Of a stretch of 64,000 nucleotides of DNA, positions 1 to 64,000 are shown piece by piece. Source of the stretch: Rhodobiaceae bacterium. Its GTDB lineage: Bacteria > Pseudomonadota > Alphaproteobacteria > Puniceispirillales > Puniceispirillaceae. The DNA is taken from assembly GCA_018624035.1 (NCBI GenBank), contig JAAZUU010000001.1, positions 4,080-68,079 of the forward strand, read 5' to 3'. Under the pieces are notes generated by a model. The model was not told the origin of the DNA, ran no database searches, and saw only the letters and a program-made list of their open reading frames with translations. Both the position numbers and the translations under genes were made by a program. How positions within the stretch are numbered: the first letter of the stretch is position 1; each line of letters opens with the position of its first letter.

Positions 1-452
1 CAGTTGTGGAACCTGGCGCCAACCTTGTCCGGGTTCGCCAAAATGCCGTCGAGTGTCGCCAGCTCGGGATGTTTCTCTACCAGCCAGGTCGGAACCCACC
101 ACCCCTCTTCACCGCCATTGGCGAAGACGTTGGATGCGGTGATCACCTTGCCGGCGGATTCAAGCTCACCATAAACAGGCGCCGAGTTGCGCCATACCTC
201 GGGCACGATGTCGGGCTGGCCGTTCTCGGCAAGCGATGTCACGGCAGGCACCGTATCTGTCGGAACAACAGTCACATTGCAGCCATAGCCGACCTCAAGA
301 ACAAATGTGGCGATAGCGGTGATTGATTCTCCCGATGCCCACCCCATGGCACCGATGCTGACGTCCCCGCAATGGCCATCTGCGCTGGCCGCAGAGACAT
401 TCATCGAGACCGCCGCGGCAGCGACCCCGAACACAGACAAAATCTTATTCAT
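1..452 (-). CDS. ABC transporter substrate-binding protein, glycine betaine/choline (OpuAC/ProX-like) family; N-terminal part only, open at the window edge
   Basis: Own translation of the minus strand from the ATG at comp(450-452): MNKILSVFGVAAAAVSMNVSAASA (signal peptide) ...GAMGWASGESITAIATFVLEVGYGCNVTVVP...PDIVPEVW...GWWVPTWL. It is missing from the ORF track because it runs off position 1. The motif pattern resembles OpuAC-type binding proteins. Confidence 0.6.
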   Translation of the reverse strand, partial: MNKILSVFGVAAAAVSMNVSAASADGHCGDVSIGAMGWASGESITAIATFVLEVGYGCNVTVVPTDTVPAVTSLAENGQPDIVPEVWRNSAPVYGELESAGKVITASNVFANGGEEGWWVPTWLVEKHPELATLDGILANPDKVGARFHN

Positions 453-575
453 GATGGAATTCCTCCGAGTTTTTTTCTGGCCCGCTCGCGCGACCCACAA
501 CACACAGCGTAACGGGGTTAACCATTATACTGGAAGTCAGCTTCGCCACTTTTTATCCCGGGCAGGCCGAATCTA

Positions 576-601
576 TTGAAAAATCCTCTGATTCGCTGCC
601 C
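576..601 (+). promoter_or_regulatory. Shared upstream box, copy 1 (TTGAAAAATCCT-CTGATTCGCTGCCC), 61 nt before the AcnX start
   Basis: The 12-nt AT-rich core TTGAAAAATCCT is identical to that at 2624-2635. The flanks (TGATyC...CTGCCC) are similar, with a 2-nt indel. Confidence 0.4.
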
Positions 602-661
602 TGATCACCGGTTTTCAAAGTCTGGCATGGCCTCCTAGACTTCGTTGTAGAAGAGGATGGC

Positions 662-1912
662 ATGATGAAACTTGATGATCAGGAACAGGCGATGCTGGCT
701 GGCGAGATGGGCCGGGCCTGCCAGTGGGCGATCGAACATCAGTTGCAGGTGGGCCGCATGTTCGATGCCGCCGACATGGTGGCGGTCAGCCAGTCGCATA
801 TGATGGCCGATCCGGAATCACTCGGTGCGGCCGGCGTTGAATTTGTCGAACGGCTGGCCGCCGATGGCGGTTCCGTCACGATCCCGATGATCACCGACCC
901 GCGCGGTGTCGACCTGTCGCATTACCTGCCGCTTGGCCAGACCGAGGAGATGGCCGAACTTGAGCGTCGGTTCGTTGCCGCCTGCCGGGCGATGGGAATC
1001 ATGATGACCGACACCTGCATCAACTACCAGACAATCATGCCGCCGCTGTTTGGCGATCATGTGGCCTATGGTGATACAGGTGTCGTGATCTATTCGAATT
1101 CCGTCTGTGGTGCCCGTTCCAATTTCGAGGGCGGGCCGTCGGCGCTCGCCGCCGGACTGACCGGTCGCACGCCGCGCTATGGGCTGCATCTTGACCGAAA
1201 CCGCCGCGCCACGAAGCGGTTTATCGTCGAGGACCGTCCGCAAGACCTAATGCAATGGGGGGTGCTTGGCGCCACGATCGGCCGGATGGCGGGAAGCTAT
1301 TGGGAGGTGCCGGTGATCGAGGGTATTAACGGCGCGCCAACTTCTGACGAGATCAAGCATTTTGGTGCCGCCATGGCGAGCTGGGGGTCGACACCCCTGT
1401 TCCACATCGTCGGCGTGACACCGGAATGCCGCGACCTTGGCGATGTCGGGGCAACGGGGCTGGCCGCGCGGCGCGTCACGGCGGCGGACCTCGATGACCT
1501 TGGCGCGCCATTCGGCGCTGCCGGCGAGCCTGTCGATGTCGTCGTGTTCGCCGCGCCGCAGCTCAGCCTTGTCGAAATGGCGCAGGTTGCCGCGCTGTGC
1601 CGTGGCCGCCGCCGTGCCGCGAGCACCGACATGATTGTCTGCACGCCGGCCCAGGTCCATCCCGATGCATGCCAGCTTGGCTACATCGAGGATATCGAGA
1701 GTTTTGGCGGCACCGTTCTGACCGGCACCTGCTTCTATCAGCAATATGCCCGCGAGATCGGCGAAGCCAATGGCTGGTCACGGCTTCTCAGCAATTCGGC
1801 GAAGATCGTCAACATCCTCGGCGGCTATGGCTATCGCCCGGCGCTGGCCAGCATGGAGGACTGCGTCGCCTCGGCCGAGGCTGGAACAGTGATCGACAGG
1901 AGGCCGTCATGA
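662..1912 (+). CDS. Aconitase X (DUF521) catalytic/large subunit, cis-3-hydroxy-L-proline dehydratase type
   Basis: 416-aa ORF with an ATG start and GAGGA upstream. The sequence along its length (MLAGEMG...QSHMMAD...PMITDPRG...DTCINYQ) resembles the DUF521/AcnX family. ATGA overlap with the next gene. Confidence 0.7.
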   Translation: MMKLDDQEQAMLAGEMGRACQWAIEHQLQVGRMFDAADMVAVSQSHMMADPESLGAAGVEFVERLAADGGSVTIPMITDPRGVDLSHYLPLGQTEEMAELERRFVAACRAMGIMMTDTCINYQTIMPPLFGDHVAYGDTGVVIYSNSVCGARSNFEGGPSALAAGLTGRTPRYGLHLDRNRRATKRFIVEDRPQDLMQWGVLGATIGRMAGSYWEVPVIEGINGAPTSDEIKHFGAAMASWGSTPLFHIVGVTPECRDLGDVGATGLAARRVTAADLDDLGAPFGAAGEPVDVVVFAAPQLSLVEMAQVAALCRGRRRAASTDMIVCTPAQVHPDACQLGYIEDIESFGGTVLTGTCFYQQYAREIGEANGWSRLLSNSAKIVNILGGYGYRPALASMEDCVASAEAGTVIDRRPS

Positions 1913-2334
1913 CGACCAGACTTGCCTGTCATGTCGGCATAGGGCCGGCGGTGCGGGGGGTGGCGCTTGTCGCCGATGACAATTTCTCGGCGCGTTATGA
2001 TCTCGACCGGGTCAATGGTGTGTTCTCGCGCCCGCAACACCGGCTGTACGGTGAGAGTTACCGTGATGTCATTCTGGTCCTGAACACCGCCAAGGGCGGT
2101 GTGGCGACGGCCTGGATGCTGCATGAAATGGTATCGCGCGACATGGCGCCAAAGGCGCTTCTGCTGAACGCCGCCAACACCATTCTGGCGCAGGGCGCGG
2201 CGTTGGCGAACATGGCGATGTGCGACCGGTTCGCCGATGGTGACGTGACCCGGCTGATTCGCACCGGTGACCGGCTGACGGTCGATCCGGCGGCAGGTCT
2301 GGTCACCATCACCGGCCGTGTGGACGACCGGTGA
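1909..2334 (+). CDS. Aconitase X swivel-domain/small subunit (DUF126)
   Basis: Internal ATG at 1909 overlaps the stop of the large subunit (ATGA). 141 aa: MTTRLACHVGIGPAVRGVALVADDNFSARYDLD...LNTAKGGVATAWMLHEM, typical of DUF126. The upstream part of track ORF 1597..2334 overlaps the preceding gene and is not used. Confidence 0.65.
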   Translation: MTTRLACHVGIGPAVRGVALVADDNFSARYDLDRVNGVFSRPQHRLYGESYRDVILVLNTAKGGVATAWMLHEMVSRDMAPKALLLNAANTILAQGAALANMAMCDRFADGDVTRLIRTGDRLTVDPAAGLVTITGRVDDR

Positions 2335-2372
2335 TGACCTTGCGGCGATAGAATCACGGCGGCGGTAGCATC

Positions 2373-2612
2373 ATGAAGATGGACCCGCAGGATTATCCGT
2401 TCCGGCGCGTGACGCATCGGCCGGGGTTTCTTGCCGGCAATGATGCGGCGGCGGAATGGTGCGCGCTCGGTTTCGGCTGGCTTTATGCCTTCAACCAAGA
2501 GGAGGCCGTCCATTGCTTCCGCCGCGCCACGCGCTTGGCGCCCCCTTGCCGACAGGGACATCACCTCATCCTGCTTTCGGTGTGCAGGGGCCATGAGCCG
2601 TCAATCCCGTGA
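2373..2612 (+). pseudogene. Possible remnant of the N-terminus of a TPR-like protein (gene fragment in an unusually long spacer)
   Basis: 79-aa ORF with AAEWCALGFGWLYAFNQEEAVHCFRRATRLAPPC. This resembles the N-terminal AxxxFxxGLxxLYxFNHEEAxxxFxxAxxLDPxCAMA motif of a family of about 500-600 aa, but the ORF ends after about 80 aa and I could not find a continuation in another frame. Confidence 0.25.
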
Positions 2613-2623
2613 CAAGCGCGATT

Positions 2624-2651
2624 TTGAAAAATCCTGTTGATCCCACTGCCC
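2624..2651 (+). promoter_or_regulatory. Shared upstream box, copy 2 (TTGAAAAATCCT-GTTGATCCCACTGCCC), 70 nt before the ureohydrolase start
   Basis: See copy 1. Both copies have the same orientation relative to the downstream plus-strand operon. Confidence 0.4.
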
Positions 2652-2720
2652 CGGCTGGGCCAGCCTTGCCGGTGAAGAAGCGACGGTCAGCCATGGCAGG
2701 CCGGTGCCTGGAGGAAGAGT

Positions 2721-3719
2721 ATGAGCAAGACAGCGGCGATGGGTGATCTGTTCGGGGGCGAGACGGCTGGCGGGTGGCTGAATCTGCCGCGCGTCGGCCC
2801 CGATGCGCTGGCGGATGTGGATATCGGTGTCATCGGGATCGGGTCGGCGACACCCTATCCTGTCGGGTCATACTGCCACGATGCGCCGGATGCCATCCGC
2901 ACCGAGCGCAGCTGGCCGGCAATCCTCGACCAGCATGATTTCGACCTGTTCGATGTCACCCCGTCATCCGGCGTGATCCCGGCGGGTGTGCGGGCCGCCG
3001 ATCTTGGCAATCTCGATGTTGTCGCCGACGCTGCGCCCGAGGTCACCGCCGACAATCGCCGGCGCATCCGCGAGGCGATCACCGGCATGCTGGATGCCGG
3101 TACGACGCCGTTTGTTCTTGGCGGCGATGATTCGGTGCCCATTCCGGTGCTGGAATCCTATTGCGGGTTTGCCGACGGGCCGATCTCGATCCTGCAGATC
3201 GACGCGCATATCGACTGGCGTGACGAGGTTGGCGGCGAGACGCAGGGCCTGTCCAGCAATATGCGGCGCGCCAGCGAGATGGCACATGTCGGCACGATTG
3301 TCCAGCTGGCGGCGCGCGGCATCGGCTCGGCCCGCAAGCAGGATGTCGAGGCGGCGCTTGATTATGGTGTCGCCTTCCACACCATGCGCAGGCTTCGCGA
3401 GTCCGGTGGGGTCGGGCGTGCCGTCGCCGCTCTTCCCGAGGGTGTGCCTGTCTATGTCGCGCTTGATGTCGACAGCCTCGACCCGGCTGTGATGCCGGCT
3501 GTCATCGGCGCGGCGCAGGGTGGACTCGATTACTGGCAGATGATGGAGATTTTCGAGGCGGTCGCGGCCCGCGCCCCGATCTGCGGATTCAACATGGTCG
3601 AGCTGATGCCATCGCGTGACGTCAACGGGCAGGGGGCGTTGATGGCATCGCGACTCGGCTTGTCGATGCTTGGCCTGATGGCCCGCCAGAAGGCGCAGAA
3701 CACGCAGAACACAGGCTGA
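2721..3719 (+). CDS. Ureohydrolase (arginase/agmatinase/guanidino-acid hydrolase family)
   Basis: 332 aa with GGAGGAAG SD. Mn-binding signature contexts GGDDSVPIP, LQIDAHIDWRDE and VALDVDSLDPAVMPA. Confidence 0.75.
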   Translation: MSKTAAMGDLFGGETAGGWLNLPRVGPDALADVDIGVIGIGSATPYPVGSYCHDAPDAIRTERSWPAILDQHDFDLFDVTPSSGVIPAGVRAADLGNLDVVADAAPEVTADNRRRIREAITGMLDAGTTPFVLGGDDSVPIPVLESYCGFADGPISILQIDAHIDWRDEVGGETQGLSSNMRRASEMAHVGTIVQLAARGIGSARKQDVEAALDYGVAFHTMRRLRESGGVGRAVAALPEGVPVYVALDVDSLDPAVMPAVIGAAQGGLDYWQMMEIFEAVAARAPICGFNMVELMPSRDVNGQGALMASRLGLSMLGLMARQKAQNTQNTG

Positions 3720-3735
3720 AATCAAGGAACATGAC

Positions 3736-4593
3736 ATGACACAGATCCGTGCGGACATACCTGATGATGCGGCGGCGCGCCGTGCCGTCGAACCTGTCAT
3801 CTGCTATCCGAATGACAGTCTGCCACCACCCGACCTCGATCTGTACCGTGCCGCCCGCGCTGGCGCGCGCAAGACTGGTGAGGTAATGGTGGCGCCGCGC
3901 GATGCGTCATGTTTCGAGGTGCCGGCAGGCGGGTTCTTTCGGATCACCTCGGTCGAGGGGCCACAGGTCGGCGATCTCAATCTGTGGCATGCCGGCAACC
4001 TTGACGAGAGGTTCTTTTCCGGAAAGACCCGCGCCATCCACGGCACGCATGTCACCACTGGCGAAAGCCTGTGGTCCTGCCTGCCGTTCCTGCGACCGAT
4101 GGCGACGATCATCGCGGATACGCTGAACTGGTATGGCATCGATGAATATGGTGGTTCGGTCCACGATGTCATCGGCACGAGATGCGATCCCTACACGCAT
4201 CATCTTCTGTCAGGTGATGATTATCACTATTGCTGTCATTCCAACCTGTCACGGGCGCTGGCGCGCCATGCCGGCCGCCCCATCGAGGAGATCGAGATGC
4301 AGGTGCATGACGTGTTGAATGTGTTCATGTGCACCGGGTTCACCCGAGATACCGGACAGTATTTCATGAAGGCCAGCCCGGTTCGCCCCGGTGATCATAT
4401 CGAGTTCTTTGCCGAGATCGATCTGGTCGGCGCCCTGTCCGCCTGTCCGGGGGGCGACTGTTCGACAACACATTCAAGCGATGCCGCAAGCTGTCATCCG
4501 CTTCTTGTCGAGACCTTCACGCCGGAGGAGGGCGCGCTTGGCAACTGGCGACCGGCACCGGTCAATGGTTATAACCGCGGCCATGGTCGCTAG
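3736..4593 (+). CDS. DUF1989 (urea-carboxylase-associated) family protein
   Basis: 285 aa, starting 17 nt after the ureohydrolase. SCFEVPAGGFFRITSVEGPQVGDLNLW...FSGKTRAIHGTH...DVIGTRCDPY resembles DUF1989 proteins. Confidence 0.6.
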   Translation: MTQIRADIPDDAAARRAVEPVICYPNDSLPPPDLDLYRAARAGARKTGEVMVAPRDASCFEVPAGGFFRITSVEGPQVGDLNLWHAGNLDERFFSGKTRAIHGTHVTTGESLWSCLPFLRPMATIIADTLNWYGIDEYGGSVHDVIGTRCDPYTHHLLSGDDYHYCCHSNLSRALARHAGRPIEEIEMQVHDVLNVFMCTGFTRDTGQYFMKASPVRPGDHIEFFAEIDLVGALSACPGGDCSTTHSSDAASCHPLLVETFTPEEGALGNWRPAPVNGYNRGHGR

Positions 4594-4604
4594 GTGATGT
4601 GGCC

Positions 4605-6950
4605 TCAGCCGGTGGCCGGGCGGCGCATCGCATGGAAGGCGATCACGCCGCCGGCGGCAATTGCCGCGCCGATATAGACGAACTCGTAGCGTGTCATCAG
4701 CAGGATGGCGAGCCCCAGCCTGACGATCACCTCGCCAAAACCAAGCTGCCGCCGGTCAAAGCGGGCCAGCGCGCTGGAGACAAGATAGAGCGCCAGCACA
4801 AGCCGTCCCAGCACAAGCGCCAGCCCCGGCAGATTGATCGTGCCGTCATAACCCTCGAGATAGACAACGCCGGCGGATGCCGAGGCCGCGGCATCGATCA
4901 CCGCATCGTCGATCAGCAGAATCTCCGGATAGAGCGCGAAGACGAACGGGATGACGAACATCACGATCCCCGATTTCACAGCTGAAAATCCTGTCGACAT
5001 GGGTTCGGCCTTGGTGATGCTGGCAGCGGCGAAGGCGGCAAGCGCCACCGGCGGCGTTATGGCGCTGGCGACGGCGAAGTAGAAAATGAACATATGGGCG
5101 GTGAACAGCGAGATCCCGAGGCCGGCCAGAACCGGACCGAGAAGCAGCGCGACATTGATATAGGCCGGCACCGCCGGCATGCCCATGCCAAGAAGAATGG
5201 CCATCAGCATGGTCAGCAGCAGGGCGATCAGCTGGAAGGCTGTCGATCCGCCCTGGCCAAGGTCGAGTGCCTGCAGCCAGCCAAGAACGTCGAGCGAGAT
5301 GAAGGTCGGAAGGCCGGTGAACTGGAGGCAGAAATCAATAATCGAGACGGCAAGGAACATCAGATAGAGGGTCGAGATCAGAATGCCGGCATTTGACAGC
5401 GCGTCGACAACCTTCATCGGCCGCGCCCGCACCTCGGGATCGACGAACAGCAGACCAAGAAGCAGGATGACCGCGTACCATCCGGCGCTGCCGGCATCAC
5501 CGGCGGCGTTGCGGACCAGCTCCTGGAACCAGGAATAGCTGGTCACCTGGCAGCCGGCCTCGGTGATGATCCTCTCGGCACCCATCATGGCACCGAACAT
5601 GCCGCATCCGACAGCTTCCTTCTTCGTCAGCAGCAGCAACAGGATCAGTAGGATAGGGCCAAAGATCATTACCAGGTTCAGCATGTCCTGACGATCAAGG
5701 CGCATATCGTCGGTCAGCTTGCCGATGGCCCGGATGTCCTGCTTGCGCGACTGGAAGATCACCGACAGGAACAGGCAGAAGAAATAAGCTAGCGCCGGGA
5801 TCGCCGCCGCCACGATGACATCCGAATAGGGGACGCTTGTCAGCGAGGCGAGGACAAAGGCAGCAACGCCCATCACCGGCGGCATCACGGACCCGCCTGA
5901 CGAGGCGGCAGCCTCGACGCCGCCGGCAAAGACCTTTGAGAAGCCGCGTTTCAGCATCATCGGGATCGTCAGCACGCCGGTCGACAGGACATTGACGATC
6001 GGGCCTCCGGAAATGGTTCCGAACATGGCCGATGACACGACGGCGGCATGCGCAGGCCCGCCGCGAAGATGACGTGTCCACCGGAAGGCAAGCTTGATCA
6101 GCGAGCGCCCGCCGGCCGAGCTGCCGAACAGCGAGCCAAGGACAAGATACGGGAAGATGGTGTTCAGGATGATGTCCATGAACCGGCCAAGCAGACCGGA
6201 GGAATTATTCACCAGAATGTCGTGGACACGTGGCCGACCGTCGGCCAGCATGCGCGGCTCGCCGGCAAGCTTGGTCATCAGATACTTGTTGATGTCATCC
6301 GGTCCGTGGAAATACCAGACAAGAACGGTGATGATGGTGTAGGCCGCGATCAGGATCGCCACCAGAACAAGTGGCAGGCCCCAGACCTTGATGTTGTAGG
6401 ACAGGAACACGATGATCGCGAGGCCTGCGATCAGCACCAGCCAGCCACCGGTATTGTTGACGCATTTCGGGTCGTCGATGGTGGTTGGCGGCTCCATTCC
6501 CAGAAGCTCGGCAAGCTCGCGTTCGGCCTTCAGGCTTTCCTCGATCAGGCGCGCGCGGTCACCGGTGATCTGGTCGATCAGGCAAATGGCCTCGATCTCG
6601 ACGAAATAGGTCACCGAGATGGTGGCAGCCATCAACACCAGCGCGATATCCATGAACAGCCCGAACCGCCGTCGCCAGCGCGACGCCTCGGCCCAGCTTC
6701 GCCACATGGAATGTTTCAACGCGACGATCACCATCATCAGCGCGAAAAATGAGGGATAAAACCATTCAAAAGGAAATTTGCGGAATGTCGCGCCCTGAAT
6801 TCCGGTCAGGTTTCCGGCAAGATCGTCATACCCCGGAATACCGGGTGTCATGTTGATCAGGCCAATGATGACCATCGCCACTGTCAGCCAGTAAACAAGC
6901 TTCAGGCCGAAATCCTGTTCGGCTGGCGGTGTCGGGCTGTTCTCGGTCAT
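4605..6950 (-). CDS. TRAP transporter fused permease subunit (TAXI type)
   Basis: 781-aa polytopic membrane ORF. Its size and sequence are typical of the fused small/large TRAP permeases paired with TAXI receptors. It lies downstream of the TAXI receptor gene. Confidence 0.8.
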   Translation of the reverse strand: MTENSPTPPAEQDFGLKLVYWLTVAMVIIGLINMTPGIPGYDDLAGNLTGIQGATFRKFPFEWFYPSFFALMMVIVALKHSMWRSWAEASRWRRRFGLFMDIALVLMAATISVTYFVEIEAICLIDQITGDRARLIEESLKAERELAELLGMEPPTTIDDPKCVNNTGGWLVLIAGLAIIVFLSYNIKVWGLPLVLVAILIAAYTIITVLVWYFHGPDDINKYLMTKLAGEPRMLADGRPRVHDILVNNSSGLLGRFMDIILNTIFPYLVLGSLFGSSAGGRSLIKLAFRWTRHLRGGPAHAAVVSSAMFGTISGGPIVNVLSTGVLTIPMMLKRGFSKVFAGGVEAAASSGGSVMPPVMGVAAFVLASLTSVPYSDVIVAAAIPALAYFFCLFLSVIFQSRKQDIRAIGKLTDDMRLDRQDMLNLVMIFGPILLILLLLLTKKEAVGCGMFGAMMGAERIITEAGCQVTSYSWFQELVRNAAGDAGSAGWYAVILLLGLLFVDPEVRARPMKVVDALSNAGILISTLYLMFLAVSIIDFCLQFTGLPTFISLDVLGWLQALDLGQGGSTAFQLIALLLTMLMAILLGMGMPAVPAYINVALLLGPVLAGLGISLFTAHMFIFYFAVASAITPPVALAAFAAASITKAEPMSTGFSAVKSGIVMFVIPFVFALYPEILLIDDAVIDAAASASAGVVYLEGYDGTINLPGLALVLGRLVLALYLVSSALARFDRRQLGFGEVIVRLGLAILLMTRYEFVYIGAAIAAGGVIAFHAMRRPATG

Positions 6951-6971
6951 GCGCTGGTACCCTGTTCACTG

Positions 6972-7000
6972 AAAAAAAGCGCCGGCATTTCTGCCGGCGC
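6972..7000 (-). terminator. Intrinsic terminator/attenuator between the TAXI receptor and TRAP permease genes
   Basis: Stem GCGCCGGCA / TGCCGGCGC with a 4-nt loop, followed on the minus strand by T7. It lies 18 nt after the receptor stop. Confidence 0.7.
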
Positions 7001-7017
7001 CGCTGCATCGTCCAGCG

Positions 7018-8064
7018 TTACTTGGCACAGGCCGGGATAGAGTGACCGGCTTCCTCCCATGCCGCCACGGCACCGGGATGGTATTTCAGCGGGTTCAGAC
7101 CGCACATGTCGGTCAGCGCGACATCGGTCTCGCCATGCCAGGAGTTCGGCATGAACGGCGCCTTGGCATAATAGACCTCCTCGAGCCCGTCGAGGAACGC
7201 CTTGGTCAGCGCCTTGGCGGTGTCGAAATCCATCGATGCGTTCACAATCTCGCCACCAACCGTGCCGGGGCAGCGGAAATTGTCATCCTCTGATCTGACC
7301 GTCACACCACTTTTCCAGCCCATGTCGGCAATCGGCAGCGTCACGGCGACGGTGCCCGGGCGCTTGGTGAACTTGCCGAAGGCCTCGCCCTCGAAAGTCT
7401 TGATCGGCATCGACCACATGGTCATGTCACCCGATGCCATGGCGGCGGTCATCCGGCCGTCAGGAAAGCTGACCGGCAGGACGAAGGCGTTTGCCGAGCC
7501 GTCCTGGATGGTCTTCACGGCCTGGCCCCAGTTCACCTGGATGCCGGTATAGTCCTTCTTGTCCTCGAGGCCGGTGACAAGACGCACGAGGTCCCGCGCG
7601 TTGGTCAGCGCCGCGCCGCGCGGCGGCCCGTTGAAGATGCGTGCGCCCTTGATGCCGTCATAGCCCGGAAAATTGCTGCTGTCATAGGCGTAGAGCGACT
7701 GGCAGGCGATCCGGTAGGTGTAGAGCACCCGCAGATTGCCGGTCAGCTCGGCGCCTTTTTCCTTGCCAACCTTGGCATAGGGGCCGACCGCGCGCGACAT
7801 CAGGAAGGGCAGGACAAACGGCGCTGCCGCAATGTCGGACTTGCCCTCGGCGACATTCTGTACAGAGTTGGTCAGCGTCTGGCCGGTGGTGACCTGGATG
7901 TCGGCGACATTGTATTTCGCGGCAACTTCGGAAAGCGAGATCACCGATACGCCCGGGGCGCTCCCCGGCGAGGCCGTCTCGGCGGTCAAATTGACCTGGG
8001 CCTGAGCCGTGACGGCAAGGCCAAGGATGGCGGCGGCTCCCGCCACTGCAAAAATCTTAGACAT
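7018..8064 (-). CDS. TAXI-family TRAP transporter solute receptor
   Basis: I start at the internal ATG (comp 8062-8064), which is preceded by GGGAGGAA and gives the signal peptide MSKIFAVAGAAAILGLAVTAQA. The longer track ORF (to 8193) adds an Arg/Pro-rich leader with no signal-peptide logic. Confidence 0.75.
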   Translation of the reverse strand: MSKIFAVAGAAAILGLAVTAQAQVNLTAETASPGSAPGVSVISLSEVAAKYNVADIQVTTGQTLTNSVQNVAEGKSDIAAAPFVLPFLMSRAVGPYAKVGKEKGAELTGNLRVLYTYRIACQSLYAYDSSNFPGYDGIKGARIFNGPPRGAALTNARDLVRLVTGLEDKKDYTGIQVNWGQAVKTIQDGSANAFVLPVSFPDGRMTAAMASGDMTMWSMPIKTFEGEAFGKFTKRPGTVAVTLPIADMGWKSGVTVRSEDDNFRCPGTVGGEIVNASMDFDTAKALTKAFLDGLEEVYYAKAPFMPNSWHGETDVALTDMCGLNPLKYHPGAVAAWEEAGHSIPACAK

Positions 8065-8189
8065 AGGTTCCTCCCTTGATTGTCCGGATCGTGCCGGACA
8101 GCCTGTGGTGGCGCACCTGTTCCTCGCAGGCGTCACCTTGCTAGCATGTTGGCCGGGGTTTTGGCGTTGTGCAAGCCCAGTTTGGCAGG

Positions 8190-9059
8190 TCAACCGTGGG
8201 GCACCAGCCGCAGATCGAATTCGGCCAGCAGGAATGGTGCGCTGACGGTGCCGCTCAGCGCGTATCCCTCGGGGAAGGCTTGCGGTGGCTGCGGTTCGTA
8301 TGTCATGACAAGGTCACCGCGCACGCCAAACACCGTATCCTCATCAAGATAGGGATCGTCATCGGGGAAAATCTCTGTCACCAGTGGCCGGAACCCCGGT
8401 GCCTTGACGATGTAATGAAGATGCGACGGCCGCCAGGGATGGCGGCCGGTGGCACGAAGAATATCGCCAACCGGCCCGTCGGTCGGCACGGTGTAGCTGA
8501 CCGGCTTCACTGTGGTGAAGCCGTAACGTCCGTCAGGGCCGGTGGTCTGGATGCCATGGAAGGAAAAGGTGTCCTGCTCTTCATCCTGACTTGAATAGAG
8601 TCCGTTCGGGGCGGTCTGCCAGATATCTATCTCGGCCCCCTCGATCGGGTTGCCGGCGGTGTCGGTCACGGTACCGCAGGCCAGCAGCACCTCGCCGTCA
8701 TAATGGCGTTTCATATCGCCGCCGAACGGCAGCGGAGGTGAACCGGAAATATGGAATGGCCCCAGCACGCTGGAGGATGTTCCCTCGGCATCGGAATGCA
8801 GCATGTCGACAAGCGAGGACAGGCCGAGAACATCTGACAGCAGGACGAATTCATGGCGAGTCTCATCGGAAATGCGGCCGGCCGCCTCGAGGAATTCGAT
8901 GCCCTGCCGCCATTCGGCATGGGTCAGATTCACATCTCTGGCGAAATCATGGAGATGCGCGGCAAGGCTCTGCATGATCTCGCGCATGCGCGGGTCGGTT
9001 TCCGGCCCGAAATATTGCATGAACACATCGGTGATGTTGTCGGCGGTGACGTTGCGCAT
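8190..9059 (-). CDS. Intradiol ring-cleavage dioxygenase, hydroxyquinol 1,2-dioxygenase-like
   Basis: 289 aa. The N-terminal dioxygenase_N-like region is NITDVFMQYFGPETDPRMREIMQSLAAHLHDFARDVNLTHAEWRQGIEFL...EFVLLSDVLGLSSLVD. The C-terminal half carries the His/Tyr-rich catalytic region (RPSHLHY). Confidence 0.7.
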   Translation of the reverse strand: MRNVTADNITDVFMQYFGPETDPRMREIMQSLAAHLHDFARDVNLTHAEWRQGIEFLEAAGRISDETRHEFVLLSDVLGLSSLVDMLHSDAEGTSSSVLGPFHISGSPPLPFGGDMKRHYDGEVLLACGTVTDTAGNPIEGAEIDIWQTAPNGLYSSQDEEQDTFSFHGIQTTGPDGRYGFTTVKPVSYTVPTDGPVGDILRATGRHPWRPSHLHYIVKAPGFRPLVTEIFPDDDPYLDEDTVFGVRGDLVMTYEPQPPQAFPEGYALSGTVSAPFLLAEFDLRLVPHG

Positions 9060-9212
9060 GTACGGTCTCTCCTGGCGTGCTGCCGGTTTGCCTCGGCTTC
9101 AGGATGCCAGAGTAAGTCAGCCATGTCGGACGTGGCCAGAATAAAGTCACCTTTTGTTGCCGCCGTGTGGCGGCAGGGCTAGAGTCGGGCTTTTCCGGCG
9201 CGGGGTCATCAC

Positions 9213-10004
9213 ATGCTTGTTCTCTATCACGGGGCGAATTCCGTCTGTTCCATCAAGGTGCGGATCGTGCTGGCGGAAAAGGCGCTGGAATGGGAGGGGC
9301 GGCATATCGACCTGCCGAAGGGCGAGCAGTTCCATCCCGATTTTCTGAAGATCAATCCGCGTGCCATCGTGCCGGTGCTGAATCATGACGGGACGCTGAT
9401 CCGTGAATCAAGCGTGATCAGCGAATATCTGGACGGGCTGTCGACGCATAACAGGCTGCTGCCGGCCGACCCGGTGGCGCAGGCACGGACCCGTATCTGG
9501 GGTCTGAGCACGCTGGAATATCATGACAGTGTCAACACCCTGACCTTTTCTAGCTACCAGAGGCAGATGCTGCTGGCGAAATCGCCGGAGGAGCTTCAGG
9601 CGCGCTGGGACGCGATGCCGGACAAGATCAGGGTACGCAAGACACTCGATTTGATGGAGCATGGCGCCGGGTCCGAACATGTGCCGGTGGCGCTGTCCCG
9701 TCTTCAGCGCATGTGCGCCGAAATGGAGGAATCGCTCAGCGATCATGACTGGCTGATGGGCCCCGATTACGGCCTCGCCGATGCGCTTGTCACCGCCTAT
9801 TTCTTCCGCCTCGACTGTATCGGGCTGGAACGGTTGTGGGAATCGCGTTTCCCGCGCGTGACCGGCTGGTACCGGCGGGTCTGCGAGCGCCCCTCGCTGG
9901 CGACGGCGACGGCTCCCTGGCTTGACCGGGACGCCATCGACAGGATCCGCGCGGTCGGCCGGAAGACCTTTATCGAGGATGCCGATTTCCCGGATTTTCT
10001 GTAG
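9213..10004 (+). CDS. Glutathione S-transferase family protein
   Basis: 263 aa. The GST N-terminal thioredoxin-like fold is MLVLYHGANSVCSIKVRIVLAEK...INPRAIVPVLNHDGTLIRESSVISEYLD. Confidence 0.7.
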   Translation: MLVLYHGANSVCSIKVRIVLAEKALEWEGRHIDLPKGEQFHPDFLKINPRAIVPVLNHDGTLIRESSVISEYLDGLSTHNRLLPADPVAQARTRIWGLSTLEYHDSVNTLTFSSYQRQMLLAKSPEELQARWDAMPDKIRVRKTLDLMEHGAGSEHVPVALSRLQRMCAEMEESLSDHDWLMGPDYGLADALVTAYFFRLDCIGLERLWESRFPRVTGWYRRVCERPSLATATAPWLDRDAIDRIRAVGRKTFIEDADFPDFL

Positions 10005-10028
10005 CGGCATTGTCGGCGGCGATTGGAG

Positions 10029-10574
10029 CTACCGCCATTTGATCGAGCATCCCATCGACGGGGTCTGGTCGGCCGGACCGGCCCCGGTCCGCGCGACCAT
10101 GCGCATCGCGATCAGCAGTTCTTCGGTGCGCTTGCTGGCATCACCGCGCGCGGCGTCATCCAGCCGGCCGCGATATTGCAGCTCGCCTGTCGCGTTCAGG
10201 CCAAAGAAGTCGGGCGTGCAGATCGCACCCCAGGCGCGCGCGACCTCCTGTGTCTCGTCGACAAGATAGGGAAAGCCGAAGCCATGCTGGGCCGCGAAGT
10301 CACGCATCCGCGTCGGGCTGTCATCGGGATGGCTCGTGTAATCATTGGGCATGATGGCGACGGTGTTGATGCCTTCGGCGCGCAACGCCGCCGCGTCGGC
10401 GACAAGCCGGTCGATCACGGCTTTCACATAGGGGCAGTGATTGCAGATGAAGGCGACCAGCAGTCCGTTTTCGCCCATCAGCCCGTCAAGGCTGTGGCTC
10501 GTGCCGTCCGGGTCGGACAGGGTGAAGGCCGGCGCTTTCCAGCCGAAATCACAGATCGGGGTGTCGAGCAGCAT
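10029..10574 (-). CDS. Thioredoxin-fold protein (AhpC/TSA-like, CxxC: ICNHCPYV)
   Basis: The track ORF begins at a GTG (10613). The internal ATG at comp(10572-10574) is preceded by GGAGGA-4 nt and gives MLLDTPICDFGWKAPAFTL. The CxxC motif NHCPYV is present. Confidence 0.6.
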   Translation of the reverse strand: MLLDTPICDFGWKAPAFTLSDPDGTSHSLDGLMGENGLLVAFICNHCPYVKAVIDRLVADAAALRAEGINTVAIMPNDYTSHPDDSPTRMRDFAAQHGFGFPYLVDETQEVARAWGAICTPDFFGLNATGELQYRGRLDDAARGDASKRTEELLIAMRMVARTGAGPADQTPSMGCSIKWR

Positions 10575-10652
10575 GTCATCCTCCATGGCTTCCGGTCTGA
10601 CATAGGCATTCACGCGACAGCCCCCAAGCCGGATGCCGGGTTTGTGACCGGC

Positions 10653-11738
10653 CTACAGCGTCACCGCCATGCCGGTGCGGGCTGATTCCTGCGCTGCCTG
10701 GCCCATCCGCACCGCCCAGATCCCGTCATCAAGCCCGACCTCGACCTGTCCTGTGCCCCGCACCACATCAAGGAATCTCATATGCTGATGATAGGTCGAC
10801 CCGTTATGGTCGCCCGCCGCGAGAATGGTGTCGTCCACCGGCACCTCGGTCATCACCGGGGCGCAGGGGTGACGCGGGCTCTCGACAATATGCGGGACCG
10901 GGCGCCGGTCCTCGGGCCCGGACCAGAACCTTGCCGGGCCGGGGATCCGGACCTCGATCTTGCCGTCAGGGCCGACAGCATGGACCATTTCCTGGAACTC
11001 CGACCCCTCGGCGAACATCGACAATTCCAGCATCGCCCGCGCGCCATTCGCGAAATCGACAATGACATAGCCGCAATCCCAGATATCCGGCGCCGCGCCA
11101 TCATAGCGCTCGTCGCGATGGTTGACCTCCTGCCCGCCGGTGGCCATGACCCGCACCGGGTCGGACCCGATGATCAGCCGCATGAGATCGAAGAAATGGC
11201 AGCATTTCTCGACAAAGGTGCCACCGGAATTGGCGTTGAACCTGTTCCAGTTGCCGACCTTCTCAAGAAAGGGATAGCGATGCTCGACAATGCTCAGCAT
11301 CCGGATGCCGCCTGTCGCGGCGTCGACCCTGTCAAGAAAGCGCTGCATTGGCGGCATGTAGCGATATTCCATCGCCACCCAGACAGGGGCCCGGTAACCG
11401 TCACGGAAACGCGTCAGGACGGCAAGGTCATCAGGGTCGGTGAAAAGCGGTTTTTCAACCAGAATCGGCAGGCTGACCCGGTTGGCGATCATCCGCAACT
11501 GGTCGGTGTGGCAGTGGTTCGGGCTGGCGATCAGGATGCAGTCCAGCCGGTCATGCGCCAGCAGCGAATCAATATTCTCGGCAAGGGTGGCCTGTGGTGC
11601 GGCGGCCGCTGCTGCTGCCGCCATGTCGGGGTCGGGTTCGTAAATGACGCTGGCAACGGCATCCTCCATCAGCGCGATATTGGCCAGATGCTCGCGCCCC
11701 ATCATGCCGCAGCCGATCACCCCATAATGAATTGTCAT
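10653..11738 (-). CDS. Gfo/Idh/MocA family oxidoreductase
   Basis: 361 aa with the N-terminal Rossmann loop IHYGVIGCGMMGREH. ATGA overlap with the upstream GntR gene. Confidence 0.75.
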   Translation of the reverse strand: MTIHYGVIGCGMMGREHLANIALMEDAVASVIYEPDPDMAAAAAAAAPQATLAENIDSLLAHDRLDCILIASPNHCHTDQLRMIANRVSLPILVEKPLFTDPDDLAVLTRFRDGYRAPVWVAMEYRYMPPMQRFLDRVDAATGGIRMLSIVEHRYPFLEKVGNWNRFNANSGGTFVEKCCHFFDLMRLIIGSDPVRVMATGGQEVNHRDERYDGAAPDIWDCGYVIVDFANGARAMLELSMFAEGSEFQEMVHAVGPDGKIEVRIPGPARFWSGPEDRRPVPHIVESPRHPCAPVMTEVPVDDTILAAGDHNGSTYHQHMRFLDVVRGTGQVEVGLDDGIWAVRMGQAAQESARTGMAVTL

Positions 11739-12556
11739 GATACCCGGTCCTGTTCCTGTGTCGTCCTGTCCGTCAATTTCCGTCGATTATGCCCCGGCCC
11801 CTGTTCGGCACCTGTCCGGCCCTGCCGCGCGATGTAGCGGGCGGTAGTGGGATCGAACCAGTTTCGCGAGAATTCAACCCGCCGGTCATGCTGCGACCAG
11901 CCATATCTTTCCACATATCCGACGGTCGATCCCGCCGGCAATGGAAATTGATCCACCGTCCAGTCGGGAAGCCGCGCCAGCGTCACGCGGTCCTCGGTGC
12001 GGGTGATCCACAATCCGAGCTCCTCGCGGTAGAACTGGTACAGCGATTGCGACACCCGTGCCGGGTTGATTGTGCCGGCGGCGGCCCCGTCGAGCCAGAT
12101 TTCCTCGATCGCCACCGGAATGTTGTCAAGAAAGCGCAGGCGGCGAAAGCGATAGCCGTTTTCATCCGTGCCGAAGGCCGGCAGGTCGGCCGGCTTGCGC
12201 ATCCTGCCGAATGACAGCAGACGGGCCGATGGCAGTCCGCCGCCATCGGGACGTTCAAGCCTGAACAGTGAATAGAGCGACGCCGCGCCATCGACCCGGC
12301 GGATATAGTTGCCGGATCCCTGACGCCGTTCAAGATGGCCCATCGCCGTCAGACGCGCCAGCGATTTGCGAAGCGTGCCGACCGCGACGCCATGCTGCCG
12401 CGCCATCTTGCGTTCGGGGGGCAGGCGCTGTCCCTCGACCAGCAGTCCGGCCTCGATCTGCCGCGCCACGAGCTCGGCAATCTGGATAAAGACCGGCAGC
12501 GCGCCCTGCTCGACGGGGATGGATTGATCGGCTGTCATGTCAAATTGATACACCAT
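11735..12556 (-). CDS. GntR-family transcriptional regulator (HutC/UTRA subfamily)
   Basis: Winged-helix region FIQIAELVARQIEAGLLVEGQRLPPERKMARQHGVAVGTLRKSLARL followed by a UTRA-like domain. The start is ambiguous (ATG at 12556 or 12538). There is an unusual low-complexity C-terminal tail of about 30 aa reaching the next gene start. Confidence 0.7.
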   Translation of the reverse strand: MVYQFDMTADQSIPVEQGALPVFIQIAELVARQIEAGLLVEGQRLPPERKMARQHGVAVGTLRKSLARLTAMGHLERRQGSGNYIRRVDGAASLYSLFRLERPDGGGLPSARLLSFGRMRKPADLPAFGTDENGYRFRRLRFLDNIPVAIEEIWLDGAAAGTINPARVSQSLYQFYREELGLWITRTEDRVTLARLPDWTVDQFPLPAGSTVGYVERYGWSQHDRRVEFSRNWFDPTTARYIARQGRTGAEQGPGHNRRKLTDRTTQEQDRVS

Positions 12557-12572
12557 TGATTAATCTTTCAAT
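12544..12572. promoter_or_regulatory. Candidate GntR operator region in the divergent GntR / LLM-monooxygenase spacer
   Basis: Direct ATTGAT repeats (12544-12549, 12555-12560), the perfect 8-bp palindrome GATTAATC (12558-12565), and the inverted pair ATTGA/TCAAT (12555-12559 / 12568-12572). Confidence 0.3.
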
Positions 12573-12606
12573 AGATGGTTCCATGGGCCGTGACAAGAGG
12601 TAAGCC

Positions 12607-13764
12607 ATGACTGTTGTTCCCATCACAAACCCTGACCTCGACGCGGCGGAGGTCAGTTTCTTTTCCGCGCTCTGTTCGGATGATTTCCAGCATCTCGGTG
12701 TGCCGAACGGCGATCTGCGGTCAAGCTGGGCGCATTGCTCGGAAATCGTGAAACGTTCCGAGGCGAACGGATTCCGCAATATCCTGTGTCCATCCTCCTA
12801 TCAGGTCGGTCAGGACACGCTGTCATTCGTTGCCGGCTGCGCGCCGATCACCGACCGGATGAACCTGCTAGCGGCGGTCCGGTGTGGCGAGATGCAGCCG
12901 ATCATGCTGGCGCGGACCATCGCGACGCTGGACCATATGCTGGAAGGCCGGCTGACAATCAACATCATCAGTTCCGATTTCCCGGGCCAGACCGAGGACA
13001 GCGCCTATCGCTACCAGCGCTCGCGCGAGGTGGTGGAAATCCTGAAACAGGCATGGACGCGGGACGAGATCAATTATGAGGGAGAGATCTATCGGTTCGC
13101 CGGACTGACAACCGACCCGGCAAGGCCGTATCAGCAGAATGGCGGCCCGCTGCTGTATTTCGGCGGATATTCGCCGGCCGCGGTCGAGCTGTGCGCGCAG
13201 CATTGCGATGTCTATCTGATGTGGCCGGAAAAGCGCGAGGAGCTGGCCGCCAGGATGACAACGGTGAATGAACGGGCGGCGGCGCATGGCCGGACGCTGG
13301 ATTACGGGCTTCGTGTCCATATGATCGTTCGCGAGACCGAGGCCGAGGCGCGTGAATATGCCGGGGAACTTGTCTCGAAGCTGGATGACGAGGCTGGCCG
13401 CGCGATCCGCGACCGCGCCCTCGACAGCACGTCACTTGGCGTGGCGCGGCAGGCCCGCAACCGCGAACTTGCCGATATGGAGGGCTTTATCGAGCCGCAT
13501 CTGTGGACCGGTGTCGGCCGGGCACGGTCGGGATGTGGTGCGGCGCTTGTCGGCTCTGCAGATCAGATCCTGTCCGAGATCGAGGCCTATCGGAAGATGG
13601 GCATGCGAAGCTTCATCTTTTCCGGCTATCCGCATCTGGACGAATGCGACTACATCGGCAAGCTTGTCTTGCCGGAACTGAAAACCTGTTCGCTGCCGCA
13701 TGAATATGGGCGTGTGCCGGACTCGATGCCGGCGACGCCGCTTGGCGTGGGAGAAAGAGCCTGA
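12607..13764 (+). CDS. LLM-class (luciferase-like) flavin-dependent monooxygenase
   Basis: 385 aa: GFRNILCPSSYQVGQDTL...ARTIATLDHMLEGRLTINIISSD...LYFGGYSPAAVELCAQHCDVYLMW, typical of the SsuD/SfnG-like LLM family. Confidence 0.7.
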   Translation: MTVVPITNPDLDAAEVSFFSALCSDDFQHLGVPNGDLRSSWAHCSEIVKRSEANGFRNILCPSSYQVGQDTLSFVAGCAPITDRMNLLAAVRCGEMQPIMLARTIATLDHMLEGRLTINIISSDFPGQTEDSAYRYQRSREVVEILKQAWTRDEINYEGEIYRFAGLTTDPARPYQQNGGPLLYFGGYSPAAVELCAQHCDVYLMWPEKREELAARMTTVNERAAAHGRTLDYGLRVHMIVRETEAEAREYAGELVSKLDDEAGRAIRDRALDSTSLGVARQARNRELADMEGFIEPHLWTGVGRARSGCGAALVGSADQILSEIEAYRKMGMRSFIFSGYPHLDECDYIGKLVLPELKTCSLPHEYGRVPDSMPATPLGVGERA

Positions 13765-14657
13765 TGGAACGAGTGACCCTGAGCGATGATGTATCCCTGT
13801 CCCGCATTGTCTATGGCATGTGGCGGCTTGGTGATGATGCCGACACCTCGCCGGCGCATGTCGAGGCGAAGATCGAGGCCTGTCTTGCACAGGGCATCAC
13901 CACGATGGACCAGGCCGATATCTATGGCGGCTACATGGCCGAGGAAATTCTCGGCACCGCGCTTCGCGGCGCACCGGGCCTGAAGGACAGGATCGAGATT
14001 GTCACCAAATGCGACATCGTCGCGCCGGTTGGCAGGCATGAAGCGGCGCGGGTCAAATATTACGACACCGGCCGCGCGCATATCACGCAGTCGGTCGAGG
14101 ACAGCCTGCGCCTGATGGGAATCGAGGCGATCGATCTGTTGTTGATCCACCGGCCCGACCCGCTGATGGACCATCACGAGACCGGCGCGACGCTCGACGA
14201 TCTGGTGACCTCCGGCAAGGTGCGGAGTGTCGGTGTCTCGAACTTCCGCCCCTGGGACTGGGATCTTCTGCAGTCGGCGATGACGACGCGGCTTGCGACA
14301 AACCAGATCGAGATCAGTGTTCTGGCGCATCATCCCTTCACCAATGGCGATATCGCCTTCCTGCAGCGTCACGGCATTCCGCCGATGGCCTGGTCACCGC
14401 TTGCCGGCGGGGCGCTGTTCACACCGGAAAACAAGTCCATCCATGACAGGCTGGCGGCGATCGCGGCGCGGCATGACAGTGATGTGACCTCGCTGGTCGT
14501 TGCGTGGCTGATGGCGCATCCGGTGCGGATCATGCCGGTGATGGGCACTAACAGCCTCGACCGGATCGCCCGTTTCGGGGATGCGGCCAGCCTCGGCATC
14601 GACCGCGAAACCTGGTACGAAATCTACACCATCGTCCTTGGCGAAGAGGTGGCCTGA
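13764..14657 (+). CDS. Aldo/keto reductase (YdhF-like)
   Basis: 297 aa. The start overlaps the LLM stop (TGATG). Motifs: IVYGMWRLG...GITTMDQADIYGGY...IDLLLIHRPD. Confidence 0.75.
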   Translation: MERVTLSDDVSLSRIVYGMWRLGDDADTSPAHVEAKIEACLAQGITTMDQADIYGGYMAEEILGTALRGAPGLKDRIEIVTKCDIVAPVGRHEAARVKYYDTGRAHITQSVEDSLRLMGIEAIDLLLIHRPDPLMDHHETGATLDDLVTSGKVRSVGVSNFRPWDWDLLQSAMTTRLATNQIEISVLAHHPFTNGDIAFLQRHGIPPMAWSPLAGGALFTPENKSIHDRLAAIAARHDSDVTSLVVAWLMAHPVRIMPVMGTNSLDRIARFGDAASLGIDRETWYEIYTIVLGEEVA

Positions 14658-14703
14658 GGCACCCCACGCGCCCCTGCCGGGTCTGGAATCCTCGCGGCGC
14701 GAC

Positions 14704-16479
14704 TCAGGGTTTCTCGGCCCGCTCGGCATAATATGCGGCGAGAATGTCAAAAGCCGGTTTTCTGGTTTTCTTGTCAGCGGCAATCAGGCCTTTGCGGTTG
14801 AAGCCGCGCTGATAAATTCCCTGCCGCCGCTCCACCCTGAAATCATAGAGAATCCACGGTGTCATACCCTTCACATAATCCAGCTTTCGCAGAATTTCGA
14901 TCTGCCGACGGTAATAATCCGCCTGATAGGCGAGGCTGAACAGGCCGGTATCGGGTCCGGCAATATGATCGGCATCGGCGCCGGTCTCCGAGATCACCAC
15001 CGGACGGTCGGGGTGGGAGTTGGCCCCCACAGCTTCAAGGTCGCTGAAATTCTCTTCATACCAGCCGTAATATTCGTTGATCCCGATCACGTCGATATAT
15101 GCCGCCAAACGGTCTTCGATGACCAGATCATGGTGATTGATCAGGCAGGCCGCCGAGGTCAGTCGGCTCGGATCTTCGGCGCGCGCCCTGTCAGCCAGCC
15201 CCTTCATGAAGTCAAGCCGCTCATCGGTGTCGGGATTTTCATTGCCGACCGACCAGATAATCACACTGGCACGGTTGCGGTCACGGCGGATCAGCTCTGA
15301 CAACTGGTTTTCCGCGTCATGTCTCGTGGCCGGATTGGCGAAGTCGATAGCCCAGTAAACGGGAATTTCCTCCCACAGCATCAGACCCATTTCGTCGGCG
15401 ATCCGCGCCGCCATCTCGTGATGCGGATAATGCGCCAGCCGCAGAAAGTTGCAACCAAGCTCGCGGGCATGGGCAAAGCGGCGGCGGATATCTTCCTCGC
15501 TTGTCAGCTTGCCCTGCAGTTCGTCATCCTCATGAACGCTGATACCGCGCAGGAAAATGGGCTGTCCATTCAGCAGGATGCTGGTGCCCCGGCGCTCGAT
15601 CCGGCGGAAGCCGACCTTGTCGCTGACGCTGTCGCCGCCGGCGCTCAGCGTGACATCGTAAAGCACCGGGCTCTCGGGTGACCACAGATCGGGATGCGCC
15701 TGCAGCACTGTCCGCGCGCGGCCCTTACTCAAATCAAGTGTTGCCGTCAGGCCGAGCCCGGGTATGGCGAGGTGCGCTTCGGTGGCCGGGCCGTCAATGG
15801 TCGCCTCGACATGAATGCCGTCATCATGCAGATACAGGAACAGATCGCGAATGACGGTTTGCGGCGTTTCAAAGAGCTCAACCTCGCGATAGACGCCGCC
15901 ATAATTGAACCAGTCGGTGTTCCGCATCGGCAGACGATCCCGCGTCCGCCGGTTGTTGACGCACAGCATCAGCCAGTTTTCACCGGATCCGACAGCCTCG
16001 GTCAGTTCGACGCAGAAAGGTGTCGAGCCACCATAGTGGTTGCCAAGAAACTGGCCGTTGAGGAAGACCTTGCAGTCATATTGCGCCGCCCCGACGCGCA
16101 GGAACAGCCGCTTTTCCGGCGGCAGGTCGTGGGAGAATGATCGCGTATACCAGGCTGAGCCCTCAAAGAAATACCAGCGCTCATTCAGCATCTGCCAGCA
16201 GGAGGGCACTGGAACGGTGTCCCCGTCAAACGGGTCGTAGTCCCATGGCTCGGTGCGTTCGGATGACGCCACCGGCGCCAGCGCGAACCATTTCTGGCGA
16301 AGCCCTGTATCCAGCAGATCGACACAGAAATTCCAGTCGCCGTCAAGCGACCGGCCATTGCGTCCGCTGGTAAAGATCAGCGTCTCGGCGTTCAGATTCT
16401 GCAGATTATAGGGGCGGTCGTAATCTTCATCGTGAAGTGCCGACAGGGCGTTGCCGGCAAGGTCTGATCGTTCAAGCAT
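14704..16479 (-). CDS. Glycoside hydrolase family 2 (beta-glucuronidase/beta-galactosidase-like)
   Basis: I use the first ATG (comp 16477-16479, GAGGTG upstream); the track ORF starts at a GTG at 16557. GH2 contexts are NFLRLAHYPH, VIIWSVGNENPD (acid/base) and VVISETGAD (nucleophile). Confidence 0.75.
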   Translation of the reverse strand: MLERSDLAGNALSALHDEDYDRPYNLQNLNAETLIFTSGRNGRSLDGDWNFCVDLLDTGLRQKWFALAPVASSERTEPWDYDPFDGDTVPVPSCWQMLNERWYFFEGSAWYTRSFSHDLPPEKRLFLRVGAAQYDCKVFLNGQFLGNHYGGSTPFCVELTEAVGSGENWLMLCVNNRRTRDRLPMRNTDWFNYGGVYREVELFETPQTVIRDLFLYLHDDGIHVEATIDGPATEAHLAIPGLGLTATLDLSKGRARTVLQAHPDLWSPESPVLYDVTLSAGGDSVSDKVGFRRIERRGTSILLNGQPIFLRGISVHEDDELQGKLTSEEDIRRRFAHARELGCNFLRLAHYPHHEMAARIADEMGLMLWEEIPVYWAIDFANPATRHDAENQLSELIRRDRNRASVIIWSVGNENPDTDERLDFMKGLADRARAEDPSRLTSAACLINHHDLVIEDRLAAYIDVIGINEYYGWYEENFSDLEAVGANSHPDRPVVISETGADADHIAGPDTGLFSLAYQADYYRRQIEILRKLDYVKGMTPWILYDFRVERRQGIYQRGFNRKGLIAADKKTRKPAFDILAAYYAERAEKP

Positions 16480-16578
16480 TCGGCACCTCGCCAATGGTCC
16501 TGATGGAATTGGACAAGGGCATGACGCGCCGCTCGTCAGGCTTTCGGGTCGCGCCACCCTGCATTGTCCCGAGCCTCG

Positions 16579-17631
16579 TCATCGGCGCAGGGACATCGCG
16601 ATGGGAAGGGACCGGTCAACCGGCAGCGACACACGCTGTCCGGACCGGTCCGAATGATAGATGGCGCTGACCAGCTCGATGGATGCCAACCCGTCGGCAA
16701 GCGTTACCTCGCGTCCCGGCCGGCCTTCAATGGCATCGGCGACGGCGTCGAAATACCCGGCAAAGCCGGCAAGGGCGTCCGGCACATCCTGCAGGATGGC
16801 GTCGATTTCCGCCTGGCGGGTTAGGTCCCGCGCCGCGAAATGCCAGTCGTCGGTTCCCGGCGCATAGGGCGCCGTGCCGCTCTCGGCGGTGAGATGTTCA
16901 TAGACAAGACGCATCCGCGTTGTGTCCGAGGCGGCGCCGAGGGTGATCGACGAGGTGGCAAGAGCGCCATTGGCCATGGCAAACGAGATGGCCGCGCAAT
17001 CCTCGGTCTCCACCGGATTGGCATTGGTTCCCAGAACAGCGGCGATCTCCGCCACCGCTCCGAAATGCTGCGTCAGCAGATCATGGGCGTGGATGGCATG
17101 GCTGAGAACGGCACCGCCAAGCTCATGGTCCCAGCTGCCGCGCCAGGGGTTGGCGTAGTAATGTCTGTCACGGTTCCAATGGGTCTCGATGGCGGCGGCA
17201 ATGGGACGACCGGGAAATCCGGCCGTGCGCAATGCGGCCAGCTGGTCGAACGCCTTGCCATAGCGATATTGAAACACCGGAAAGACGCTTCCGCGTGACC
17301 GGGCCTCGGCCGCGACAAGCCGGTCAGCCTCGACAAGTGATCCGGCTATCGGTTTTTCGACAATGGCGTGCTTGTCGGCTTCAAGTACGCGCAGGGCGAC
17401 TGGCACATGCATCGCCGGGGGCAGGCAGATATCGACAATATCGATGTCCGGGTCGGCCAGTACATCATCAATGTCAGCGGTAAATCGTCCGCCGGTCTGT
17501 GTGGCAAGACGCTGTCCCAGATCCCGATTTACGTCGCAGACAGCGGTGACGCGGAACCGATCCGGCAGCTCGGCATAGGCCTTGATGTGCTCGCCCCCGA
17601 TTCCCCCTCCGATGACCGCGACATCAGGCAA
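16579..17631 (-). CDS. Gfo/Idh/MocA family oxidoreductase (third of three in tandem)
   Basis: 350 aa. A TTG start is needed to include the Rossmann loop VAVIGGGIGGEH. 8-nt overlap with the upstream paralog. Confidence 0.7.
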   Translation of the reverse strand: MPDVAVIGGGIGGEHIKAYAELPDRFRVTAVCDVNRDLGQRLATQTGGRFTADIDDVLADPDIDIVDICLPPAMHVPVALRVLEADKHAIVEKPIAGSLVEADRLVAAEARSRGSVFPVFQYRYGKAFDQLAALRTAGFPGRPIAAAIETHWNRDRHYYANPWRGSWDHELGGAVLSHAIHAHDLLTQHFGAVAEIAAVLGTNANPVETEDCAAISFAMANGALATSSITLGAASDTTRMRLVYEHLTAESGTAPYAPGTDDWHFAARDLTRQAEIDAILQDVPDALAGFAGYFDAVADAIEGRPGREVTLADGLASIELVSAIYHSDRSGQRVSLPVDRSLPIAMSLRR

Positions 17632-18646
17632 GATCTACCGCTCCGAGGCGCCTTGCATTCGCCTGTGCCCGCAACGCCAGTTCCATGACCTTGAAACAAT
17701 GATCCTGAACCATGGCGGTATCGGTGCGGTGCTTCACATCACTGATCAACCGCTCGAAATATGGCAGTGGCGCGTTCGAGGCGTCGATATATTCACACCG
17801 GTCCCGATTGACCAGGAACAGGTGGTCCGTGCCGTCACGCCCGGCGACATCCACATATTTCCGAAGCTCGATATAGCCCTCGGTGCCGAGAATAGTCAGC
17901 CGGCCATCGCCCCAGTTCGGCAAGGCATCGGGTGTGTACCAGTCAACCCGGACATAGCCACTGGCCTTGTCCGACCGCAGCAGGATCTCGCCAAAATCCT
18001 GAAGTCCGGGATGATCCGGATTTGCAAAATTGCCAACAGTCGACGAGACGATCTCGGCATCTCTGGAGCCGGTGAGATAGAGGAACTGGTCGACCTGATG
18101 CGAGGCTATATCGGTCAATATCCCGCCATAGGCCGTCTCGTCAAAGAACCAGTCGGGCCGGGTGGGCAGGTTCAGCCGATGCGGGCCCAGACCGACGGTT
18201 TGAATCACCGTGCCGATGGCCCCTTCGGCGATCAGCTCCGCAGCACGGGTGACAGCCGGAACCTCGAAACGTTCGGAAAAATCGATCGACCAGATGCGGC
18301 CTGTCTCGGCCACGCAGGCACGCAGCGCCGACAGCTGGTCCAGCGTCGTGCAGCCCGGCTTGTCTGTCATCACATCCTTGCCGGCCTTCATCGCCGCGAT
18401 GGCCACATCGGCACGCCGCGACGGGATATCGGCAATCAGGATCATGTCGATCTCGGGGTCCTGCAACAGTGTCTGTTTATCCGGCACCCGCGGAATATCG
18501 GGAAACCTCTTGATGAACCCTTCAATGGGTTGCGGCTCACCGTCCGTGTACCAGCCCTTGCAGACGCATCCATGCGACTGCATGTTCTCCAGCTGACCGA
18601 AGATATGCCGGTGGTCAATTCCAATCACGCCAACAGTAAGGGTCAC
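17624..18646 (-). CDS. Gfo/Idh/MocA family oxidoreductase with a degenerate dinucleotide loop (second of three)
   Basis: 340 aa with a GTG start in a GTGA overlap with the upstream gene. The N-terminus is TVGVIGIDHRHIFG rather than GxGxxG/A. The remainder resembles the family C-terminal domain. Confidence 0.6.
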   Translation of the reverse strand: MTLTVGVIGIDHRHIFGQLENMQSHGCVCKGWYTDGEPQPIEGFIKRFPDIPRVPDKQTLLQDPEIDMILIADIPSRRADVAIAAMKAGKDVMTDKPGCTTLDQLSALRACVAETGRIWSIDFSERFEVPAVTRAAELIAEGAIGTVIQTVGLGPHRLNLPTRPDWFFDETAYGGILTDIASHQVDQFLYLTGSRDAEIVSSTVGNFANPDHPGLQDFGEILLRSDKASGYVRVDWYTPDALPNWGDGRLTILGTEGYIELRKYVDVAGRDGTDHLFLVNRDRCEYIDASNAPLPYFERLISDVKHRTDTAMVQDHCFKVMELALRAQANARRLGAVDLA

Positions 18647-19680
18647 GTCATGGTCTCCAATGCAATGCGCCGCCCGCTTTCGGACGACTGTTCAAGGGCG
18701 GTAATCAGCCTGTGCACATCAAGCGCCATGGCACCGGTGACCCGCGGATCGCGATCTGTCCTTATCGCCTCGGCGAAATCGGCAATCAGGGATTGATGCC
18801 AGTCGAACGGGAACGCCATCGGATCGGCCCCGCCGCCGGTTCCGGTTGCCTCGCCGCCGAATGTTTCGACCCGGCCATCGCGCCAGTGGACTGTCAGGAC
18901 GCCGGCCTGCAGCGTGGCGGCGGCATGGTCAAAATCAAATTGCAGGCTTTCCGCCTCACCCGGGTAGCTGGCGGTGCTGGCAAAGAGCATGCCGACAGCG
19001 CCATTGGCAAACTGCATCGCCGCCGCCGTGACGTCCTCGGCCTCCATCCGATGCAGGGGTGTGGTGGCGCATATTGCCTGTACCGACGCGACCGGTCCGG
19101 TCAGCGACAGCATGAGATCCAGCGTGTGAATGGCCTGGCTGATCAGGACACCGCCACCATCGCGGGCATAGCTGCCGCGGCCGGGCTCGTCATAATAGGC
19201 CTGGTCGCGCCACCAGGGCACATTGGCGCGGACCACGTGGACCGTGCCAAGTGTGCCTGACTGAACAAGCTCAGCCAGTTTTTCCGAGGCGGCGCGGAAT
19301 CGATGCTGGAACACAACACCAAGGCGAACACCGGCCCTGTCACATGTCTCGACGATGGCCCGCGCCTGCGGCAGATCGCGCTCAAGCGGCTTTTCAGACA
19401 GGATATGTTTTCCTCTATCGGCAAACAGCGTGACGATGTCCTGACGCGCATTGGGCGGGGTGATCAGAATCAGCGCCTCGACCTGCGGATTGTCGGCAAG
19501 GGCTTGCAGATCGTCTGCGGCGGGAAATCCGTAGGTCTCGGTGAATGACCGGCGCGCCGCCTCGCTTCGTGCGAAGGCCCCACAGACCTCGATGCGATCC
19601 GAAAGTGCCTGCAGGGCCAGCGCATGCGGCTTTGCCGCCATGCCCAAACCGACAACAGCCACCCCCAGCTTGCGGGTCAT
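18643..19680 (-). CDS. Gfo/Idh/MocA family oxidoreductase (first of three)
   Basis: 345 aa: LGVAVVGLGMAAKPH. ATGA overlap with the ATPase gene. Confidence 0.75.
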   Translation of the reverse strand: MTRKLGVAVVGLGMAAKPHALALQALSDRIEVCGAFARSEAARRSFTETYGFPAADDLQALADNPQVEALILITPPNARQDIVTLFADRGKHILSEKPLERDLPQARAIVETCDRAGVRLGVVFQHRFRAASEKLAELVQSGTLGTVHVVRANVPWWRDQAYYDEPGRGSYARDGGGVLISQAIHTLDLMLSLTGPVASVQAICATTPLHRMEAEDVTAAAMQFANGAVGMLFASTASYPGEAESLQFDFDHAAATLQAGVLTVHWRDGRVETFGGEATGTGGGADPMAFPFDWHQSLIADFAEAIRTDRDPRVTGAMALDVHRLITALEQSSESGRRIALETMT

Positions 19681-20765
19681 GACGGAACCCCGTTCGCCAG
19701 CGTCAGCCCGTTCCGGTCGAAGATATGCAGTTTTGACCGGTCTATGCTGAGCGCGACTTCCTCACCCTCGCTCACCGACAGCTGGCCGGGGCGATGCACG
19801 GTGATTTGCGGCAACCCCTCGACCTCGCAATAGAGATAGGTCTCGCCGCCCAACTGCTCGGACAGGGCGCAGCTTGCGATCAGGTCGGCCCTGTCTGGGC
19901 TGGTCACGTCCATATGTTCCGGCCGGATTCCGAAGGAGCATTTGTCACCCGGCGCCAGCCCGTCAACCGGTGGGATGGCGATGGCGCAGGGTCCGGCACG
20001 CAGCACAAGGCCGGCCTTGCCGGTCTCGACGCGGGCATCAAGGATGTTCATTCGGGGTGATCCGATGAATCCCGCGACAAAGGCATTCTGTGGATTATTA
20101 TACAGATCAAGTGGCGTTCCCACCTGCTCAATCAGACCTTCGTTCAACACCACGATCTTGTCGGCCAGCGTCATCGCTTCCACCTGGTCGTGGGTTACAT
20201 AGATCATGGTGCCGCCGATGCTGGCATGAAGCGTTGCCAGCTCCTTGCGCATCGTCACACGCAGTTCGGCATCCAGATTTGAGAGCGGCTCGTCGAACAG
20301 GAAGGCCCGCGGGTCGCGCACGATGGCACGTCCGATGGCCACGCGTTGGCGTTGCCCGCCCGACAGGGCCTTGGGCTTGCGCTCCAGATAATCCTCGAGC
20401 TGCAGCATGCGCGCTGCGGCCCTCACGCGATTGTCGATTTCGGTGCGTGGCATTTTCGAATTCTCCAGTCCGAATGCCATGTTCTTGTAAATCGACATAT
20501 GCGGGTACAGTGCATAGGACTGGAACACCATGGCGAGCCCCCGTTCGGACGCCGGAATGTCGTTGACCGTGTCGCCATTGATAATGACGGACCCGCTGGT
20601 GATGTCTTCCAACCCCGCAATGATCCGCAGCAATGTGGATTTGCCACAGCCAGACGGTCCGACGAAAACGCAGAACTCGCCCGAATCCACCTGCAGATCG
20701 ACGCCATGGATGACCTCGACCTCGCCATAGGCCTTTTTCACTTCAGACAGTCGAATTCTGGTCAT
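19677..20765 (-). CDS. Sugar ABC transporter ATP-binding protein (MalK/UgpC type)
   Basis: 362 aa. Walker [10 protein letters not shown], signature [14 protein letters not shown], Walker [11 protein letters not shown], and a C-terminal MalK-like regulatory domain. Confidence 0.85.
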   Translation of the reverse strand: MTRIRLSEVKKAYGEVEVIHGVDLQVDSGEFCVFVGPSGCGKSTLLRIIAGLEDITSGSVIINGDTVNDIPASERGLAMVFQSYALYPHMSIYKNMAFGLENSKMPRTEIDNRVRAAARMLQLEDYLERKPKALSGGQRQRVAIGRAIVRDPRAFLFDEPLSNLDAELRVTMRKELATLHASIGGTMIYVTHDQVEAMTLADKIVVLNEGLIEQVGTPLDLYNNPQNAFVAGFIGSPRMNILDARVETGKAGLVLRAGPCAIAIPPVDGLAPGDKCSFGIRPEHMDVTSPDRADLIASCALSEQLGGETYLYCEVEGLPQITVHRPGQLSVSEGEEVALSIDRSKLHIFDRNGLTLANGVPS

Positions 20766-20783
20766 TGGTCCTCTTCCAATATT

Positions 20784-20835
20784 TCTGGTCCGTCTTGCTG
20801 GCCCGTCCTGCTGGCCCGTCCTGCTGGCCCAATCC
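20784..20835. repeat. 13-bp tandem repeat x4 (GCTGGCCCGTCCT; two perfect, two degenerate copies) in the 2-hydroxyacid-dehydrogenase / ATPase intercistronic spacer
   Basis: Read directly: tctggtccgtctt | gctggcccgtcct | gctggcccgtcct | gctggcccaatcc. Confidence 0.9.
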
Positions 20836-21845
20836 TATCTGCTGCGCATCGCCGCCGCCTGTTTCGGATCCGCCTTCTGCATGCGAAGCGGCGGATGGCC
20901 ATTCAGGATCTGGCCGATATCGTCGAGCATGAATTCGCGAATGCGGGCATAGGACGCCTCGAGCCCGCCCGCCAGATGTGATGAGAAAAGGGTGTTGCCG
21001 GCTTTGCGCCACGGGCTGTCCACCGCCGCGGGTTCTTCGGGAAAAACATCCACAACAGCGCGAAAGGCGCCGGAGTCGGCAAGCGACAGGAAATCCTCGA
21101 AATCAACGATTTCGGCACGCGAGGCGAGAACGACCGTCGCGTCAGGGCGTATTTCAGACAGCCGTTTCCGGTTCAGGAAACCTTCATTCTCGGTGGTGAC
21201 GCCGGCCAGAAGGAACAGCACATCCGATTGCGAGACAGCGTCATCCAGACTGGTCGGCTCCAGCCCCTCTGAGCGCAGATAGCCGTCGGATAGCCAGGGG
21301 TCATAGACTTTCAGACGCACGCCAAAGGGACGCAGCAACGGCGCAAGCGCACGACCGAGATTGCCGTAGCCAACAAGCGCGACATCCGCGCCATAGAGCG
21401 ATTTCGCACGCAGGTTGCCGGCAATGCCATAGGCCTCCTGACCGGTCCGGAACAGCGCATCGGCATTGCCGAGACCGCGAAGCGAAATGATCGCCTGTGC
21501 GACGCAATATTCAGCCACGGCGGGTGCCATGGCCGGGGCGGCGGACAGGACATGAATGCCGCGGGCATGGCACTCCTCATAGTCGATATTCGGCTCCCAA
21601 TTGGCTTTCACATTCAGGATCGCGCGCAAATTCGGCGCGCGGTCCAGACGCTCACGGTCCATTGCTGTCTGCCCGATGATGATCGTCATCCGCTGCAGAT
21701 TGGCCTCGACCATCTCGTCTGGCGCGCGCGCCCCCCAATGCGTCACAACCTCGCCCATCCGAGCCAGCGCGGCGGCGCAGTCAGGCGTGAAGACCATCGC
21801 CTCATTGCGGGGGAACGGGTCCATGAAGATCAGCGGACGGGTCAT
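20835..21845 (-). CDS. D-isomer-specific 2-hydroxyacid dehydrogenase family protein
   Basis: I use the internal ATG at comp(21843-21845), which is in an ATGA overlap with the upstream permease stop. It gives MTRPLIFMDPF. NAD loop VALVGYGNLGRAL; C-terminal HLAG context. Confidence 0.7.
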   Translation of the reverse strand: MTRPLIFMDPFPRNEAMVFTPDCAAALARMGEVVTHWGARAPDEMVEANLQRMTIIIGQTAMDRERLDRAPNLRAILNVKANWEPNIDYEECHARGIHVLSAAPAMAPAVAEYCVAQAIISLRGLGNADALFRTGQEAYGIAGNLRAKSLYGADVALVGYGNLGRALAPLLRPFGVRLKVYDPWLSDGYLRSEGLEPTSLDDAVSQSDVLFLLAGVTTENEGFLNRKRLSEIRPDATVVLASRAEIVDFEDFLSLADSGAFRAVVDVFPEEPAAVDSPWRKAGNTLFSSHLAGGLEASYARIREFMLDDIGQILNGHPPLRMQKADPKQAAAMRSR

Positions 21846-22921
21846 TTCATCCCCGATGAAGCTATGCCGGTGGTGATGAATTTCTGCAGAAAGGCAAAGA
21901 CCAGCGTCACCGGGATCAACGTGACCACGGTCATCGCCAGTATGTAATGCCACTGCACATCGAGTTCTCCCTGAAAGGCATTCAGTCCAACCTGCAGCGT
22001 GTAGACCTCGGAGCGGTTCAGCACGATCAGCGGCCAGAGGAAGTCATTCCACCGCCACATGATCGAAAAAATTGCCAGAACGGCGATCGCCGGCATCGCC
22101 AGAGGCAGCACAACCTTCCAGTAGATTGCCCATTCGCTGGCCCGGTCCATTCGCGCGGCCTCGATCAGATCCTTGGGAATGGTCAGCATATATTGCCGGA
22201 GCAGGAATACGCCTGTCGGCGTCGCCGCGCCGGGCAGGATCACCGCCCATAGCGAATTGATCATGCCCATCGAGGTCACCACCAGATACACCGGCACAAG
22301 GATGATCGTAATCGGGATCATCAGCGTTCCGATCACGAACATCATGATCGCGCCGCGTCCACGGAATTCATAAATCGCAAGCCCGTAGGCCGCCATCGAG
22401 TTGATCAGCAGCGTGACCAGGGTCGCCACCACGGTCACCACCACGGAGTTGTAGAGGTAGCGGGTAAAATCGAACCGTTCCAGCGGATCCCGGTAATTGT
22501 CCCACGCCATGCGGAACTCGCGGACCTCAGTGCGCTGATTGATCGGCACCTTGTATTTCTCGCCCGGATTTGCCGGGTCGACCATCTGACTGATGATCCC
22601 GATGCGGCGCACCTGGGCCAATTGCTTGACCGTGCCATCCTCCAATGTGGCCTCGAAGAGGGGTAGCGGCTTGTCATATCCCTCGACCTGTACCTCGATC
22701 TGCCCCAGCGGCAGGAATGTCGGCGGAAACTCCAGCAAGGCCGAGGATGTCTTGAATGAGGACATGGTCAGCCAGATCACCGGCCCGAACATCAGGAAAA
22801 TACCAAATGCCAGATAGAGATAGGTGAAGACATCGGTCCAGTGTGTACGCCCGTTCCTGCCGCGTCTGGCGTTCAGCAGGCCGCGCAGGGTGCGGGTTGG
22901 CGTGGCGGCGGCGTCAGACAT
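21842..22921 (-). CDS. CUT1 sugar ABC transporter permease (MalG-like) with a long periplasmic loop after TM1
   Basis: 359 aa with an EAA-like loop (LIEAARMDRASEWAIYWKVVLP). A roughly 100-aa insert follows the first TM segment. Confidence 0.8.
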   Translation of the reverse strand: MSDAAATPTRTLRGLLNARRGRNGRTHWTDVFTYLYLAFGIFLMFGPVIWLTMSSFKTSSALLEFPPTFLPLGQIEVQVEGYDKPLPLFEATLEDGTVKQLAQVRRIGIISQMVDPANPGEKYKVPINQRTEVREFRMAWDNYRDPLERFDFTRYLYNSVVVTVVATLVTLLINSMAAYGLAIYEFRGRGAIMMFVIGTLMIPITIILVPVYLVVTSMGMINSLWAVILPGAATPTGVFLLRQYMLTIPKDLIEAARMDRASEWAIYWKVVLPLAMPAIAVLAIFSIMWRWNDFLWPLIVLNRSEVYTLQVGLNAFQGELDVQWHYILAMTVVTLIPVTLVFAFLQKFITTGIASSGMK

Positions 22922-23930
22922 CGTCCTTCCTCCTTGTGGCGGCGAGCTGGGCCATCGTCAGAATGAACAGGGCGACGCCAAGCGCCACCGATGCGGCGGA
23001 GGCCAGGCCGAAATTCTGCACCTGGTTGGTGAAGCCGGTGTTGTAGATATACTGGACAATGAACTGTGTGGCGGTGCCCGGTCCTCCGCCCGTCAGAACA
23101 AAGACCTCGTCGAAAATCTGCACGCCCTTGATCAAGGCCAGCACGATCACCACCAGCATGTTGGGCCAGAGAAGCGGCAGGGTAATGCGCCAGAAGACCC
23201 GTTCCTTGCTGGTGCCATCCATCTCGGCAGCCTCGTAGAGGTCCGGCGGAATGGCTTGCAGTCCGGCAAGCAGGATCAGGGTGTAAAAGCCCATATGTGC
23301 CCAGATCGAGACAAAGACCGCCCAGAACATCGACCATTCGGGGCTGACGAAGAACAGAATCTTGTCCAGTCCGATTGAAACAAGAAACGCGTTCAGAATG
23401 CCGTCGCGCAGCAGGATCCATTTCCAGATGAGCGCGACGACGACGGGCGAGAGCAGAACCGGAAAGAAGAAAACAGCGCGGAAAAAGCCGCGCGCCCGGA
23501 TTTCGCGGTTCAGGATCAGCGCCGTGATCAGCGAGAACAGCACCATGAAACTCACCTGGAAGATGATGAATATCGAGGTGTTGTAGATTCCTTTCCAGAA
23601 CCGGTCCTCGCGACAGGTCTGGGGGTCCGCATATGTCTGGCAGTCCAGCAGGAAGCCGTACTGCTCGGTCCCGACAAAGGGCCGGTTATCCAGATACAGC
23701 TGGGTGCCGCCGGTCAGCGAATAGAAGAAATTGATAAACAGAGGCACGATCACGAAGAGGCCGAAAAACGCCAGGTTCGGCAGCAGAAAGATCCAGGGCA
23801 TCCGCTTGATGCCGAGGCCACGCTGAAGAGCGGCGAGCGGCGGTTCCAGAACCGTGAACAGCAACCTGACAGGCGCGCCCGCGAGGCTGGCCATCCGCTC
23901 ACCCATATTGTGATCGCTCTGCAGTGCCAA
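22914..23930 (-). CDS. CUT1 sugar ABC transporter permease (MalF-like)
   Basis: 338 aa. The TTG start at 23930 is supported by AGGAG 6 nt upstream. EAA loop: LYEAAEMDGTSKERVFWRITLP. Confidence 0.8.
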   Translation of the reverse strand: MALQSDHNMGERMASLAGAPVRLLFTVLEPPLAALQRGLGIKRMPWIFLLPNLAFFGLFVIVPLFINFFYSLTGGTQLYLDNRPFVGTEQYGFLLDCQTYADPQTCREDRFWKGIYNTSIFIIFQVSFMVLFSLITALILNREIRARGFFRAVFFFPVLLSPVVVALIWKWILLRDGILNAFLVSIGLDKILFFVSPEWSMFWAVFVSIWAHMGFYTLILLAGLQAIPPDLYEAAEMDGTSKERVFWRITLPLLWPNMLVVIVLALIKGVQIFDEVFVLTGGGPGTATQFIVQYIYNTGFTNQVQNFGLASAASVALGVALFILTMAQLAATRRKDDV

Positions 23931-23948
23931 GGTGCACTCCTGTAAATG

Positions 23949-23979
23949 AAAAACCCCGGCCCGGATAATCGGGCCGGGG
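23949..23979 (-). terminator. Intrinsic terminator/attenuator between the sugar-binding-protein and permease genes
   Basis: 10-bp GC stem CCCCGGCCCG / CGGGCCGGGG with a 6-nt loop, then T5 on the minus strand. It lies 12 nt after the SBP stop. Confidence 0.7.
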
Positions 23980-23990
23980 CAGAGGCGTGA

Positions 23991-25268
23991 CTACTGGCGG
24001 CTCTTTTCGGCCAGTGCCTTGGTGATGTCGGCAGACATCCTGTCATAGGCCTCGTCGAGCGTCAGTTCGCCGACAATGGCTTCGTTCAGACGGCTGATCA
24101 GCGCGTTGAACATCACCCGGTTGTTGGCATAGCCCTGCAGGTCGAAGGCCACGGGCGAGATGCCCGGCACGGCGCCGGCAAAGGTGGCCAGCGCATGCTT
24201 GGCGCGCGGGTCATCAGTGGCAAAGTCAACGCCACCCTGAGCCAGACCAAGGTGACCCGGAATGAACAGTGTCTTGCCATAGAATTCGGCCATCTGCTCT
24301 TCCTGGGCCAGGAAGTCCATCAGCTTTGCGACTTCCGCGGGGTGGTCGGTGCCAGCCATGCCGACAAGCGCGGCGCCACCCGGCATGCCGGTGCAGGCAG
24401 CAGGACCACATGGCGCGGGAACTGCCCACCAGTCGAAGGCATCACCGATCGTCTCGGCGAATTGCGGGATCTGCCAGGAGCCGGACATGTACATCACGAC
24501 CTGTGCGTTGGCGAAATCCTCATTCGCGCCAAGATAGCTCGATCCCGAGACCGATCCCCAGAGTTCCTTCGACATGGTACCGTCCTGGTGCCAGTCATAG
24601 AGACGCTGGGTCATCGCCTTCAGGCCGTCATCAATCAGCGCCGGATTGCCGTCTGCGTCAAACATCTTGGCGCCCATGGCGATGGCCGGGCCGGACACGC
24701 GGTGGCCGGAACGGTCCCAGGCCATCGGAATCGGAATATCCAGCTTGTCGGCAACCTGATTTACCGCGGTGGCATAGTCGTCCCAGGTTGCGCCCTTGCC
24801 GGGAAGAGCCACTCCCGCCTGCTCAAACAGCGTCTTGTTGACGTAGGGTCCGGTAACGGTCAGCTGCGTCATGAAGCCGTTGATGGCGTCCCCGTCAGGA
24901 TCCAGCCACTTCAGGAAGGGGCCGAAATTTGTCTTCCAGTAGCCGGTGTCGGCAAGATAGGGAGTCATGTCGAGATAATGCTCCGACAGACCACCAAGGT
25001 CGGTCACACGGGCCAGATCAGGACCCTCGCCAGCGGCCAGCTGTACGGGAAGCCCCTCGATGATGGCCTTGTAGGGCACCACGTCGAGCACGACCGAGAT
25101 GTCGGGGTTCTGTGACTCAAAGCGGTCCAGCAGCCCCTGCATGACTTCACCCTCGATCCCGTCATTATACCAGGTCATCCGCAGTTCAGTCTGCGCCAAC
25201 GCGGCACTTGCCGAGAAGCCAAGCGCCAGCGCGCCTGTTGCTATCAATGTTCTGAATTTACCGGTCAT
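23991..25268 (-). CDS. CUT1 sugar ABC transporter substrate-binding protein
   Basis: 425 aa with GGAGGAG SD and signal peptide MTGKFRTLIATGALALGFSASAALA. Family-1 extracellular solute-binding pattern. Confidence 0.8.
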   Translation of the reverse strand: MTGKFRTLIATGALALGFSASAALAQTELRMTWYNDGIEGEVMQGLLDRFESQNPDISVVLDVVPYKAIIEGLPVQLAAGEGPDLARVTDLGGLSEHYLDMTPYLADTGYWKTNFGPFLKWLDPDGDAINGFMTQLTVTGPYVNKTLFEQAGVALPGKGATWDDYATAVNQVADKLDIPIPMAWDRSGHRVSGPAIAMGAKMFDADGNPALIDDGLKAMTQRLYDWHQDGTMSKELWGSVSGSSYLGANEDFANAQVVMYMSGSWQIPQFAETIGDAFDWWAVPAPCGPAACTGMPGGAALVGMAGTDHPAEVAKLMDFLAQEEQMAEFYGKTLFIPGHLGLAQGGVDFATDDPRAKHALATFAGAVPGISPVAFDLQGYANNRVMFNALISRLNEAIVGELTLDEAYDRMSADITKALAEKSRQ

Positions 25269-25321
25269 AGTCTCCTCCTAGTTGAGTTTTAAATCATAAG
25301 CTCCCGGTAGGAACCTTGTCA

Positions 25322-25975
25322 TTATTGTTCGAGCTCCAGCACTGAGGCCACATGGTCGGCCATGGCTTTCGCCGCTCCGGCGACATCGCCGTTCCGAATG
25401 CGATCCATGATCAACAGATGTTCATCATAGGCTCTGCGTGACCGCATTGGAATTCCTGCCATCATCGAATAGCGTTGGCGATCGACATGGCCTTTCACCG
25501 ATTGTACGAGCTTCCAGGCTGTCGGCGTGCCTGCCAGTTCGGCGAGTTTTGCATGAAATGATTCGTCATGACGGAAGAATGTTGCAAAGTCGTCAGCCTC
25601 CGCGGCGGCGGCCTGCTGCGCGAGTATCAGGTCCAGCTCCCTGAAATCAACGGCGCTGCCGGCCAGTGTCTCGACCACCGCGCATTCAAGTGCCGCACGA
25701 ATGAAAACGGCTTCGTTCAACTGCCCGACATCCAGCCCAGCCACCAATGTGCCGACCTGCGGGCGCACGGAAACCAGCCCGTCTGTTGCCAGCTGCTGGA
25801 GCGCTGCCCGCAACGGCGTGCGGCTTACGTTGAATTCCTGTGCAAGACATGCCTCGGAGATTCGCTCGCCAGGTTGCAGAGTGTTGTCGACGATGCGCTG
25901 TCGCAAAATCTCGTAAAGCTGCGGCGGAATGGGCTTCGTCAGGTCCAGCCCTGTCTGCAGGACGCGCATATTCAT
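25322..25975 (-). CDS. GntR-family transcriptional regulator (FadR/FCD subfamily)
   Basis: HTH region LYEILRQRIVDNTLQPGERISEACLAQEFNVSRTPLRAALQQL followed by an FCD-like helical domain. I use the internal ATG MNMRVLQ; the start is uncertain (track ORF extends to 26035). Confidence 0.7.
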   Translation of the reverse strand: MNMRVLQTGLDLTKPIPPQLYEILRQRIVDNTLQPGERISEACLAQEFNVSRTPLRAALQQLATDGLVSVRPQVGTLVAGLDVGQLNEAVFIRAALECAVVETLAGSAVDFRELDLILAQQAAAAEADDFATFFRHDESFHAKLAELAGTPTAWKLVQSVKGHVDRQRYSMMAGIPMRSRRAYDEHLLIMDRIRNGDVAGAAKAMADHVASVLELEQ

Positions 25976-26330
25976 GCCGCCACCCGGGCCAGGCCGGTCA
26001 CCACAACGCGCCGTTCCGCAATGTCCATCAGGCACCCGACAGCCCTTTTGTCGGGTTGTGACCTCTTGCCGAATCGTGAAACGACCTCAGACCGTCCCTG
26101 TCGAACCGGGACAGGGGGATGGATTGTGACGAGCGGAAGGGTCGTGGCAGGGGCCCGGGCCGTGCACAGGCTTGCGCGGCGTGGGGCTGTCACGGCAAAT
26201 TTCGTACCTCTTTGACACACAACACCCGAATGGTCTCTGCCATCTGGTCCCATGCGTTGCCGCGTTTCTTGCACCCTGTCCCCCGACCTTTATGCTTGAA
26301 TGCTAGTACACCAGATTGCAGGTCAGCACA

Positions 26331-27236
26331 ATGAAATCCCTTTCACGCCCGGAACTGTGGCGACTTCTCGGTCCCGGAGCTTCTGATGAGCGCAGCCACG
26401 TTGTCGTTGCGGACCATGTTGATGGCGATTTGCGAATCCGGCATTTCCGATGTGGAAAGTCGCGGATTCCCGCTGTGTCGATGGCGCCGGTCGATTCCAC
26501 GCCGGGTGCGCCGGCACTGCTGTATTGCCATGCTCATGGAAACGCCTATGACATCGGGAAGTCCGAGGTCCTTGAAGGACGCCCGGCGCTGCAGGATCCG
26601 CCGCTGGCAAAGGTGATCGCGCGCACCGGATGGACCGTATTCTGCGCCGATATGCCGGGGTTTGGCGCGCGCCAGTCGCTGGGAGATGAATCGGCGCTTG
26701 CCAAGTCGGCGCACTGGCATGGACAAACATTGCTTGGCCAGATGGTGAATGACCAGCTGCTGGCACTGGACGTCCTGATTGATGCCGTTCGACCGTCGCG
26801 CATCGCGACACTGGGAATATCCATGGGCGGGACCCTGGCCTATATGGTTGCCGCCCTGCGCGAGGACATCGTCGCGGCGGCGCATCTCTGTGTCTTCGCC
26901 GACATGGCGCCACTGATCAAGGATGGCGCGCATGACCTTCATGGCCCCTACATGACGATCCCGGGGTTGTTGAAGGAACATGACATGAGTTCCATTGCCG
27001 CTCTGATCGCCCCACGGCACCAATTCGTGGCGACAGGCGATGCCGACCCGTTGACCCCGGAGGCTGCCTATGCGCCGGCGATGGCGACGCTTGCAAGGGC
27101 CTACCGGGATCATCCTGAAAGGCTGACGGTCATCCGCGACATGGCGGCCGGGCATCAGGAAACACCGGACATGCGAAAGGCAGTCCTGTCGTTTCTTGCC
27201 GGCCTTTCACAGCGCGCCGGGCATCTGTCTGCATGA
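26331..27236 (+). CDS. Alpha/beta hydrolase (dienelactone hydrolase/esterase-like)
   Basis: I use the first ATG (the track start at 26316 is a TTG). Nucleophile elbow GISMGG; ...LLYCHAHGN... Confidence 0.55.
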   Translation: MKSLSRPELWRLLGPGASDERSHVVVADHVDGDLRIRHFRCGKSRIPAVSMAPVDSTPGAPALLYCHAHGNAYDIGKSEVLEGRPALQDPPLAKVIARTGWTVFCADMPGFGARQSLGDESALAKSAHWHGQTLLGQMVNDQLLALDVLIDAVRPSRIATLGISMGGTLAYMVAALREDIVAAAHLCVFADMAPLIKDGAHDLHGPYMTIPGLLKEHDMSSIAALIAPRHQFVATGDADPLTPEAAYAPAMATLARAYRDHPERLTVIRDMAAGHQETPDMRKAVLSFLAGLSQRAGHLSA

Positions 27237-27370
27237 CCATCATCCGGCAGACCGGACATTGCCACAGACCGCACGGGCATCGCCTTCATCGAAGACGGGC
27301 GCGCGCCAGCGCCGGAAATCTTGCGAAGGCGACCATCCCTCCTTGACGATCCGGAGCTGTGCTGCCGGCG

Positions 27371-28816
27371 TCAGCCCTTCATAAGCTGATAGAGCTGTGA
27401 CCAACGTGTACGGGCGTCGCCCAGCGTTTCAGCCAGGCGCGGGTCGGGCTCGATGGTCAATCGGGTTGCCGGTTTGTGGCAGATATCACCGGCGTCTGCG
27501 CCAGCCGCCATCATGGCGAGCCGCGCGGCACCAAGGGCTGCTCCAAAATCGCCATCCGCCGGCAGATCGATCGGAATGCCGGCAACCGCGGCGATATAGG
27601 ACAGCCAGGTCTCGTTCCTCGCCCCGCCACCGGTCGCCAGCAATCGTGTGGGCGCGCCGCCGGCCCCGGACAGGACGTCCGTCGCGTCGGCGATGGCGAA
27701 GGCGACGCCCTGCAGCACGGCCCGGGTCATCTCGCCCCGGCCGTGATCGCGCCGCAGACCGAAGAAACCGCCGCGGGCATCGGCATCATTATGCGGTGTC
27801 CGCTCGCCTGACAGATAGGGATGGAACATCAGGTCGGTGGCGGCAAGGTCGGTGGTGGCAAGATCCTGCATCAGCGTCGCGACATCGGTGCCGGTGACCT
27901 CGCACAGCCAGGACACGCAGTCGCTTGCCGCAAGGATCACCCCCATCTGGTGCCAGGTATCGGGAAGCGCGTGGCAGAAGGCATGGGCACCGGACCCGGC
28001 CGCCGGCGCAAACCTGTCGGTGACGGTGAACACCACCCCCGAGGTGCCAAGCGAAAGGAAGCTGTCCCCCGGCGTGACCGTTCCCAATCCGACCGCTGCC
28101 GCCGCATTGTCACCACCGCCGCCGGCAACCACCGGCCTGCCGTCGATTCCCCAGTCGCGGGCGATCTCGTCACGAAGCTGTCCCGAAACAGCATTGCCCT
28201 CGACAAGGCGTGGCATGTTGGCGCGATCAAGGCCGCACAGAGCAAGAAGCGTGTCCGACCAGTCGCGCGCCGCCACATCAAGCCACAATGTGCCAGCCGC
28301 ATCCGACATCTCAGACACTGTCTCGCCGGTCATGCGAAGACGCAGATAATCCTTGGGAACCAGGATCATGCTCGTGGCCGCGAACAGCCTGCTTTCATTC
28401 TCGGCCATCCAGACGGATTTCGGGGCGGTGAATCCGGGCATGACGGCATTGCCGCCGATCGAACGGAATTCGGCATGTGACTGGTCAAGACGGTGCGCCT
28501 GCGGAGCCGATCTTGTGTCATTCCACAGGATGGCCGGCCGAAGCGGCCGCATCGCCTGATCAAGCGCCGTCAGCCCGTGCATCTGCCCTGACAGGCCGAT
28601 GGCCGCCACCGCGGCAAGCTCCCGCGGATGTGTCTTCCTGATCTGGCGGACCGCCAGGTCGGCGGCCTGCCACCAGCTTTCGGGATCCTGTTCCGACCAG
28701 CCTCGGTGCGGCCGGCTGACGCAAAGGGGTGCCGACTGGCTGGTGACAGCCATGCCATCGGCATCCACAAGAAGTGCCTTCACCGCCGACGTGCCAAGAT
28801 CAAGGCCAAGAAACAT
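27371..28816 (-). CDS. xylB: Xylulokinase (FGGY family)
   Basis: The ATG at comp(28814-28816) is preceded by GAAGGAGGG. MFLGLDLGTSAVKALL... and the length and motifs are typical of XylB. Confidence 0.75.
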   Translation of the reverse strand: MFLGLDLGTSAVKALLVDADGMAVTSQSAPLCVSRPHRGWSEQDPESWWQAADLAVRQIRKTHPRELAAVAAIGLSGQMHGLTALDQAMRPLRPAILWNDTRSAPQAHRLDQSHAEFRSIGGNAVMPGFTAPKSVWMAENESRLFAATSMILVPKDYLRLRMTGETVSEMSDAAGTLWLDVAARDWSDTLLALCGLDRANMPRLVEGNAVSGQLRDEIARDWGIDGRPVVAGGGGDNAAAAVGLGTVTPGDSFLSLGTSGVVFTVTDRFAPAAGSGAHAFCHALPDTWHQMGVILAASDCVSWLCEVTGTDVATLMQDLATTDLAATDLMFHPYLSGERTPHNDADARGGFFGLRRDHGRGEMTRAVLQGVAFAIADATDVLSGAGGAPTRLLATGGGARNETWLSYIAAVAGIPIDLPADGDFGAALGAARLAMMAAGADAGDICHKPATRLTIEPDPRLAETLGDARTRWSQLYQLMKG

Positions 28817-28951
28817 GACGCCCTCCTTCAAAAGGCAGACAGCCTATCATCGATTGGCGGCAATGTGCAGGTATCAGCCGCAATCGACGGGACCGGCTTC
28901 CATGCCGGCAGGTGTGAGGCCGGTTGGCAAAGCCACTACCGTCGCGACCTG

Positions 28952-30475
28952 TCAGCTCGTCGGGGGGCTGTCGATGTAACGGTGGACCGTGGCCTCGACA
29001 CCATCCTGCCAGAGGCTGGCAAGCCAGTCCGCAAAAGCGTCGGCAAAGCGGGGATTGTTCGCAAGATCCCCATAGATTCGGGTCATCTGCAACCATGCCA
29101 GCGGCGTGTGACGCGCCGTGGTCGCGGCGGCGGTCAGCATGTCCCACATGGGGTCGTTCGCCTCGATCCGGCTGCCATCCTCGCGCTTTCCGGCACACAT
29201 GCGGGCCCACAGCGCCTCGACAAGGGCCAGCCCGCTGACCGGGGTGCCGGCGGCGAGACCGTCCCGCACCGATGGCAGCAGGAACCCGACATGCCGCGCC
29301 GAGCCGTCAAAGGCGACGCGCCGGATGGTGTCGACAATGGCCGGATTGGCGAACCGCCGATCGATCATGGCAAGATACGCTGTCGCCGTGAGGCCCGGCA
29401 TCCGTGGCACATGGGGCAGAATTTCCGCTGTTTGAACCTTGCTGAACAGACTGTGGATGGTCGGGTTTTCCATGGCCTGGGAAATGGTGTCGAGCCCCAT
29501 CAATTCGCCGATATTGGCCAGTATCTGATGGCCGCCATTCAGGATGCGTATTTTTCGTGCCTCATGCTGATGCACCTGATCCGAGAACTCGGCGCCCACG
29601 AGATTCCAGTCCGGTCGCCCGGCACAGAAATCGTCCTCGATCACCCACTGGCGGAAATTCTCGTGCGTGACCGGTGCTGCATCATCGATGCCGATTGTGC
29701 GGGCGAGCTGCGTTTCCATTGGTCCGGTTGCCGGCACGATGCAGTCGACCATCGAATTGGGGAATGAACAATGGCTGTCGATCCAGTCTGCGAGGTCCGG
29801 GTCGGCCAGCCTGGCAAGTCCGACAACCGTCTGCCTCAGGATCGCGCCATTGCCCTGAAGATTGTCGCAGCACAGACCGGTGAACGGGCCGGCATTGGTG
29901 TCACGCCGGTGGCGGAGTGCCGCCACCATGGCCCCGAAGGCGGTGCGCGGCCTTGCCGGGTTCTCGGCGTCATGGCGGATATCCGGATGGGCCGTGTCCA
30001 GCCCCCCGGTATCGGTGTTGATGTAGTAGCCACCTTCGGTAATCGTCATCGAGACAATCCGGATTGCCGGGTCGGCCATCGCCCTGATCAGCGCCGCATT
30101 GTCGGCCTCGACCGGCAGATAATCCAACATCGGACCGATGATTTCGGCTGCCTGGCCACCATCGGGGTCAAGTTCGATCAATGTCGTCAGACAGTCCTGC
30201 GCCAGCAGCCGCCGGCGCATCATGTGATCATGTTCCATCACACCGGCACCAATGATGGCCCAGTCGGAGGCGTCGCCCCGCTGCATCAGCCGATGGACAT
30301 ACCAGGCAAGATGGGCGCGGTGGAAATTGCCGACACCGATATGAAGGATGCCGGGGGTCATCCTGCCGCGATCATAGACCGGCACCGTCACCCGTCCCGA
30401 CAGGTCGCCAAGCGCGGCGTTGCAGAGCGCCGAAGCACTGATGTCCTTGCCGGCAGGTTCCATCAGCTCATCCAT
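28952..30475 (-). CDS. mtlK: Mannitol dehydrogenase family polyol dehydrogenase (mannitol 2-dehydrogenase / D-arabinitol 4-dehydrogenase type)
   Basis: 507 aa: ILHIGVGNFHRAHLAWY... is the long-chain mannitol dehydrogenase signature. Its position after smoS matches R. sphaeroides. The start is ATG 30475 or 30463. Confidence 0.75.
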   Translation of the reverse strand: MDELMEPAGKDISASALCNAALGDLSGRVTVPVYDRGRMTPGILHIGVGNFHRAHLAWYVHRLMQRGDASDWAIIGAGVMEHDHMMRRRLLAQDCLTTLIELDPDGGQAAEIIGPMLDYLPVEADNAALIRAMADPAIRIVSMTITEGGYYINTDTGGLDTAHPDIRHDAENPARPRTAFGAMVAALRHRRDTNAGPFTGLCCDNLQGNGAILRQTVVGLARLADPDLADWIDSHCSFPNSMVDCIVPATGPMETQLARTIGIDDAAPVTHENFRQWVIEDDFCAGRPDWNLVGAEFSDQVHQHEARKIRILNGGHQILANIGELMGLDTISQAMENPTIHSLFSKVQTAEILPHVPRMPGLTATAYLAMIDRRFANPAIVDTIRRVAFDGSARHVGFLLPSVRDGLAAGTPVSGLALVEALWARMCAGKREDGSRIEANDPMWDMLTAAATTARHTPLAWLQMTRIYGDLANNPRFADAFADWLASLWQDGVEATVHRYIDSPPTS

Positions 30476-31232
30476 TGTCCGCCATCCACATTATAGGTCT
30501 GGGCAACGATGTAATCAGCCTCGTCGCTCGCCAGAAACACAGCCATGCCGGCAAGGTCGTCGGGTCGGCCCATCCGTCCGAACGGCACACTGGCGCCGAC
30601 CTCGCGCTTTTTCTGGCCGGGTGCCTTGTTTTCATATTTCGCAAAGAAGGCGTCGACCCCGTCCCAATGTTCGCCATCAACAACCCCGGGGGCGATGGCG
30701 TTCACGTTGATGCCATGGCTGATCAGGTTCAGCCCGGCGGACTGTGTCAGGCTGATGACAGCCGCCTTGGTCGCGCAATAGACCGCCACAAGCGGCTCAC
30801 CGCGCCGGCCGGCCTGGCTTGCCATATTGATGATCTTGCCGCCTTTGCCGCGGTCGATCATGTGTCGTGCCACCGCCTGCATGGTGAACAGTGTGCCGGC
30901 GACATTGATCTCGAACAGCTGCTGATAGTCGGCGCGGGTGATGTCGGCAATCGGTGCCGCGGTGAAGACCGCCGCGTTGTTGATCAGGATATCAATTCCG
31001 TCAAACACAGTGGCGGCCGCAGACACCGCCGCATCGATGCTGTCCTGGCTTGTCACATCCATTTCGATGGCGATGGCGGCGTCGCCGATATCAGCGGCCA
31101 CCCTGCAGGCGCGGTCGATATCGATATCGGCGATGGCGACGCGAGCGCCCTCGCTGGCATAGGTCTGTGCGAAATGACAGCCGATGCCCCTTGCGGCGCC
31201 GGTGATCAGAGCCGATTTGCCGGAAAGCCGCC

Positions 31233-31236
<4 letters not shown>
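30463..31236 (-). CDS. smoS: Short-chain dehydrogenase, sorbitol (galactitol) dehydrogenase type
   Basis: 257 aa: [24 protein letters not shown] overlap with smoK. Synteny with the R. sphaeroides smo operon. Confidence 0.7.
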
Positions 31237-32237
<1,001 letters not shown>

Positions 32238-32250
32238 CAGCCTCTTTCCC

Positions 32251-33081
32251 CTATTTCACCGCGCCGAAGGTCAGGCCGCGAACAAGTTGTTTCTGGCTGA
32301 ACCAGCCCATGACGAGGATCGGTGCGATCGCCATCACCGACGCGGCGCTGAGTTTTGCGTAGAACAGGCCCTCCGGGCTGGAATAGCTGGCGATGAAGGC
32401 GGTCAGCGGTGCCGCCCTGGCGGCGGTGAGGTTCAGCGTCCAGAACGCCTCGTTCCAGGCCAGAATAATGTTCAGCAGCATTGTCGAGGCGATCCCCGGA
32501 ATGGCCATCGGCGTCAGGACATAGAGCAGTTCGGCCCGCATACCGGCACCATCCATCCGCGCCGCTTCCAGAATTTCTGCCGGAATCTCGCGGAAATAGG
32601 TGTAGAGCATCCACACGATGATCGGCAGATTGATCAGCATCAGCACAATGACCAGTCCGGTGCGGCTGTCGAGAAGGCCAAGCTCAATGAACAGCAGATA
32701 GATCGGATAGAGGACCCCGACGGCCGGCAGCATTTTTGTCGACAGCATCCACATCAGGATGCCGCGCGTCCGCTGTGACGGCACGAAGGCCATCGACCAG
32801 GCGGCCGGAACGGCGACAAGAATGCCAAGCAGTGTCGAGCCGACAGCAACGATCACCGAATTGAAGAAATGCTTGAAATAGTCCGAACGGTCCTGAACCA
32901 CGGCGTAGCTTTCGAATGTCCAGGCCGAGGTCAGAACCTTCATCGGTGTACTGATGGCGTCCCCCTCGGATTTGAAGGACAGCACGACGATCCACAGGAT
33001 CGGGAAGACAATCACCATGGCCACCGTCCAGGCGATGATGGTGGTGATTGTCTTCTGACGGATTGTTGTCGCGCGGGCCAT
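32251..33081 (-). CDS. smoG: Polyol ABC transporter permease
   Basis: 276 aa, GGAAGG SD, EAA loop [22 protein letters not shown]. Confidence 0.8.
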
Positions 33082-33093
33082 GATCCTGCCTTC

Positions 33094-33960
33094 CTATGCG
33101 TCCAGATTCTTGCCAACGACCCGCAGCAGGAATACCGCCACGATGTTGGCCAGAATGATGGCATAGACCCCGCCGGCCGATCCAAGCCCGACATTCTGAC
33201 TTTCCAGAACGCGCTGGAAGATCAGATATGTCAGCGTCTTGGTCCCGAACGCACCCGCGGTGGTGACGAAGATCTCGGCAAAGATCGACAGCAGGAAGAT
33301 CGTCTGGATCAGGATGACAACGGTAATGGCGCGCGCCAGATGCGGCAGGATGATGAACCAGAACCGGCCAAGCGGCCTTGCGCCGTCCATCTCGGCGGCC
33401 TCCAGCTGTTCGGTGTCGAGAGACTGGATGGCTGTCAGCAGGATCAGAGTTGCGAAAGGCAGCCATTGCCAGCTGACGATCATGACAAGTGACGGCATCG
33501 ATGCCTGACTGAGCCATTGTATGGGCTCGGCACCGAAGAACCGCCACAGATGGGCGAAGAATCCGTTCACCGGATCCATGAACATATTCTTCCAGACAAG
33601 ACCAGACACGGTCGGCATCACGAAAAAGGGCGCGATGACAAGAATGCGGACAACGCCCTGGCCCCACATTGGCTGATCAAGCAGCAGCGCAAGCGCAATG
33701 CCAAGCAGAACCGTGATGGCGAGAACGCCGCCGACGATGATCAATGTGGTGGCGACGGCGGGCCAGAACGAACTGGAGGAGACGAACCGGACGTAATTTT
33801 CAAACCCGACCCATCCAAGGTCGCCGCCACGAAGCGGCAGATATTTCTTGAAGGAAAAGAACAGGGTCATCGTCAGCGGCACGAGCATCCAGCCGAGAAG
33901 AAGAATGACAGCCGGAGCCATCATCATTCTGGCGACAGATTGGGAATGCTGGGTGGCCAC
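33094..33960 (-). CDS. smoF: Polyol ABC transporter permease
   Basis: 288 aa. The GTG start is supported by AAGGAG 8 nt upstream. EAA loop: QLEAAEMDGARPLGRFWFIILP. Confidence 0.8.
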   Translation of the reverse strand: MATQHSQSVARMMMAPAVILLLGWMLVPLTMTLFFSFKKYLPLRGGDLGWVGFENYVRFVSSSSFWPAVATTLIIVGGVLAITVLLGIALALLLDQPMWGQGVVRILVIAPFFVMPTVSGLVWKNMFMDPVNGFFAHLWRFFGAEPIQWLSQASMPSLVMIVSWQWLPFATLILLTAIQSLDTEQLEAAEMDGARPLGRFWFIILPHLARAITVVILIQTIFLLSIFAEIFVTTAGAFGTKTLTYLIFQRVLESQNVGLGSAGGVYAIILANIVAVFLLRVVGKNLDA

Positions 33961-34029
33961 GGGGACGACTCCTTATCGCCGGCTCAGGCGCGAATGGGCA
34001 AAGTAATCAATGTAGCAGAAGCGGCTGTG

Positions 34030-34061
34030 AAAATCCCGAGGGCGCCACGCGACGCCCCCGG
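34030..34061 (-). terminator. Probable attenuator hairpin between smoE and smoF
   Basis: 9-bp stem with one mismatch (CCGGGGGCG...CGCCCTCGG on the minus strand), followed by GATTTTC. Confidence 0.4.
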
Positions 34062-34072
34062 AAAAATTGCGC

Positions 34073-35377
34073 CTAGCGGTAGCCTGCGGCTTCCATGGCA
34101 TCGTTGGTCAGGGCCTGGGCCTTGGCAAGCGCCTCTTCCACCGACTGCTGGCCGGCATAGGCAGCCGAGAATTCCTGGCTGACCTCTGTCGCGATACCGG
34201 CAAATTCCGGAATGGCGGCAAACTGGATGCCGACATACGGGCTCGGATCGACCGTCGAGTTGTTCGGGTCGGCCGACAGAATCGATTCCAGCGTCATCTT
34301 GGCGAACGGGATGTCCTTGTAGTTCGCGTTCTCATAGAGCGAGGTGCGCGCGCCCGGAGGCACGTTTGCCCAGCCCTCTTTCGAGGCGACAAGCTCGATA
34401 TAGCCGTTCGAGGTGGCCCACTCGATGAACTGCTTGGCAGCGGCTTCCTTCTGGGTGCCTGCCGGAATGGCAAGAGCCCATGCCCAGAGCCAGTTCGAGC
34501 GGACGCCCATGCCATTGTCAGGTGCCAGCGCGAAGCCGACCTTGTCGGCCACGGTCGAATCCTTCGGGTTGGTCACGAAGGATGCCGCCACGGTGGCGTC
34601 GATCCACATGCCGCACTTGCCCTGCTGGAACAGCGACAGGTTTTCGTTGAAACCGTTGGTGGCGTAGCCGGCCGGACCAGCGTCATTCATCATGTTGACG
34701 AAGAAGTTCAGCGTGTCGGACCACTCGCGGGTGTCGAACTGGGCATTCCACTTCTCGTCGAACCAACGGGCGCCGAACGAGTTCGACATGGCGGTGATGA
34801 AGGCACCGCCTTCGCCCCAGCCGGCCTTGCCACGAAGGCAGATGCCGTTGATGTCATTGTCGCGATCGGTCATCTCGCGCGCGGCCTTCGCAATGAAGGA
34901 CCAGGACGGCGCAGCCGGCATTTCCAGCCCGGCCTTCGCCATCAGATCGGTGCGATACATGATCATCGAGCTTTCGCCATAGAACGGCGCCGCATACAGC
35001 GTGCCGTCATGGCTCAGGCCGCCGGCCATCGCCGGCAGGATGTCGCCGACATTGTAACCGGCGCTGAGATCGTCAAGCGGCACCAGCCAGCCATTCTTTC
35101 CCCAGATCGGTGTCTCGTACATGCCGATGGTCATGATGTCGAAGGCACCGCCCTTGGTTGTGATGTCGGTTGTCACCCGCTGACGGAGTACGTTTTCTTC
35201 CAGGGTTACCCACTCGACCTTGTGGCCGGTCTTGGCGGTGAAATCGTCGGTGAGACCCTGCATGCGGATCATGTCACCATTGTTGACTGTCGCGATGGTC
35301 AGGGTTTCTGCATAGGCAACGCCAGACGCCATCAGCGTCGCCGCGGCTGCCGTGCAGATCAGTTTTCTGAAGTGCAT
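34073..35377 (-). CDS. smoE: Polyol (sorbitol/mannitol) ABC transporter substrate-binding protein
   Basis: The internal ATG at comp(35375-35377) is preceded by AGGAGGAAT and gives the signal peptide MHFRKLICTAAAATLMASGVAYA. Confidence 0.8.
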   Translation of the reverse strand: MHFRKLICTAAAATLMASGVAYAETLTIATVNNGDMIRMQGLTDDFTAKTGHKVEWVTLEENVLRQRVTTDITTKGGAFDIMTIGMYETPIWGKNGWLVPLDDLSAGYNVGDILPAMAGGLSHDGTLYAAPFYGESSMIMYRTDLMAKAGLEMPAAPSWSFIAKAAREMTDRDNDINGICLRGKAGWGEGGAFITAMSNSFGARWFDEKWNAQFDTREWSDTLNFFVNMMNDAGPAGYATNGFNENLSLFQQGKCGMWIDATVAASFVTNPKDSTVADKVGFALAPDNGMGVRSNWLWAWALAIPAGTQKEAAAKQFIEWATSNGYIELVASKEGWANVPPGARTSLYENANYKDIPFAKMTLESILSADPNNSTVDPSPYVGIQFAAIPEFAGIATEVSQEFSAAYAGQQSVEEALAKAQALTNDAMEAAGYR

Positions 35378-35431
35378 TGTATTCCTCCTCCTGAATGTCA
35401 TGCAGGAAAATACAACACTGAAATGTTTTCT

Positions 35432-35460
35432 CGCGTCAATATATTTTTGACGCGCGTAAA
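35432..35460. promoter_or_regulatory. Candidate LacI-type operator upstream of smoE
   Basis: Inverted repeat CGCGTCAA-N7-TTGACGCG (35432-35454) overlaps the 14-bp quasi-palindrome TTGACGCGCGTAAA (35447-35460, 12/14 self-complementary). It lies 55-80 nt upstream of the smoE ATG. Confidence 0.45.
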
Positions 35461-35496
35461 TAAAAGGCTGCAACCCGGTGCGGCGCCGGCGCGGAT

Positions 35497-36528
35497 CTAT
35501 GCCGAGGCACGCATGATCAGACGGGCCGCGAACAGCGTTTCCTCGCGGGTTTCCAGCCTGCCACCGGCCTCGATCAACCGGAACAATGTCTCGACCGCAT
35601 GATCCGATACCGCTTCATAATCATGCGCTGCGGTGGTCAGTGACGGGCAGGTGAATCTGGAATAGGGATGGTCATCATGCGATGCGATGCGAATCGTGCA
35701 TCCCTCTTCACGGCCGACCCGGATCCCCAGCTCATGGCAGGCTGACAGCACCCCGATGGCCAGCCTGTCATTGCTGCACAGCACGGTGTCGGTTGGCAGA
35801 AGATCCTGTTTCAGCACTTTCAGCGCGCCAGTGCGGCCAATCTCCTCGAACCCCCAGCCGGTGCCGTCTATCTTGATGAGATGGGGTTCCAGATTGAGCC
35901 GCCGCATCATCTCGAGATAGGCGTGGCGGCGCTTGTTGGCGTTGGGGTTGGCCGGATCACGCATCTCGAAAAAACAGGGTGCGCTTCCGGTTCTGCTCAG
36001 ATATTCAACGGTCTGTGATACAAAACTGAAATTGTCCGACCCGACAAAGGCGGCGCCGACACCCTCGATATTGCTGTCGAACAATATGGTCGGGACGTCG
36101 CGACAGAAGGCCTCGATATGTTTTCGGTCGGAGGCGCGTCCGAGCGGGGCCAACAGCACGCCGGCCGGCCTGAGCAGACGAAGCGTGTCGAGAATCTCGA
36201 TTTCCTGGCCGGGCTCGCCATGTGAGGAGAATAATGTGGGGGTGAAGCCGGCATCGATGCAACGGCGTTCGATGACGCGGGCGATTTCCGCAAAGAACGG
36301 ATCGGCAAGATATGGCACCACGATGCCGATATTCTTGGTCAATCGCCGGTTCTGGTTCATCGCATAGATATTCGGGCGGTAGTCATATTCCTTCAGCGCG
36401 GCCTCGATCCGGCCACGGGTCGAGGGTCTGACACTGTTCGGGTCGTTGAAATATTTCGAAATGGTAGGACGGGAAATACCGCAAAGTGCGGCAAACTCAT
36501 CCATGTTCCTGATCTCTTGCCTGCGCAT
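35497..36528 (-). CDS. LacI-family transcriptional regulator
   Basis: HTH region MRRQEIRNMDEFAALCGISRPTISKYFND followed by a periplasmic-binding-protein-like sugar domain. The track start (36552) is a TTG; I prefer the ATG at 36528. Confidence 0.75.
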   Translation of the reverse strand: MRRQEIRNMDEFAALCGISRPTISKYFNDPNSVRPSTRGRIEAALKEYDYRPNIYAMNQNRRLTKNIGIVVPYLADPFFAEIARVIERRCIDAGFTPTLFSSHGEPGQEIEILDTLRLLRPAGVLLAPLGRASDRKHIEAFCRDVPTILFDSNIEGVGAAFVGSDNFSFVSQTVEYLSRTGSAPCFFEMRDPANPNANKRRHAYLEMMRRLNLEPHLIKIDGTGWGFEEIGRTGALKVLKQDLLPTDTVLCSNDRLAIGVLSACHELGIRVGREEGCTIRIASHDDHPYSRFTCPSLTTAAHDYEAVSDHAVETLFRLIEAGGRLETREETLFAARLIMRASA

Positions 36529-36589
36529 TGTCTTTCCGAAACCGGCCTGCAATCATATGCCAAATTTTTTGTCGATGTTTGACTCAATA

Positions 36590-36603
36590 TTAACGCGTGT
36601 AAA
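36590..36603. promoter_or_regulatory. Second copy of the LacI-type box (TTAACGCGTGTAAA) in the lacI / frcK-like divergent spacer
   Basis: 12 of 14 positions are identical to TTGACGCGCGTAAA at 35447-35460. Confidence 0.4.
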
Positions 36604-36674
36604 ATTTTGGGCAAGCCGGGTTTCTGGGGTAATGTCATATATCGGTTGGTGAACAGGAATGGATTGGTTGGGAC

Positions 36675-37307
36675 ATGTCACCTCTCACAGCATCACGGAT
36701 CACTGATATTGACCGGCTTGTTCCGGAAATCACGGCTCTGGTGGACCGGGGCGGGATGGCCGCGGTGGCGATTGCCGGCCCGCCGGGCAGTGGCAAATCG
36801 ACCATTGCTGCCGATTTGCGGGCGCGGGTCGGCGATTCCTGTTGTGTTGTGCCGATGGACGGGTTCCATCTTGACAATGACACGCTGGCGGCCCGCGGCC
36901 TTCTGGCGGTCAAGGGGGCGCCGGACACCTTCGACCTTGCCGGGTTCACCGGGCTTGTTGATGACCTCAAAAGTGGCACGGTCAGACATTTTCCGACCTT
37001 CGACCGGGACGCTGACAGCGTTGTCGAACGTGGCGGCGTCGTTCCCGACGGTGTGTCGGTATTGTTGTTCGAGGGCAATTACCTGCTGTTTGACGAGCAG
37101 GGCTGGCGTGAACTGGCGGGCATGTGGGACGCCGCACTCTGGCTTGATGTGCCGGAGGGCGTCCTGCAGGACCGGTTGACGCAGCGCTGGCTCGACCAGG
37201 GCATGTCGAGCCAGGATGCGCTGGCGCGCGCGCAGATGAATGATCTGGTGAATGCCCGTCGCGTCATCGAACAGGCGATGCCGGCCACCTGGACCCTGCC
37301 GAACTGA
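36675..37307 (+). CDS. P-loop nucleoside/sugar kinase-like protein (PRK/uridine-kinase fold, FrcK-like)
   Basis: 210 aa with Walker A GPPGSGKST followed by VVPMDGFH. It resembles the frcK-type putative kinase found next to rhizobial fructose transporters. Confidence 0.55.
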   Translation: MSPLTASRITDIDRLVPEITALVDRGGMAAVAIAGPPGSGKSTIAADLRARVGDSCCVVPMDGFHLDNDTLAARGLLAVKGAPDTFDLAGFTGLVDDLKSGTVRHFPTFDRDADSVVERGGVVPDGVSVLLFEGNYLLFDEQGWRELAGMWDAALWLDVPEGVLQDRLTQRWLDQGMSSQDALARAQMNDLVNARRVIEQAMPATWTLPN

Positions 37308-37340
37308 TCTTCCGCCAGCCGATGCTCAGCCAGCCTATTA

Positions 37341-37646
37341 CTAGAACGGAAAGCGACTTCCGCTCTTCGGTTGCCGCGAGACTTTGAACTCATGCCCCGG
37401 TTTCAGCGGCACGCAGGTGAATTGCGGCGCGCTCAAGCCAACGAACTGCATGTCGCTGGCGATATTCTGCGCCTGCGCGAAACAGCCGCCGGCCGCGTCG
37501 AAACGGAATCCGCTATCGACATAATCACCGCCGGCGATCACCCACAGCAGCAGATAATCCACCGGCTCCTCGGCGCTGGCGGTGATGCTGGCCGGGCCGG
37601 CCATGCCCCAGAATAGAGAACAGATTGCCAACCAACGTATCATCAC
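37341..37646 (-). CDS. Small secreted hypothetical protein
   Basis: 101 aa with signal peptide MMIRWLAICSLFWGMAGPASITASA. No recognisable family. The coding call rests on the ORF plus the signal peptide only. Confidence 0.4.
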   Translation of the reverse strand: MMIRWLAICSLFWGMAGPASITASAEEPVDYLLLWVIAGGDYVDSGFRFDAAGGCFAQAQNIASDMQFVGLSAPQFTCVPLKPGHEFKVSRQPKSGSRFPF

Positions 37647-37671
37647 TGCGCGTTACCTCGTCCCGGCCGCC

Positions 37672-39543
37672 CTAGCCCTTGCTGTTTGCAAGTGCCTTTT
37701 CCATCACCGCGGCAATGCGGTTGGTGAAATCGCGCGGATCGGCGATGGTCTCGCCCTCGGCGACAATAGCGCTGTCATAAAGCAGCCTCGCAAAGCTGTC
37801 CGAACCGTCGAATTCACCCGATTCCATGCGGCTGTTCAGCGCCTTGATCAGCGGGTGCTTGGCATTGACCTCGAGGATTTTCGGGCCACCATGGAAATCG
37901 GGATTGTGCATTCGCATCATCCGTTCCATCTGCGGGTCCATGCCGCTCTGGTCGGCGACCAGTCGGGCAAGACTCGTCTCCAGATTGGCCGAACTGCGCA
38001 CATCGGCGACATCACCGCCAAGCACATGTTTCATCTTCGCCATGAAGCTGTCGGACAGCACCGCCTCGGCCTTGTCCTCATCCTTGTCGGCCTCGCCGAC
38101 ATTCGAGATATCGACCTCGCCCCTGGTGATCGACTGGAAGGTCCTGCCATCGAATTCGGGCGTGCCGGCAAGCCAGAAATCATCGATCGGGTCGGTCAGC
38201 AACAGCACATCGATACCCTTGGCGCGGAAGGATTCCAGATGCGGGCTTGTCATCGCCAGATCGGCATTCTCGGCCGACAGGTAATAGATCATCTCCTGGC
38301 CGGCGGCGAATCCCTCGACATATTCCTTCAGCGTGACCATGCCGTCATTACGGGTCGAGCGGAACAGGCTGATATCAAGGATTTTGGCGCGGTTGGCGTC
38401 ATCCTCATACAGCCCTTCCTTGATCACCCGGCCCATGGCGTTCCACAGGCCCTCATACTCCTCGCGGCGCTTTTCCAGCGCCTTGCCGAACTCGCCAAGG
38501 ACGCGCTTGACGATCGCCTTATTGATCTTCGTTACAACCGGATTCTGCTGCAGCATCTCGCGGCTGACATTCAGATCGACATCCGGCGTGTCGATGACGC
38601 CGCGAAGAAAGCGCAGCCATTTCGGGACCAGCCCCTCGCAATTGTCGGTGATGAACACCCGATTGACATAGAGCTGCAGCCGCGAGCGCCGTTCCGGGTC
38701 GAACAGATCGAATGGCGCCATCGACGGGATGAAGACCAGATTGGTGAACTCGACCGCTCCTTCGGTTCGGTTGTGAAGCGTGGCGAAGGGCGTGTCATAG
38801 GCGGCGGCCACCGAGGCGTAGAAATTCTGATACTCCTCCTCGGAGATGTCTTTCGCCGGCCGGGTCCACAATGCCACGGCGCTGTTCAACCGTTCCGGAT
38901 CGGCCTTGTCCTGAAGCCACATGATCGGCTGTGCGATATGGTCCGAATATTTCTTCACCAGAAATTCGATCCGCTCGCGCTCGACATATTCCTTGGCATC
39001 CTTTTTAAGGTGCAGCGTGATGTCGGTGCCCACAGTATCGCGGCTGGCGCTGTCGATGGAAAATCCGGATGCGCCGTCACTGTGCCAGTGGCTGGCCTCG
39101 GCCGCGCCATGCGCGCGCGAGACAACATCGATCCGTTCCGCCACCATGAAAGCGGAATAGAAACCGACGCCGAACTGGCCGATCAGCTGGTCGGTCAGAT
39201 CGCCCCCATCCTTGCTGTCGCTCGCCGCTGCGGCGAACGCCTTGGTGCCGGAGCTCGCGATGGTGCCGAGCGTGTCCTTCATCTCGTCGGCGGTGAGGCC
39301 GATGCCATTGTCGCTGATGGTCAGGCTGCGCGCCTTGCTGTCGGCGCTGACGGTGATCTCGCCATCCAGCATCTCGGCCGCGTCGCCGGCGCTCAGCACG
39401 GCGAATTTGCGCTTGTTGATGGCGTCGGACGCGTTGGAGATCAATTCACGAAGGAAGATTTCCTTCTGTGAGTAGAGTGAATTGATGACGATATCGAGAA
39501 TTCTGCCTGTATCGGCCTCGAAATCGAATCTCTGGCTGGTCAT
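37672..39543 (-). CDS. htpG: Molecular chaperone HtpG (Hsp90)
   Basis: I use the ATG at comp(39541-39543), giving MTSQRFDFEADTGRILDIVINSLYSQKEIFLRELISNASDA, the classical Hsp90 N-terminus. About 623 aa. Confidence 0.9.
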   Translation of the reverse strand: MTSQRFDFEADTGRILDIVINSLYSQKEIFLRELISNASDAINKRKFAVLSAGDAAEMLDGEITVSADSKARSLTISDNGIGLTADEMKDTLGTIASSGTKAFAAAASDSKDGGDLTDQLIGQFGVGFYSAFMVAERIDVVSRAHGAAEASHWHSDGASGFSIDSASRDTVGTDITLHLKKDAKEYVERERIEFLVKKYSDHIAQPIMWLQDKADPERLNSAVALWTRPAKDISEEEYQNFYASVAAAYDTPFATLHNRTEGAVEFTNLVFIPSMAPFDLFDPERRSRLQLYVNRVFITDNCEGLVPKWLRFLRGVIDTPDVDLNVSREMLQQNPVVTKINKAIVKRVLGEFGKALEKRREEYEGLWNAMGRVIKEGLYEDDANRAKILDISLFRSTRNDGMVTLKEYVEGFAAGQEMIYYLSAENADLAMTSPHLESFRAKGIDVLLLTDPIDDFWLAGTPEFDGRTFQSITRGEVDISNVGEADKDEDKAEAVLSDSFMAKMKHVLGGDVADVRSSANLETSLARLVADQSGMDPQMERMMRMHNPDFHGGPKILEVNAKHPLIKALNSRMESGEFDGSDSFARLLYDSAIVAEGETIADPRDFTNRIAAVMEKALANSKG

Positions 39544-39658
39544 GCGGTGGCCCCCCACTTGATATGTCTGGAGCGCATTTAATTTTCGTGACGGCCGATT
39601 TCAAGATGATCGCGTTGCCTGAACCACCGGATCTCAGCGCCTGATGCAAATCTGGCGG

Positions 39659-40513
39659 CTAGTCCACAAAGGCCTTTTCAATGACAAGCGTGCCGGGCCT
39701 GGCGTTCGACCCTTCGGTAAAGCCCCCTGATTCCAGCGCGTCACGCATATCCCGCAGCATCGCCATCGATCCGCAGATCATCACCCGGTCGGTCGCCGGG
39801 TCGAGCGGCGCGCCGGCAATCGACTCAAGCGATCCGGTCTCAAGCAATGTTGTCAGCCTTCCGGTGCGCGCATGCGGCTGGCGGGTCGTGGCGTCAATCA
39901 ATTTCAGCCTGTTCGTGGCGAGATCGCCGACAAGCGGATCGCTGTATGTCGCCGTGACAACCTGTTGCCCGTAGGCCAGCTCGGCCGTCAACCGGCAGCC
40001 ATGCGCCAGAACAAGGCTTTCGAACTTCTCATAGCTTTCCGGATCGCGGATCACCGACGCGAAAGGCGCGATCCCGGTGCCGGTGCCAAACATCCACAGA
40101 TTGCGTCCCGGCAACAGCGCATCCAGCACCAGCGTGCCGGTGGCCTTGCGGCGCATCCAGATGGTGTCGCCAGGCTGAACACGCTGCAGATATTCGGTTA
40201 GCGGACCTGCGGGGACCTTGATCGAATAGAATTCCAGCGTGTCATCCCAGGATGGCGAGGCAATGGAATAGGCGCGAAAGACCGGCCGTGTGCCGGGCAG
40301 GCCAATCATGACGAATTCACCGGAGCGGAAGCGAAAGCTGGCTGGCCGGCTGATCCGGAAGCGGAACAGACGGTCAGTGTAATGCTCGACCTCGGTCACC
40401 GTTTCGGCATGGCAGCCAGAAGGGGTTTCGACAGGTGCCTGAAGGGGCGCCTGATGGTCGCTGTCATGTTCGCGGGCCGGCACCGCGATGCCCGTCGCCA
40501 TATGAACTGCCAT
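39659..40513 (-). CDS. fpr: Ferredoxin-NADP+ reductase (bacterial subclass I type)
   Basis: FAD/NAD-binding core HYTDRLFRFRISRP...RAYSIASP...MFGTGTGIAPF...EKAFVD. The ATG at 40513 has GGGGAA upstream. The longer track ORF (to 40597) would cover the operator-like boxes. Confidence 0.75.
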   Translation of the reverse strand: MAVHMATGIAVPAREHDSDHQAPLQAPVETPSGCHAETVTEVEHYTDRLFRFRISRPASFRFRSGEFVMIGLPGTRPVFRAYSIASPSWDDTLEFYSIKVPAGPLTEYLQRVQPGDTIWMRRKATGTLVLDALLPGRNLWMFGTGTGIAPFASVIRDPESYEKFESLVLAHGCRLTAELAYGQQVVTATYSDPLVGDLATNRLKLIDATTRQPHARTGRLTTLLETGSLESIAGAPLDPATDRVMICGSMAMLRDMRDALESGGFTEGSNARPGTLVIEKAFVD

Positions 40514-40561
40514 ATCGTCAGTTCCCCAATTTCGCCAGGGCCGCATCATACCGAAAACTCG

Positions 40562-40578
40562 TTCGTATACAAATGAAA
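40562..40578. promoter_or_regulatory. 17-nt operator-like box, site 1 (TTCGTATACAAATGAAA), upstream of fpr
   Basis: 15/17 identical to site 3 (51492-51508). The core TTnGTATACnAA is a 10/12 palindrome. It lies 49 nt upstream of the preferred fpr ATG. Confidence 0.5.
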
Positions 40579-40582
40579 GATG

Positions 40583-40599
40583 TTTGCATACAAACAATA
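40583..40599. promoter_or_regulatory. Operator-like box, site 1b (TTTGCATACAAACAATA), 21 bp from site 1
   Basis: The core TTTGCATACAAA differs from the site 1 core at 2 of 12 positions. The spacing equals two helical turns. Confidence 0.35.
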
Positions 40600-40677
40600 T
40601 TGTGGTGTCGGCTGTCGCTGGTGGGCAGCAGAACAGGCTGGTGATCGGTGGTGGTCCGGCCGCGCCAGATGACGGTG

Positions 40678-42423
40678 TCAGGCGCGGTTACGTTCGGCGC
40701 GGGTGGCGTCCTCGTCGATCGCCGGCACCTCGCCCTCGCTGATCACGACACCATATAGCTCGCGGGCCTGGGCGGCGCTGTATCGGCCGAGCCGGACATC
40801 CTCAAGGACCGCTTCCGGCGGCCGCTCGAACGGGTCGCCATAGCCGCCACCGCCGGGGGTGCGCACCCAGACCCGGTCGCCCGGGGCCAGCGCGATATCC
40901 TGTTCCTTCGAGAGATGAAGCGGAACATAGGGTTCACTATTCCGGATCACCACGACCTTGTTCACATCGCCATCAGCGCCACCAAGCGCGCCCTGGGGCC
41001 CAAACCGCCCATGATCCATCACGAAGCTGGCGCGGGCCTCGCCATTGCGAAGCTCGAGCTCGTAATCAAGGCCGAATCCGCCGCGATTCCTGCCGGCCCC
41101 GGCGGACCCTTCATGAAGTGCATAGTGATGATAGAGGACCGGAAAGGCCTGCTCCATGATCTCCACCGGCGGCGCTTTCGAGATGCCGATGGTCGAACAG
41201 CCATTGCTCAGCCCGTCGCCATCGGCGTTGCCGCCATAACCGCCGCCAGACAGCTGATACATAACGAAATCGCGGCCGCGTTCGGCATTGTGACCACCAA
41301 GCGCGAAATTGCCGCTGGTGCCGGCCGGCGCGGCGGTCACCCGGTCGGGAAGCGGCTGCACCAGCGCCGCGAACACCGCCTCGGCGATTCGCTGGCTGAC
41401 CTCGGCGGCACAGCCCGACACCGGCCGCGGATAATGCGCGTCAAGGAAAGTGCCCTCGGGCCGGATCACTTCCAGCGGTTCGAACGCGCCGGCGCTGATC
41501 GGCACTTCCGGGAAGATGTGGCGCATCGCCAGATAGACCGAGCTGAGGGTTGTCGCCAGAACCGAATTCATCGGCCCGCGGCAGGGCGGGCTGGACCCGC
41601 CGAAATCGAAGATCAGCCGGTCATCCCGGCGCGTGACCCGGAGCCTGATTTCCAGTGGCTCGTCAACAACACCGTCACTGTCGACATAGGCGACTGACTG
41701 CCAGCTTCCTGCCGGCATGTTCGAGATCAGCTGGCGCATCTGTGTGGCGGCGCGGCCGCGAAGCTCGGCAATGGCCTGCTCCACCGTGTCATCGCCGTAG
41801 CGGTCAAGGAGCAGGTCCAGCCTGTCGGCCCCGACCTCCAGCGCCGCAGCCTGGGCCTTCACATCGCCGATCCGCTGGTCGGCCACGCGGATGTTGGAAC
41901 AGATGATGGCATAGATCTCGCGGTCCATCTCTCCCTGCTTGAACAGCTTCACCGGCGGCAGGCGCAGCCCTTCCTGTTCGACCGCTGTCGCCGAGGCCGA
42001 GAACCCGCCCGGCACGGCGCCGCCGGTATCCGGCCAATGGCCGGTGTTGGACAGCCAGCACCACAGCCTGCCATGCCGGTAATAGGGCCGGACAAAACGC
42101 ACATCCATCAGATGCGTGCCGCCAAGATAGGGGTCGTTGACGATATAGATGTCGCCGGGTTCCGGCGGTGCTGCCTCGCCTTCATCGATCAGCCGGATCA
42201 GTTCGGCGGTGGAATATTGCATCGTGCCGACAAAAACCGGCAGGCCGCCGGCACCCTGGGCGATCAGCGCGCCATCGGCGGCGGCATAGATGCCGTCCGA
42301 CCGGTCATTCGCCTCGGCGATCACCGGCGAGAAGGCGGCGCGGGAGAAACTCAGATCCATCTCGTCACAGGCCTGCTGCAGCCCGGCCTGGATGACGCTG
42401 AGGGTGATGGGATCAAGACTCAT
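40678..42423 (-). CDS. hyuB: Hydantoinase B/oxoprolinase family protein (ATP-dependent cyclic-amide hydrolase, beta subunit)
   Basis: 581 aa: MSLDPITLSVIQAGLQQACDEMDLSF...IYIVNDPYLGGTHLMD, typical of HyuB. ATGA overlap with hyuA. Confidence 0.8.
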   Translation of the reverse strand: MSLDPITLSVIQAGLQQACDEMDLSFSRAAFSPVIAEANDRSDGIYAAADGALIAQGAGGLPVFVGTMQYSTAELIRLIDEGEAAPPEPGDIYIVNDPYLGGTHLMDVRFVRPYYRHGRLWCWLSNTGHWPDTGGAVPGGFSASATAVEQEGLRLPPVKLFKQGEMDREIYAIICSNIRVADQRIGDVKAQAAALEVGADRLDLLLDRYGDDTVEQAIAELRGRAATQMRQLISNMPAGSWQSVAYVDSDGVVDEPLEIRLRVTRRDDRLIFDFGGSSPPCRGPMNSVLATTLSSVYLAMRHIFPEVPISAGAFEPLEVIRPEGTFLDAHYPRPVSGCAAEVSQRIAEAVFAALVQPLPDRVTAAPAGTSGNFALGGHNAERGRDFVMYQLSGGGYGGNADGDGLSNGCSTIGISKAPPVEIMEQAFPVLYHHYALHEGSAGAGRNRGGFGLDYELELRNGEARASFVMDHGRFGPQGALGGADGDVNKVVVIRNSEPYVPLHLSKEQDIALAPGDRVWVRTPGGGGYGDPFERPPEAVLEDVRLGRYSAAQARELYGVVISEGEVPAIDEDATRAERNRA

Positions 42424-44564
42424 GACGCGCCTCCAGCACTGATCGGGCCAGCACTGATCGGGCCAGCACTGATCGGGCCGACGCTGATCAGAATGTTGCC
42501 GTCTTCATCGGAGCTGGCGCTGTCCTTTGGCATGATGAGGATCGTGCTGTCCATCTGTTCGAGAATGGCCGGCCCCTGCAGAGCCATATCGAGGGGCAGT
42601 TTCTCGCGCCGGTAGACAGGCGTGTCGCACCAGCCGTCACCGAACCAGACGCGGCGGGTGCCGGTCTGCGCTTCGGCCAGCGTCGGGGCGCGCCCGGAAT
42701 CATCGATCAGCCCGCCAAGATCGACCTCGGCGCGCCGTCCGGTGACCGTCGTGTTAACATTCACCACCTGCGCGCGGATTTCCGGCAGCCTGACCCGGAA
42801 CCTGTTGAAATAGACCTCCTCGAACCGCGCCTGGATCTCGCCGCGATCCGGCTGGCCATCATCAAGCGGCACCTGCAGAAGATGCGTCTGCCCGCTGAAC
42901 TGCATGTCGAGCGAGTGCTGGACGCCGATCTCCGAGATGTCCACCGGTTCCTGCCGGATGAGCGCCGTTCCCTCGTCACGTTGTGCGGCGAGGATGTCGG
43001 TCAGCTGCGTCATGTCGAGAGTCGCCAGCGGCGCGTTGACCGTCTGTACGAAATCATGGCGAAGATCGGCGACAATGCAGCCCAGTGCGTTGGTGATGCC
43101 GGGGCGGGCGGGCACAAGAACCTCGGGGATGCCAAGCTCGCCGGCCAGCGCCGAGGCATGAAGCGGGCCGGCCCCGCCAAAGGCGAAAAGCGAGAAATCA
43201 CGCGGGTCCTCACCAAGAGAGACCGACACCATGCGGGTCGCGCCGGCCATGCGGGTGGTGGCGATACGAAGCACCGCCTCGGCGGCGCTCTCGGCATCGA
43301 TTCCCAGCCTGTCGCCAAGCTCGGTCTGGAAGATCTGACGGATGCGCGCCAGATCGACATTGCCCGGAACCGATTTCAGCTTGTCGACATCAAGTCTGCC
43401 AAGCAGCATGTTGGCATCGGAAATGGTCGGCTTTGTCCCGCCGCGGCCATAACAGATCGGGCCCGGGTTTGCACCGGCGCTCTGCGGCCCGACCTCAAGA
43501 AGGCCGGCCTCGTTGACCCGTGCGATCGATCCGCCACCGGCGCCGATGGTGCGGACATCGACCATCGGCACATGGATCGGCATCGCATATTCAAGCTCGA
43601 TCTCGTGCGAGACCGACGGCTCGCTTCCCCGGATCAGCGCGACATCGGTCGAGGTGCCGCCCATGTCATAGGTGATCAGGTTGGGCCGTCCGGCGCGGCG
43701 GCCGGTATAGGCGGCGGCGATCACGCCGGAGGCCGGGCCCGACATCACCGTCTTCGCGGCCTCGCGGACGACGCGGCTTGCCGAAACCGTGCCGCCATTG
43801 CCGTTCATCACCAGAAGCTCGCCACCATAGCCGCCTTCACCAAGCTCGTTCACCAGCCGCCCGACATAGCGTTCCAGAAGCGGTTGCACCGAGGCGTTGA
43901 CGGCGGCGGTGACGCCGCGCTCGAACTCGCGGCTTTCCGAAAGCAGCGAATGGCCGGTCGTGATGTAGTCATTCGGCCAGAAGGTGGCGAGGATTTCGGC
44001 TGCCCTTGTCTCGTGCTGCGGATTGGCATAGGCGTGAAGGAAATGCACCACCACCGATTCAACACCGGCGGCAAGCAATTGCTCACCCGCAAGACGCACC
44101 GCATTCTCATCAAGCGGCGTCACCACACGGCCGGCATAATCAAGCCGTTCCGGCACCTCGAGGCGCAGGTCACGCGGAATGATCGGCGTGAAATCGCCCT
44201 TCATGCCATAGGGCTGTGGCCGGGTACGGCGGCCAAGCTCGAGCACGTCGCGGAAACCTGCGGTGGTGATCAGCCCGGTGCGGCTGAGCTTGCGTTCGAG
44301 CACGGCGTTGGTCGTCGTCGTGGTGCCGTGGATTACAAGGGCGACATCACGAAGTACCGTGCCGGCCTCCTCCAGCGCTGTCATCACCCCGAAGGCCTGG
44401 TTGTCGATCGTGCTGGCCACCTTTGACAGGTGAACGGTGCCGGTCTTCTGATCGAGCCTGACGAGATCGGTGAATGTGCCGCCGACATCGACGCCGATCA
44501 GGTTGCCCCCGGTCAGCTTGCCTACGGTCAGCTTCTTTTGATGGGCCTTGTCGCGCGCCGCCAT
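42420..44564 (-). CDS. hyuA: Hydantoinase A/oxoprolinase family protein (alpha subunit) with a repeat-encoded C-terminal tail
   Basis: IGVDVGGTFTDLV...TYDMGGTSTDV are actin-like ATPase motifs. I use the internal ATG at 44564 (GGGGAAAG upstream). The C-terminus is ...LISVG(PISAG)x3GAS. Confidence 0.8.
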   Translation of the reverse strand: MAARDKAHQKKLTVGKLTGGNLIGVDVGGTFTDLVRLDQKTGTVHLSKVASTIDNQAFGVMTALEEAGTVLRDVALVIHGTTTTTNAVLERKLSRTGLITTAGFRDVLELGRRTRPQPYGMKGDFTPIIPRDLRLEVPERLDYAGRVVTPLDENAVRLAGEQLLAAGVESVVVHFLHAYANPQHETRAAEILATFWPNDYITTGHSLLSESREFERGVTAAVNASVQPLLERYVGRLVNELGEGGYGGELLVMNGNGGTVSASRVVREAAKTVMSGPASGVIAAAYTGRRAGRPNLITYDMGGTSTDVALIRGSEPSVSHEIELEYAMPIHVPMVDVRTIGAGGGSIARVNEAGLLEVGPQSAGANPGPICYGRGGTKPTISDANMLLGRLDVDKLKSVPGNVDLARIRQIFQTELGDRLGIDAESAAEAVLRIATTRMAGATRMVSVSLGEDPRDFSLFAFGGAGPLHASALAGELGIPEVLVPARPGITNALGCIVADLRHDFVQTVNAPLATLDMTQLTDILAAQRDEGTALIRQEPVDISEIGVQHSLDMQFSGQTHLLQVPLDDGQPDRGEIQARFEEVYFNRFRVRLPEIRAQVVNVNTTVTGRRAEVDLGGLIDDSGRAPTLAEAQTGTRRVWFGDGWCDTPVYRREKLPLDMALQGPAILEQMDSTILIMPKDSASSDEDGNILISVGPISAGPISAGPISAGGAS
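42433..42492. repeat. 15-bp tandem repeat x4 (CCAGCACTGATCGGG; three perfect copies plus one degenerate), in frame in the 3' end of hyuA
   Basis: Read directly. It encodes LISVG-PISAG-PISAG-PISAG just before the hyuA stop / hyuB start overlap. Confidence 0.9.
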
Positions 44565-44586
44565 CAGCCGTCTTTCCCCAGAATTG

Positions 44587-44603
44587 TTGGTATGCGAATG
44601 AGC
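44587..44603. promoter_or_regulatory. Operator-like box, site 2 (TTGGTATGCGAATGAGC), in the hyuA / membrane-protein divergent spacer
   Basis: 13/16 identical to site 3 over TTnGTATnCGAATGA. Confidence 0.4.
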
Positions 44604-44610
44604 GCCGAAT

Positions 44611-44627
44611 ATTGACAAATTGTCAAT
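44611..44627. promoter_or_regulatory. Perfect 17-bp palindrome ATTGACAA-A-TTGTCAAT
   Basis: 8-bp arms around a single central base, 8 nt from operator-like site 2, in the hyuA / membrane-protein divergent spacer. Confidence 0.4.
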
Positions 44628-44676
44628 TGGGTTTCCAAATCTCCGCATGCTGTCGATATCCTCAGATTATGGGTTA

Positions 44677-46110
44677 ATGGCGCGTGGCAGGCGGCTTGTC
44701 GCCACCGCGATGATCTGTGCTGTGTCGCTGCTGCCGCTGCCGGCGGCGGCGCATGCGACAGGCCAGAGCTTCATCGCCCTGCTGCCGACCGGCCCCTATA
44801 TGGCGGTTGGCGTCATCATCGTCGCGCTCAGCATCATGCTGCTGTGGTTTCTGCCGCACCGGTCGGTGGCACGGCTGCTGCCAAGCCGTGATCTGGGCCG
44901 GATCGCGGCGCCGCCCTTGCTGCGCTCGCTGTCCAGTTTTCTGTTTTTCCTGCTATTGTGCTGGCTTCTGTCACGCGGGATCTCGGGATCGCGCGATCCG
45001 CTGGAAAATCCGCTGGTGCTGGGCTTCTGGGTGGTGTTCTGGATGGCCTCGCCGATGGTGCAGGGGTTTGTGTTCGATCTCTGGGGCTGGATGTCGCCAT
45101 GGCGCTGGCTTGCCGGACCGCTCGCCGCGGTGGTGGCGCGCCCGCCGCTGGCATTGCCGCACCGTCTTGGCGTCTGGCCGGCGGTTCTGCTGCTGCTGGT
45201 GTTCTCGATGTTCACCCTTGCCGACCCGGCGCCGGATGATCCGGCGCGTCTGGCGACGGTTGGCGTCACCTATATGGCGGTGACCATTGCCGGCATGGTT
45301 CTGTGCGGCCCGGGACGATGGCTTCGCCAGGTCGAGATCTTTTCGGTCGTGATGGCGCATTTCGGGCGGCTGGCGCCGCTGGCAAGGCGAGGCAGGCGGG
45401 TGCGCGTCGGCTGGCCCGGATGGCAACTGGCGCATGGTGCGCGGGCCTCGCGCGGCATCCCGGTGTTCATTCTGATGCTTCTTGGCACCGGATCATTCGA
45501 CGGTTTCAACGAAACCTTTGTCTGGCTTGATATGATCGGGGTCAACCCGCTGGCCTTTCCGGGCAGGTCGGCCGTGGTGATGCCGGTCATCGCCGGCCTG
45601 ATCGCCGCCAACCTGATCCTTGTGGGGCTGTTCACGGCGCTTCTCCATGCCGGTGATCGGGCGGTTGCCGCGCCCCGGGACCAGACGCCGGAACAGGGAG
45701 CATCGGCGCGGAACAGGTATATTCTGTCGGTCTTTGCGCCCACCATCCTGCCAATCGCGCTTGCCTATCACACCGCGCATTATTTCCCCTCGCTTCTGGT
45801 CGATGGCCAGTATGTGCTGGTCGCGCTGAATGATCCGCTGGGGCAGGGCGCCAACCTGCTGGGGCTTGACGGGTTCCATGTCACGACCGGCTTTTTCAAG
45901 CACCGGGAATCGATGCGGGTCATCTGGCTGAGCCAGGCCGCCATCATTGTTTTCGGGCATGTTCTGGCGGTCATTCTCGCGCACGCCAACGCGGTGCAGG
46001 CCTATGGCGGGATTCGCCGCGCCTTCACCGCCGGCATGCCGCTGGCGGTGTTCATGATTCTCTATACATGGCTTGGCCTGTGGCTGCTGGCGGCACCGAA
46101 GGGCGGATGA
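44677..46110 (+). CDS. Polytopic membrane protein of unknown function (signal peptide, then about 12 hydrophobic segments)
   Basis: I use the ATG at 44677, giving MARGRRLVATAMICAVSLLPLPAAAHA|TGQSF. His-containing motifs AYHTAHYFPS and GHVLAVILAH lie in predicted membrane segments. I do not recognise a family. Confidence 0.5.
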   Translation: MARGRRLVATAMICAVSLLPLPAAAHATGQSFIALLPTGPYMAVGVIIVALSIMLLWFLPHRSVARLLPSRDLGRIAAPPLLRSLSSFLFFLLLCWLLSRGISGSRDPLENPLVLGFWVVFWMASPMVQGFVFDLWGWMSPWRWLAGPLAAVVARPPLALPHRLGVWPAVLLLLVFSMFTLADPAPDDPARLATVGVTYMAVTIAGMVLCGPGRWLRQVEIFSVVMAHFGRLAPLARRGRRVRVGWPGWQLAHGARASRGIPVFILMLLGTGSFDGFNETFVWLDMIGVNPLAFPGRSAVVMPVIAGLIAANLILVGLFTALLHAGDRAVAAPRDQTPEQGASARNRYILSVFAPTILPIALAYHTAHYFPSLLVDGQYVLVALNDPLGQGANLLGLDGFHVTTGFFKHRESMRVIWLSQAAIIVFGHVLAVILAHANAVQAYGGIRRAFTAGMPLAVFMILYTWLGLWLLAAPKGG

Positions 46111-46217
46111 AGTTTTGTCTGGACAAGACGTGTCGCTGGCCACAAGCTTGGCGCAGGGATCGAGATGAACAATCGGCATCGAAGCCGGGCTCGACTTCAA
46201 CTGCCAGGGAGATAGCC

Positions 46218-47570
46218 ATGACCAGAACAACTGAAAAACCTGCAGCCGAAAATGCGGTGACCAACGAGGCGGTGACCAATGAGGCGGTAAAACGTCCGAA
46301 CCGTCGCACGGCCCTGAAGACACTTGCCGCGACCACGGCGCTTGCTGCTGCCGCCAGCAGCATGCCGCTGTTTGGGCGCTACGGACAGGTGCAGAGCTCA
46401 GAGCCGATCAAGATCGGATTTCAGGTCCACCGCACCGGCATCGGTGCCGCCTATGGCCGCTGGTATGACCGCACCACCAAGGCTGCCGTCAAAAAGATCA
46501 ATGATGAGGGTGGTATCAACGGCCGCCCGGTCGAGATTGTCGCCGAGGATGACGGCACCGACCCCAAGCGGGGTGCCGAGGTTGTCGAGAAGATGGCGAC
46601 ACAACATGGATGCGATATCGCTTTCGGCACGCTGTTCAGCCATGTCGTCATCGGGTCCGCGCCGCGTGCCGGCGAGCTGAAAATCCCCTATTTCGTCGTG
46701 TCCGAGGGGCACCATGTCGCCAGCGGCATGCTGAACCGCTACACGCTCCAGCCGGGGATCACCGATGTGAAGAGCCAGGTCCAGGCGATGGCCCCGTTCG
46801 TCAACAGCACGCTTGGCAAGAAGGTCACGATGATCTATCCGGATTTCGCCTTCGGTCATGATCACCGCGATTATTTCTCGGCCGCGGTCGCGGCACAGGG
46901 CGGCGATGTGGTCGCCAAGATCGCGATTCCGCCGACCGAGACGTCCTTCACCAAATATTTCCCGAAGATCCCGCGCAACACCGATGTCATCTATCACGTC
47001 ATGGTCGGGCCGGCGGTGCTGACCTTCGTCAAGGAAATGGGCGAATTCTTCGGCAATTCGCGCCCCGAGATCTTCGGCTTCATCGACTCGCTCGAGGCGG
47101 TCGATCTTGCCAGTCCGGGCCTGGAGTTCCTCGAGGGCACCTATTTCTGGGAAGGCAATCCGCGCTATGCGCAGGCCAACCAGTCGGATTATGACAAGGC
47201 CTATCGCAAGGCTGTCGGCGTCGATGCCAATGGCGCCTCGGTATCCGATCCGAAGGATGTCTCGACCTATGCGCATATGTTCGGCTGCTGGGAGACGCTT
47301 CATATCGTCAAGGCCGGTATGGAGGCGTCGGGATATGCCGGTGCCGGTGATCGCGCCAAGCTGATCGAGGCGGTGGAATCGATGACCTCGATGCCGCATT
47401 CCTACGCGCACCCGCAGGGCGCGAAGGAGTTCAACGGCAAGACGCACCAGACCTTCGGCCATCAATATATCACCAAGGTCGAGAATGGCAGGCTGGTCCT
47501 CGCGCACACGACCTCGATCGAGGATACCTACTATCCCGATGAGACGGACTACACCAAGCAGTCCTTCTGA
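46218..47570 (+). CDS. Liv/Amide-type ABC transporter substrate-binding protein with a twin-arginine signal
   Basis: The ATG at 46218 follows AGGGAG. MTRTTEKPAAEN(AVTNE)x2AVKRPNRRTALKTLAATTALAAAASS is a Tat-like signal. The body is a Leu/Ile/Val-binding-protein fold (IKIGFQVHRTG...). Confidence 0.75.
   Translation: MTRTTEKPAAENAVTNEAVTNEAVKRPNRRTALKTLAATTALAAAASSMPLFGRYGQVQSSEPIKIGFQVHRTGIGAAYGRWYDRTTKAAVKKINDEGGINGRPVEIVAEDDGTDPKRGAEVVEKMATQHGCDIAFGTLFSHVVIGSAPRAGELKIPYFVVSEGHHVASGMLNRYTLQPGITDVKSQVQAMAPFVNSTLGKKVTMIYPDFAFGHDHRDYFSAAVAAQGGDVVAKIAIPPTETSFTKYFPKIPRNTDVIYHVMVGPAVLTFVKEMGEFFGNSRPEIFGFIDSLEAVDLASPGLEFLEGTYFWEGNPRYAQANQSDYDKAYRKAVGVDANGASVSDPKDVSTYAHMFGCWETLHIVKAGMEASGYAGAGDRAKLIEAVESMTSMPHSYAHPQGAKEFNGKTHQTFGHQYITKVENGRLVLAHTTSIEDTYYPDETDYTKQSF
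46254..46289. repeat. 15-bp tandem repeat x2.4 (GCGGTGACCAAyGAG), in frame in the n-region of the binding-protein Tat signal
   Basis: Read directly. It encodes AVTNE-AVTNE-AV upstream of the RR motif. Confidence 0.85.
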
Positions 47571-47668
47571 TTTTCGGGCTGACCTTCGGGCGCGGCGGGC
47601 GGTGATGCCGGTCGCGCCCCATTCAATTATTCCGGTCTGTTGAGGGGGAGTGGCGTTCGCCACAACTC

Positions 47669-48595
47669 ATGGAACTTGGTCCCTATCTGATCCTCGGTTT
47701 GCTTGAAGGGCTTGTCACGGCGGCGGTGCTGTCGCTGATGGCGCTTGGCCTGTCGCTGGTCTTCGGCGTCATGCGCGTCGTGAATGTCGCGCATGGCGAA
47801 TTCTTCATGGTCGGCGCGGTGCTTGCCTGGATCATCGCGAACGCCGTTGATTCGCATCCGGCGGTGAATTTTCTGGCTGCCCTGTTGCTGGCACCTCCGG
47901 CGACAGCGTTGCTGGCGGCGATCGCCGACAGGCTGGTGCTGAAACGGGTCGCCTATGACCCCGAGCGCACCATCGTCGCGACGATTGGCCTTCTCTATAT
48001 CATCCAGCAGGTCACGCTGATGACCTATGGCCCCGATGCCCGCCCGGTCGAGGCGCCTTTCAACCACCGCCTGTCGATCCCGTTTGTCGAATGGACCGAA
48101 AGCGGGATGGCGCTCTACTGGCCCTGGGGGCTTGGCACCACCAGCTACAAGCTTGCCGTGATCGGCGCGGCGGTGCTGCTTCTCGGGGCGATCTGGCTGT
48201 TGATGACGCGCACGCGGATTGGCCTGGTGATGCGGGCGACACAGCTCGACAGCGAGATGGCCAGGGCCTTCGCCGTTCCGGTGGACCGTGTCTATGCCGC
48301 GGTGTTCGGCCTTGGCGCCGGCCTCGCGGCGCTGGCGGGTGTTCTGATCGTGCCGATCCAGCAGGCGCATTACCTGATGGGGCATGACCCGCTGCTGCTG
48401 TCCTTCATCGTTGTCATCATCGGCGGGCTCGGCAGCCTTCCCGGCACCGTGGTGGCGGCACTTCTGATCGGCATCAGCGACGGCATGATCTCGGTCTTCT
48501 TCACGCCGACCCTTGCCAAGATCATCGCCACGCTCGGTGTTGCCTTCGTCCTGATTTTCCGCCCGCAGGGGCTGTTCGGGAGGAAAGGGCTGTGA
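47669..48595 (+). CDS. Branched-chain amino acid-type ABC permease (LivH-like)
   Basis: 308 aa: LILGLLEGLVTAAVLSLMALGLSLVFGVMRVVNVAHGEF. Confidence 0.8.
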   Translation: MELGPYLILGLLEGLVTAAVLSLMALGLSLVFGVMRVVNVAHGEFFMVGAVLAWIIANAVDSHPAVNFLAALLLAPPATALLAAIADRLVLKRVAYDPERTIVATIGLLYIIQQVTLMTYGPDARPVEAPFNHRLSIPFVEWTESGMALYWPWGLGTTSYKLAVIGAAVLLLGAIWLLMTRTRIGLVMRATQLDSEMARAFAVPVDRVYAAVFGLGAGLAALAGVLIVPIQQAHYLMGHDPLLLSFIVVIIGGLGSLPGTVVAALLIGISDGMISVFFTPTLAKIIATLGVAFVLIFRPQGLFGRKGL

Positions 48596-49551
48596 GCATG
48601 TTCCTCGGCAGCAATCTTCGCAAGTCATGGACGCTGCATATCGGCGTGATCATCCTGCTGTTCGCGTTGCAATTCATTCTGCCGGCCTATCATCATGGCA
48701 ATCTGGCGCGGATCATGGTGCTGGCCTGCTACGCCATGGGCTACAACATCCTGTTCGGCTATACCGGCCTGCTCAGCCTCGGTCACGCGCTGTTTTTCGC
48801 CGCCGGCATGTATGGCATGTCGCTGACCGTGCAGCATCTTGGATGGAGCGCCGGTCCGGCGCTGCTGGCTGGGCTGGCGGCAGGCTTTGCGGTGGCGCTT
48901 GCCATCGGGCTTCTGGCGCTGCGTACCGCCGGTGTCGCCTTCATGATCGTGACGCTGATGTTCGCCCAGGCAGGCTATCTCGCGGCGCTCTATTTCGGCG
49001 AATATACCCGTGGTGACGAGGGGTTCGTGATCCAGCAATCCTTCCGCCAGCTTGCCGGGGTCAATCTTGCCGATCCCACCAATCGCTATTTCGCCGCGCT
49101 GGCGCTGTTCGCGATCTGTGTGGTGGTCTCGTTGCGGGTCGTCCAGGCCGGATTCGGCCGGGTGCTTGTCGCCATTCGCGAGAATGAGGAACGCACCCGC
49201 ATGCTTGGCTACGACATCCACCGTCACAAGCTTGCCGCCGTTGTCCTGTCGGGAACAATGTCGGCCGCCGCCGGCGCCGCCTACGGGTTGCTGTTCGGCT
49301 ATGCCGGGGCGACGTTCGCGTCGGTCCAGTATTCGATCTTTCCGCTTCTCTGGGTGCTTCTCGGCGGGGCCGGCACGATCCTCGGGCCGTTTGTCGGCAC
49401 CCTGTTCATGTTCTATCTGATCGACCTGTCGAGCGAGCTGACAACCGCCTACATGCTGATCGCCGGCTTCGCACTCGTGATGCTGACGCTGTTCGCGCCG
49501 CAGGGCCTTGTCGGCGAGTTGCGCCGTCGCGCGCTGAGGTGGCTGCCATGA
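48592..49551 (+). CDS. Branched-chain amino acid-type ABC permease (LivM-like)
   Basis: 319 aa with a GTG start in a GTGA overlap: YNILFGYTGLLSLGHALFFAAGMY. Confidence 0.8.
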   Translation: MSMFLGSNLRKSWTLHIGVIILLFALQFILPAYHHGNLARIMVLACYAMGYNILFGYTGLLSLGHALFFAAGMYGMSLTVQHLGWSAGPALLAGLAAGFAVALAIGLLALRTAGVAFMIVTLMFAQAGYLAALYFGEYTRGDEGFVIQQSFRQLAGVNLADPTNRYFAALALFAICVVVSLRVVQAGFGRVLVAIRENEERTRMLGYDIHRHKLAAVVLSGTMSAAAGAAYGLLFGYAGATFASVQYSIFPLLWVLLGGAGTILGPFVGTLFMFYLIDLSSELTTAYMLIAGFALVMLTLFAPQGLVGELRRRALRWLP

Positions 49552-50261
49552 CGCTGTTGTCAACACGCGGCCTGAGCCGTAATTTCGGGGGCCTGAAGGC
49601 CGTCGACAATGTCGATTTCGATCTTCCCGCCGGCGAGGTGCGCGCCCTGATCGGCCCGAATGGCGCCGGCAAGACAACCTTTGTCGGCATGCTGTCGGGC
49701 CGGATTCCGGCGAGTGCCGGAACTGTGAGTTTCGACGGCCGGGACGTCACCATGATGCCGGCGCACCGGCGGATCCGAGCCGGCATGGCCTATACCTTCC
49801 AGATCACCTCGGTGTTCAGCCGGCTGCCGGTGGCGGAAAATGTCGCTTTGGCGCTGCGCTGGCGGACCGGGGACGATTTGGCGGCAACAGACCGCCAAGT
49901 TGCCGAGGCGCTGGATCGGGTGGGAATCGCCGACCGTGCCGACCAGCTTGCCGGTGACCTCAGCTACGGGCATCAGCGCCTCCTGGAAATCGCCATGGGG
50001 CTGAGCCAGCAGCCGCGCCTGCTGATCCTCGACGAGCCGACGCAGGGTCTCGCCGACAGCGAGATTGTCGATTTCGTGGCGCTGATCCGCGGTCTGGCCG
50101 GCGACATGACGATTCTGCTGATCGAGCACAATATCAACGTTGTGATGCAGACGGCCGACGCCATCACCGTTCTCAATTTCGGATCGGTCCTTGCCAGCGG
50201 CACGCCGTCTGAAATCAGGAACAACGCGGCGGTGCAGGCCGCCTATCTGGGGACAGGCTGA
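49548..50261 (+). CDS. ABC transporter ATP-binding protein (LivG-like)
   Basis: The ATG at 49548 is in an ATGA overlap with the LivM-like stop. GPNGAGKTT, LSYGHQRLLEIA, LILDEP. Confidence 0.85.
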   Translation: MTLLSTRGLSRNFGGLKAVDNVDFDLPAGEVRALIGPNGAGKTTFVGMLSGRIPASAGTVSFDGRDVTMMPAHRRIRAGMAYTFQITSVFSRLPVAENVALALRWRTGDDLAATDRQVAEALDRVGIADRADQLAGDLSYGHQRLLEIAMGLSQQPRLLILDEPTQGLADSEIVDFVALIRGLAGDMTILLIEHNINVVMQTADAITVLNFGSVLASGTPSEIRNNAAVQAAYLGTG

Positions 50262-50956
50262 TGCTGAATGTCGAAAATCTGTCCTCGGGATATGGCGATA
50301 TCAGGGTACTTCATGACGTGTCCTTCACTGTCGAGGGCGGCGAGATCGTCTGCCTTCTGGGGCGCAACGGCGCCGGCAAGACCACCTGCCTGAAAACCAT
50401 CATGGGGCTGTTGCGGGCGCGGTCAGGCTCTGTCACATGCGGTGATGTGGAGGTGTCGCGCCTGCCGGCGAACGAGGTGCCGCGCCATGGCATCGGTTAT
50501 ATCCCGCAGGGGCGGCGCCTGTTCGCCGAACTGACGGTGGCCGAGAATCTCGAGATCGGGCTGATGGTGCGTGGCAAGGGACGTGAGACGCGTGACCGCG
50601 TGCTGGAGATGTTCCCGCGCCTTGGCGAAAGGTTGAACCAGCGTGCCGATACCCTTTCGGGCGGTGAGCAGCAGATGCTGGCCACCGGTCGGGCGCTGTG
50701 TATCGAGCCGTCGGTGCTGTTGCTGGATGAGCCGACCGAGGGGCTGCAGCCCTCGATGATCGAACAGATCAGACAGGCGGTCACAGCGCTTCGGGACCGC
50801 GGGGTGGCCATCCTTCTGGTTGAACAGCGGGTCGATGCGGTGCTGTCGATCGCCAACCGTGTGGTGTTTCTCGAGAATGGCCGCAGCCACCCGGCCATCG
50901 ATGCCGGGGAGCTGAAGACAAACCCCAACCTTCTGCATCGTTTTATCGGGGTGTAA
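50261..50956 (+). CDS. ABC transporter ATP-binding protein (LivF-like)
   Basis: 231 aa, TGATG junction: GRNGAGKTT, LSGGEQQMLATGRAL, LLLDEP. Confidence 0.85.
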   Translation: MLNVENLSSGYGDIRVLHDVSFTVEGGEIVCLLGRNGAGKTTCLKTIMGLLRARSGSVTCGDVEVSRLPANEVPRHGIGYIPQGRRLFAELTVAENLEIGLMVRGKGRETRDRVLEMFPRLGERLNQRADTLSGGEQQMLATGRALCIEPSVLLLDEPTEGLQPSMIEQIRQAVTALRDRGVAILLVEQRVDAVLSIANRVVFLENGRSHPAIDAGELKTNPNLLHRFIGV

Positions 50957-50986
50957 GCCGCTGCGACGTCCCGCCGGACGAGCCGG

Positions 50987-51424
50987 TCAGATGAGCCGGT
51001 CCAGAAGCTTGATCAGCCGGTCCTGTTCCTGTTTGTCAAGCGGTGCCAGCGTCCGGCGCGTCACCTCGGACGCCTTGGCGACAAGCTCATCATGCAGATC
51101 GCGTCCCGCCTCGGTCGGAGTCAGCATCAGCCGCCGGCGGTCGCCGACAAGCGGCGATGCATCGACAAGGCCGCGGGCGCGCAGCCGGTCGACAACACCC
51201 TTGATTGTCGCGACATCCATCGAGGTCAGTCGCCCGAGCTCGTTCTGCGAGGTCTGACCAAGCTCGCAAAGTTTTGCCAGGGCGGCGAACTGCGTTGGGG
51301 TCATTTCGGGGATCAGTGACGAAAAAATCGCGATATGGCGCTGCATCACGCGGCGCATGATGAAGCCGACCTGCCGTTCCAGAAGATATGTGTTGCGAGC
51401 TGTCACGCTGTGTCCTCCGGGCAT
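50987..51424 (-). CDS. MarR-family transcriptional regulator (NicR-like by context)
   Basis: LLERQVGFIMRRV...MTPTQFAALAKLCELGQTSQNELGRLTSMDVATIKGVVDRLRARGLV is a winged-helix MarR core. I prefer the ATG at 51424 because the codons between 51424 and the ATG at 51481 are rich in A/T-ending rare codons. The start is uncertain. Confidence 0.7.
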   Translation of the reverse strand: MPGGHSVTARNTYLLERQVGFIMRRVMQRHIAIFSSLIPEMTPTQFAALAKLCELGQTSQNELGRLTSMDVATIKGVVDRLRARGLVDASPLVGDRRRLMLTPTEAGRDLHDELVAKASEVTRRTLAPLDKQEQDRLIKLLDRLI

Positions 51425-51491
51425 GCGACGACATGGCGTCGACTGCGTGCCTTTGTCAGTTGACACTATCAGGACCCCCATGCACAGTCTA

Positions 51492-51508
51492 TTTGTATAC
51501 GAATGAAA
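51492..51508. promoter_or_regulatory. Operator-like box, site 3 (TTTGTATACGAATGAAA), in the marR / Mo-hydroxylase divergent spacer
   Basis: It lies between the MarR gene and the FAD-subunit gene, 27 nt before the 51535 ATG. It is an AT-rich island in a GC-rich context. Confidence 0.5.
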
Positions 51509-51534
51509 TTGGCAATGAATTCAACCGCGAAACC

Positions 51535-52380
51535 ATGAATTATCTGCGACCTCATCTTCTCGAAGACGCGTTGCAATGGCTGGCGACGAAGCGGCCGCTT
51601 GTCATGGCCGGCTGTACAGATATCTACCCGACCACACAGGCACCGTCGCTTGACGGGCCGCTTCTCGACATTACCGCCCTTGAGGGCCTGCGCGGCATCA
51701 CTGTGGCGGACGGGTGGCGGCGCTTTGGCGCGGCGACAACCTGGGATGATGTGCTGCAATCCAACCTGCCACCTTCCTATCGCATGCTGAAACAGGCGGC
51801 GCGCGAGATCGGCGCGGTGCAGATTCAGGTCAGCGGCACCATTGGCGGCAATCTGTGTACCGCCTCGCCAGCGGCCGACAGCGTGCCATGCCTGATGGCA
51901 CTTGATGCCGAAGTTGAACTTGCCTCGGTCGGCGGCAGTCGACGCCTGCCGCTCGCCGACTTCCTGACCGGGCCGCGGCAGACGGCGTTGCGGCCAGATG
52001 AACTTCTTGTCGCCATCCATGTGCCGCGGCATGCCGAGGCCGGCCGGTCGGGCTTTGCCAAGCTTGGCGCGCGCCGCTATCTGGTGATTTCGATCGCCAT
52101 GGCCGCCGTGCGGCTGGAGGTCGAGGATGGGCGCATTACAGGCGCGGCGGTGTCGGTTGGTGCCTGTGCGCCGGTCGCGTCCCGCCAGACCGGCCTGGAA
52201 TCACGCCTTGTCGGACGCCGGCCTGACGACATTGACGCGCTGGCCACCGAGGCGATGCTGATGATCGCCGACAGCCTCTCGCCGATTGATGATGTACGGG
52301 CCTCGGCCGGCTATCGGCGGCAGGCGGCGGCCGAACTTGCCTGGCGGAGCATCCGGTCACTTTGCAGGGAGGCGGCGTGA
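51535..52380 (+). CDS. Molybdenum hydroxylase FAD-binding (medium, CoxM/XdhB-like) subunit
   Basis: The ATG at 51535 gives MNYLRPHLLEDALQWLATKRPLVMAGCTDIYP...GGNLCTASPAADS, the FAD_binding_5 pattern. Confidence 0.75.
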   Translation: MNYLRPHLLEDALQWLATKRPLVMAGCTDIYPTTQAPSLDGPLLDITALEGLRGITVADGWRRFGAATTWDDVLQSNLPPSYRMLKQAAREIGAVQIQVSGTIGGNLCTASPAADSVPCLMALDAEVELASVGGSRRLPLADFLTGPRQTALRPDELLVAIHVPRHAEAGRSGFAKLGARRYLVISIAMAAVRLEVEDGRITGAAVSVGACAPVASRQTGLESRLVGRRPDDIDALATEAMLMIADSLSPIDDVRASAGYRRQAAAELAWRSIRSLCREAA

Positions 52381-55139
52381 TGGACGGCGTTTCCGAGTCC
52401 GGCACACAGCTTGATTTCACGGTGAATGGCGAGGCGGCGAGGCTCCGCTGCGCCCCGTCGACGCGGCTCAGCGATCTGCTTCGTGAACAGCTTGGCCTTC
52501 GTGGGACAAAGGTCGGATGCAATGCCGGCGATTGCGGCGCCTGCACCGTGCTTCTTGATGGCCGGCCGGTCTGTGCCTGTCTGGTGCCCGCCGGCCAAGT
52601 CGAGGGGCGGCATGTCGAAACCGCGGAATCGCTTGCCGGCCCGGACAGTGTTCTCTCGAACCTTCAGCAGGCCTTTTTGCGGCATGGGGCGGCACAATGC
52701 GGGATCTGCACCCCCGGCATGATGATGGCGGCGACGGCGTTGCTTCGCGGCACCCCGTCGCCGGATCGCGGTCAGGTCGAGGACGCTATCGGCGGCGTGC
52801 TGTGCCGCTGTACCGGCTATGCGAAGATCGTCGATGCCATCATGGATGCGGGAGCTGGCGCGATTTCGCCTCCGTCGCCCGATGCCGGCGCTGCGGTCGG
52901 TGCCGCCGTATATCGTCTTGACGGCCACGCCAAGGTCAATGCCACCGAAAAGTTCGGTGCTGATTCCTGGCCGCAGGACGCGCTTCTGGTGCGGGCCGTC
53001 CGGTCACCGCATTTTCTTGCCGATTTCAGCTTTGGCGATCTTGCCGGGTGGCAGCAGGACCGGCCCTTTGCCACCGCCATCGTCACGGCGGCGGACATTC
53101 GCGGCGTCAATGCCTTCGGCGTGATCCCGCCCTTCGCCGACCAGCCGGCGCTTGCCGAGACGACCGCGCGGTTCCGCGGCGAGGCGGTGGCGCTGGTGAT
53201 CGGCACGGCCGAGGAGCTTGTCGCCGCCAATCTGTCGGATTTTCCGGTCGTCTGGCAGGAACGCGATCCGGCGCTGACGGTCGAGGCGGCGCGTCGCCCG
53301 GGTGTGGCGCAGCTTCATGAGACGCGACCCGACAATCTGCTGATCACGGGCAAGGTGAAAAGCGGCGACGGCGCGGCCGGGCTGTCGAGTGGCGATGTGC
53401 GGGTCAGCGCCGCCATCGAGACGGCCTATGTCGAGCATGCGCCGATCGAGCCCGAGGCCGGTTGTGCCTGGATGGAGGGTGATGTTCTGGTCATCTCGGC
53501 CTGCACGCAGGCACCGGTGATGGATCAGGAGGACACGGCCAGGATCCTGGGATTGCCGCTTGATCGGGTGCGGATCATTCCGGCCGCTGCCGGCGGCGGG
53601 TTCGGCACCAAGCTGGATGTCTCGCTGCAGCCGCTTCTGGGGCTGGCGGTGATGAGGACGGGCCGTCCGTGCCGGATGGTCTATTCGCGTCAGGAATCAA
53701 TGATCTCGACAACCAAACGTCACCCGGCGGCGATGCGCGGACAGCTTGCCGCGACGCAGGATGGCCGGCTTGCCGGCATGGTGTTCGAGGGTGAATTCAA
53801 CACTGGCGCCTATGCCAGCTGGGGGCCGACGGTGGCGACGCGGGTGCCGATCCACGCCTCTGGCCCGTACAATGTTCCGCATTACCTTGCCGAGGCGCAT
53901 GCCATCCATACCAACGGGCCGGTGTCGGGTGCCTTTCGGGGTTTTGGCGTGCCGCAGGCGACGATCCTGCAGGAAGTGCTGATGGACAGGCTGGCGGGCG
54001 AGCTCGGCCTCGACCGTCTGGACTTCCGGCGTCGCAACGCGCTTGTCGATGGTGACCGCACCGTTTGCGGCCAGCAGGTGCATGGTGTGGGGATTGCCGA
54101 ATGTCTGGATGCGCTGGTGCCGGCCTGGCAGGCGGCGCAGGCGCGCGCCGCGACGTTCAATGCCAATGGCGGAACAACGCGCCGGGGTGTCGGTGTCGCG
54201 TCATGCTGGTATGGGTGCGGCAACACCGCGTTGTCGAACCCGTCGACCATTCGCCTCGGTATCACCGCCGATGGCCGGCTGCGGCTGCATCAGGGGGCGA
54301 CCGATATCGGCCAGGGGTCGAACACCGTAATCACGCAGATATGTGCCGACGCGCTTGGCATGCCGCTTGCCGATTTCGAGCTTGTCGGCCCGGATACCGC
54401 GATCACGCCTGATTGCGGCAAGACCTCGGCCTCGCGGCAGACCTTCATCACCGGCAAGGCGGCCGAACTGTCCGGACGCCGCCTTCGTGCCGACATCCTG
54501 CGCCTCAGCAATATGGAGGATGAGTCCGAAATCCGGATCGAGGATACATGCATCGTCATCACCGGCGCGGCGGACCGGCAGCGGATCGACCTTGCGACGA
54601 TGCCGGTCGATGAATTCGGCTATGTGATGCGCGCCGAGGAAACCTACGATCCGCCAACGGTGCCGCTTGATGCCGACGGCCAGGGCGAGCCCTATGCCGT
54701 CTATGGCTATGGGGCGCAGGTGGTTGAGCTGGAGGTTGACCTGAAACTTGGCACGGTCAGGGTCCTGCACATCACCGCGGTGCATGATCTGGGACGGGTG
54801 ATCAACCCGCTGCTGGCCACCGGGCAGATCGAGGGTGGCATCGCGCAGGGGCTCGGCATGGCGCTGATGGAGGAATATATTCCCGGCCGCACCGAGAATC
54901 TGCATGATTATCTGATCCCGTCATGCGGCGACATGCCGGAGATCGAGACCATTTTCATCGAGAAGCCCGATCCGGTCGGCCCGATGGGGGCAAAGGGGCT
55001 TGGCGAGCATGTGCTGATCCCGACGGCGCCAGCGATCCTGAACGCCATTCATGACGCGACCGGCGCCTGGATTGACCAATTGCCGGCGCTGCCACATCGC
55101 GTTATGGCGGCCATCCGCGCCGCTGATCAGGGTCATTAG
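52380..55139 (+). CDS. Fused [2Fe-2S] small subunit plus molybdopterin-binding large subunit of a xanthine-dehydrogenase-family hydroxylase (candidate nicotinate dehydrogenase)
   Basis: The ATG at 52380 overlaps the upstream stop (TGATG). The N-terminus has GCNAGDCGACTV and QCGICTPGMMM...CRCTGY. The rest is an aldehyde-oxidase/XDH a/b-hammerhead plus Moco domains (...GGGFG..., ...AKGLGE...). Confidence 0.75.
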   Translation: MDGVSESGTQLDFTVNGEAARLRCAPSTRLSDLLREQLGLRGTKVGCNAGDCGACTVLLDGRPVCACLVPAGQVEGRHVETAESLAGPDSVLSNLQQAFLRHGAAQCGICTPGMMMAATALLRGTPSPDRGQVEDAIGGVLCRCTGYAKIVDAIMDAGAGAISPPSPDAGAAVGAAVYRLDGHAKVNATEKFGADSWPQDALLVRAVRSPHFLADFSFGDLAGWQQDRPFATAIVTAADIRGVNAFGVIPPFADQPALAETTARFRGEAVALVIGTAEELVAANLSDFPVVWQERDPALTVEAARRPGVAQLHETRPDNLLITGKVKSGDGAAGLSSGDVRVSAAIETAYVEHAPIEPEAGCAWMEGDVLVISACTQAPVMDQEDTARILGLPLDRVRIIPAAAGGGFGTKLDVSLQPLLGLAVMRTGRPCRMVYSRQESMISTTKRHPAAMRGQLAATQDGRLAGMVFEGEFNTGAYASWGPTVATRVPIHASGPYNVPHYLAEAHAIHTNGPVSGAFRGFGVPQATILQEVLMDRLAGELGLDRLDFRRRNALVDGDRTVCGQQVHGVGIAECLDALVPAWQAAQARAATFNANGGTTRRGVGVASCWYGCGNTALSNPSTIRLGITADGRLRLHQGATDIGQGSNTVITQICADALGMPLADFELVGPDTAITPDCGKTSASRQTFITGKAAELSGRRLRADILRLSNMEDESEIRIEDTCIVITGAADRQRIDLATMPVDEFGYVMRAEETYDPPTVPLDADGQGEPYAVYGYGAQVVELEVDLKLGTVRVLHITAVHDLGRVINPLLATGQIEGGIAQGLGMALMEEYIPGRTENLHDYLIPSCGDMPEIETIFIEKPDPVGPMGAKGLGEHVLIPTAPAILNAIHDATGAWIDQLPALPHRVMAAIRAADQGH

Positions 55140-55151
55140 GGGAGAGCGAGC

Positions 55152-56624
55152 ATGGCCAAGGAGGTCGTCGAGAAGATCCGCTGCGATGCCTGTCCGGTGA
55201 TGTGCTATATCGCCGATGGCAACAGCGGTGCCTGTGACCGCTACGCCAATCATGACGGCCAGATCGTCCGTCTTGACCCGCTGACGATCTTTGACCGGAG
55301 GCTGTCGGCCGGCGATACGGTGAAACCGTTTCTTGGTGCCGGTTGGGATGGCGGCCTCGGGTCCGAGACAGACCTGTTCGTGACCGCCATCGGTGCCGGC
55401 ACGACCTATCCCGATTACAAGCCGGCGCCCTTTGTTGTCAGCCGTGATATCGAGGGGGTCGATTTCGTGACGGTGGTGACCGAGGCCATCTTCTCCTATT
55501 GCGGGGTGAAGGTGAAAATCGACACCGACCGGCATCTTGGCAAGGAAGGCGCCGTGGTGCGCTGCGATGGCGAGGCTGTCGGGCTGGTCATCACCTCGGA
55601 ATATGGCTCGCAGATGCTGTCGCTTGGCGGGGTCGATCATCTGACCGGCGGGTCGAAGAAGGAAGGCCGGGTCACCTGCGACACGCTCATGCAGCTGTGC
55701 AACAAACAGGCTGTCGAACTGACGATCGATGACGGCGCGACGGTTACCGTCCAGGCCGGCAAGCCACCGATTGTCGATGGCATCGTAGAGAGCCGCATGC
55801 GGGTCGGCTGCGGGTCGGCGACGATCGGCATGTTCGCCTCGCAATGGAAGGGGCTTGTCGATGAGGTGGTTGTCGTCGATGACCACATCACCGGCGTGGT
55901 GTCCGAACATCAGGCCGGCAAGGTCATCGACTGGCAGGAAACCGGCATCAGGATCAAGGGACGCCGTTCGACCCCGGGGCGCTATTTTCAGGTGGCCGAA
56001 CCCGGTCTTGGATGGGGTGGCACCGATATCGAGGACCCGCTGACCATACTTGGCGACTGGGATGCGAAGAAGGGCGCCCGCCCGGGACTGACATTGCTGA
56101 TGGTGTCGACGACCGGCGAGCAGTCTGGCTATTTCACCCTGGATGATGATCTGGTGCCACAGCCGGCGCCGCTTCCCGAATCGCTGCGCCCGACGGTTGA
56201 TCTGATCACCGAGAATTGCGAGCCGGCCCAATGCACGGTGCTGTTCATGGGCGGGGCTGGCGGATCGCTTCGCGCCGGCGCGACGAGGAACCCGGTGAAG
56301 CTGACCCGCTCGGTGCAGAAACGGCATACCACCGTGTCCTGCGGCGGTGTCGAGGCGTTCGTCTGGCCCGGCGGTGGGATCACGATCATGGTCGATGTGC
56401 TGAACCTTCCCGACAATGCCTTCGGCTATGTGCCGACGCCGGCGCTGGTCGCGCCGCTGGAATTCACCGTTCGCCGTGACGACTATGTGGAGCTTGGCGG
56501 ACATGGCGACGCCGTGCGAAGCATCGCCGAGGCGATCGAGCAGGGAAGCGAATATGGCGCGAATGCACAGATCATGGGGCCCGGGGCAAAGACGGTGCTG
56601 ACCGACAATGATGGCGAGTCCTGA
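55152..56624 (+). CDS. Fe-S protein resembling 6-hydroxynicotinate reductase (Hnr-like)
   Basis: 490 aa with GGGGAGAG SD. The N-terminal motif is C-x2-C-x3-C-x9-C (KIRCDACPVMCYIADGNSGAC). I recall proteins of this size and N-terminus being annotated as 6-hydroxynicotinate reductase in alphaproteobacteria, next to UPF0280 and DUF1185 genes. The assignment needs an HMM/BLAST check. Confidence 0.5.
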   Translation: MAKEVVEKIRCDACPVMCYIADGNSGACDRYANHDGQIVRLDPLTIFDRRLSAGDTVKPFLGAGWDGGLGSETDLFVTAIGAGTTYPDYKPAPFVVSRDIEGVDFVTVVTEAIFSYCGVKVKIDTDRHLGKEGAVVRCDGEAVGLVITSEYGSQMLSLGGVDHLTGGSKKEGRVTCDTLMQLCNKQAVELTIDDGATVTVQAGKPPIVDGIVESRMRVGCGSATIGMFASQWKGLVDEVVVVDDHITGVVSEHQAGKVIDWQETGIRIKGRRSTPGRYFQVAEPGLGWGGTDIEDPLTILGDWDAKKGARPGLTLLMVSTTGEQSGYFTLDDDLVPQPAPLPESLRPTVDLITENCEPAQCTVLFMGGAGGSLRAGATRNPVKLTRSVQKRHTTVSCGGVEAFVWPGGGITIMVDVLNLPDNAFGYVPTPALVAPLEFTVRRDDYVELGGHGDAVRSIAEAIEQGSEYGANAQIMGPGAKTVLTDNDGES

Positions 56625-57561
56625 CATATCCGGTGTTGGCCGGCCATCCGCCATGGCGGGGTTTCAGGCGGCGCTGATCGGCCGCCATCAGCGGCTCCAT
56701 ATCCAGCATGGCCCCATCGATCTGGTGATTGACGCGGACGGGTCGGGGCGCAACGCGCTGTTCGAACGCGCTGTCGACGCGGCGATGCCGGTTCTCTCGA
56801 TCCTTGCGGACGAGCTGGACGGCCTGCGCGCGCCATATGCGGCAGGACGCCGGTTTGGCGGGTCGGTGGCGCGCCGCATGCAGACTGCCTGCCGGGTGGC
56901 CGGTGACAGGTTTGTCACCCCCATGGCCGCGGTGGCGGGGTCGGTGGCCGATCACGTTCTGGCGGCAATGCTGGATGATGAGGCGGCACGGGACAGCAGC
57001 CGGATCAGCGTGAATAACGGTGGTGATATCGCCTTCTGGACCGCGGAGGGCGCCACGACGCGCGCCCTGATCGCCGGTCTTCCGGCAGGCATGCTGACGC
57101 TCACCGGACCGACATGCTGGCGCGGTATGGCCAGCTCGGGATGGGGCGGGCGCAGTCACTCGCTTGGCATAGCCGACAGCGTGACGGTGCTTGCCAAAAG
57201 TGCCGCGCTGGCCGATATCGCGGCAACTCTGATTGCCAATAATGTCGACCTGCCGGGCCACCCGATGATCACGCGGCAGCCGGCGCATGACCTTGACCCG
57301 GCAAGCGACCTTGCCAACAGGATGGTGACGACCGGCGTGCCGTCCCTTGCCGATGACGAGATTGCGGCCGCGCTGGCCGCCGGGCGCGTGACAGCCTCCG
57401 AACTCACGCAGCGGCATGGCATCGCCGGCGCGGTTCTGGTGCTGCAGGGCCGGATCGAGACAGTCGGTCTCGCCGCCGGCCTGCTTGACGGCCAGCCAGC
57501 CCACGCCGACAGGCCAGATAACATCAAGGCAGATCAAATCGGGGAGGATTACCATGCCTGA
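56608..57561 (+). CDS. UPF0280 family protein (ApbE-like fold family)
   Basis: 317 aa. 17-nt overlap with the Hnr-like gene. RLHIQHGPIDLVIDADG is the motif I associate with UPF0280. Confidence 0.55.
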   Translation: MMASPDISGVGRPSAMAGFQAALIGRHQRLHIQHGPIDLVIDADGSGRNALFERAVDAAMPVLSILADELDGLRAPYAAGRRFGGSVARRMQTACRVAGDRFVTPMAAVAGSVADHVLAAMLDDEAARDSSRISVNNGGDIAFWTAEGATTRALIAGLPAGMLTLTGPTCWRGMASSGWGGRSHSLGIADSVTVLAKSAALADIAATLIANNVDLPGHPMITRQPAHDLDPASDLANRMVTTGVPSLADDEIAAALAAGRVTASELTQRHGIAGAVLVLQGRIETVGLAAGLLDGQPAHADRPDNIKADQIGEDYHA

Positions 57562-58135
57562 CTTCACGCTTCGCAAGACAATGAGTTTTGTCGAGACAAT
57601 CCACCACGAGAATGGCCCGCCGCCAGAGACACCGCGCCGCCGCGCCGCCATTGTCGCCGTCGTCGCCAACCCGTTCGCCGGCACCTGGCAGGAGGATCTG
57701 CAATCGGCGATGGATGATCTGAAACAGCTTGGCCTTGCCATGACCGACGAGTTGATCGGGCTTCTTGGCGGGATCGAGGGGATTGACGGCTATGGCAAGG
57801 CGGCGCTTGCCGGCGAGGGGGGCGAACTGGAACATACCGCGCTGTGGCATGTCCCCGGCGGCTATTCGATGCGCGAGCGTCTTGGCGAGGCGAAGGCCAT
57901 CGTGCCATCGGCGATGAAGGTCGGCGGTCCCGGCACACCGATCGATATTCCGCTTGGCCATATCAACGCCGCCTATGTGCGGAGCCATTTCGATGCCATG
58001 GAGGTGCGGCTTGCCGATGCGCCGCGTGCCGGCGAGATCATGTTCGCGCTTGCGATGTCGCGCGGGCCGCGAATTCATAACCGCATGGGCGGGCTGACCG
58101 TCGATGAGGTCACCGGCAAGGACGGGCTGCGATAG
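57554..58135 (+). CDS. Amino-acid-synthesis family protein (DUF1185 / AA_synth)
   Basis: The ATG at 57554 follows GGGGAGGA and overlaps the UPF0280 gene by 8 nt. MPDFTLRKTMSFVETIHHENGPPPETPRRRAAIVAVVANPFAG resembles the DUF1185 N-terminus. Confidence 0.55.
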   Translation: MPDFTLRKTMSFVETIHHENGPPPETPRRRAAIVAVVANPFAGTWQEDLQSAMDDLKQLGLAMTDELIGLLGGIEGIDGYGKAALAGEGGELEHTALWHVPGGYSMRERLGEAKAIVPSAMKVGGPGTPIDIPLGHINAAYVRSHFDAMEVRLADAPRAGEIMFALAMSRGPRIHNRMGGLTVDEVTGKDGLR

Positions 58136-58274
58136 CGCGAGGCAAGAGGCCAGAATGCGGCACCGTCATGTTCCGCCATCACCGGGCACCATTACTCTGC
58201 GTCCCCATGTTGCGTCAGTCCGGGCGGCATTCTAAACTCCATGGATCAGTTGCTCGGCTGGGAGGCATGAAGAG

Positions 58275-58871
58275 ATGAAGGCGCTTGTTGTAATCGACCC
58301 GCAGATTGATTTCTGCCCGGGCGGCGCGCTTGCCGTCGCCGACGGTGACAGCATCATGCAGCCCATCAACGCGATGATGGATGCGTTCGACATGGTGATC
58401 CTGACCCAGGACTGGCACCCGCAAGGCCATTCCAGCTTTGCCTCGTCGCATGAGTGCGCGGCGCCCTTCACCCTGACCGAGATGCCCTATGGGCCGCAGG
58501 TGCTGTGGCCCGACCATTGTATTCAGGGAAGCGAGGGGGCGGCGTTCCATGCGGCGCTTGACACCGATCGTGCTGACGCGGTGATCCGCAAGGGCACCAA
58601 TCCGGCGGTTGATTCCTATTCGGCCTTTTTCGAGAATGACAAGGCGACCGTGACCGGGCTTGCCGGGTTGCTCCGCGAGCGCGGCTGCGAGGACCTGACG
58701 ATGGTCGGGCTGGCGACTGACTACTGCGTTGCCTGGTCGGCACTGGACGGGGTGGCGAACGGCTTTCGGGTCGACGTCAGACTGCCGGCCTGCCGGGCGA
58801 TCGACCTTGACGGGTCGCTCGACAAGGCGCTTGCCGACATGCGCGCGGCCGGTGTGACATTGGTGGAATAG
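58275..58871 (+). CDS. pncA: Nicotinamidase/pyrazinamidase (isochorismatase family)
   Basis: 198 aa: MKALVVIDPQIDFCPGGALAV (catalytic Asp context), ...IRKG..., GLATDYCV (catalytic Cys context). Confidence 0.8.
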   Translation: MKALVVIDPQIDFCPGGALAVADGDSIMQPINAMMDAFDMVILTQDWHPQGHSSFASSHECAAPFTLTEMPYGPQVLWPDHCIQGSEGAAFHAALDTDRADAVIRKGTNPAVDSYSAFFENDKATVTGLAGLLRERGCEDLTMVGLATDYCVAWSALDGVANGFRVDVRLPACRAIDLDGSLDKALADMRAAGVTLVE

Positions 58872-58893
58872 ACCTGATTCAAACGGGGGTGAC

Positions 58894-59442
58894 ATGACCG
58901 AAAACACTGAAACGGGAAGCGTGCCCAATGCCGGCGAGGCACGATCGCCGGTGGCAAGCCTCGTCATCACCTTTTTCGGTGGCGCGCTGATCGGTGCCGG
59001 CCTTTACTGGGCGGCCGGTGATCTGTGGTCCGAGACCCTGCGCGGTGGCATGGATCACGGCAGCATGGCGGGTGGCGATATGATGAAGGACGGCATGCCG
59101 CATGAGCACGGGATGCTGATGGTTGATGACTGGGCGAACCCGCCAGCCATCGACGCCGAAATCTTCAAGGATCCCGAGAGCGGCTGGAACCTGCATGTGA
59201 TGACGACAAATTTTGCCTTCAACGCGGCCAAGGCCGGCTTTGACAATGTCGAGGGCGAGGGGCATGCCCATATCTATGTGAATGGCGACAAGCTTGGGCG
59301 TCTCTATGGTGACTGGTACCATATTGGCGGCCTGTCCGCCGGAACGCATGATGTGAAGATATCGCTGAACGCGAATGACCACAGCGCGCTGCATCGCAAT
59401 GGCGAGGAGCTTGCCGCGCATGTGACGATCATCGTCGAGTGA
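58894..59442 (+). CDS. Membrane-anchored periplasmic Met/His-rich protein with a DUF4399-like C-terminal domain
   Basis: 182 aa. A TM anchor (LVITFFGGALIGAGLYWAA) is followed by GGMDHGSMAGGDMMKDGMPHEHGMLM. The C-terminus GEGHAHIYVNG...YHIGGLSAGTHDVKISLNANDH resembles the GHHHLxID / LxxGxHTLxLxxxDxxH pattern. Confidence 0.45.
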   Translation: MTENTETGSVPNAGEARSPVASLVITFFGGALIGAGLYWAAGDLWSETLRGGMDHGSMAGGDMMKDGMPHEHGMLMVDDWANPPAIDAEIFKDPESGWNLHVMTTNFAFNAAKAGFDNVEGEGHAHIYVNGDKLGRLYGDWYHIGGLSAGTHDVKISLNANDHSALHRNGEELAAHVTIIVE

Positions 59443-59444
59443 AT

Positions 59445-59500
59445 TCCGGGCGATATATTTCCGGGCGATATATTTTCGGGCGATATATTTTCGGGCGATT
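59445..59500. repeat. 15-bp tandem repeat x3.7 (TCCGGGCGATATATT) in a convergent intergenic region
   Basis: Read directly. It starts 3 nt after the stop of the Met/His-rich protein gene. Two copies are perfect, one has 1 mismatch, and one is truncated. Confidence 0.9.
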
Positions 59501-59545
59501 AAGCGACAGGCGCGCGAATGGCGAAGGGACGGACAGCGACCCTTG

Positions 59546-60163
59546 TCATGAACGTCGCGGGAAGGCCATTTCCGGCTTATAGCTGGCGAAGGAGTCCAGG
59601 GTCTGGCGGTTGCATTGTTCCTGCCGGTCGGTGCCGGGCTGGACCGCGGTGATGACCGGAAATCTGGCCCGGTAACCGGCGGTGCGCTCGTTGTCCTCCA
59701 TGGCGATGGTGGCGATTCCGGCGACAATACCGCCCTGACGCTCGACCAGCCGGATCGCCCCGTCCATCGTGCCGCCTGTCTCGACCCACTGGTCCACCAG
59801 AAGGACGCGCGTGCCGCTGGCAAAGGCCGGGGTGCGCATCTCCATATCCTGTGTTCGGCCGGAATAGTTTGTGAAGGACACCGCGTCGGTGTCGACGCAC
59901 AGCTTGCCGGCCTTGCGGATGGGAAGGAAGCCGACGCCGATCCGCGTCGCCAGCGCGGCGCCCAGGACAAATCCCATGGCGTCGAGCCCGGCCACCACGT
60001 CGCATTTCACCCCCTCGAGCTCTGCGGTGAGATCGTCAAGGAGCTGCGTGAAGGCGTCGCCGTTGATATAGATCGAGGTGGGGTCGAGCCAGGCGAATTT
60101 CTCACCTTTCGTGTTCGGTGACATGATGTCGAGATACCAGCGTTCGGCGTTCGTGTGCGTCAT
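59546..60163 (-). CDS. Type I phosphoribosyltransferase (adenine-PRTase-like)
   Basis: 205 aa with PRPP loop VLLVDQWVETGGT. ATGA overlap with the upstream TIM-barrel gene. Confidence 0.65.
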   Translation of the reverse strand: MTHTNAERWYLDIMSPNTKGEKFAWLDPTSIYINGDAFTQLLDDLTAELEGVKCDVVAGLDAMGFVLGAALATRIGVGFLPIRKAGKLCVDTDAVSFTNYSGRTQDMEMRTPAFASGTRVLLVDQWVETGGTMDGAIRLVERQGGIVAGIATIAMEDNERTAGYRARFPVITAVQPGTDRQEQCNRQTLDSFASYKPEMAFPRRS

Positions 60164-60903
60164 GATGTGGCTCCCATTTCACGGCATATGGTGACAAGGC
60201 GCGCCAGACGCGCCGGGTCGATCCTGTAGAAATCACCCTCGATGTTAATCCCGGTCGCGACCATAAAACAATCGACCATGTCATAGTCGCGGGCATTGTC
60301 GGGCGTAATCCCGGAGGCAAGGGCAATCGGCCTGCCGGGAAGTGACTGGCGGAACCGGTCGAGCTTGCCGATATCGGCCGATTTGCCGGTGGCGATCCCC
60401 GATGTCGTCACCACATCCATATAATTGCCGGCGATGGCGGCGGCGCGCGCATGGTCCTGCGGGTCGACAGGCCGCTGTTTCTTGAAAGCCGTGCCACCGA
60501 AATACAGACCCTCCCAACCGCAGCTCTGGCGGATCGCGGCGATCTCGTCGGCCTCGGTCTGGCTGTCGGCGCGCTCGTCGATGCGTGCGTCATCGGCCCA
60601 ATAGGCGTCGATCGGGGTGCCGCGCGCGCCGAGTTCCGCCAGGATGGGAAACGCTTTCAGGCCTGTCACCGCCAGAAAATTCAGCCCGATCCACAGATCC
60701 GGATAGCGGGCGCGAATCGCCTCGATGATGGGCAGAAACGGCTCGACCCCGAAATCATGATTGATCAGAAAACACCCTTTCAGACCGGCATTGACCACAT
60801 GGTCGATATTGGCCGCTGTCGAGCTCTCGTCAAGGACATGGATGACAGGCAGGATAACTGGGCCGGGACTGTCGAATCTTGCATGGAATTCAGATATTTG
60901 CAT
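60160..60903 (-). CDS. BtpA/SgcQ-like TIM-barrel (phosphate-binding) protein
   Basis: 247 aa: ...VVTTSGIATGKSADIGKLDRFRQSLPGRPIALASGITPDNA...FMVATGI resembles the C-terminal phosphate-binding strands of BtpA-family proteins. Confidence 0.4.
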   Translation of the reverse strand: MQISEFHARFDSPGPVILPVIHVLDESSTAANIDHVVNAGLKGCFLINHDFGVEPFLPIIEAIRARYPDLWIGLNFLAVTGLKAFPILAELGARGTPIDAYWADDARIDERADSQTEADEIAAIRQSCGWEGLYFGGTAFKKQRPVDPQDHARAAAIAGNYMDVVTTSGIATGKSADIGKLDRFRQSLPGRPIALASGITPDNARDYDMVDCFMVATGINIEGDFYRIDPARLARLVTICREMGATS

Positions 60904-61095
60904 GGCGCGGCATTGATCTCGGAAAGCCTTGGAGGCAGGTAGGAATTTGCGTCACCACGGTGCAAAATAAGCACATGTTGACCGGTGTCGGACAGGATAA
61001 GTTGCCTGTCAGCGCTTTACACGAGCTTAAATCTGCTCATGCTGGAATGCAATTGGCGACCGGTCGGGCGCGTCACTATCAAGGGAGTAACCAGA

Positions 61096-62232
61096 ATGAA
61101 ATCCACAGCAAATCTTTTCGGTTCTAAATTGTCACGTCGCAAGGCGCTGGCCTATGGCGCGGCAACCGCCCTGTCGACCCCCTTCATTTCGCGGGCCTGG
61201 GCCGCACCGACCGAGATCAACATGCTGGCATGGTACGGTCATGGCGAGCCTGACATCGTTGCCGAGTTCGAGGCGGCCAACAACGTCAAGTTCAAGCCGA
61301 AATACTATGCCGGCGGTGACAACATGCTGGGGCTGATCGCCCAGTCGCCCCCGGGCACCTATGATGTCATCCTGTCCGATGGCGAGTTCGTCCAGCAGCT
61401 GAACGCGGCTGGATATATCGAGGAGCTGAATGCCGCGGACTATCCGTTCGATGACATGCTCTATGAGGATTTCACCAAATTTCCGGGACACTGGAAAGAC
61501 GGCAAGCTGTATTCGATGATGGTGCGCTTTGGCCATCTTGGCGTGTCCTACAACAAGAACGCCATCACCGCCGAGGAAGCGATGAGCTATTCATGCTTCT
61601 GGAAGCCTGAGGTCAAGGGCAAGGTCGGGCATTTCGACTGGCATCTGCCGAGCCTCGGCATGATGAGCCTGTATAACGGCAATGGCGCCGGGCTGTGGGA
61701 CCTGTCGGATGGCAAATGGGATGCTGTTCAGGAAACCACGCTGTCACTGCGCCCGCAGGTTGGCGGTTATTTCGACTATGGCGGAACCTTCAACTCGCTG
61801 AAGAATGGCGAGATGCAGGCCATGTGCGGCATCGGTGACTGGATCACCGGTGTTCTGGAAAAAGACGGCGCGCCTGTCGGGTCCGTGGTGCCGAAGGAAG
61901 GCGGGATCCAGTGGACCGAGTCCTATTGCATTGGCAAGGGCACCGACAAGGCCGACATCGTCAAGAAGTTCATCCAGTACATGCTGTCAGCCGACGGCCA
62001 GGTGAAATCGGCGCAGATGGCGGCCTATCCGGGCTTTGCCATCACCAAGAGCGGCCGTGCCAAGTTGATCGACGTCGACCGGGCCGAGGCCGAACGTACA
62101 GGCCAGATCGACGGCATGGCGAATGATCCGATCACGCTGGTCAAGGAGGGCCGCATCCACTACCGGAACATTCCGGTGCAGCAGACGCTCGAGGACTGGA
62201 ACGATTTCTGGTCCGAATACAAGAACGCCTGA
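61096..62232 (+). CDS. PotD/PotF-like (polyamine-type) ABC transporter substrate-binding protein, Tat-like signal
   Basis: The ATG at 61096 follows AAGGGAG. Signal: MKSTANLFGSKLSRRKALAYGAATALSTPFISRAWA. Confidence 0.7.
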   Translation: MKSTANLFGSKLSRRKALAYGAATALSTPFISRAWAAPTEINMLAWYGHGEPDIVAEFEAANNVKFKPKYYAGGDNMLGLIAQSPPGTYDVILSDGEFVQQLNAAGYIEELNAADYPFDDMLYEDFTKFPGHWKDGKLYSMMVRFGHLGVSYNKNAITAEEAMSYSCFWKPEVKGKVGHFDWHLPSLGMMSLYNGNGAGLWDLSDGKWDAVQETTLSLRPQVGGYFDYGGTFNSLKNGEMQAMCGIGDWITGVLEKDGAPVGSVVPKEGGIQWTESYCIGKGTDKADIVKKFIQYMLSADGQVKSAQMAAYPGFAITKSGRAKLIDVDRAEAERTGQIDGMANDPITLVKEGRIHYRNIPVQQTLEDWNDFWSEYKNA

Positions 62233-62249
62233 GTGGATATCATGACTGA

Positions 62250-62304
62250 AGGGAGGGCGGCGGTCCGCGCCGCCCGTCCCTGACCGGACGGTGAAGTTCC
62301 GGTC
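62250..62304 (+). terminator. Two tandem hairpins between the PotD-like and PotB-like genes (attenuator/mRNA-stabilising candidate)
   Basis: Hairpin 1: AGGGA-GGGCGGCG / CGCCGCCC-G-TCCCT (62250-62281). Hairpin 2: GACCGGA / TCCGGTC (62282-62304), followed by GTTATTG. There is no clean U-tract. Confidence 0.35.
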
Positions 62305-62310
62305 GTTATT

Positions 62311-63195
62311 GTGATGAGTGAAGCCACCTCAACCACAGCTGCGTCATCCGCTGCGCGGCAATCCTCGGTTTTCAAACTGACATTCCGGCTGCCAATCATC
62401 ATCTGGCAGTCGCTGTTCTTCATTGGCCCGCTCTGCTTCATGGTGGCGATGTCCTTCTTCATCGTCCGCAACTACCGGATGCAGGAAGACTTCGTGATGA
62501 AGAACTGGCTCAAGATGCTGGGCCGGGATTATTTCTGGGACAGCTATGTCCTGACCTGGGGCCTGGCTGGTATCGGCACCGTCGTGACGATGCTGGTGGC
62601 CTTTCCCGCCGCCTATACGCTGGCTTTCAAGGCCAGCGAGGCGGTGCGTCGCTGGGCCATCTTCATGCTGATCATCCCGTTCTTCACAAGCTATCTTGTG
62701 CGGATCTTCTCCTGGTATGTGATCCTTGCCGAAAGCGGTGTGATCAATGCCGGTCTCAGCTATCTCGGGCTTGGTCCGTTCGTCATGCTGAACACCAAGT
62801 TCGGCACGGTTGTCGGCTATATGACGCTGACCCTGCCGCTGGTGATCATCCTGCAGACCTTCGCGCTGGCGAATATCGACAGATCGCTTGTCGAGGCGGC
62901 GTTCAATCTGGGATGCCGACCGTTCCGCACGATCTACCGGGTGATCCTGCCGATGGCGCGCACCGGCCTGATCATCGCCGCTGTATTCTGTTTCATCCTG
63001 TCCTTTGGTGATTTTGTCAGCCCCTATTATCTTGGTGGCTCGAAACCGCCGACATTGCCGATCCTGATTGTCGACACGGTCAAGTCGGGCCAGCAATGGC
63101 CGCGCGCCGCGGTGGTGGCGGTGGTGATGATGGTGACGCTGTTCGTGGTCGCCTTTGCCGGCATCATGGCGGCCTACCGACGGAGGGTCGGATGA
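62311..63195 (+). CDS. PotB-like ABC transporter permease
   Basis: 294 aa (GTG 62311 or ATG 62314). EAA-type loop: LVEAAFNLGCRPFRTIYRVILP. Confidence 0.75.
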   Translation: MMSEATSTTAASSAARQSSVFKLTFRLPIIIWQSLFFIGPLCFMVAMSFFIVRNYRMQEDFVMKNWLKMLGRDYFWDSYVLTWGLAGIGTVVTMLVAFPAAYTLAFKASEAVRRWAIFMLIIPFFTSYLVRIFSWYVILAESGVINAGLSYLGLGPFVMLNTKFGTVVGYMTLTLPLVIILQTFALANIDRSLVEAAFNLGCRPFRTIYRVILPMARTGLIIAAVFCFILSFGDFVSPYYLGGSKPPTLPILIVDTVKSGQQWPRAAVVAVVMMVTLFVVAFAGIMAAYRRRVG

Positions 63196-63986
63196 GTGAC
63201 AACCGCCCTCTGCGCTGGTTTCTCTATGGCTATCTGGCGCTTGTCTTCACCTTCATCTTCGCGCCGATCCTGTTCAGCGTGATCTTCTCGTTCAATTCGG
63301 ACAGGTTCCCGACCATCCCGCTCGGCAGTTTCACCCTGAAATGGTACCAGACGGTGTGGAACGACCCCGATGTGTGGGAGGCCGCGCGCACCAGCCTGAC
63401 CGTCTCGCTGTCGACGGCGACAATCGCCACGTTGCTCGGCTTTGCTACCGCCTACACCGACTATCGCTACAGCTTCCGTTTGAAGCCGGTCTATCTAGGC
63501 CTTGTCCTGCTGCCGCCGACGATCCCGCTGATCATCATGGCGCTGGCGATGCTGGCCTGGTTCGCCAAGCTCGGCATTTCCGGACAGGTGATGTCGATCA
63601 TCATCGCGCACAGCGTCCTGACGGCGCCCTTCGCGATGGCGATCATCCGCCTGCGACTGAGCCAGATGGATCCGAGCCTGGAATCCGCCGCATGGAACCT
63701 TGGTGCCAGCCAGTGGAGCGCGCTGCGCCGGGTCATCGTGCCGTTCTGCCTGCCGGCCATCATCTCGTCCTTCTGCCTGACGGCGGCGGTGTCGTTTGAT
63801 GAATTCGCCATTTCATGGTTTGTCTCCGGCCTCAACAAGACGATCCCGGTGATCATCCTCGAAATTGTCACCGGCAATATCGACCCGCAGGTGAACGCCA
63901 TCGGCAGTTTTGTTTTTCTGGTGTCGATGACGCTGGTTATCATTGCGCAGGTGGTGTTGATGACCCGCCGCAAGAAGGAAGTGTGA
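63192..63986 (+). CDS. PotC-like ABC transporter permease
   Basis: The ATG at 63192 is in an ATGA overlap: MSDNRPLRWFLYGYLALVF... Loop: LESAAWNLGASQWSALRRVIVP. Confidence 0.75.
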   Translation: MSDNRPLRWFLYGYLALVFTFIFAPILFSVIFSFNSDRFPTIPLGSFTLKWYQTVWNDPDVWEAARTSLTVSLSTATIATLLGFATAYTDYRYSFRLKPVYLGLVLLPPTIPLIIMALAMLAWFAKLGISGQVMSIIIAHSVLTAPFAMAIIRLRLSQMDPSLESAAWNLGASQWSALRRVIVPFCLPAIISSFCLTAAVSFDEFAISWFVSGLNKTIPVIILEIVTGNIDPQVNAIGSFVFLVSMTLVIIAQVVLMTRRKKEV

Positions 63987-64000
63987 TTTCATGGTGGCTC

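Follow-up and report, generated by a model that had tools for sequence, protein, structure and literature searches.

An 18-bp palindrome shared by promoters of a predicted nicotinate gene cluster as the probable operator of its local MarR-family regulator

Gene content of the locus

The window, by which we mean the whole 64-kb stretch of DNA from a marine alphaproteobacterium that was analyzed, contains a predicted nicotinate (vitamin B3) operon that is divergent from a marR gene and is accompanied by genes for a Liv-type ABC transporter, a polytopic membrane protein, the HyuAB pair, and the flavoprotein Fpr (Table 1). The operon encodes a Mo-hydroxylase with FAD, 2Fe-2S, and MoCo domains, the substrate specificity of which is predicted, together with a 490-aa protein that could be taken for an unknown, except that its 75-88% identical relatives carry the name 6-hydroxynicotinate reductase; thus, both a hydroxylase and a reductase are present. 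These reductase homologues, a PncA match above its curated cut-off, and the homology of MarR with BpsR described below all bear out the nicotinate context that had been proposed for this DNA. Other assignments are less specific. Fpr matches the NCBIfam ferredoxin-NADP reductase model under its cut-off, and the nearest NCBIfam models for HyuAB, caprolactamase CapA/CapB, are likewise under cut-off. The membrane protein has no match in Pfam or NCBIfam, and its gene keeps a conserved place between hyuA and the gene for the binding protein. The earlier note had regarded a shared promoter box as the sole evidence joining fpr and hyuAB to the nicotinate genes, which proved too narrow, as a conserved gene neighborhood across distant genomes also links them; hyuAB is syntenic with Mo-hydroxylase/Hnr genes in many genomes. 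An alphaproteobacterial cluster of the tetrahydro-6-oxonicotinate type has been described (PMC3511419), and it includes two conserved unknowns as well as an ABC transporter. In Sulfitobacter, the place of HyuAB is held by an amidohydrolase orthologous to enamidase over its full length (2VUN, 1.8e-105). A tblastn search with this orthologue found no enamidase in the window or in any of the hyuAB loci. Judged from its gene content, the cluster is predicted to degrade nicotinate via tetrahydro-6-oxonicotinate.

Table 1. Positions of genes, putative operators, and promoter elements in the window
Feature	Position	Strand	Description
fpr	39659..40513	-	ferredoxin-NADP reductase-like flavoprotein; Pfam FAD_binding_6, NAD_binding_1; proposed regulon member
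fpr-proximal operator (putative)	40559..40576	.	core 40562-40573, minus strand TTTGTATACGAA; PWM 25.0 bits
fpr-distal operator (putative)	40580..40597	.	core 40583-40594, minus strand TTTGTATGCAAA; PWM 25.4 bits
hyuB	40678-42423	-	with hyuA, ATP-dependent hydantoinase/oxoprolinase/caprolactamase-type pair (Pfam); proposed regulon member
hyuA	42420-44564	-	see hyuB; proposed regulon member
hyuA operator (putative)	44584..44601	.	core 44587-44598, minus strand TTCGCATACCAA; PWM 19.5 bits
Back-to-back -35 elements	44611..44627	.	ATTGACAAATTGTCAAT; conserved in 12 related loci
Polytopic membrane protein	44647..46110	+	strongly hydrophobic translation; possible regulon member
Liv-type ABC transporter	46219..50956	+	Pfam; possible regulon member
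Liv binding protein	46219-47570	+	
Liv permeases	47669-49551	+	
Liv ATPases	49539-50956	+	
marR	50987..51424	-	ATG at 51424; 145 aa; proposed box-binding repressor
TTGACA, likely -35 of Mo-hydroxylase operon	51460..51465	+	conserved ~26 nt upstream of box
Promoter-like site toward marR	51486..51515	-	-35 TTGCCA, 18-nt spacer, -10 TAGACT; consensus match only
marR/FAD-subunit operator (putative)	51489..51506	.	core TTTGTATACGAA at 51492-51503; PWM 25.8 bits
Nicotinate operon	51535..58135	+	Pfam, NCBIfam, homologue names, Sulfitobacter and Fuscovulum annotation
FAD subunit	51535-52380	+	
Fused 2Fe-2S/Mo subunit	52362-55139	+	
6-hydroxynicotinate reductase	55152-56624	+	
UPF0280 protein	56608-57561	+	
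AA_synth-family ORF	57416-58135	+	
pncA (nicotinamidase)	58275..58871	+	NF008623, 209 bits vs cut-off 174

Symmetry, significance, and conservation of the box

The four copies of the box that the earlier note had read from the sequence are all present: TTCGTATACAAATGAAA upstream of fpr (40562-40578), TTTGTATACGAATGAAA in the spacer between marR and the FAD-subunit gene (51492-51508), TTGGTATGCGAATGAGC on the hyuA side (44587-44603), and a weaker copy, TTTGCATACAAA (40583-40594), which starts 21 bp from the start of the 40562 site. The 40562 and 51492 sites are identical at 15 of 17 positions. The box had been presented as a nearly palindromic element of 17 nt; the dyad is indeed there, but what is conserved is a palindrome of 18 bp, T-Y-R-TTnGTATACnAA-Y-R-A, consisting of a 12-bp core and three flanking bases per side. 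Outside of the core, the informative positions of the position weight matrix (PWM) are -2 to 0 and 13 to 15, and only the TGA of the previously included ATGAAA tail belongs to the palindrome. A dyad of this length suits a winged-helix dimer.

Since the earlier note gave no chance expectation, the boxes were compared with several null models. With up to three mismatches, the 17-mer was found four times on both strands of the window versus 0.06 expected, which none of 100 shuffles reproduced, and all of these matches fell at the 51492 and 40562 sites. When at most two mismatches were allowed, the 12-mer core was found five times versus 4.05 expected, which is not significant alone, and therefore the two weaker copies could not be validated from the window alone. 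A symmetrized 16-nt PWM was trained on 36 sites, all from other genomes. The four boxes were its top four matches in the 64-kb window (19.5-25.8 bits), whereas the fifth reached 4.9 bits, and the best match per simulated window (n=200) had a mean of 10.5 and a 95th percentile of 15.6 bits. From scores so far above both the next match and the simulations, we can conclude that all four sites are real, albeit as a fairly ordinary regulatory motif; the scan returned no further site in the window.

Genomes of SAR116-type bacteria, Rhodobacterales, Hyphomicrobiales, and Granulosicoccus likewise retain the box at the corresponding promoters. Across 1.26 Mb of related loci there were 63 sites compared with 6.5 +/- 2.6 in Markov simulations (~10-fold enrichment), and ~50 of the 63 immediately precede hyuA, fpr, marR/FAD-subunit, or pncA genes. 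The phylogenetic footprinting that had been suggested as a check found the box conserved in ~40 orthologous spacers. Its location is constant in 13 marR spacers, ~26 nt downstream of a TTGACA -35 element; the hyuA box has a fixed position 22 nt after a minus-strand TTGACA, with the architecture conserved in 12 loci; and the two-box layout upstream of fpr is kept in eight. Many genera thus repeat the arrangement of TTGACA, 22-26 nt, and box in their hyuA and marR spacers. The center of the box is variable (CACA, CGTA, CATA) with its arms constant, and Rhodobacterales hyuA promoters carry the degenerate forms TTyG-YRYR-CnAA. In Mesorhizobium-type loci, pncA appears to be box-controlled, with boxes upstream of the orthologue in three loci; the pncA of the window lacks a box of its own.

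Relative to the conserved TTGACA, box position is consistent, and the boxes cover core promoters predicted for fpr (with two copies), for hyuAB, and for the divergent marR/Mo-hydroxylase pair. The promoter predictions draw solely on consensus and conservation; only a single proposed promoter was recovered by a consensus scan, and the -10 elements are weak. The likely fpr promoter has a -10 TATGAT at 40550-40545 and a -35 overlapped by the proximal box, while the spacer of the promoter-like site facing marR is occupied by the box. Of the back-to-back -35 elements, the plus-strand TTGACA (44612-17) points to the membrane-protein gene and the minus-strand TTGACA (44626-21) points to hyuA, placing the 44587 box over the putative promoter of hyuA and, for the oppositely directed promoter, upstream of its -35. 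For the membrane-protein gene and Liv transporter, membership in the regulon, as formerly proposed, is no more than possible: in Sulfitobacter and Fuscovulum the binding-protein gene has a box immediately before it, but the PWM scan of the window found none there. In Sulfitobacter, fpr also appears to be box-controlled.

Association of the box with one MarR clade

The window MarR belongs to its family by PF01047 (3.2e-9, above cut-off) and by 33 MarR-family PDB matches, with PDB 2NNN as the closest solved structure (4e-32, full length). It is also homologous to BpsR (6PCP/6PCO; 2.1e-22, query 13-143 vs chain 15-147, 131 residues). BpsR contacts 6-hydroxynicotinate through Tyr15, His23, Arg26, and His32 (PMC6837509), of which Tyr15, Arg26, and His32 are kept in the window MarR as Y13, R24, and H30. 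BpsR His23 is replaced by Phe21, with Phe or Tyr throughout the box clade, and thus the ligand could differ from 6-hydroxynicotinate. The recognition helix reads MD(A/V)ATIKGVVDRL in the box clade vs IDQATVRGVIERL in the BpsR clade. The earlier note called this regulator NicR-like by context; its clade is distinct from that of BpsR, and both helix and operator differ.

All seven annotated replicons with the window's MarR clade have at least two sites of at least 15 bits, while none of five BpsR-clade nicotinate loci has the box (best score 6.8 bits; Fisher p = 0.0013). The PWM training set contained none of these 12 loci; for the 80 hyuA loci, some of which trained the matrix, the link between marR and box is to that extent circular. 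In addition, 20 loci have box-like sites with no marR in the available sequence, but most of them are on truncated contigs or have ≤10 kb of flank, so that a more distant marR may exist. Among genomes with the window-type clade, Sulfitobacter has the box with an enamidase instead of hyuAB, Pannonibacter has it with the classical nicAB/nicC/nicX pathway, and it is present in Pleomorphomonas and Fuscovulum as well. In Rhizobium, Phyllobacterium, and Shinella, it precedes a transporter/cysteine-hydrolase/marR operon. As far as these sequences indicate, the box tracks the regulator, whatever the target genes.

Proposed regulation and comparison with known systems

Overall, the footprints, the ~10-fold enrichment, the promoter positions, and the 7/7 vs 0/5 distribution uphold the earlier claim that the local MarR is linked through one box to fpr, hyuAB, and the Mo-hydroxylase operon. 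We consider it probable that the boxes are operators through which the local MarR represses a nicotinate regulon until it is released by a pathway intermediate. In the mechanism we infer, a MarR dimer would bind the 18-bp palindrome. The spacer operator would cover the start region of the rightward Mo-hydroxylase transcript and occupy the stretch between -35 and -10 in the promoter that reads leftward into marR, so that the operon and marR would both be silenced. The hyuAB operator would lie over the -10/+1 region of its promoter, and the two fpr operators, 21 bp apart and on the same helix face, at and just upstream of the -35. Without inducer, MarR would block RNA polymerase at all of these promoters, with release most likely triggered by 6-hydroxynicotinate (or nicotinate). 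PncA would convert nicotinamide to nicotinate and the Mo-hydroxylase would yield 6-hydroxynicotinate. Fpr may supply electrons to the 6-hydroxynicotinate reductase step on a route via 1,4,5,6-tetrahydro-6-oxonicotinate, the lactam ring of which may be opened by HyuAB in place of an enamidase.

It is unlikely, though the best of the alternatives, that MarR instead binds the boxes as an activator or dual regulator, or that its ligand is nicotinate, nicotinamide, or tetrahydro-6-oxonicotinate. In its favor are promoter elements that are both weak and unmapped, the location upstream of a -35 of the distal fpr box and of the hyuA box (the latter with respect to the opposite promoter), which would be compatible with activation, and a ligand pocket in which His23 of BpsR is not retained. 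Against this, most boxes overlap the -35, spacer, -10, or +1 in many genera, which is the classical position of a repressor, three of the four BpsR ligand contacts are conserved, and repression of nic genes has been described both for BpsR, the characterized relative, and for NicR, a MarR-like protein of Pseudomonas putida (PMC6837509).

We give still less credence to the idea that the boxes serve another factor encoded elsewhere, such as a GntR-family regulator, with the local MarR having some other site. The TTGTATACAA core resembles operators of some GntR-family regulators, GT-AT-AC flanked by T/A-rich arms is likewise reminiscent of GntR-type palindromes, the window includes a gene for a GntR/FCD regulator (25322-26035), and some box-bearing loci have no marR within range. 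However, this lone GntR gene of the window is 15 kb away in a sugar-transporter operon and has no box upstream (best nearby ~1-2 bits), a GntR gene adjoins the boxes in none of the seven annotated loci, and in one locus with a GntR gene ~17 kb from the boxes the site near that gene scores only 9.1 bits. MarR is the sole transcription factor common to all seven annotated box-bearing loci, and the box vanishes exactly where the MarR clade gives way to BpsR, even though the target nic genes are the same. Finally, while every copy is located in an AT-rich spacer, GTATAC includes a -10-like TATAC, and the window shows no enrichment of the 12-mer core by itself, a chance promoter sequence or 5'-leader RNA element is strongly disfavored by the ten-fold enrichment over Markov simulations, the 18-bp reach of the dyad, a center that varies between fixed arms as a -10 element would not tolerate, boxes that occur in pairs and at varying promoter-relative positions, the lack of an Rfam match in the region, and the three leader RNAs, which fold no better than shuffles (z = +0.87, +0.38, and -1.39).

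Repression by the local MarR, as proposed here, would have close parallels, and the box connects Fpr and HyuAB, for both of which annotation is poor, with the nicotinate pathway. BpsR of Bordetella resembles the window MarR in family, homology, and being encoded inside a nicotinate catabolic cluster, and by analogy with this 6-hydroxynicotinate-responsive nic repressor, the window MarR would be expected to act as an inducer-released dimer. Yet the two differ in clade, in the Phe/Tyr at the His23 position, and in the recognition helix; the five BpsR-clade loci lack the TTnGTATACnAA box, and the BpsR pathway proceeds via 2,5-dihydroxypyridine rather than the tetrahydro-6-oxonicotinate predicted for the window. 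NicR of P. putida KT2440 is likewise a MarR-type repressor of several nicotinate-catabolic promoters with its gene inside the cluster, except that it lacks BpsR-type contacts as described in PMC6837509, whereas the window MarR keeps three of four. The accessible literature yielded no operator sequence for BpsR or NicR. In Pleomorphomonas, the homologue bears the Prokka label "NicR". PDB 2NNN ("probable transcriptional regulator"), the entry for which gives neither function nor DNA site, is like the window clade in its Phe at the His23 position and its SQNQLGRLTAMDAATIKGVVERL helix. With respect to metabolism, the clusters of Eubacterium barkeri, Azorhizobium caulinodans, and Bradyrhizobiaceae (PMC3511419) use the tetrahydro-6-oxonicotinate route proposed for the window. 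Compared with the E. barkeri/A. caulinodans type, the window has a HyuAB-type ATP-dependent hydrolase pair in place of the enamidase, and its putative regulon also includes a dedicated ferredoxin-NADP reductase gene.

Operator-like boxes in the window and in related genomes

The earlier note had placed four copies of a 17-nt operator-like box in the window, two of them upstream of fpr, and string matching recovered all four at exactly the positions given there (see the list below). Within the window alone, a search with the 17-mer (≤3 mismatches) returned only the two strong copies and no other match, with 0.06 expected, while the 12-mer core (≤2 mismatches) returned 5 matches versus 4.05 expected. 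Thus, only the two strong copies exceed chance in the window itself, and the weaker copies can be judged only with outside information. A symmetrised weight matrix built from 36 unique sites, with the window and its near-identical relatives left out, scored the four sites at 25.8, 25.4, 25.0, and 19.5 bits and the fifth-best window match at 4.9. As the best score per simulated window had a mean of 10.5 and a 95th percentile of 15.6 (200 simulated windows), all four boxes are genuine, including the copies previously considered weak. The matrix scan yielded no fifth site in the window, with best scores of <5 bits upstream of the binding-protein gene, pncA, and a phosphoribosyltransferase/BtpA-like gene pair. 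The matrix is informative at three extra positions on each side of the core, and the unit is an 18-bp element, T-Y-R-TTnGTATACnAA-Y-R-A. Accordingly, the 12-nt core and the 'TGA' arm of the original 17-nt box are retained, whereas its remaining A-rich tail lies outside the element.

A HyuA scan of species-representative genomes provided 80 loci totaling 1.26 Mb, the nearest being from SAR116/Puniceispirillaceae-type MAGs and the others from Rhodobacterales, Mesorhizobium and other Hyphomicrobiales, Granulosicoccus, and others. In this set, TTNGTATACNAA (≤1 mismatch) occurs 63 times, whereas first-order Markov simulations give 6.5 +/- 2.6. Some 50 of these sites are located directly upstream of hyuA, fpr, or pncA, or in the marR/FAD-subunit spacer, and the rest roughly equal the number predicted by chance. 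The fpr upstream regions of these loci usually contain two boxes, 21-37 bp apart. Orthologous spacers diverge in their flanks but agree in the box and in a TTGACA placed 22-26 nt before it. In Rhodobacterales the box centre drifts (TTCGCACACAAA, TTTGCACACGAA), although the TTnG/CnAA arms persist and pyrimidine-purine alternation is retained at the centre. Phylogenetic footprinting, a check proposed in the earlier note, therefore finds the box maintained at the hyuA, fpr, and marR/FAD-subunit spacers of relatives. A megablast search of a 12.8-kb region against plasmids returned only fragments of 70-77% identity and no syntenic relative. The divergent fpr-hyuA spacers of three HyuA loci (L021, L049, and L056) contain a variant palindrome, TTTGCGTGCAAA, with three core changes, and Mesorhizobium-type loci have TTAGTATACAAA at the same spot; TTTGCGTGCAAA may be an operator that has diverged along with its regulator.

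Boxes and genes of the proposed regulon region (window positions)
Feature	Position	Strand	Evidence
Box TTCGTATACAAATGAAA	40562-40578		string match in window
Box TTTGCATACAAA	40583-40594		string match in window
Box TTGGTATGCGAATGAGC	44587-44603		string match in window
Box TTTGTATACGAATGAAA	51492-51508		string match in window
htpG	37672-39558	-	Pfam
fpr-like flavoprotein	39659-40513	-	Pfam, NCBIfam
hyuB	40678-42423	-	Pfam
hyuA	42420-44564	-	Pfam
Polytopic membrane protein, ~480 aa, no Pfam/NCBIfam family	44647-46110	+	
Liv-type ABC transporter	46219-50956	+	Pfam
marR	50987-51424	-	Pfam
FAD subunit	51535-52380	+	Pfam
Fused 2Fe-2S/Mo subunit	52362-55139	+	Pfam
490-aa protein, no Pfam	55152-56624	+	
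UPF0280 protein	56608-57561	+	NCBIfam
AA_synth protein	57416-58135	+	Pfam
Isochorismatase-family protein	58275-58871	+	Pfam

Promoter layout and predicted control

In the marR spacer, a predicted rightward promoter consists of TTGACA (51460-65), 17 nt, and a weak -10 element (CACAGT), with the box following 3 nt further on, where it would span approximately -3 to +9. On the other strand, a consensus scan detected TTGCCA and TAGACT 18 nt apart (51515-51486), the interval between them being taken up by the box. A single operator would in this way control both divergent overlapping promoters, marR's own included. On the minus strand at hyuA, a 22-nt interval separates TTGACA (44626-21) from the box, which would overlap the -10/+1 region of the predicted promoter; the same TTGACA-22 nt-box layout is found in ~25 other genomes. 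For fpr, likewise read on the minus strand, TATGAT (40550-45) is the -10 of a predicted promoter whose likely -35 is overlapped by the proximal box, and the distal box is located two helical turns further upstream, a spacing that suggests cooperative binding.

The positions of the boxes over predicted promoters argue for repression, and both BpsR of Bordetella and the MarR-like NicR have been described as repressors (PMC6837509). The window MarR is homologous to BpsR (6PCP, E = 2e-22), a 6-hydroxynicotinate-responsive repressor with four ligand contacts (PMC6837509). Three of these contacts (Y13, R24, and H30) are kept in the window MarR, whereas BpsR His23 is replaced by Phe. The inducer would most likely be 6-hydroxynicotinate, though the His-to-Phe change in the pocket leaves room for other ligands. 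It is possible that this MarR answers such a ligand, or that it acts by activation rather than by the repression that the box positions favor.

Two other candidate MarR operators were rejected. ATTGACAAATTGTCAAT (44611-27) is a perfect 8+1+8 palindrome in the hyuA/membrane-protein spacer that is conserved in all SAR116-type relatives, with TTGACTTTTTGTCAA as a second form of it. Its best reading is a pair of TTGACA -35 elements set back to back and belonging to divergent promoters, and these are kept as such in relatives. Similarly, TTGTCAGTTGACA in the marR spacer is a TTGACA -35 element conserved as such in relatives.

A MarR clade that accompanies the box

Closer to the window MarR than BpsR is 2NNN (4e-32), a structure without an assigned function. 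The recognition helix reads MD(A/V)ATIKGVVDRL in the box clade versus IDQATVRGVIERL in the BpsR clade. Since the window MarR clade shares neither the helix nor the operator of BpsR, we place the window protein in a sister clade rather than with BpsR itself. The MarR, called NicR-like by context in the earlier note, is homologous to BpsR but belongs to a distinct clade. Literature searches gave no usable description of a NicR or BpsR operator, and papers matching TTGTATACAA as text concerned Gateway cloning sites.

A tblastn search of plasmids and chromids supplied independent annotated loci. Sulfitobacter mediterraneus (L082) has the same cluster with an enamidase orthologue replacing hyuAB, and boxes at the binding-protein (20.1 bits), FAD-subunit (24.8 bits), enamidase (24.5 bits), and fpr (27.5 bits) genes. 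Fuscovulum (L084) has one long operon with boxes in the marR spacer (20.4 bits) and before the binding-protein gene (17.7 bits), while Pleomorphomonas (L081) has boxes upstream of an Hnr-hyuAB-nicR operon. Pannonibacter (L085) contains a classical nicAB/nicC/nicX-type cluster with boxes at nicC (26.7 bits) and in the nicA-marR spacer (17.5 bits), and Rhizobium, Phyllobacterium, and Shinella (L083, L089, and L090) each have two boxes upstream of a transporter/cysteine-hydrolase/marR operon. In contrast, no site of >6.8 bits was found in five BpsR-clade loci with ordinary nic genes (Paraburkholderia, Cupriavidus, Azospirillum, Pantoea, and Pseudomonas). Boxes are therefore present in 7/7 loci of the window MarR clade versus 0/5 BpsR-clade loci (Fisher p = 0.0013), with none of these loci used in matrix training, and no regulator other than MarR is shared by all of the box-bearing annotated loci. 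Cultured relatives with this clade and its boxes include Sulfitobacter mediterraneus SC1-11, Fuscovulum ytuae YMD61, and Pannonibacter phragmitetus. Together with the differing helices, these results indicate that the box tracks the MarR clade, not a particular target gene, and this co-occurrence is the strongest non-experimental evidence available for MarR as the probable box-binding protein. The marR/box association within the 80 hyuA loci (16/16 versus 20/52, p = 5e-6) was given less weight, as some of these loci had contributed to matrix training and those without marR are often truncated.

The operon that a box-clade MarR gene ends in L083 (4865-14780), L089 (6824-14405), and L090 (4146-16777) encodes a PotD-type ABC transporter and a cysteine hydrolase; the two boxes ahead of it are ~210 bp apart, and its flanks contain trehalase-family and GH3 glycosidases as well as nicAB-like genes. 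Its products might import a glycosylated derivative of nicotinate or nicotinamide and hydrolyse it.

Binding of the boxes by another regulator, such as a GntR-type protein, is disfavoured, as no GntR-type gene accompanies them. The window does encode a GntR/FCD regulator (25322-26035, minus strand) at the head of an operon for a sugar-type ABC transporter and an oxidoreductase, but the matrix scan of the window detected no TTnGTATACnAA box upstream of this gene, making the GntR rival easier to dismiss. A promoter element or chance sequence is excluded by the extended dyad, the tolerance of centre changes, the occurrence of boxes in pairs, and their enrichment over simulations. An RNA element is likewise excluded, as the region has no Rfam match and the leaders fold no better than shuffles.

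Proposed regulon membership and roles of HyuAB and Fpr

The isochorismatase-family protein (PncA) scores above the curated nicotinamidase cut-off (209 vs 174 bits). Homologues of the 490-aa protein number in the thousands, and NCBI and UniRef name those with 75-88% identity 6-hydroxynicotinate reductase (Hnr). A Bradyrhizobiaceae cluster working through 1,4,5,6-tetrahydro-6-oxonicotinate comprises nicotinate dehydrogenase, 6-hydroxynicotinate reductase, enamidase, an ABC transporter, and two conserved unknowns (PMC3511419). From these gene assignments, the nicotinate reading of the cluster is sound. The proposed linkage of fpr, hyuAB, and the Mo-hydroxylase genes is upheld by boxes at all three, which are conserved and track the MarR clade. 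However, the box is not, as had been stated, the only evidence tying fpr and hyuAB to the nicotinate genes, since synteny is a second line: hyuAB is syntenic with Mo-hydroxylase/Hnr/UPF0280/AA_synth genes in many distant genomes, and the operator is common to both. Inclusion of the membrane-protein/Liv operon is unproven in this genome, because the promoter that faces the membrane-protein gene has its -35 (44612-17) downstream of the 44587 box and the matrix scan found no box in the 108-bp gap before the binding-protein gene; in Sulfitobacter and Fuscovulum, the transporter is clearly a regulon member. The window pncA has no box of its own, and in Mesorhizobium-type loci pncA has a box and diverges from the FAD-subunit gene. 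With these four corrections (the 18-bp extent, transporter control, synteny, and clade), the interpretation in the earlier note is supported.

Several neighboring features were also observed. In many genomes, the membrane-protein gene is retained with hyuA on one side and the Liv-type binding-protein gene on the other; its product is annotated as a hypothetical protein in Sulfitobacter and Fuscovulum and may be accessory to the nicotinate transporter. The binding protein has a long N-terminal leader (46219-46330) with NRRTALKTLAATTALAAAASS, resembling a twin-arginine export signal. The minus strand close to pncA, on its downstream side (59546-60903), carries two boxless genes, one with a phosphoribosyltransferase domain and one weakly BtpA-like. 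In the window and in the related locus L003, htpG comes directly after fpr, whereas in L004 fpr is absent and htpG directly follows hyuB, indicating that fpr is here a module that can be lost or moved.

Neither the window nor any of the hyuAB loci, covering ≤10 kb on either side, contains an enamidase homologue. A full-length orthologue (2VUN, 1.8e-105) is present on Sulfitobacter mediterraneus plasmid P3 (L082:14414-15580), the only enamidase-bearing cluster examined, and this cluster is without hyuAB, such that the two look mutually exclusive across the window, the 80 HyuA loci, and L082. The L082 enamidase gene and fpr share a common two-box spacer; enamidase there and hyuAB elsewhere are each predicted to be box-controlled and adjoin fpr. 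The nearest curated families of HyuAB are caprolactamase subunits, below cut-offs. Based upon the hyuAB synteny, the common operator, the absence of enamidase within ≤10 kb either side, and the single contrasting case of L082, we hypothesize that HyuAB opens the tetrahydro-6-oxonicotinate lactam ring in an ATP-dependent manner and that Fpr feeds the reductase. In a betaproteobacterial MAG (L080, ~5440-5620), a frame with a 4Fe-4S ferredoxin-like motif (IDCGVCEPECPVNAIVPD) is located just upstream of hyuA and adjoins fpr and an AA_synth gene; its product may be an electron carrier between Fpr and the reductase. Literature searches returned no relevant papers tying HyuAB/oxoprolinase-type enzymes to nicotinate or on nicotinate catabolism in SAR116 or roseobacters.

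Our broader proposal is tentative, with doubt slightly outweighing confidence: in marine and soil alphaproteobacteria, HyuAB would be an ATP-dependent tetrahydro-6-oxonicotinate lactam hydrolase that stands in for enamidase without being its orthologue, Fpr would be dedicated to supplying Hnr with electrons, both proteins would be defined by belonging to the regulon, and the MarR would belong to a separate nicotinate-sensing lineage that includes 2NNN and has its own 18-bp operator. HyuAB, usually annotated 'hydantoinase/oxoprolinase' and at times mis-called acetophenone carboxylase, would thereby perform the ring-opening step. Regulon membership and synteny likewise suggest likely roles for other generically annotated genes, as the polytopic membrane protein, UPF0280, and AA_synth proteins are now pathway candidates. 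The main value lies in this HyuAB/Fpr assignment for nicotinate degradation in abundant marine alphaproteobacteria and in a usable operator model for an uncharacterised, predicted nicotinate-responsive MarR clade that is widespread among SAR116, roseobacters, and rhizobia. If true, the 18-bp operator could predict vitamin-B3 salvage and catabolism regulons in all three groups. No description of this operator or regulon was found in the searchable literature, curated regulon databases being outside the search. In kind, both are conventional: as with BpsR and NicR, a MarR repressor sits in a catabolic cluster with palindromic operators over several of its promoters.

Follow-up and report, generated by a model that had tools for sequence, protein, structure and literature searches.

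The region from 39.6 to 58.9 kb of the analysed DNA (a 64-kb stretch, hereafter the window) from a marine SAR116-type alphaproteobacterium is supported as a cluster for nicotinate/nicotinamide catabolism by the reductive route, i.e., the one passing through 6-oxo-1,4,5,6-tetrahydronicotinate (THON). We favour, with moderate confidence, the reading that this entire region constitutes a single nicotinate/nicotinamide regulon, in which THON is opened by a HyuAB-type enzyme in place of enamidase. Gene content, homology, synteny, a common sequence motif and an either/or pattern with respect to enamidase were observed directly. The core of the cluster comprises the following genes:

51535..52380, forward strand, FAD subunit of a xanthine-dehydrogenase-family Mo-hydroxylase, predicted nicotinate 6-hydroxylase (Pfam FAD_binding_5 + CO_deh_flav_C)
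52380..55139 (alternative start 52362), forward strand, fused 2x[2Fe-2S] + molybdopterin subunit, MoCoBD_1/2 (Pfam/NCBIfam, motifs)
55152..56624, forward strand, 6-hydroxynicotinate reductase (Hnr) homolog of 490 aa (homology to NCBI-named relatives)
56653..57561 (alternative start 56608), forward strand, UPF0280/ApbE-superfamily protein (PRK04334, 279 bits; precomputed Pfam PF27030; JGI name 'ApbE superfamily')
57554..58135, forward strand, AA_synth/DUF1185 protein with a chorismate-mutase-like fold (Pfam E 2e-64)
58275..58871, forward strand, PncA nicotinamidase (NCBIfam PRK11609, 209 bits at a cut-off of 174)

An earlier note on this DNA described these six genes together with a divergent MarR gene and several cysteine motifs; all were confirmed by the ORF list, Pfam/NCBIfam matches and motif search, the motifs of the fusion protein being GCNAGDCGAC at residue 52, QCGICTPG at residue 112 and CRCTGY at residue 148. 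Relatives of the FAD subunit are 280-285 aa long. Neighbouring genes of the cluster share 1-8 nt or have 12 nt between them, except for pncA, which is preceded by a gap of 139 nt. The arrangement is not due to chance, because the same genes recur across 86 Hnr loci of other genomes: UPF0280 was found in ~75 of them, the Mo/FeS fusion in ~70, AA_synth and the FAD subunit in ~65 each, and in the large majority of surveyed loci the UPF0280 gene comes directly behind that of Hnr.

Pfam scanning of the 490-aa protein returned no family match. The protein carries the motif C11-x2-C14-x3-C18-x9-C28, whose four cysteines show no variation across an alignment of 19 family sequences with identities of 30-76%, and its homologs with 75-87% identity bear the NCBI name "6-hydroxynicotinate reductase"; judged by these sequence relations, it is a member of the Hnr family, as had been supposed in the earlier note. 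A homolog from a Bradyrhizobiaceae cluster is 42% identical to the Hnr of E. barkeri, and the strain grows on nicotinate (PMC3511419). For the AlphaFold model of the 490-aa protein (pLDDT 83), no structural match was found in the PDB.

Upstream of the core lie genes for an electron-transfer protein, the HyuAB pair and a transporter:

39659..40513, reverse strand, ferredoxin-NADP+ reductase (FNR), Fpr-type, start refined to ATG 40513 (PRK10926 E 1.4e-41; Pfam FAD_binding_6 + NAD_binding_1)
40678..42423, reverse strand, HyuB-type subunit (Hydantoinase_B) of the predicted ATP-dependent THON lactamase (Pfam E 5.9e-155)
42420..44564, reverse strand, HyuA-type subunit, start refined (Pfam Hydant_A_N/Hydantoinase_A/Hydant_A_C)
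44620..46110, forward strand, conserved polytopic membrane protein preceding the transporter genes (no Pfam family)
46068..50956, forward strand, LIV-type ABC transporter (substrate-binding protein, two permeases, two ATPases), putatively for nicotinate uptake (Pfam)

The best NCBIfam matches of HyuB and HyuA are the beta and alpha subunits of caprolactamase (312 and 481 bits, respectively, both below cut-off). Among solved structures, HyuB matches 6YRA_B at 5e-76 and the N-methylhydantoinase 7HK5 at 1.3e-64, and HyuA matches 7HK5 at 1.6e-120 and 6YRA_A at 1.1e-102, both of which outscore carboxylases; the nearest solved relatives of HyuAB are thus ATP-dependent cyclic-amide hydrolases rather than carboxylases. 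OplAB enzymes of the same family hydrolyse six-membered delta-valerolactams (PMC11033972). HyuAB orthologs were present in 27 of the 86 Hnr loci (62-69% identity for HyuA, 74-80% for HyuB), with no fewer than six distinct gene orders adjacent to Hnr clusters and, in loci L086 and L088, a position directly after AA_synth in the same operon. Reciprocally, about 27 of the 32 metagenome loci that were found through HyuB and had enough upstream DNA carry nicotinate-cluster genes; HyuB homologs (70-85% identity) lacking visible cluster genes were met in four loci (L103, L122, L125, L140) and on Sinorhizobium medicae plasmids. The LIV-type transporter, for which PMC3511419 uses the name 'putative nicotinate ABC transporter', is conserved next to Hnr clusters, and homologs of the membrane protein adjoin the gene of the substrate-binding protein in more than 30 loci. 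HyuAB is most likely an ATP-dependent lactamase for THON. The earlier statement that the cluster has no recognisable ring-opening enzyme does not hold, HyuAB being linked to it by synteny, the common motif and strict either/or occurrence with enamidase; the same evidence backs the suggestion, made in the same note, of HyuAB as a candidate for the next step.

The main competing explanation is the conventional pathway, in which THON is opened by an ordinary enamidase whose gene lies in another part of the genome, and HyuAB, although belonging to the same regulon, performs another job, e.g., hydrolysis of some other lactam or imide, or downstream ATP-dependent carboxylation/decarboxylation; we regard it as unlikely. 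In its favour, the visible DNA represents 64 kb of the genome, carboxylases do occur in the HyuAB family in spite of the closer relation of HyuAB to lactam/hydantoin hydrolases, and some HyuB homologs are located away from Hnr. The window itself, as noted previously, contains neither enamidase nor NicC/NicX: tblastn with a proteobacterial and the E. barkeri (PDB 2VUN) enamidase gave no match at E<=1e-5 over the 64 kb, and Pfam scans of all main window ORFs detected no Amidohydro or NicC/NicX-like family. In about half of the surveyed Hnr loci, both enamidase and HyuAB are missing within +-10 kb, a range that HyuAB just escapes in window-like gene orders. Against the conventional pathway, enamidase is encoded on 16 of the 26 Hnr-bearing plasmids and a HyuB ortholog on the other 10, no plasmid having both or neither, these counts being inflated by kindred strains, including 12 Sulfitobacter plasmids. 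Plasmids of either type are found in the genus Rhizobium, and likewise in genera of Rhodobacterales (roseobacters). No enamidase was found in the ~107 HyuAB-containing loci examined (27 from the Hnr-locus survey and 80 found via HyuB). Moreover, in locus L087 the enamidase gene is divergent from that of FNR, with an operator between them, which is exactly the position filled by HyuA in Mesorhizobium-type loci. The enamidase of locus L085 is a genuine homolog (PDB 2VUN, E 2.4e-111), and FNR orthologs (49-64% identity) occur in HyuAB-type and enamidase-type Hnr clusters alike. Because of the either/or pattern, an enamidase immediately outside the window is unlikely.

The assignment of the whole region to one regulon draws on an 18-bp palindrome, consensus TCATTTGTATACGAATGA, copies of which precede the hydroxylase/Hnr operon and the FNR gene and lie between HyuA and the transporter genes. 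The sites and the putative regulator are as follows:

40559..40576, operator-like palindrome TCGTTCGTATACAAATGA, 1 mismatch to consensus, 46 nt upstream of the FNR start
44584..44601, weaker operator-like site TTGTTGGTATGCGAATGA with 4 mismatches, between the divergently oriented genes of HyuA and the membrane protein
51489..51506, operator-like palindrome CTATTTGTATACGAATGA, 2 mismatches to consensus, 46 nt before the ATG of the FAD subunit
50987..51406, reverse strand, MarR-family regulator (NicR-like) transcribed away from the catabolic operon (Pfam MarR)

The 44584 site is adjoined by another palindrome, ATTGACAAATTGTCAAT, at 44611-44627. At <=3 mismatches two sites were observed in the window vs 0.01 expected by chance; a relaxed pattern, derived after the sites had been seen, recovers exactly three window sites vs 0.00 expected. 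In 1.7 Mb, 59 matches to the motif were recorded, nearly all upstream of the FAD gene or between HyuA and FNR: the former position is occupied in 30 other loci, the latter in 16, and L087 has one match in its enamidase/FNR intergenic region. The MarR gene, for which a 139-aa start was chosen by the ribosome-binding site and the length of relatives, is present in about 60 of 85 loci. Probably, a MarR-type repressor controls all transcription units by binding this palindrome.

That the substrate is instead another N-heterocyclic carboxylate, the Hnr-like protein reducing a different hydroxylated ring, appears very improbable. The Mo-hydroxylase scores far under every NCBIfam equivalog cut-off, which leaves its substrate unassigned by sequence, and the short proteobacterial-type Hnr has no characterised member. 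However, PncA lies in the operon or adjoins it in about 35 loci, and in loci L085 and L086 a NicAB-type nicotinate dehydrogenase takes the slot of the XDH-type hydroxylase; together with the identity of Hnr, these features support the nicotinate/nicotinamide assignment of the earlier note. Kitts 1992 is reported to have shown that THON is an intermediate in A. caulinodans. A strain having the same type of cluster grows on nicotinate with transient 6-hydroxynicotinate (PMC3511419).

The UPF0280 model (pLDDT 89.5) resembles ApbE/Ftp/FmnB FMN transferases, its Foldseek matches being DVU1097 and then ApbE/Ftp/FmnB proteins only; as modelled, it is an ApbE-like flavin-transferase fold. The Hnr of E. 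barkeri is reported (Alhapel 2006) to contain covalently bound flavin, and UPF0280 most likely acts as a flavin transferase or maturation factor that installs or matures the flavin of Hnr. Such a role is not universal for Hnr, since UPF0280 is absent from the anaerobe-type cluster L089, and the canonical ApbE target motif [S/T]GA[S/T] is not conserved in the Hnr family alignment. DUF1185, described in PMC2954203, matches the PDB entries 3BYQ (8.7e-52) and 2QTP (7.9e-47) and possibly handles the enamine or 2-formylglutarate product. The earlier proposal that one of these two proteins is the missing ring-opening hydrolase is least probable of all: in most loci their genes come directly after that of Hnr, and experiments have assigned a function to neither protein (PMC2954203; PMC3511419), but they do not substitute for enamidase, because both co-occur with genuine enamidase (L064, L080, L085, L087, where DUF1185 is present in two copies), UPF0280 being moreover ApbE-like and DUF1185 having a small fold without a hydrolase signature.

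In the pathway that we propose, where the catalytic activities, electron path, flavinylation role and regulator are all predicted, PncA would convert nicotinamide into nicotinate, the XDH-family Mo-hydroxylase (FAD subunit and fused FeS-Moco subunit) would form 6-hydroxynicotinate, and Hnr, with its flavin presumably supplied through UPF0280, would reduce the latter to THON. The six-membered lactam ring would then be opened, at the expense of ATP, by the co-regulated HyuAB, a cyclic-amide hydrolase of the N-methylhydantoinase/caprolactamase/oxoprolinase family, and not by enamidase, giving 2-(aminomethylene)glutarate and further 2-formylglutarate and NH3. DUF1185 may act on a small molecule at a step that the two types of cluster share; hydrolysis of the enamine/imine and decarboxylation of 2-formylglutarate are possibilities.

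The core reading, a nicotinate cluster combining a Mo-hydroxylase with Hnr in aerobic Proteobacteria, is correct but already known, since a proteobacterial cluster of Mo-hydroxylase, Hnr, UPF0280, DUF1185 and ABC transporter has been published (Shettigar 2012, citing Alhapel 2006) and NCBI names the homologs 6-hydroxynicotinate reductase; the combination put forward in the earlier note therefore stands, its novelty does not. With the ~510-aa forms of Hnr, one of which is encoded beside two enamidase homologs in L089, the window protein shares 39-43% identity (E about 1e-100). Unlike them, it lacks the N-terminal 2x[4Fe-4S] ferredoxin domain, and its electrons would probably come from NADPH via the co-regulated FNR, which we propose as the electron feed for Hnr.

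Profile searches and an ORF listing of the window reproduced all of the genes, positions and motifs that the earlier note had given for a nicotinate cluster. The genes of the cluster, together with the neighbouring loci considered below, are the following:

39659-40513 (-): ferredoxin-NADP+ reductase (FNR)
40678-42423 (-): HyuB
42420-44564 (-): HyuA
46068-50956 (+): LIV-type ABC transporter genes
50987-51406: MarR regulator, divergent from the catabolic genes
51535-52380: XDH-family FAD subunit (FAD_binding_5 / CO_deh_flav_C)
52380-55139: fused 2x[2Fe-2S]/molybdopterin subunit (Fer2 / Fer2_2 / MoCoBD_1 / MoCoBD_2), with all three quoted motifs present
55152-56624: 490-aa protein assigned to no Pfam family, carrying C11-x2-C14-x3-C18-x9-C28
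56653-57561: UPF0280 protein (profile search)
57554-58135: AA_synth/DUF1185 protein (profile search)
58275-58871: nicotinamidase (NCBIfam score above the cut-off), preceded by a 139-nt gap

The genes from the FAD subunit to DUF1185 share one direction and are closely packed, and the Mo hydroxylase of the XDH family adjoins the gene of the 490-aa reductase. In 86 loci collected through the reductase, by a search based on the narrower of two family alignments, the recurring companions were UPF0280, the Mo/FeS fusion, AA_synth, the FAD subunit, MarR and the LIV-type transporter. In two plasmid loci the place of the XDH-type enzyme is filled by a NicAB-type nicotinate dehydrogenase, which supports nicotinate as the substrate, for which the hydroxylase of the window would be specific.

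Several neighbouring genes were recorded as well. Right after pncA lies a 182-aa His/Met-rich ORF without a family match (58894-59442, +), kept only in four SAR116-type relatives (L003-L005 and L008) at 48-78% identity, and a phosphoribosyltransferase-domain gene with a weak BtpA-like gene (59546-60903, -) is convergent with the cluster. A polytopic membrane protein of ~480 aa, belonging to no Pfam or NCBIfam family (44620-46110, +), is encoded directly 5' of the gene for the substrate-binding protein of the transporter in more than 30 loci with the reductase or HyuAB. The aconitase X large subunit and swivel-domain genes, arginase-family gene and DUF1989 gene at 662-4593 seem to form a small catabolic cluster of their own that has no relation to the nicotinate finding.

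The 490-aa protein, previously described as similar to 6-hydroxynicotinate reductase (Hnr), proved to be a homolog of this enzyme: a large protein database contained thousands of its full-length homologs, and NCBI lists the named ones as 6-hydroxynicotinate reductase. An exhaustive HMMER search retrieved relatives of ~510 aa, 34-43% identical (closest E ~1e-100), some of them also named Hnr, and the nearest genome match was a metagenome-assembled genome of Candidatus Puniceispirillaceae (SAR116), L005, whose Hnr shows 93% identity. In a 19-sequence alignment of the Hnr family the N-terminal cysteines of the Cx2Cx3Cx9C motif were invariant and C220 nearly so. At the N-terminus the ~510-aa forms possess an additional ferredoxin domain, 2x[4Fe-4S] (CxxCxxCxxxCP, twice), which is lacking in the aligned window Hnr and its alphaproteobacterial relatives, where the Cx2Cx3Cx9C site and C220 remain. 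The window protein shares 39-43% identity with the forms bearing this domain; its sequence makes it a shortened Hnr homolog. The assignment was made through proxies: the named homologs, the ~510-aa forms with the ferredoxin domain, and L089, a locus of anaerobe type with linked enamidase genes. There (7217-11560), a RidA gene and two enamidase paralogs are followed by a 519-aa Hnr with the 2x[4Fe-4S] domain, adjoined by an XDH-type enzyme, while UPF0280 and DUF1185 are both absent from the locus. This gene order, with Hnr after the enamidases and beside the XDH-type enzyme, ties the Hnr family to the pathway through 6-oxo-1,4,5,6-tetrahydronicotinate (THON). Additionally, a homolog from a Bradyrhizobiaceae cluster is 42% identical to the Hnr of Eubacterium barkeri, and the strain possessing it grows on nicotinate via 6-hydroxynicotinate (Shettigar et al., PMC3511419). 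The AlphaFold model of the window Hnr (pLDDT 83, pTM 0.81) gave only noise in a Foldseek comparison with the PDB (best E 0.03, TM <=0.13), so this biochemically characterised family has no solved structural relative.

The absence of enamidase and of NicC/NicX, remarked on earlier, was borne out in the 64-kb window. No tblastn match was obtained with either the L085 enamidase or the PDB 2VUN sequence as the query, the former being a genuine proteobacterial enamidase (E 2.4e-111 to 2VUN, an Fe-Zn amidohydrolase). Pfam scans found neither the Amidohydro family in any main ORF nor an ORF of the FAD-monooxygenase (NicC) or NicX type, the sole dioxygenase in the window being of intradiol type (8190-9059). 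A hidden conserved hydrolase, sought by clustering the ORFs of 85 loci, did not emerge either: besides HyuAB and FNR, only transporters and regulators were recovered. A 385-aa amidohydrolase encoded 8 kb from Hnr in Shimia was rejected as an enamidase, as it shows no similarity to PDB 2VUN.

The ring-opener candidates named in the earlier note fared differently. DUF1185 does not replace enamidase, since the two coexist, whereas HyuAB gained support from synteny, from an either/or distribution and from a shared operator. Enamidase was found near Hnr in four of the 86 Hnr loci and HyuA/HyuB orthologs in 27, the latter in at least six different gene orders, and plasmids of Neorhizobium and Pleomorphomonas carry hnr-UPF0280-AA_synth-hyuA-hyuB as a single operon. 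The reverse search, starting from HyuB, collected 80 metagenome loci, none with enamidase; by our own count from the locus table, nicotinate-cluster genes were present in ~27 of the 32 that had enough upstream DNA. Exactly one of the two ring-openers was encoded on every one of the 26 complete plasmids with Hnr (enamidase on 16, a HyuB ortholog on 10), and each plasmid type is represented in the genus Rhizobium as well as in genera of the Rhodobacterales (roseobacter). In three further loci (L103, L105 and L107) the HyuAB orthologs (HyuB 84-85% identity) are followed by a distant Mo-hydroxylase, 26-32% identical to that of the window, and no Hnr is visible; this layout may be a variant arrangement or belong to another pathway.

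When promoter regions were compared, an 18-bp palindrome emerged, with the consensus TCATTTGTATACGAATGA and the conserved pattern TCATT-N8-AATGA. With up to four mismatches allowed, it had 59 matches in the 1.7 Mb of locus sequence, and almost every one lay either 5' of the FAD gene (30 loci) or between HyuA and FNR (16 loci); it was also located between enamidase and FNR in a Sulfitobacter plasmid and, in L002, a locus of a 6.45-Mb genome, 5' of an operon for an aldehyde:ferredoxin oxidoreductase. Enamidase and HyuAB hold equivalent regulatory slots. Operator-like sites in the window are as follows:

40559-40576: operator-like site, 46 nt before the FNR start
44584-44601: weaker operator-like site, between the divergent hyuA and membrane-protein/transporter genes
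51489-51506: operator-like site, 46 nt before the FAD ATG

At no more than three mismatches two sites were observed in the window against 0.01 expected from shuffled sequence. These sites suggest a single regulon that comprises hyuAB, fnr, the transporter and the hydroxylase/Hnr operon and is presumably controlled by the MarR protein through the candidate operator. Two other inverted repeats, TGTCA-N2-TGACA (51455) and ATTGACAAATTGTCAAT (44611), were dismissed as the operator, being neither mirror-equivalent nor conserved elsewhere. The region between hyuA and the membrane-protein gene contains, beside the weaker operator-like site, a perfect palindrome, ATTGACAA-A-TTGTCAAT (44611-44627), which gives a -35-like TTGACA hexamer on both strands. 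At L002 (13025-15172) the operator motif precedes an AFOR_N/AFOR_C oxidoreductase and ferredoxin pair directly after AA_synth, and this pair could oxidise an aldehyde product and return reduced ferredoxin to Hnr.

Taken together, these data make it a well-supported prediction that, in this nicotinate cluster and in many others from Alphaproteobacteria, enamidase has given way to HyuAB, an ATP-dependent lactamase under joint regulation with FNR. In the window, a subunit with Hydant_A_N, Hydantoinase_A and Hydant_A_C domains is paired with a Hydantoinase_B subunit. The nearest solved relatives are N-methylhydantoinase (PDB 7HK5) and the caprolactamase CapAB (PDB 6YRA), acetone and acetophenone carboxylases being more distant from HyuAB than the cyclic-amide hydrolases in PDB sequence matches. 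Scores of 481 and 312 bits with the caprolactamase models NF050156 and NF050157, far under the equivalog cut-off of 1000 bits, place HyuAB in the caprolactamase superfamily but not as caprolactamase itself. Enzymes of the HyuA/HyuB family use ATP to hydrolyse stable cyclic amides with 5- to 7-membered rings (PMC8453981, PMC11033972), six-membered lactams included, as exemplified by the delta-valerolactamase OplAB (PMC11033972), and HyuAB is predicted to act in the same ATP-dependent manner on THON. A literature search returned no link between hydantoinase/oxoprolinase and nicotinate catabolism.

Since the Fpr-type ferredoxin-NADP reductase accompanies both enamidase-type and HyuAB-type clusters, it is associated with Hnr and not with the ring-opener. 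FNR would feed electrons to the short Hnr, which has no ferredoxin domain of its own; a scan of the window for stand-alone ferredoxin motifs came up empty.

UPF0280, whose gene lies directly 3' of hnr, has a precomputed assignment to Pfam family PF27030 and, at JGI, the name 'ApbE superfamily'. Foldseek with its model (pLDDT 89.5) returned DVU1097 and then exclusively ApbE/Ftp/FmnB FMN transferases (probability ~1.0, TM 0.45-0.53), indicating the ApbE fold; sequence identity to these enzymes is 9-14%, and a cytoplasmic location is predicted for UPF0280. Two of its motifs, an invariant NNGGD and a TSG-like one, resemble those of ApbE. As E. barkeri Hnr reportedly contains a covalent flavin, it is attractive to suppose, on the modelled fold, that UPF0280 puts flavin into Hnr. 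This role is weakened by the lack of UPF0280 at L089 and of a canonical target motif in Hnr: the 19-sequence alignment contained no conserved [S/T]GA[S/T] motif or attachment site, GAGTT (residues 81-85) being variable and T439 the only invariant Thr.

The closest structures to the window DUF1185 are BB2672 and SPO0826. A structural-genomics paper placed DUF1185 in 'amino-acid metabolism' because ABC transporter genes labelled 'branched-chain amino-acid' lie nearby (PMC2954203), and the PF06684 name 'Amino acid synthesis' seems to rest on the neighbours SPO0822-0825. Here such ABC genes encode the transporter that belongs to the nicotinate cluster itself, which probably makes the family name a misleading misnomer. 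The RidA gene of L089 hints that handling of an enamine/imine product is a real step of the pathway. On an Agrobacterium vitis plasmid (NZ_CP118261.1), which gave no match to Hnr, an enamidase-like amidohydrolase (40% identity) is annotated beside an 'amino acid synthesis family protein', suggesting that DUF1185-amidohydrolase pairing also occurs outside nicotinate clusters.

The fullest form of our proposal, to which we give slightly less than even odds, is that a dedicated ATP-dependent THON lactamase of the HyuAB family, a new enzyme activity, has taken over from the Fe-Zn enamidase in many Alphaproteobacteria; that the short Hnr is a distinct NADPH/FNR-fed enzyme, its flavin put in by the cytoplasmic ApbE-like UPF0280; and that the mis-named DUF1185 is an enzyme of the pathway whose substrate is the enamine or the 2-formylglutarate product. 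The biochemistry of the aerobic reductive nicotinate pathway reportedly comes from Azorhizobium (1992), and its genes have been assigned solely by homology to those of E. barkeri. If HyuAB opens THON, pathway databases miss the form dominant in this alphaproteobacterial sample (27 HyuAB versus 4 enamidase loci), and ATP-dependent lactamases, relevant to nylon-monomer biocatalysis, would acquire a natural, physiologically defined substrate. The orphan families UPF0280 and DUF1185/AA_synth would receive concrete candidate functions, and the data suggest that marine bacteria of the SAR116 and roseobacter groups turn over vitamin B3.

The two-subunit Hydantoinase_A/B architecture is common to HyuAB, CapAB, OplAB, N-methylhydantoinase and 5-oxoprolinase; unlike the known lactamases of this family, the window HyuAB is set in nicotinate catabolism, and its proposed substrate, an unsaturated carboxylated delta-lactam, is unreported for the family. 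The Pseudomonas putida nic cluster (NicAB, NicC, NicX, NicD, NicF, NicR) resembles that of the window in its divergent MarR-type regulator and in C6 hydroxylation of nicotinate as the first step. However, its hydroxylase is the cytochrome-c-containing NicAB and not an XDH-type enzyme with an FAD subunit, and the NicC monooxygenase and NicX dioxygenase have no counterparts in the window, where the ring would be reduced rather than oxidatively cleaved. The fermentation cluster of E. barkeri is said to comprise NdhFSLM, Hnr and enamidase (Alhapel and co-workers, 2006). The first two steps appear alike, a Mo-dependent XDH-family hydroxylase (FAD, 2x[2Fe-2S]) being followed by an Hnr-family reductase making THON, but the E. 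barkeri hydroxylase is split into NdhS/L/M, whereas the FeS and Moco subunits of the window are fused. E. barkeri-type Hnr contains two [4Fe-4S] clusters and one further Fe-S cluster per polypeptide, unlike the window Hnr; the window has neither enamidase nor the B12-dependent downstream genes, and FNR, HyuAB, UPF0280 and DUF1185 are extra in it. The nicotinate cluster conserved in A. caulinodans, B. japonicum, R. palustris and strain SG-6C (PMC3511419, Fig. 4) shares with the window an aerobic host and an expected downstream route through glutarate, and is described as covering the first three steps, enamidase included (PMC3511419); the window has no enamidase, and HyuAB and FNR stand under a common candidate operator. 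The cluster type itself is already known in the literature and databases, so the earlier pathway assignment is correct but not new, and the novelty lies in the predicted displacement of enamidase by HyuAB.

Follow-up and report, generated by a model that had tools for sequence, protein, structure and literature searches.

Obligate pairing of UPF0280 with a putative 6-hydroxynicotinate reductase, and a facultative DUF1185 neighbour, in a nicotinate gene cluster of a SAR116-type alphaproteobacterium

The UPF0280 protein is an obligate partner of the 6-hydroxynicotinate reductase-like protein (Hnr) beside which it is encoded, and the DUF1185 protein encoded next in line is not locked to the reductase. 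The three genes lie in the window, the whole stretch of 64,000 nucleotides that was analysed, which taken alone is ordinary in holding another copy of an already described nicotinate cluster, here from a SAR116-type marine bacterium and in an ATP-dependent-lactamase variant. The relevant features of the window are the following.

39659..40597, minus strand: ferredoxin-NADP reductase-like flavoprotein (Pfam, NCBIfam), a possible electron-input partner that other loci also have next to the cluster
40678..44648, minus strand: HyuB/HyuA, caprolactamase-related ATP-dependent lactamase (Pfam; NCBIfam CapA/CapB), candidate ring-opening enzyme
50987..51481, minus strand: MarR-family regulator (Pfam MarR), divergent from the operon and recurrent in related loci
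51535..52380, plus strand: FAD subunit of an XDH-family (nicotinate) hydroxylase (PF00941, PF03450), likely the first gene of the operon
52380..55139, plus strand: fused 2x[2Fe-2S] and molybdopterin subunit of the hydroxylase (Pfam, NCBIfam), ending 12 nt before hnr
55152..56624, plus strand: Hnr-like Fe-S protein, putative 6-hydroxynicotinate reductase (ORF, 490 aa)
56608..57561, plus strand: UPF0280/PF27030 protein with an ApbE fold, cytoplasmic (ORF, 317 aa; NCBIfam PRK04334 matches)
57541..57548, plus strand: Shine-Dalgarno sequence GGGGAGGA, read from the sequence, 5 nt before the DUF1185 ATG at 57554
57554..58135, plus strand: DUF1185 protein (PF06684 AA_synth) of clade A, facultative member of the module (ORF, 193 aa; Pfam 1e-64; PDB 3byq, 2qtp)
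58275..58871, plus strand: PncA nicotinamidase/pyrazinamidase, which follows DUF1185 after 139 nt (NF008623, 209 bits with the cut-off at 174)

The trio would be the reductive core of an operon for nicotinate/nicotinamide catabolism. PncA would yield nicotinate, the molybdenum hydroxylase would convert it to 6-hydroxynicotinate, the Hnr-like Fe-S enzyme would reduce the ring of this compound to tetrahydro-6-oxonicotinate, and the ATP-dependent HyuAB lactamase would open the ring instead of an enamidase. UPF0280 may serve Hnr only, most likely as a dedicated maturation factor, and we infer that it would take a Mg2+-bound nucleotide-diphosphate donor, with FAD as the obvious candidate, and, by ApbE chemistry in a non-canonical form, install the flavin at an acceptor site in Hnr. 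Clade-A DUF1185 would be a dispensable helper, not a subunit of the reductase, and its activity, if any, would probably be directed at a labile product arising once the ring has been reduced or opened, at the enamine/imine or 2-formylglutarate stage. As a whole the proposal is held tentatively, with doubt slightly ahead of belief.

The genes of the trio are tightly packed. The initial annotation had described overlaps of 17 nt between the Hnr-like and UPF0280 genes and of 8 nt between UPF0280 and DUF1185, and both were confirmed by the ORF coordinates and the sequence. An ATGATG at 56608-56613 lies within the 3′ end of hnr, whose TGA stop is at 56622-56624, and a start at the second ATG would reduce the overlap to 14 nt. 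The upstream start is supported since the ATGATG overlapping the hnr end, with an open frame behind it, is kept in the two closest SAR116 relatives (loci L063 and L064); the first ~15 residues of UPF0280 are weakly conserved and are modelled at pLDDT below 50. The UPF0280 TGA is at 57559-57561, and the strong Shine-Dalgarno sequence that had been noted before DUF1185 was recovered at its listed position. A scan for promoters and terminators inside and just after the trio gave no signal above shuffles.

The pathway context of Hnr is given by the XDH-family hydroxylase genes directly upstream and by PncA downstream, and the gene order FAD-Mo/FeS-Hnr-UPF0280 is conserved, recurring in 138 loci examined. 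A scan for contigs of related genomes covered the 80 nearest, nearly all of them alphaproteobacterial. An enamidase orthologue (2vun, E 6.6e-107) was found in 30 related loci and none anywhere in the genome of the window, which is 95.6% complete. HyuAB, with CapA/CapB as its best NCBIfam matches (below cut-off), occurs in 37 other loci and the window, and never in one locus with enamidase. In the window it lies 10.5 kb upstream of hnr and about 6.7 kb from the start of the operon, and in other genomes it belongs to the operon itself and directly follows UPF0280 or DUF1185. Judged by gene content, the window carries an enamidase-free variant of the nicotinate cluster with a predicted caprolactamase-like HyuAB.

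The co-occurrence of Hnr and UPF0280 was assessed in a sample of 401 Alphaproteobacteria genomes. Hnr was present in 64 of them, and UPF0280 in the same 64 and as one truncated remnant elsewhere. UPF0280 lies directly downstream of Hnr in about 60 of the 64, the other four being split by contig ends, and the two also adjoin in five further genomes that were checked, one of them non-alphaproteobacterial. In two Acetobacteraceae genomes the genes are unlinked and each is present once. UPF0280 is thus an obligate partner of Hnr, because the two occupy the same 64 genomes, are nearly always adjacent and are both kept when unlinked. The pairing holds in enamidase loci and in HyuAB loci alike and is therefore independent of the ring-opening enzyme, which ties UPF0280 to Hnr itself and not to later steps.

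The Hnr-like ORF has no Pfam (E ≤ 1e-3) or NCBIfam match, and proteins 75-87% identical to it carry the NCBI name 6-hydroxynicotinate reductase. Eight cysteines are invariant (C11, C14, C18, C28, C117, C176, C220 and C356) and include a Cx2Cx3Cx9C arrangement, and a loop GAGGSLRxGxT378xNP is invariant as well. No Fer4 domain was recognised by Pfam, a point in which Bacillota look-alikes differ, nor was any known flavin-binding domain or FMN_bind domain. The AF2 model (pLDDT 76) gave no PDB match in Foldseek at E ≤ 1e-3 and a best Z of 4.4 in the wide VIA search, both with the whole 490-residue model, so that matches to single domains may have been missed. The enzyme of Eubacterium barkeri reportedly carries covalently bound flavin. 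The flavinylation motif D-x-x-[ST]-G-A-[ST] was found in none of 55 Hnr sequences, its [ST]GA[ST] core in two, and a loose A-G-[AV]-T378 in 54; a flavin transfer to Hnr, if any, would therefore be non-canonical.

That UPF0280 is ApbE-like, as the initial annotation had stated, was borne out by its predicted structure. The model (pLDDT 87.7) matches Ftp, ApbE and FmnB over the whole domain with VIA Z scores of 14.4-16.1 (rmsd 3.1-3.5 Å, 202-215 aligned residues), unrelated folds reaching at most 7.7, and Foldseek gave the ApbE fold a probability of 1.0. Membership in the family itself is indicated by the NCBIfam PRK04334/UPF0280 models (best NF003322, 278.7 bits, E 4.5e-83, just below the cut-off of 290), and by PF27030 of Pfam 38, which covers homologues 40-51% identical and Atlas clusters named 'UPF0280 family'. 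At the sequence level hhalign aligned UPF0280 to ApbE with 95.5% probability (E 1.6e-8) in the C-terminal half only; hhalign found no alignment for the N-terminal half, whose ApbE counterpart contributes to holding FAD, and PF02424 gave no match at E ≤ 1e-3. S177 (in ATSG) and D203 (in ADxxxT), invariant in 54 sequences, match Ser241 and Asp285, two of ApbE's three conserved catalytic residues, in V. cholerae numbering (PMC12052999) and align to S255 and D299 of E. coli Ftp. Conserved pocket residues are these two together with R182, S183, S185, D190 and T207, and position 184 (H184 in the window protein) is variable (F24, L19, H8). D203-x-x-x-T207 corresponds to the Mg2+ site reported for T. 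pallidum Ftp. The loop of the ApbE general base His257 (HxxDPxTG) is deleted in the UPF0280 profile, and the protein has no signal peptide or lipobox. A canonical ApbE (PF02424) was found neither in a search of the whole genome of the window nor in another Hnr-positive genome (G053).

The initial annotation had suggested that UPF0280 is a maturation factor or a subunit of the reductase. Such a role is reasonable because of the ApbE fold together with a tie to Hnr beyond chance, and it is weakened by the missing His loop, N-terminal alignment and acceptor motif. The subunit version, in which UPF0280 would be a permanent stoichiometric component ('HnrB') helping to make up the cofactor or substrate site and not acting in one-time maturation, is a possibility that we rate as rather doubtful. 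It agrees with the strict co-occurrence and adjacency of the two genes, although their separation in the two Acetobacteraceae genomes speaks against it, and the stop/start overlap would favour equimolar synthesis, translational coupling being equally suited to a subunit and to a maturase. An invariant Hnr segment, TYPDYKPAPF, is modelled at a pLDDT of ~30, as if a partner were needed. Single ORFs spanning Hnr and UPF0280 have been called in several metagenome assemblies (P0277, P0280, P0283 and P0284) and could be taken as support; however, they contain junk-like linkers rich in Arg, Pro and Gly, or partial domains, and are probably read-through or frameshift errors. An apparent natural fusion in genome G217 has the genes in one frame but with TGA AAA ATG between them, and was discarded. 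The mean column identity of UPF0280 is 45% against 71% for Hnr; UPF0280 thus evolves faster, and a helper therefore fits better than a core subunit. The E. barkeri enzyme, moreover, is said to have been described from a single hnr gene.

DUF1185 follows a different distribution. The ORF of the window matches PF06684 over profile positions 1-175 of 175 (1e-64, 217.7 bits, cut-off 27) and the PDB entries 3byq (E 4.3e-52) and 2qtp (E 3.7e-47). The trio had been described as a locked unit, which holds for UPF0280 (all 64 Hnr genomes) and fails for DUF1185, since in 17 of the 64 the latter is absent or represented by a distant paralogue only, six of these 17 being complete or near-complete genomes without any DUF1185 match. 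The DUF1185 tree has two clades, A with the copy of the window and B. Each of the 30 loci with an enamidase orthologue has clade B, and none of the 80 loci that have clade A alone or lack a copy does. Detached copies are located 25-46 nt upstream of enamidase. The possibility that DUF1185 is found wherever HyuAB replaces enamidase was abandoned on account of 12 HyuAB loci without DUF1185.

That clade-A DUF1185 is a subunit of an Hnr-UPF0280 complex, as had also been proposed, or a chaperone of it, would accord with its position directly after UPF0280 in 88 of 92 cases and with the 8-nt overlap and strong Shine-Dalgarno sequence in the window. We nevertheless find it improbable, given the 17 Hnr genomes without a close copy, the six loci in which HyuA directly follows UPF0280, the detached copies in genomes G147 and G379, and the sister clade B in every enamidase locus. 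A member of the family, TgnF, reportedly stimulates a step of trigonelline catabolism that is catalysed by an aldehyde dehydrogenase (PMC7913881, citing Perchat 2018), which also argues against a role as reductase subunit. In G147 (L060) the detached clade-A copy lies among nir/heme-d1 genes, a context that is uninformative. Least probable of all, in our estimate, is that UPF0280 is an enzyme acting on a small molecule of the pathway (e.g. a reduced pyridone intermediate or a nucleotide) with no protein substrate: its conserved pocket residues point to an enzyme or ligand binder and the ApbE general base and acceptor motif are missing, but its presence tracks Hnr only, whichever ring-opening route is used, and we know of no free step from 6-hydroxynicotinate to tetrahydro-6-oxonicotinate that needs another enzyme.

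Returning to UPF0280 as a maturation factor, a wider interpretation may be put forward, which we regard as speculative and clearly less probable than not. UPF0280/PF27030 could represent a second, cytoplasmic class of cofactor transferases on the ApbE scaffold, without the usual general-base loop, attaching FMN or another nucleotide-derived cofactor at a non-canonical site (e.g. GAGGSLRxG[AV]T378) of Hnr, a reductase with no fold match in the PDB, and DUF1185 of both clades could act enzymatically on the unstable ring-opened enamine or 2-formylglutarate instead of serving as chaperones. If UPF0280 does install the Hnr flavin, a family of about 3,000 representative clusters would gain a function, the range of protein flavinylation would come to include a new cytoplasmic client, recognised at a new site, and the acquisition of the cofactor by a reductase without a recognisable flavin-binding fold would be explained. 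The division of DUF1185 into one clade on the Hnr side and one on the enamidase side provides a concrete starting point for a family that still bears the mistaken label 'amino acid synthesis'. A literature search returned no paper naming UPF0280 and none combining ApbE with hydroxynicotinate. The initial annotation had anticipated a new functional assignment; what can be offered is a hypothesis, and the conserved cluster with its two proteins of unknown function was already published (PMC3511419).

The proteobacterial nicotinate cluster was described for Azorhizobium caulinodans (AZC_2790-2804), Bradyrhizobium (blr3818-3830) and strain SG-6C (Shettigar 2012, PMC3511419), and was modelled on the nic cluster of Eubacterium barkeri (PMC3511419; Alhapel 2006), the Bradyrhizobiaceae Hnr homologue being 42% identical to that of E. 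barkeri (PMC3511419). The window shares with it the molybdenum hydroxylase, the Hnr homologue, a Liv-type ABC transporter and the MarR regulator. It differs in having a HyuAB pair and no enamidase, a single clade-A DUF1185 instead of an A and B pair, fused Fe-S and Moco subunits of the hydroxylase, and an attached PncA.

With ApbE, Ftp and FmnB (PF02424; PDB 4xgv, 4ig1, 6nxi and 7esa), UPF0280 has in common the fold of the whole domain, the catalytic Ser and Asp, and the motifs GxxxD, GGD, ATSG, (S/A)VTV and ADxxxT, and it departs from them in the lack of a PF02424 match, the deleted His loop, the unalignable N-terminal half and the absence of a signal peptide or lipobox. Its presumed client also differs from those of ApbE, as Hnr has neither D-x-x-[ST]-G-A-[ST] nor an FMN_bind domain. 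The closest solved structure is DVU1097 of Desulfovibrio vulgaris (PDB 2o34, 'Pfam DUF375', from structural genomics), with a Z of 21.1, an rmsd of 2.9 Å over 212 residues, 26% identity and a phmmer E of 7.7e-6. The first structures of DUF1185/PF06684, BB2672 (3byq) and SPO0826 (2qtp), belong to the same family as the protein of the window and likewise have Liv-type ABC transporter genes nearby, from which involvement in 'amino-acid metabolism' was inferred (PMC2954203). By contrast, the loci of this study have the transporter within a nicotinate cluster, and every enamidase locus carries clade B.

The initial annotation placed three genes in the following positions, and ORF calls and the sequence itself bear out all of them:

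55152-56624, + strand, Hnr-like gene (ORF1, hnr), 490 aa
56608-57561, + strand, UPF0280 gene (ORF2), 317 aa
57554-58135, + strand, DUF1185 gene (ORF3), 193 aa

The overlaps it described are likewise present: 17 nt between ORF1 and ORF2, which starts at an ATGATG within the final codons of ORF1, and 8 nt between the ORF2 stop and ORF3, with GGGGAGGA found 5 nt 5' of the ORF3 ATG. The first ~15 residues from the upstream UPF0280 start vary in sequence and are modelled as unstructured; this start is credible since the overlapping ATGATG and the open frame are common to the two closest relatives (loci L063 and L064). ORF3 spans the whole of PF06684 (DUF1185/AA_synth) and is near PDB 3byq and 2qtp, and ORF2 matches four PRK04334/UPF0280 NCBIfam models, the best one slightly below cut-off. 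No Pfam or NCBIfam model matched ORF1, which belongs to a large and strongly conserved family named 6-hydroxynicotinate reductase by NCBI.

On the same strand 5' of hnr, an XDH-family hydroxylase is encoded by a gene for its FAD subunit and one for a fused Fe-S/molybdopterin subunit, the latter stopping 12 nt 5' of hnr. Farther upstream are a MarR gene in divergent orientation, genes for a Liv-type ABC transporter and, still farther and on the opposite strand, HyuA/HyuB, most similar to caprolactamase subunits but below the NCBIfam cut-off, with a ferredoxin-NADP-reductase-like gene. A PncA nicotinamidase, above the NCBIfam cut-off, is found 3' of the trio. Among public genomes, the closest is a MAG assigned to Candidatus Puniceispirillaceae (SAR116), whose Hnr is 93% identical. 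Neither an enamidase homologue nor a canonical ApbE was found in the window's genome (95.6% complete), and the window is an enamidase-free HyuAB variant of the nicotinate module.

The pairing of Hnr with UPF0280 is obligate. When each trio protein was used as query against 401 evenly drawn alphaproteobacterial genomes, Hnr was present in 64, and UPF0280 in exactly the same 64 plus one genome with a truncated remnant only. UPF0280 lies directly 3' of hnr on the same strand in about 60 of the 64, a contig end falling between the genes in 4. Related genomes are not independent samples; the pattern nonetheless spans 47 genera. A Pseudomonadota sample (n=351) contained 19 genomes with Hnr, 18 alphaproteobacterial and one not, and UPF0280 adjoins hnr in all five inspected, including the sole non-alphaproteobacterial genome. 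Among the matches listed for 80 named loci, two Acetobacteraceae have no UPF0280 beside hnr, each carrying a single copy elsewhere in the genome.

In these two (L099:10001-12018, Acidisphaera sp. L21, and L095) hnr lies amid unrelated glycosyltransferase genes and UPF0280 is on a different contig; in L099 the sole DUF1185 following hnr is of clade B, and in L095 no DUF1185 turned up within 10 kb of it. In a complete genome (L048, G039:C1:2969823-2971210) Hnr occupies two adjacent reading frames broken at about residue 235, owing either to a sequencing error or to a frameshift in a pseudogene. Three ORFs of 757-816 aa (P0275, P0281, P0282) join UPF0280 to a Liv-type solute-binding protein, by real fusion or read-through; one of the clusters counts 7 members.

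DUF1185 is a looser associate. It directly follows UPF0280 in about 39 of the 64 Hnr genomes, lies 5-13 kb off in 4, and in 4 more a close copy sits at some other site in the genome. The remaining 17 have no DUF1185 or a distant paralogue only, six of these complete or near-complete genomes giving no match whatever, and family members occur in 16 genomes without Hnr. The trio had been proposed as a locked unit; given this distribution across the 401 genomes it is not one, as Hnr-UPF0280 is constant whereas DUF1185 is absent or represented only by a distant paralogue in 17/64.

Gene maps of 138 loci gave the common order (MarR) FAD – Mo/FeS – Hnr – UPF0280 – [0-2 DUF1185] – [ABC transporter] – [HyuA HyuB], and in G217 the seven genes from FAD subunit through HyuB form a single run. 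When the ORFs left unassigned were clustered, 30 loci proved to encode an amidohydrolase that is orthologous, over its full length, to E. barkeri enamidase (PDB 2vun, E 6.6e-107). Enamidase and HyuAB never share a mapped locus, which fits alternative ring-opening enzymes. A Rieske/VanA-type oxygenase gene occurs in 14 loci, the L032 copy (10714-11757) just 3' of UPF0280. In L123 (5687-9226) and 10 other loci from Bradyrhizobium and relatives, the window-type FAD and Fe-S/Moco pair gives way to a molybdopterin subunit of 1180 aa that includes fused cytochrome c domains.

A quick IQ-TREE search with 146 DUF1185 sequences gave a deep split (SH-aLRT 100) into clades A (92 rows, including the window's protein) and B (54 rows). 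Clade A directly follows UPF0280 in 88/92 rows, yet is frequently missing. Clade B is the second gene of a tandem pair, stands alone after UPF0280 in Bradyrhizobium or, when detached from hnr, lies 25-46 nt upstream of enamidase; it is present in every enamidase locus (30/30), and no enamidase was found within 10 kb in the 80 loci with clade A only or no DUF1185. Among HyuAB loci, 12 have no DUF1185, 21 clade A only and 4 both clades. Clade-A DUF1185 is a dispensable accessory. The DUF1185 fold is chorismate-mutase-like (PMC2954203), and its relative TgnF reportedly stimulates an aldehyde-oxidation step of trigonelline catabolism, according to the passage of PMC7913881 citing Perchat 2018. From this fold, the sister clade's company with enamidase and the TgnF report we weakly infer that clade A would handle a labile enamine/imine or 2-formylglutarate product. 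A second paralogue in the window's genome (L165:9392-9994, G000:C132; 37% identical) adjoins a DAO-type FAD oxidoreductase and is oriented divergently to genes for a PreT/PreA-like dihydropyrimidine dehydrogenase, likewise an Fe-S flavoenzyme that acts reductively on the ring of an N-heterocycle.

The Hnr model has a confident core (residues ~120-460) for which fold searches matched no PDB structure. Eight of its Cys residues are invariant, as is the loop GAGGSLRxGxT378xNP. Its most conserved motif, TYPDYKPAPF (window 55404-55433, residues 85-94), is invariant in 55 sequences and falls in the stretch of residues 54-91 with AlphaFold pLDDT ~30; judging from the model, this segment may be ordered only with cofactor, partner or in an oligomer. 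Weaker look-alike clusters in the ESM Atlas (scores 0.84-0.89; 475-507 aa) come from Bacillota and Thermodesulfobacteriota, the latter also the source of DVU1097, a solved UPF0280 structure; these look-alikes carry 4Fe-4S ferredoxin (Fer4) Pfam domains, unlike alphaproteobacterial Hnr.

UPF0280 is an enzyme-like ApbE derivative that retains the metal/pyrophosphate side of the active site. Its confident model (pLDDT 87.7) is nearest to DVU1097 (2o34, Z 21.1), followed by E. coli and T. pallidum Ftp, V. cholerae and other ApbE and Listeria FmnB (Z 14.4-16.1 over 202-215 residues), before a drop to uricase (Z <=7.7); Foldseek agreed, upholding the ApbE-like fold already reflected in the Pfam 38 label (PF27030, 'AbpE_bact'). 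Profile-profile comparison with a 17-sequence ApbE set that includes E. coli Ftp gave 95.5% probability over the C-terminal half only; the motifs GxxxD, GGD, ATSG, (S/A)VTV and ADxxxT can be aligned. D203-x-x-x-T207 matches the residues that bind Mg2+ in T. pallidum Ftp. Of the conserved ApbE catalytic-centre residues Ser241, His257 and Asp285 (PMC12052999), Ser and Asp correspond to the invariant S177 and D203, whereas UPF0280 lacks the loop that bears the general-base His. At position 184 the window protein has His, and most others have Phe or Leu.

UPF0280 accompanies Hnr through every rearrangement and with either ring-opening enzyme, and the simplest explanation is a putative dedicated cofactor-maturation factor for Hnr. 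The obvious chemistry would be transfer of FMN from FAD to Hnr, because the E. barkeri enzyme reportedly bears a covalently attached flavin and no flavin-binding domain can be recognised in Hnr. Any such transfer would be non-canonical, since the His loop is missing, the N-terminal half is unaligned and the motif D-x-x-[ST]-G-A-[ST], which marks ApbE acceptor sites, occurs in 0/55 Hnr sequences. The data are compatible with a permanent subunit of Hnr as well as with a maturase; the faster divergence of UPF0280 (mean column identity 45% vs 71% for Hnr) and the unlinked copies in two Acetobacteraceae lean to a helper. The earlier proposal of a flavinylation factor or subunit is made reasonable by fold and constant pairing, and weakened by the missing His loop and acceptor motif. 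Within the set of papers searched, none links ApbE to hydroxynicotinate; as for the locus, the window trio is a further member of a known module type, in its enamidase-free HyuAB version.
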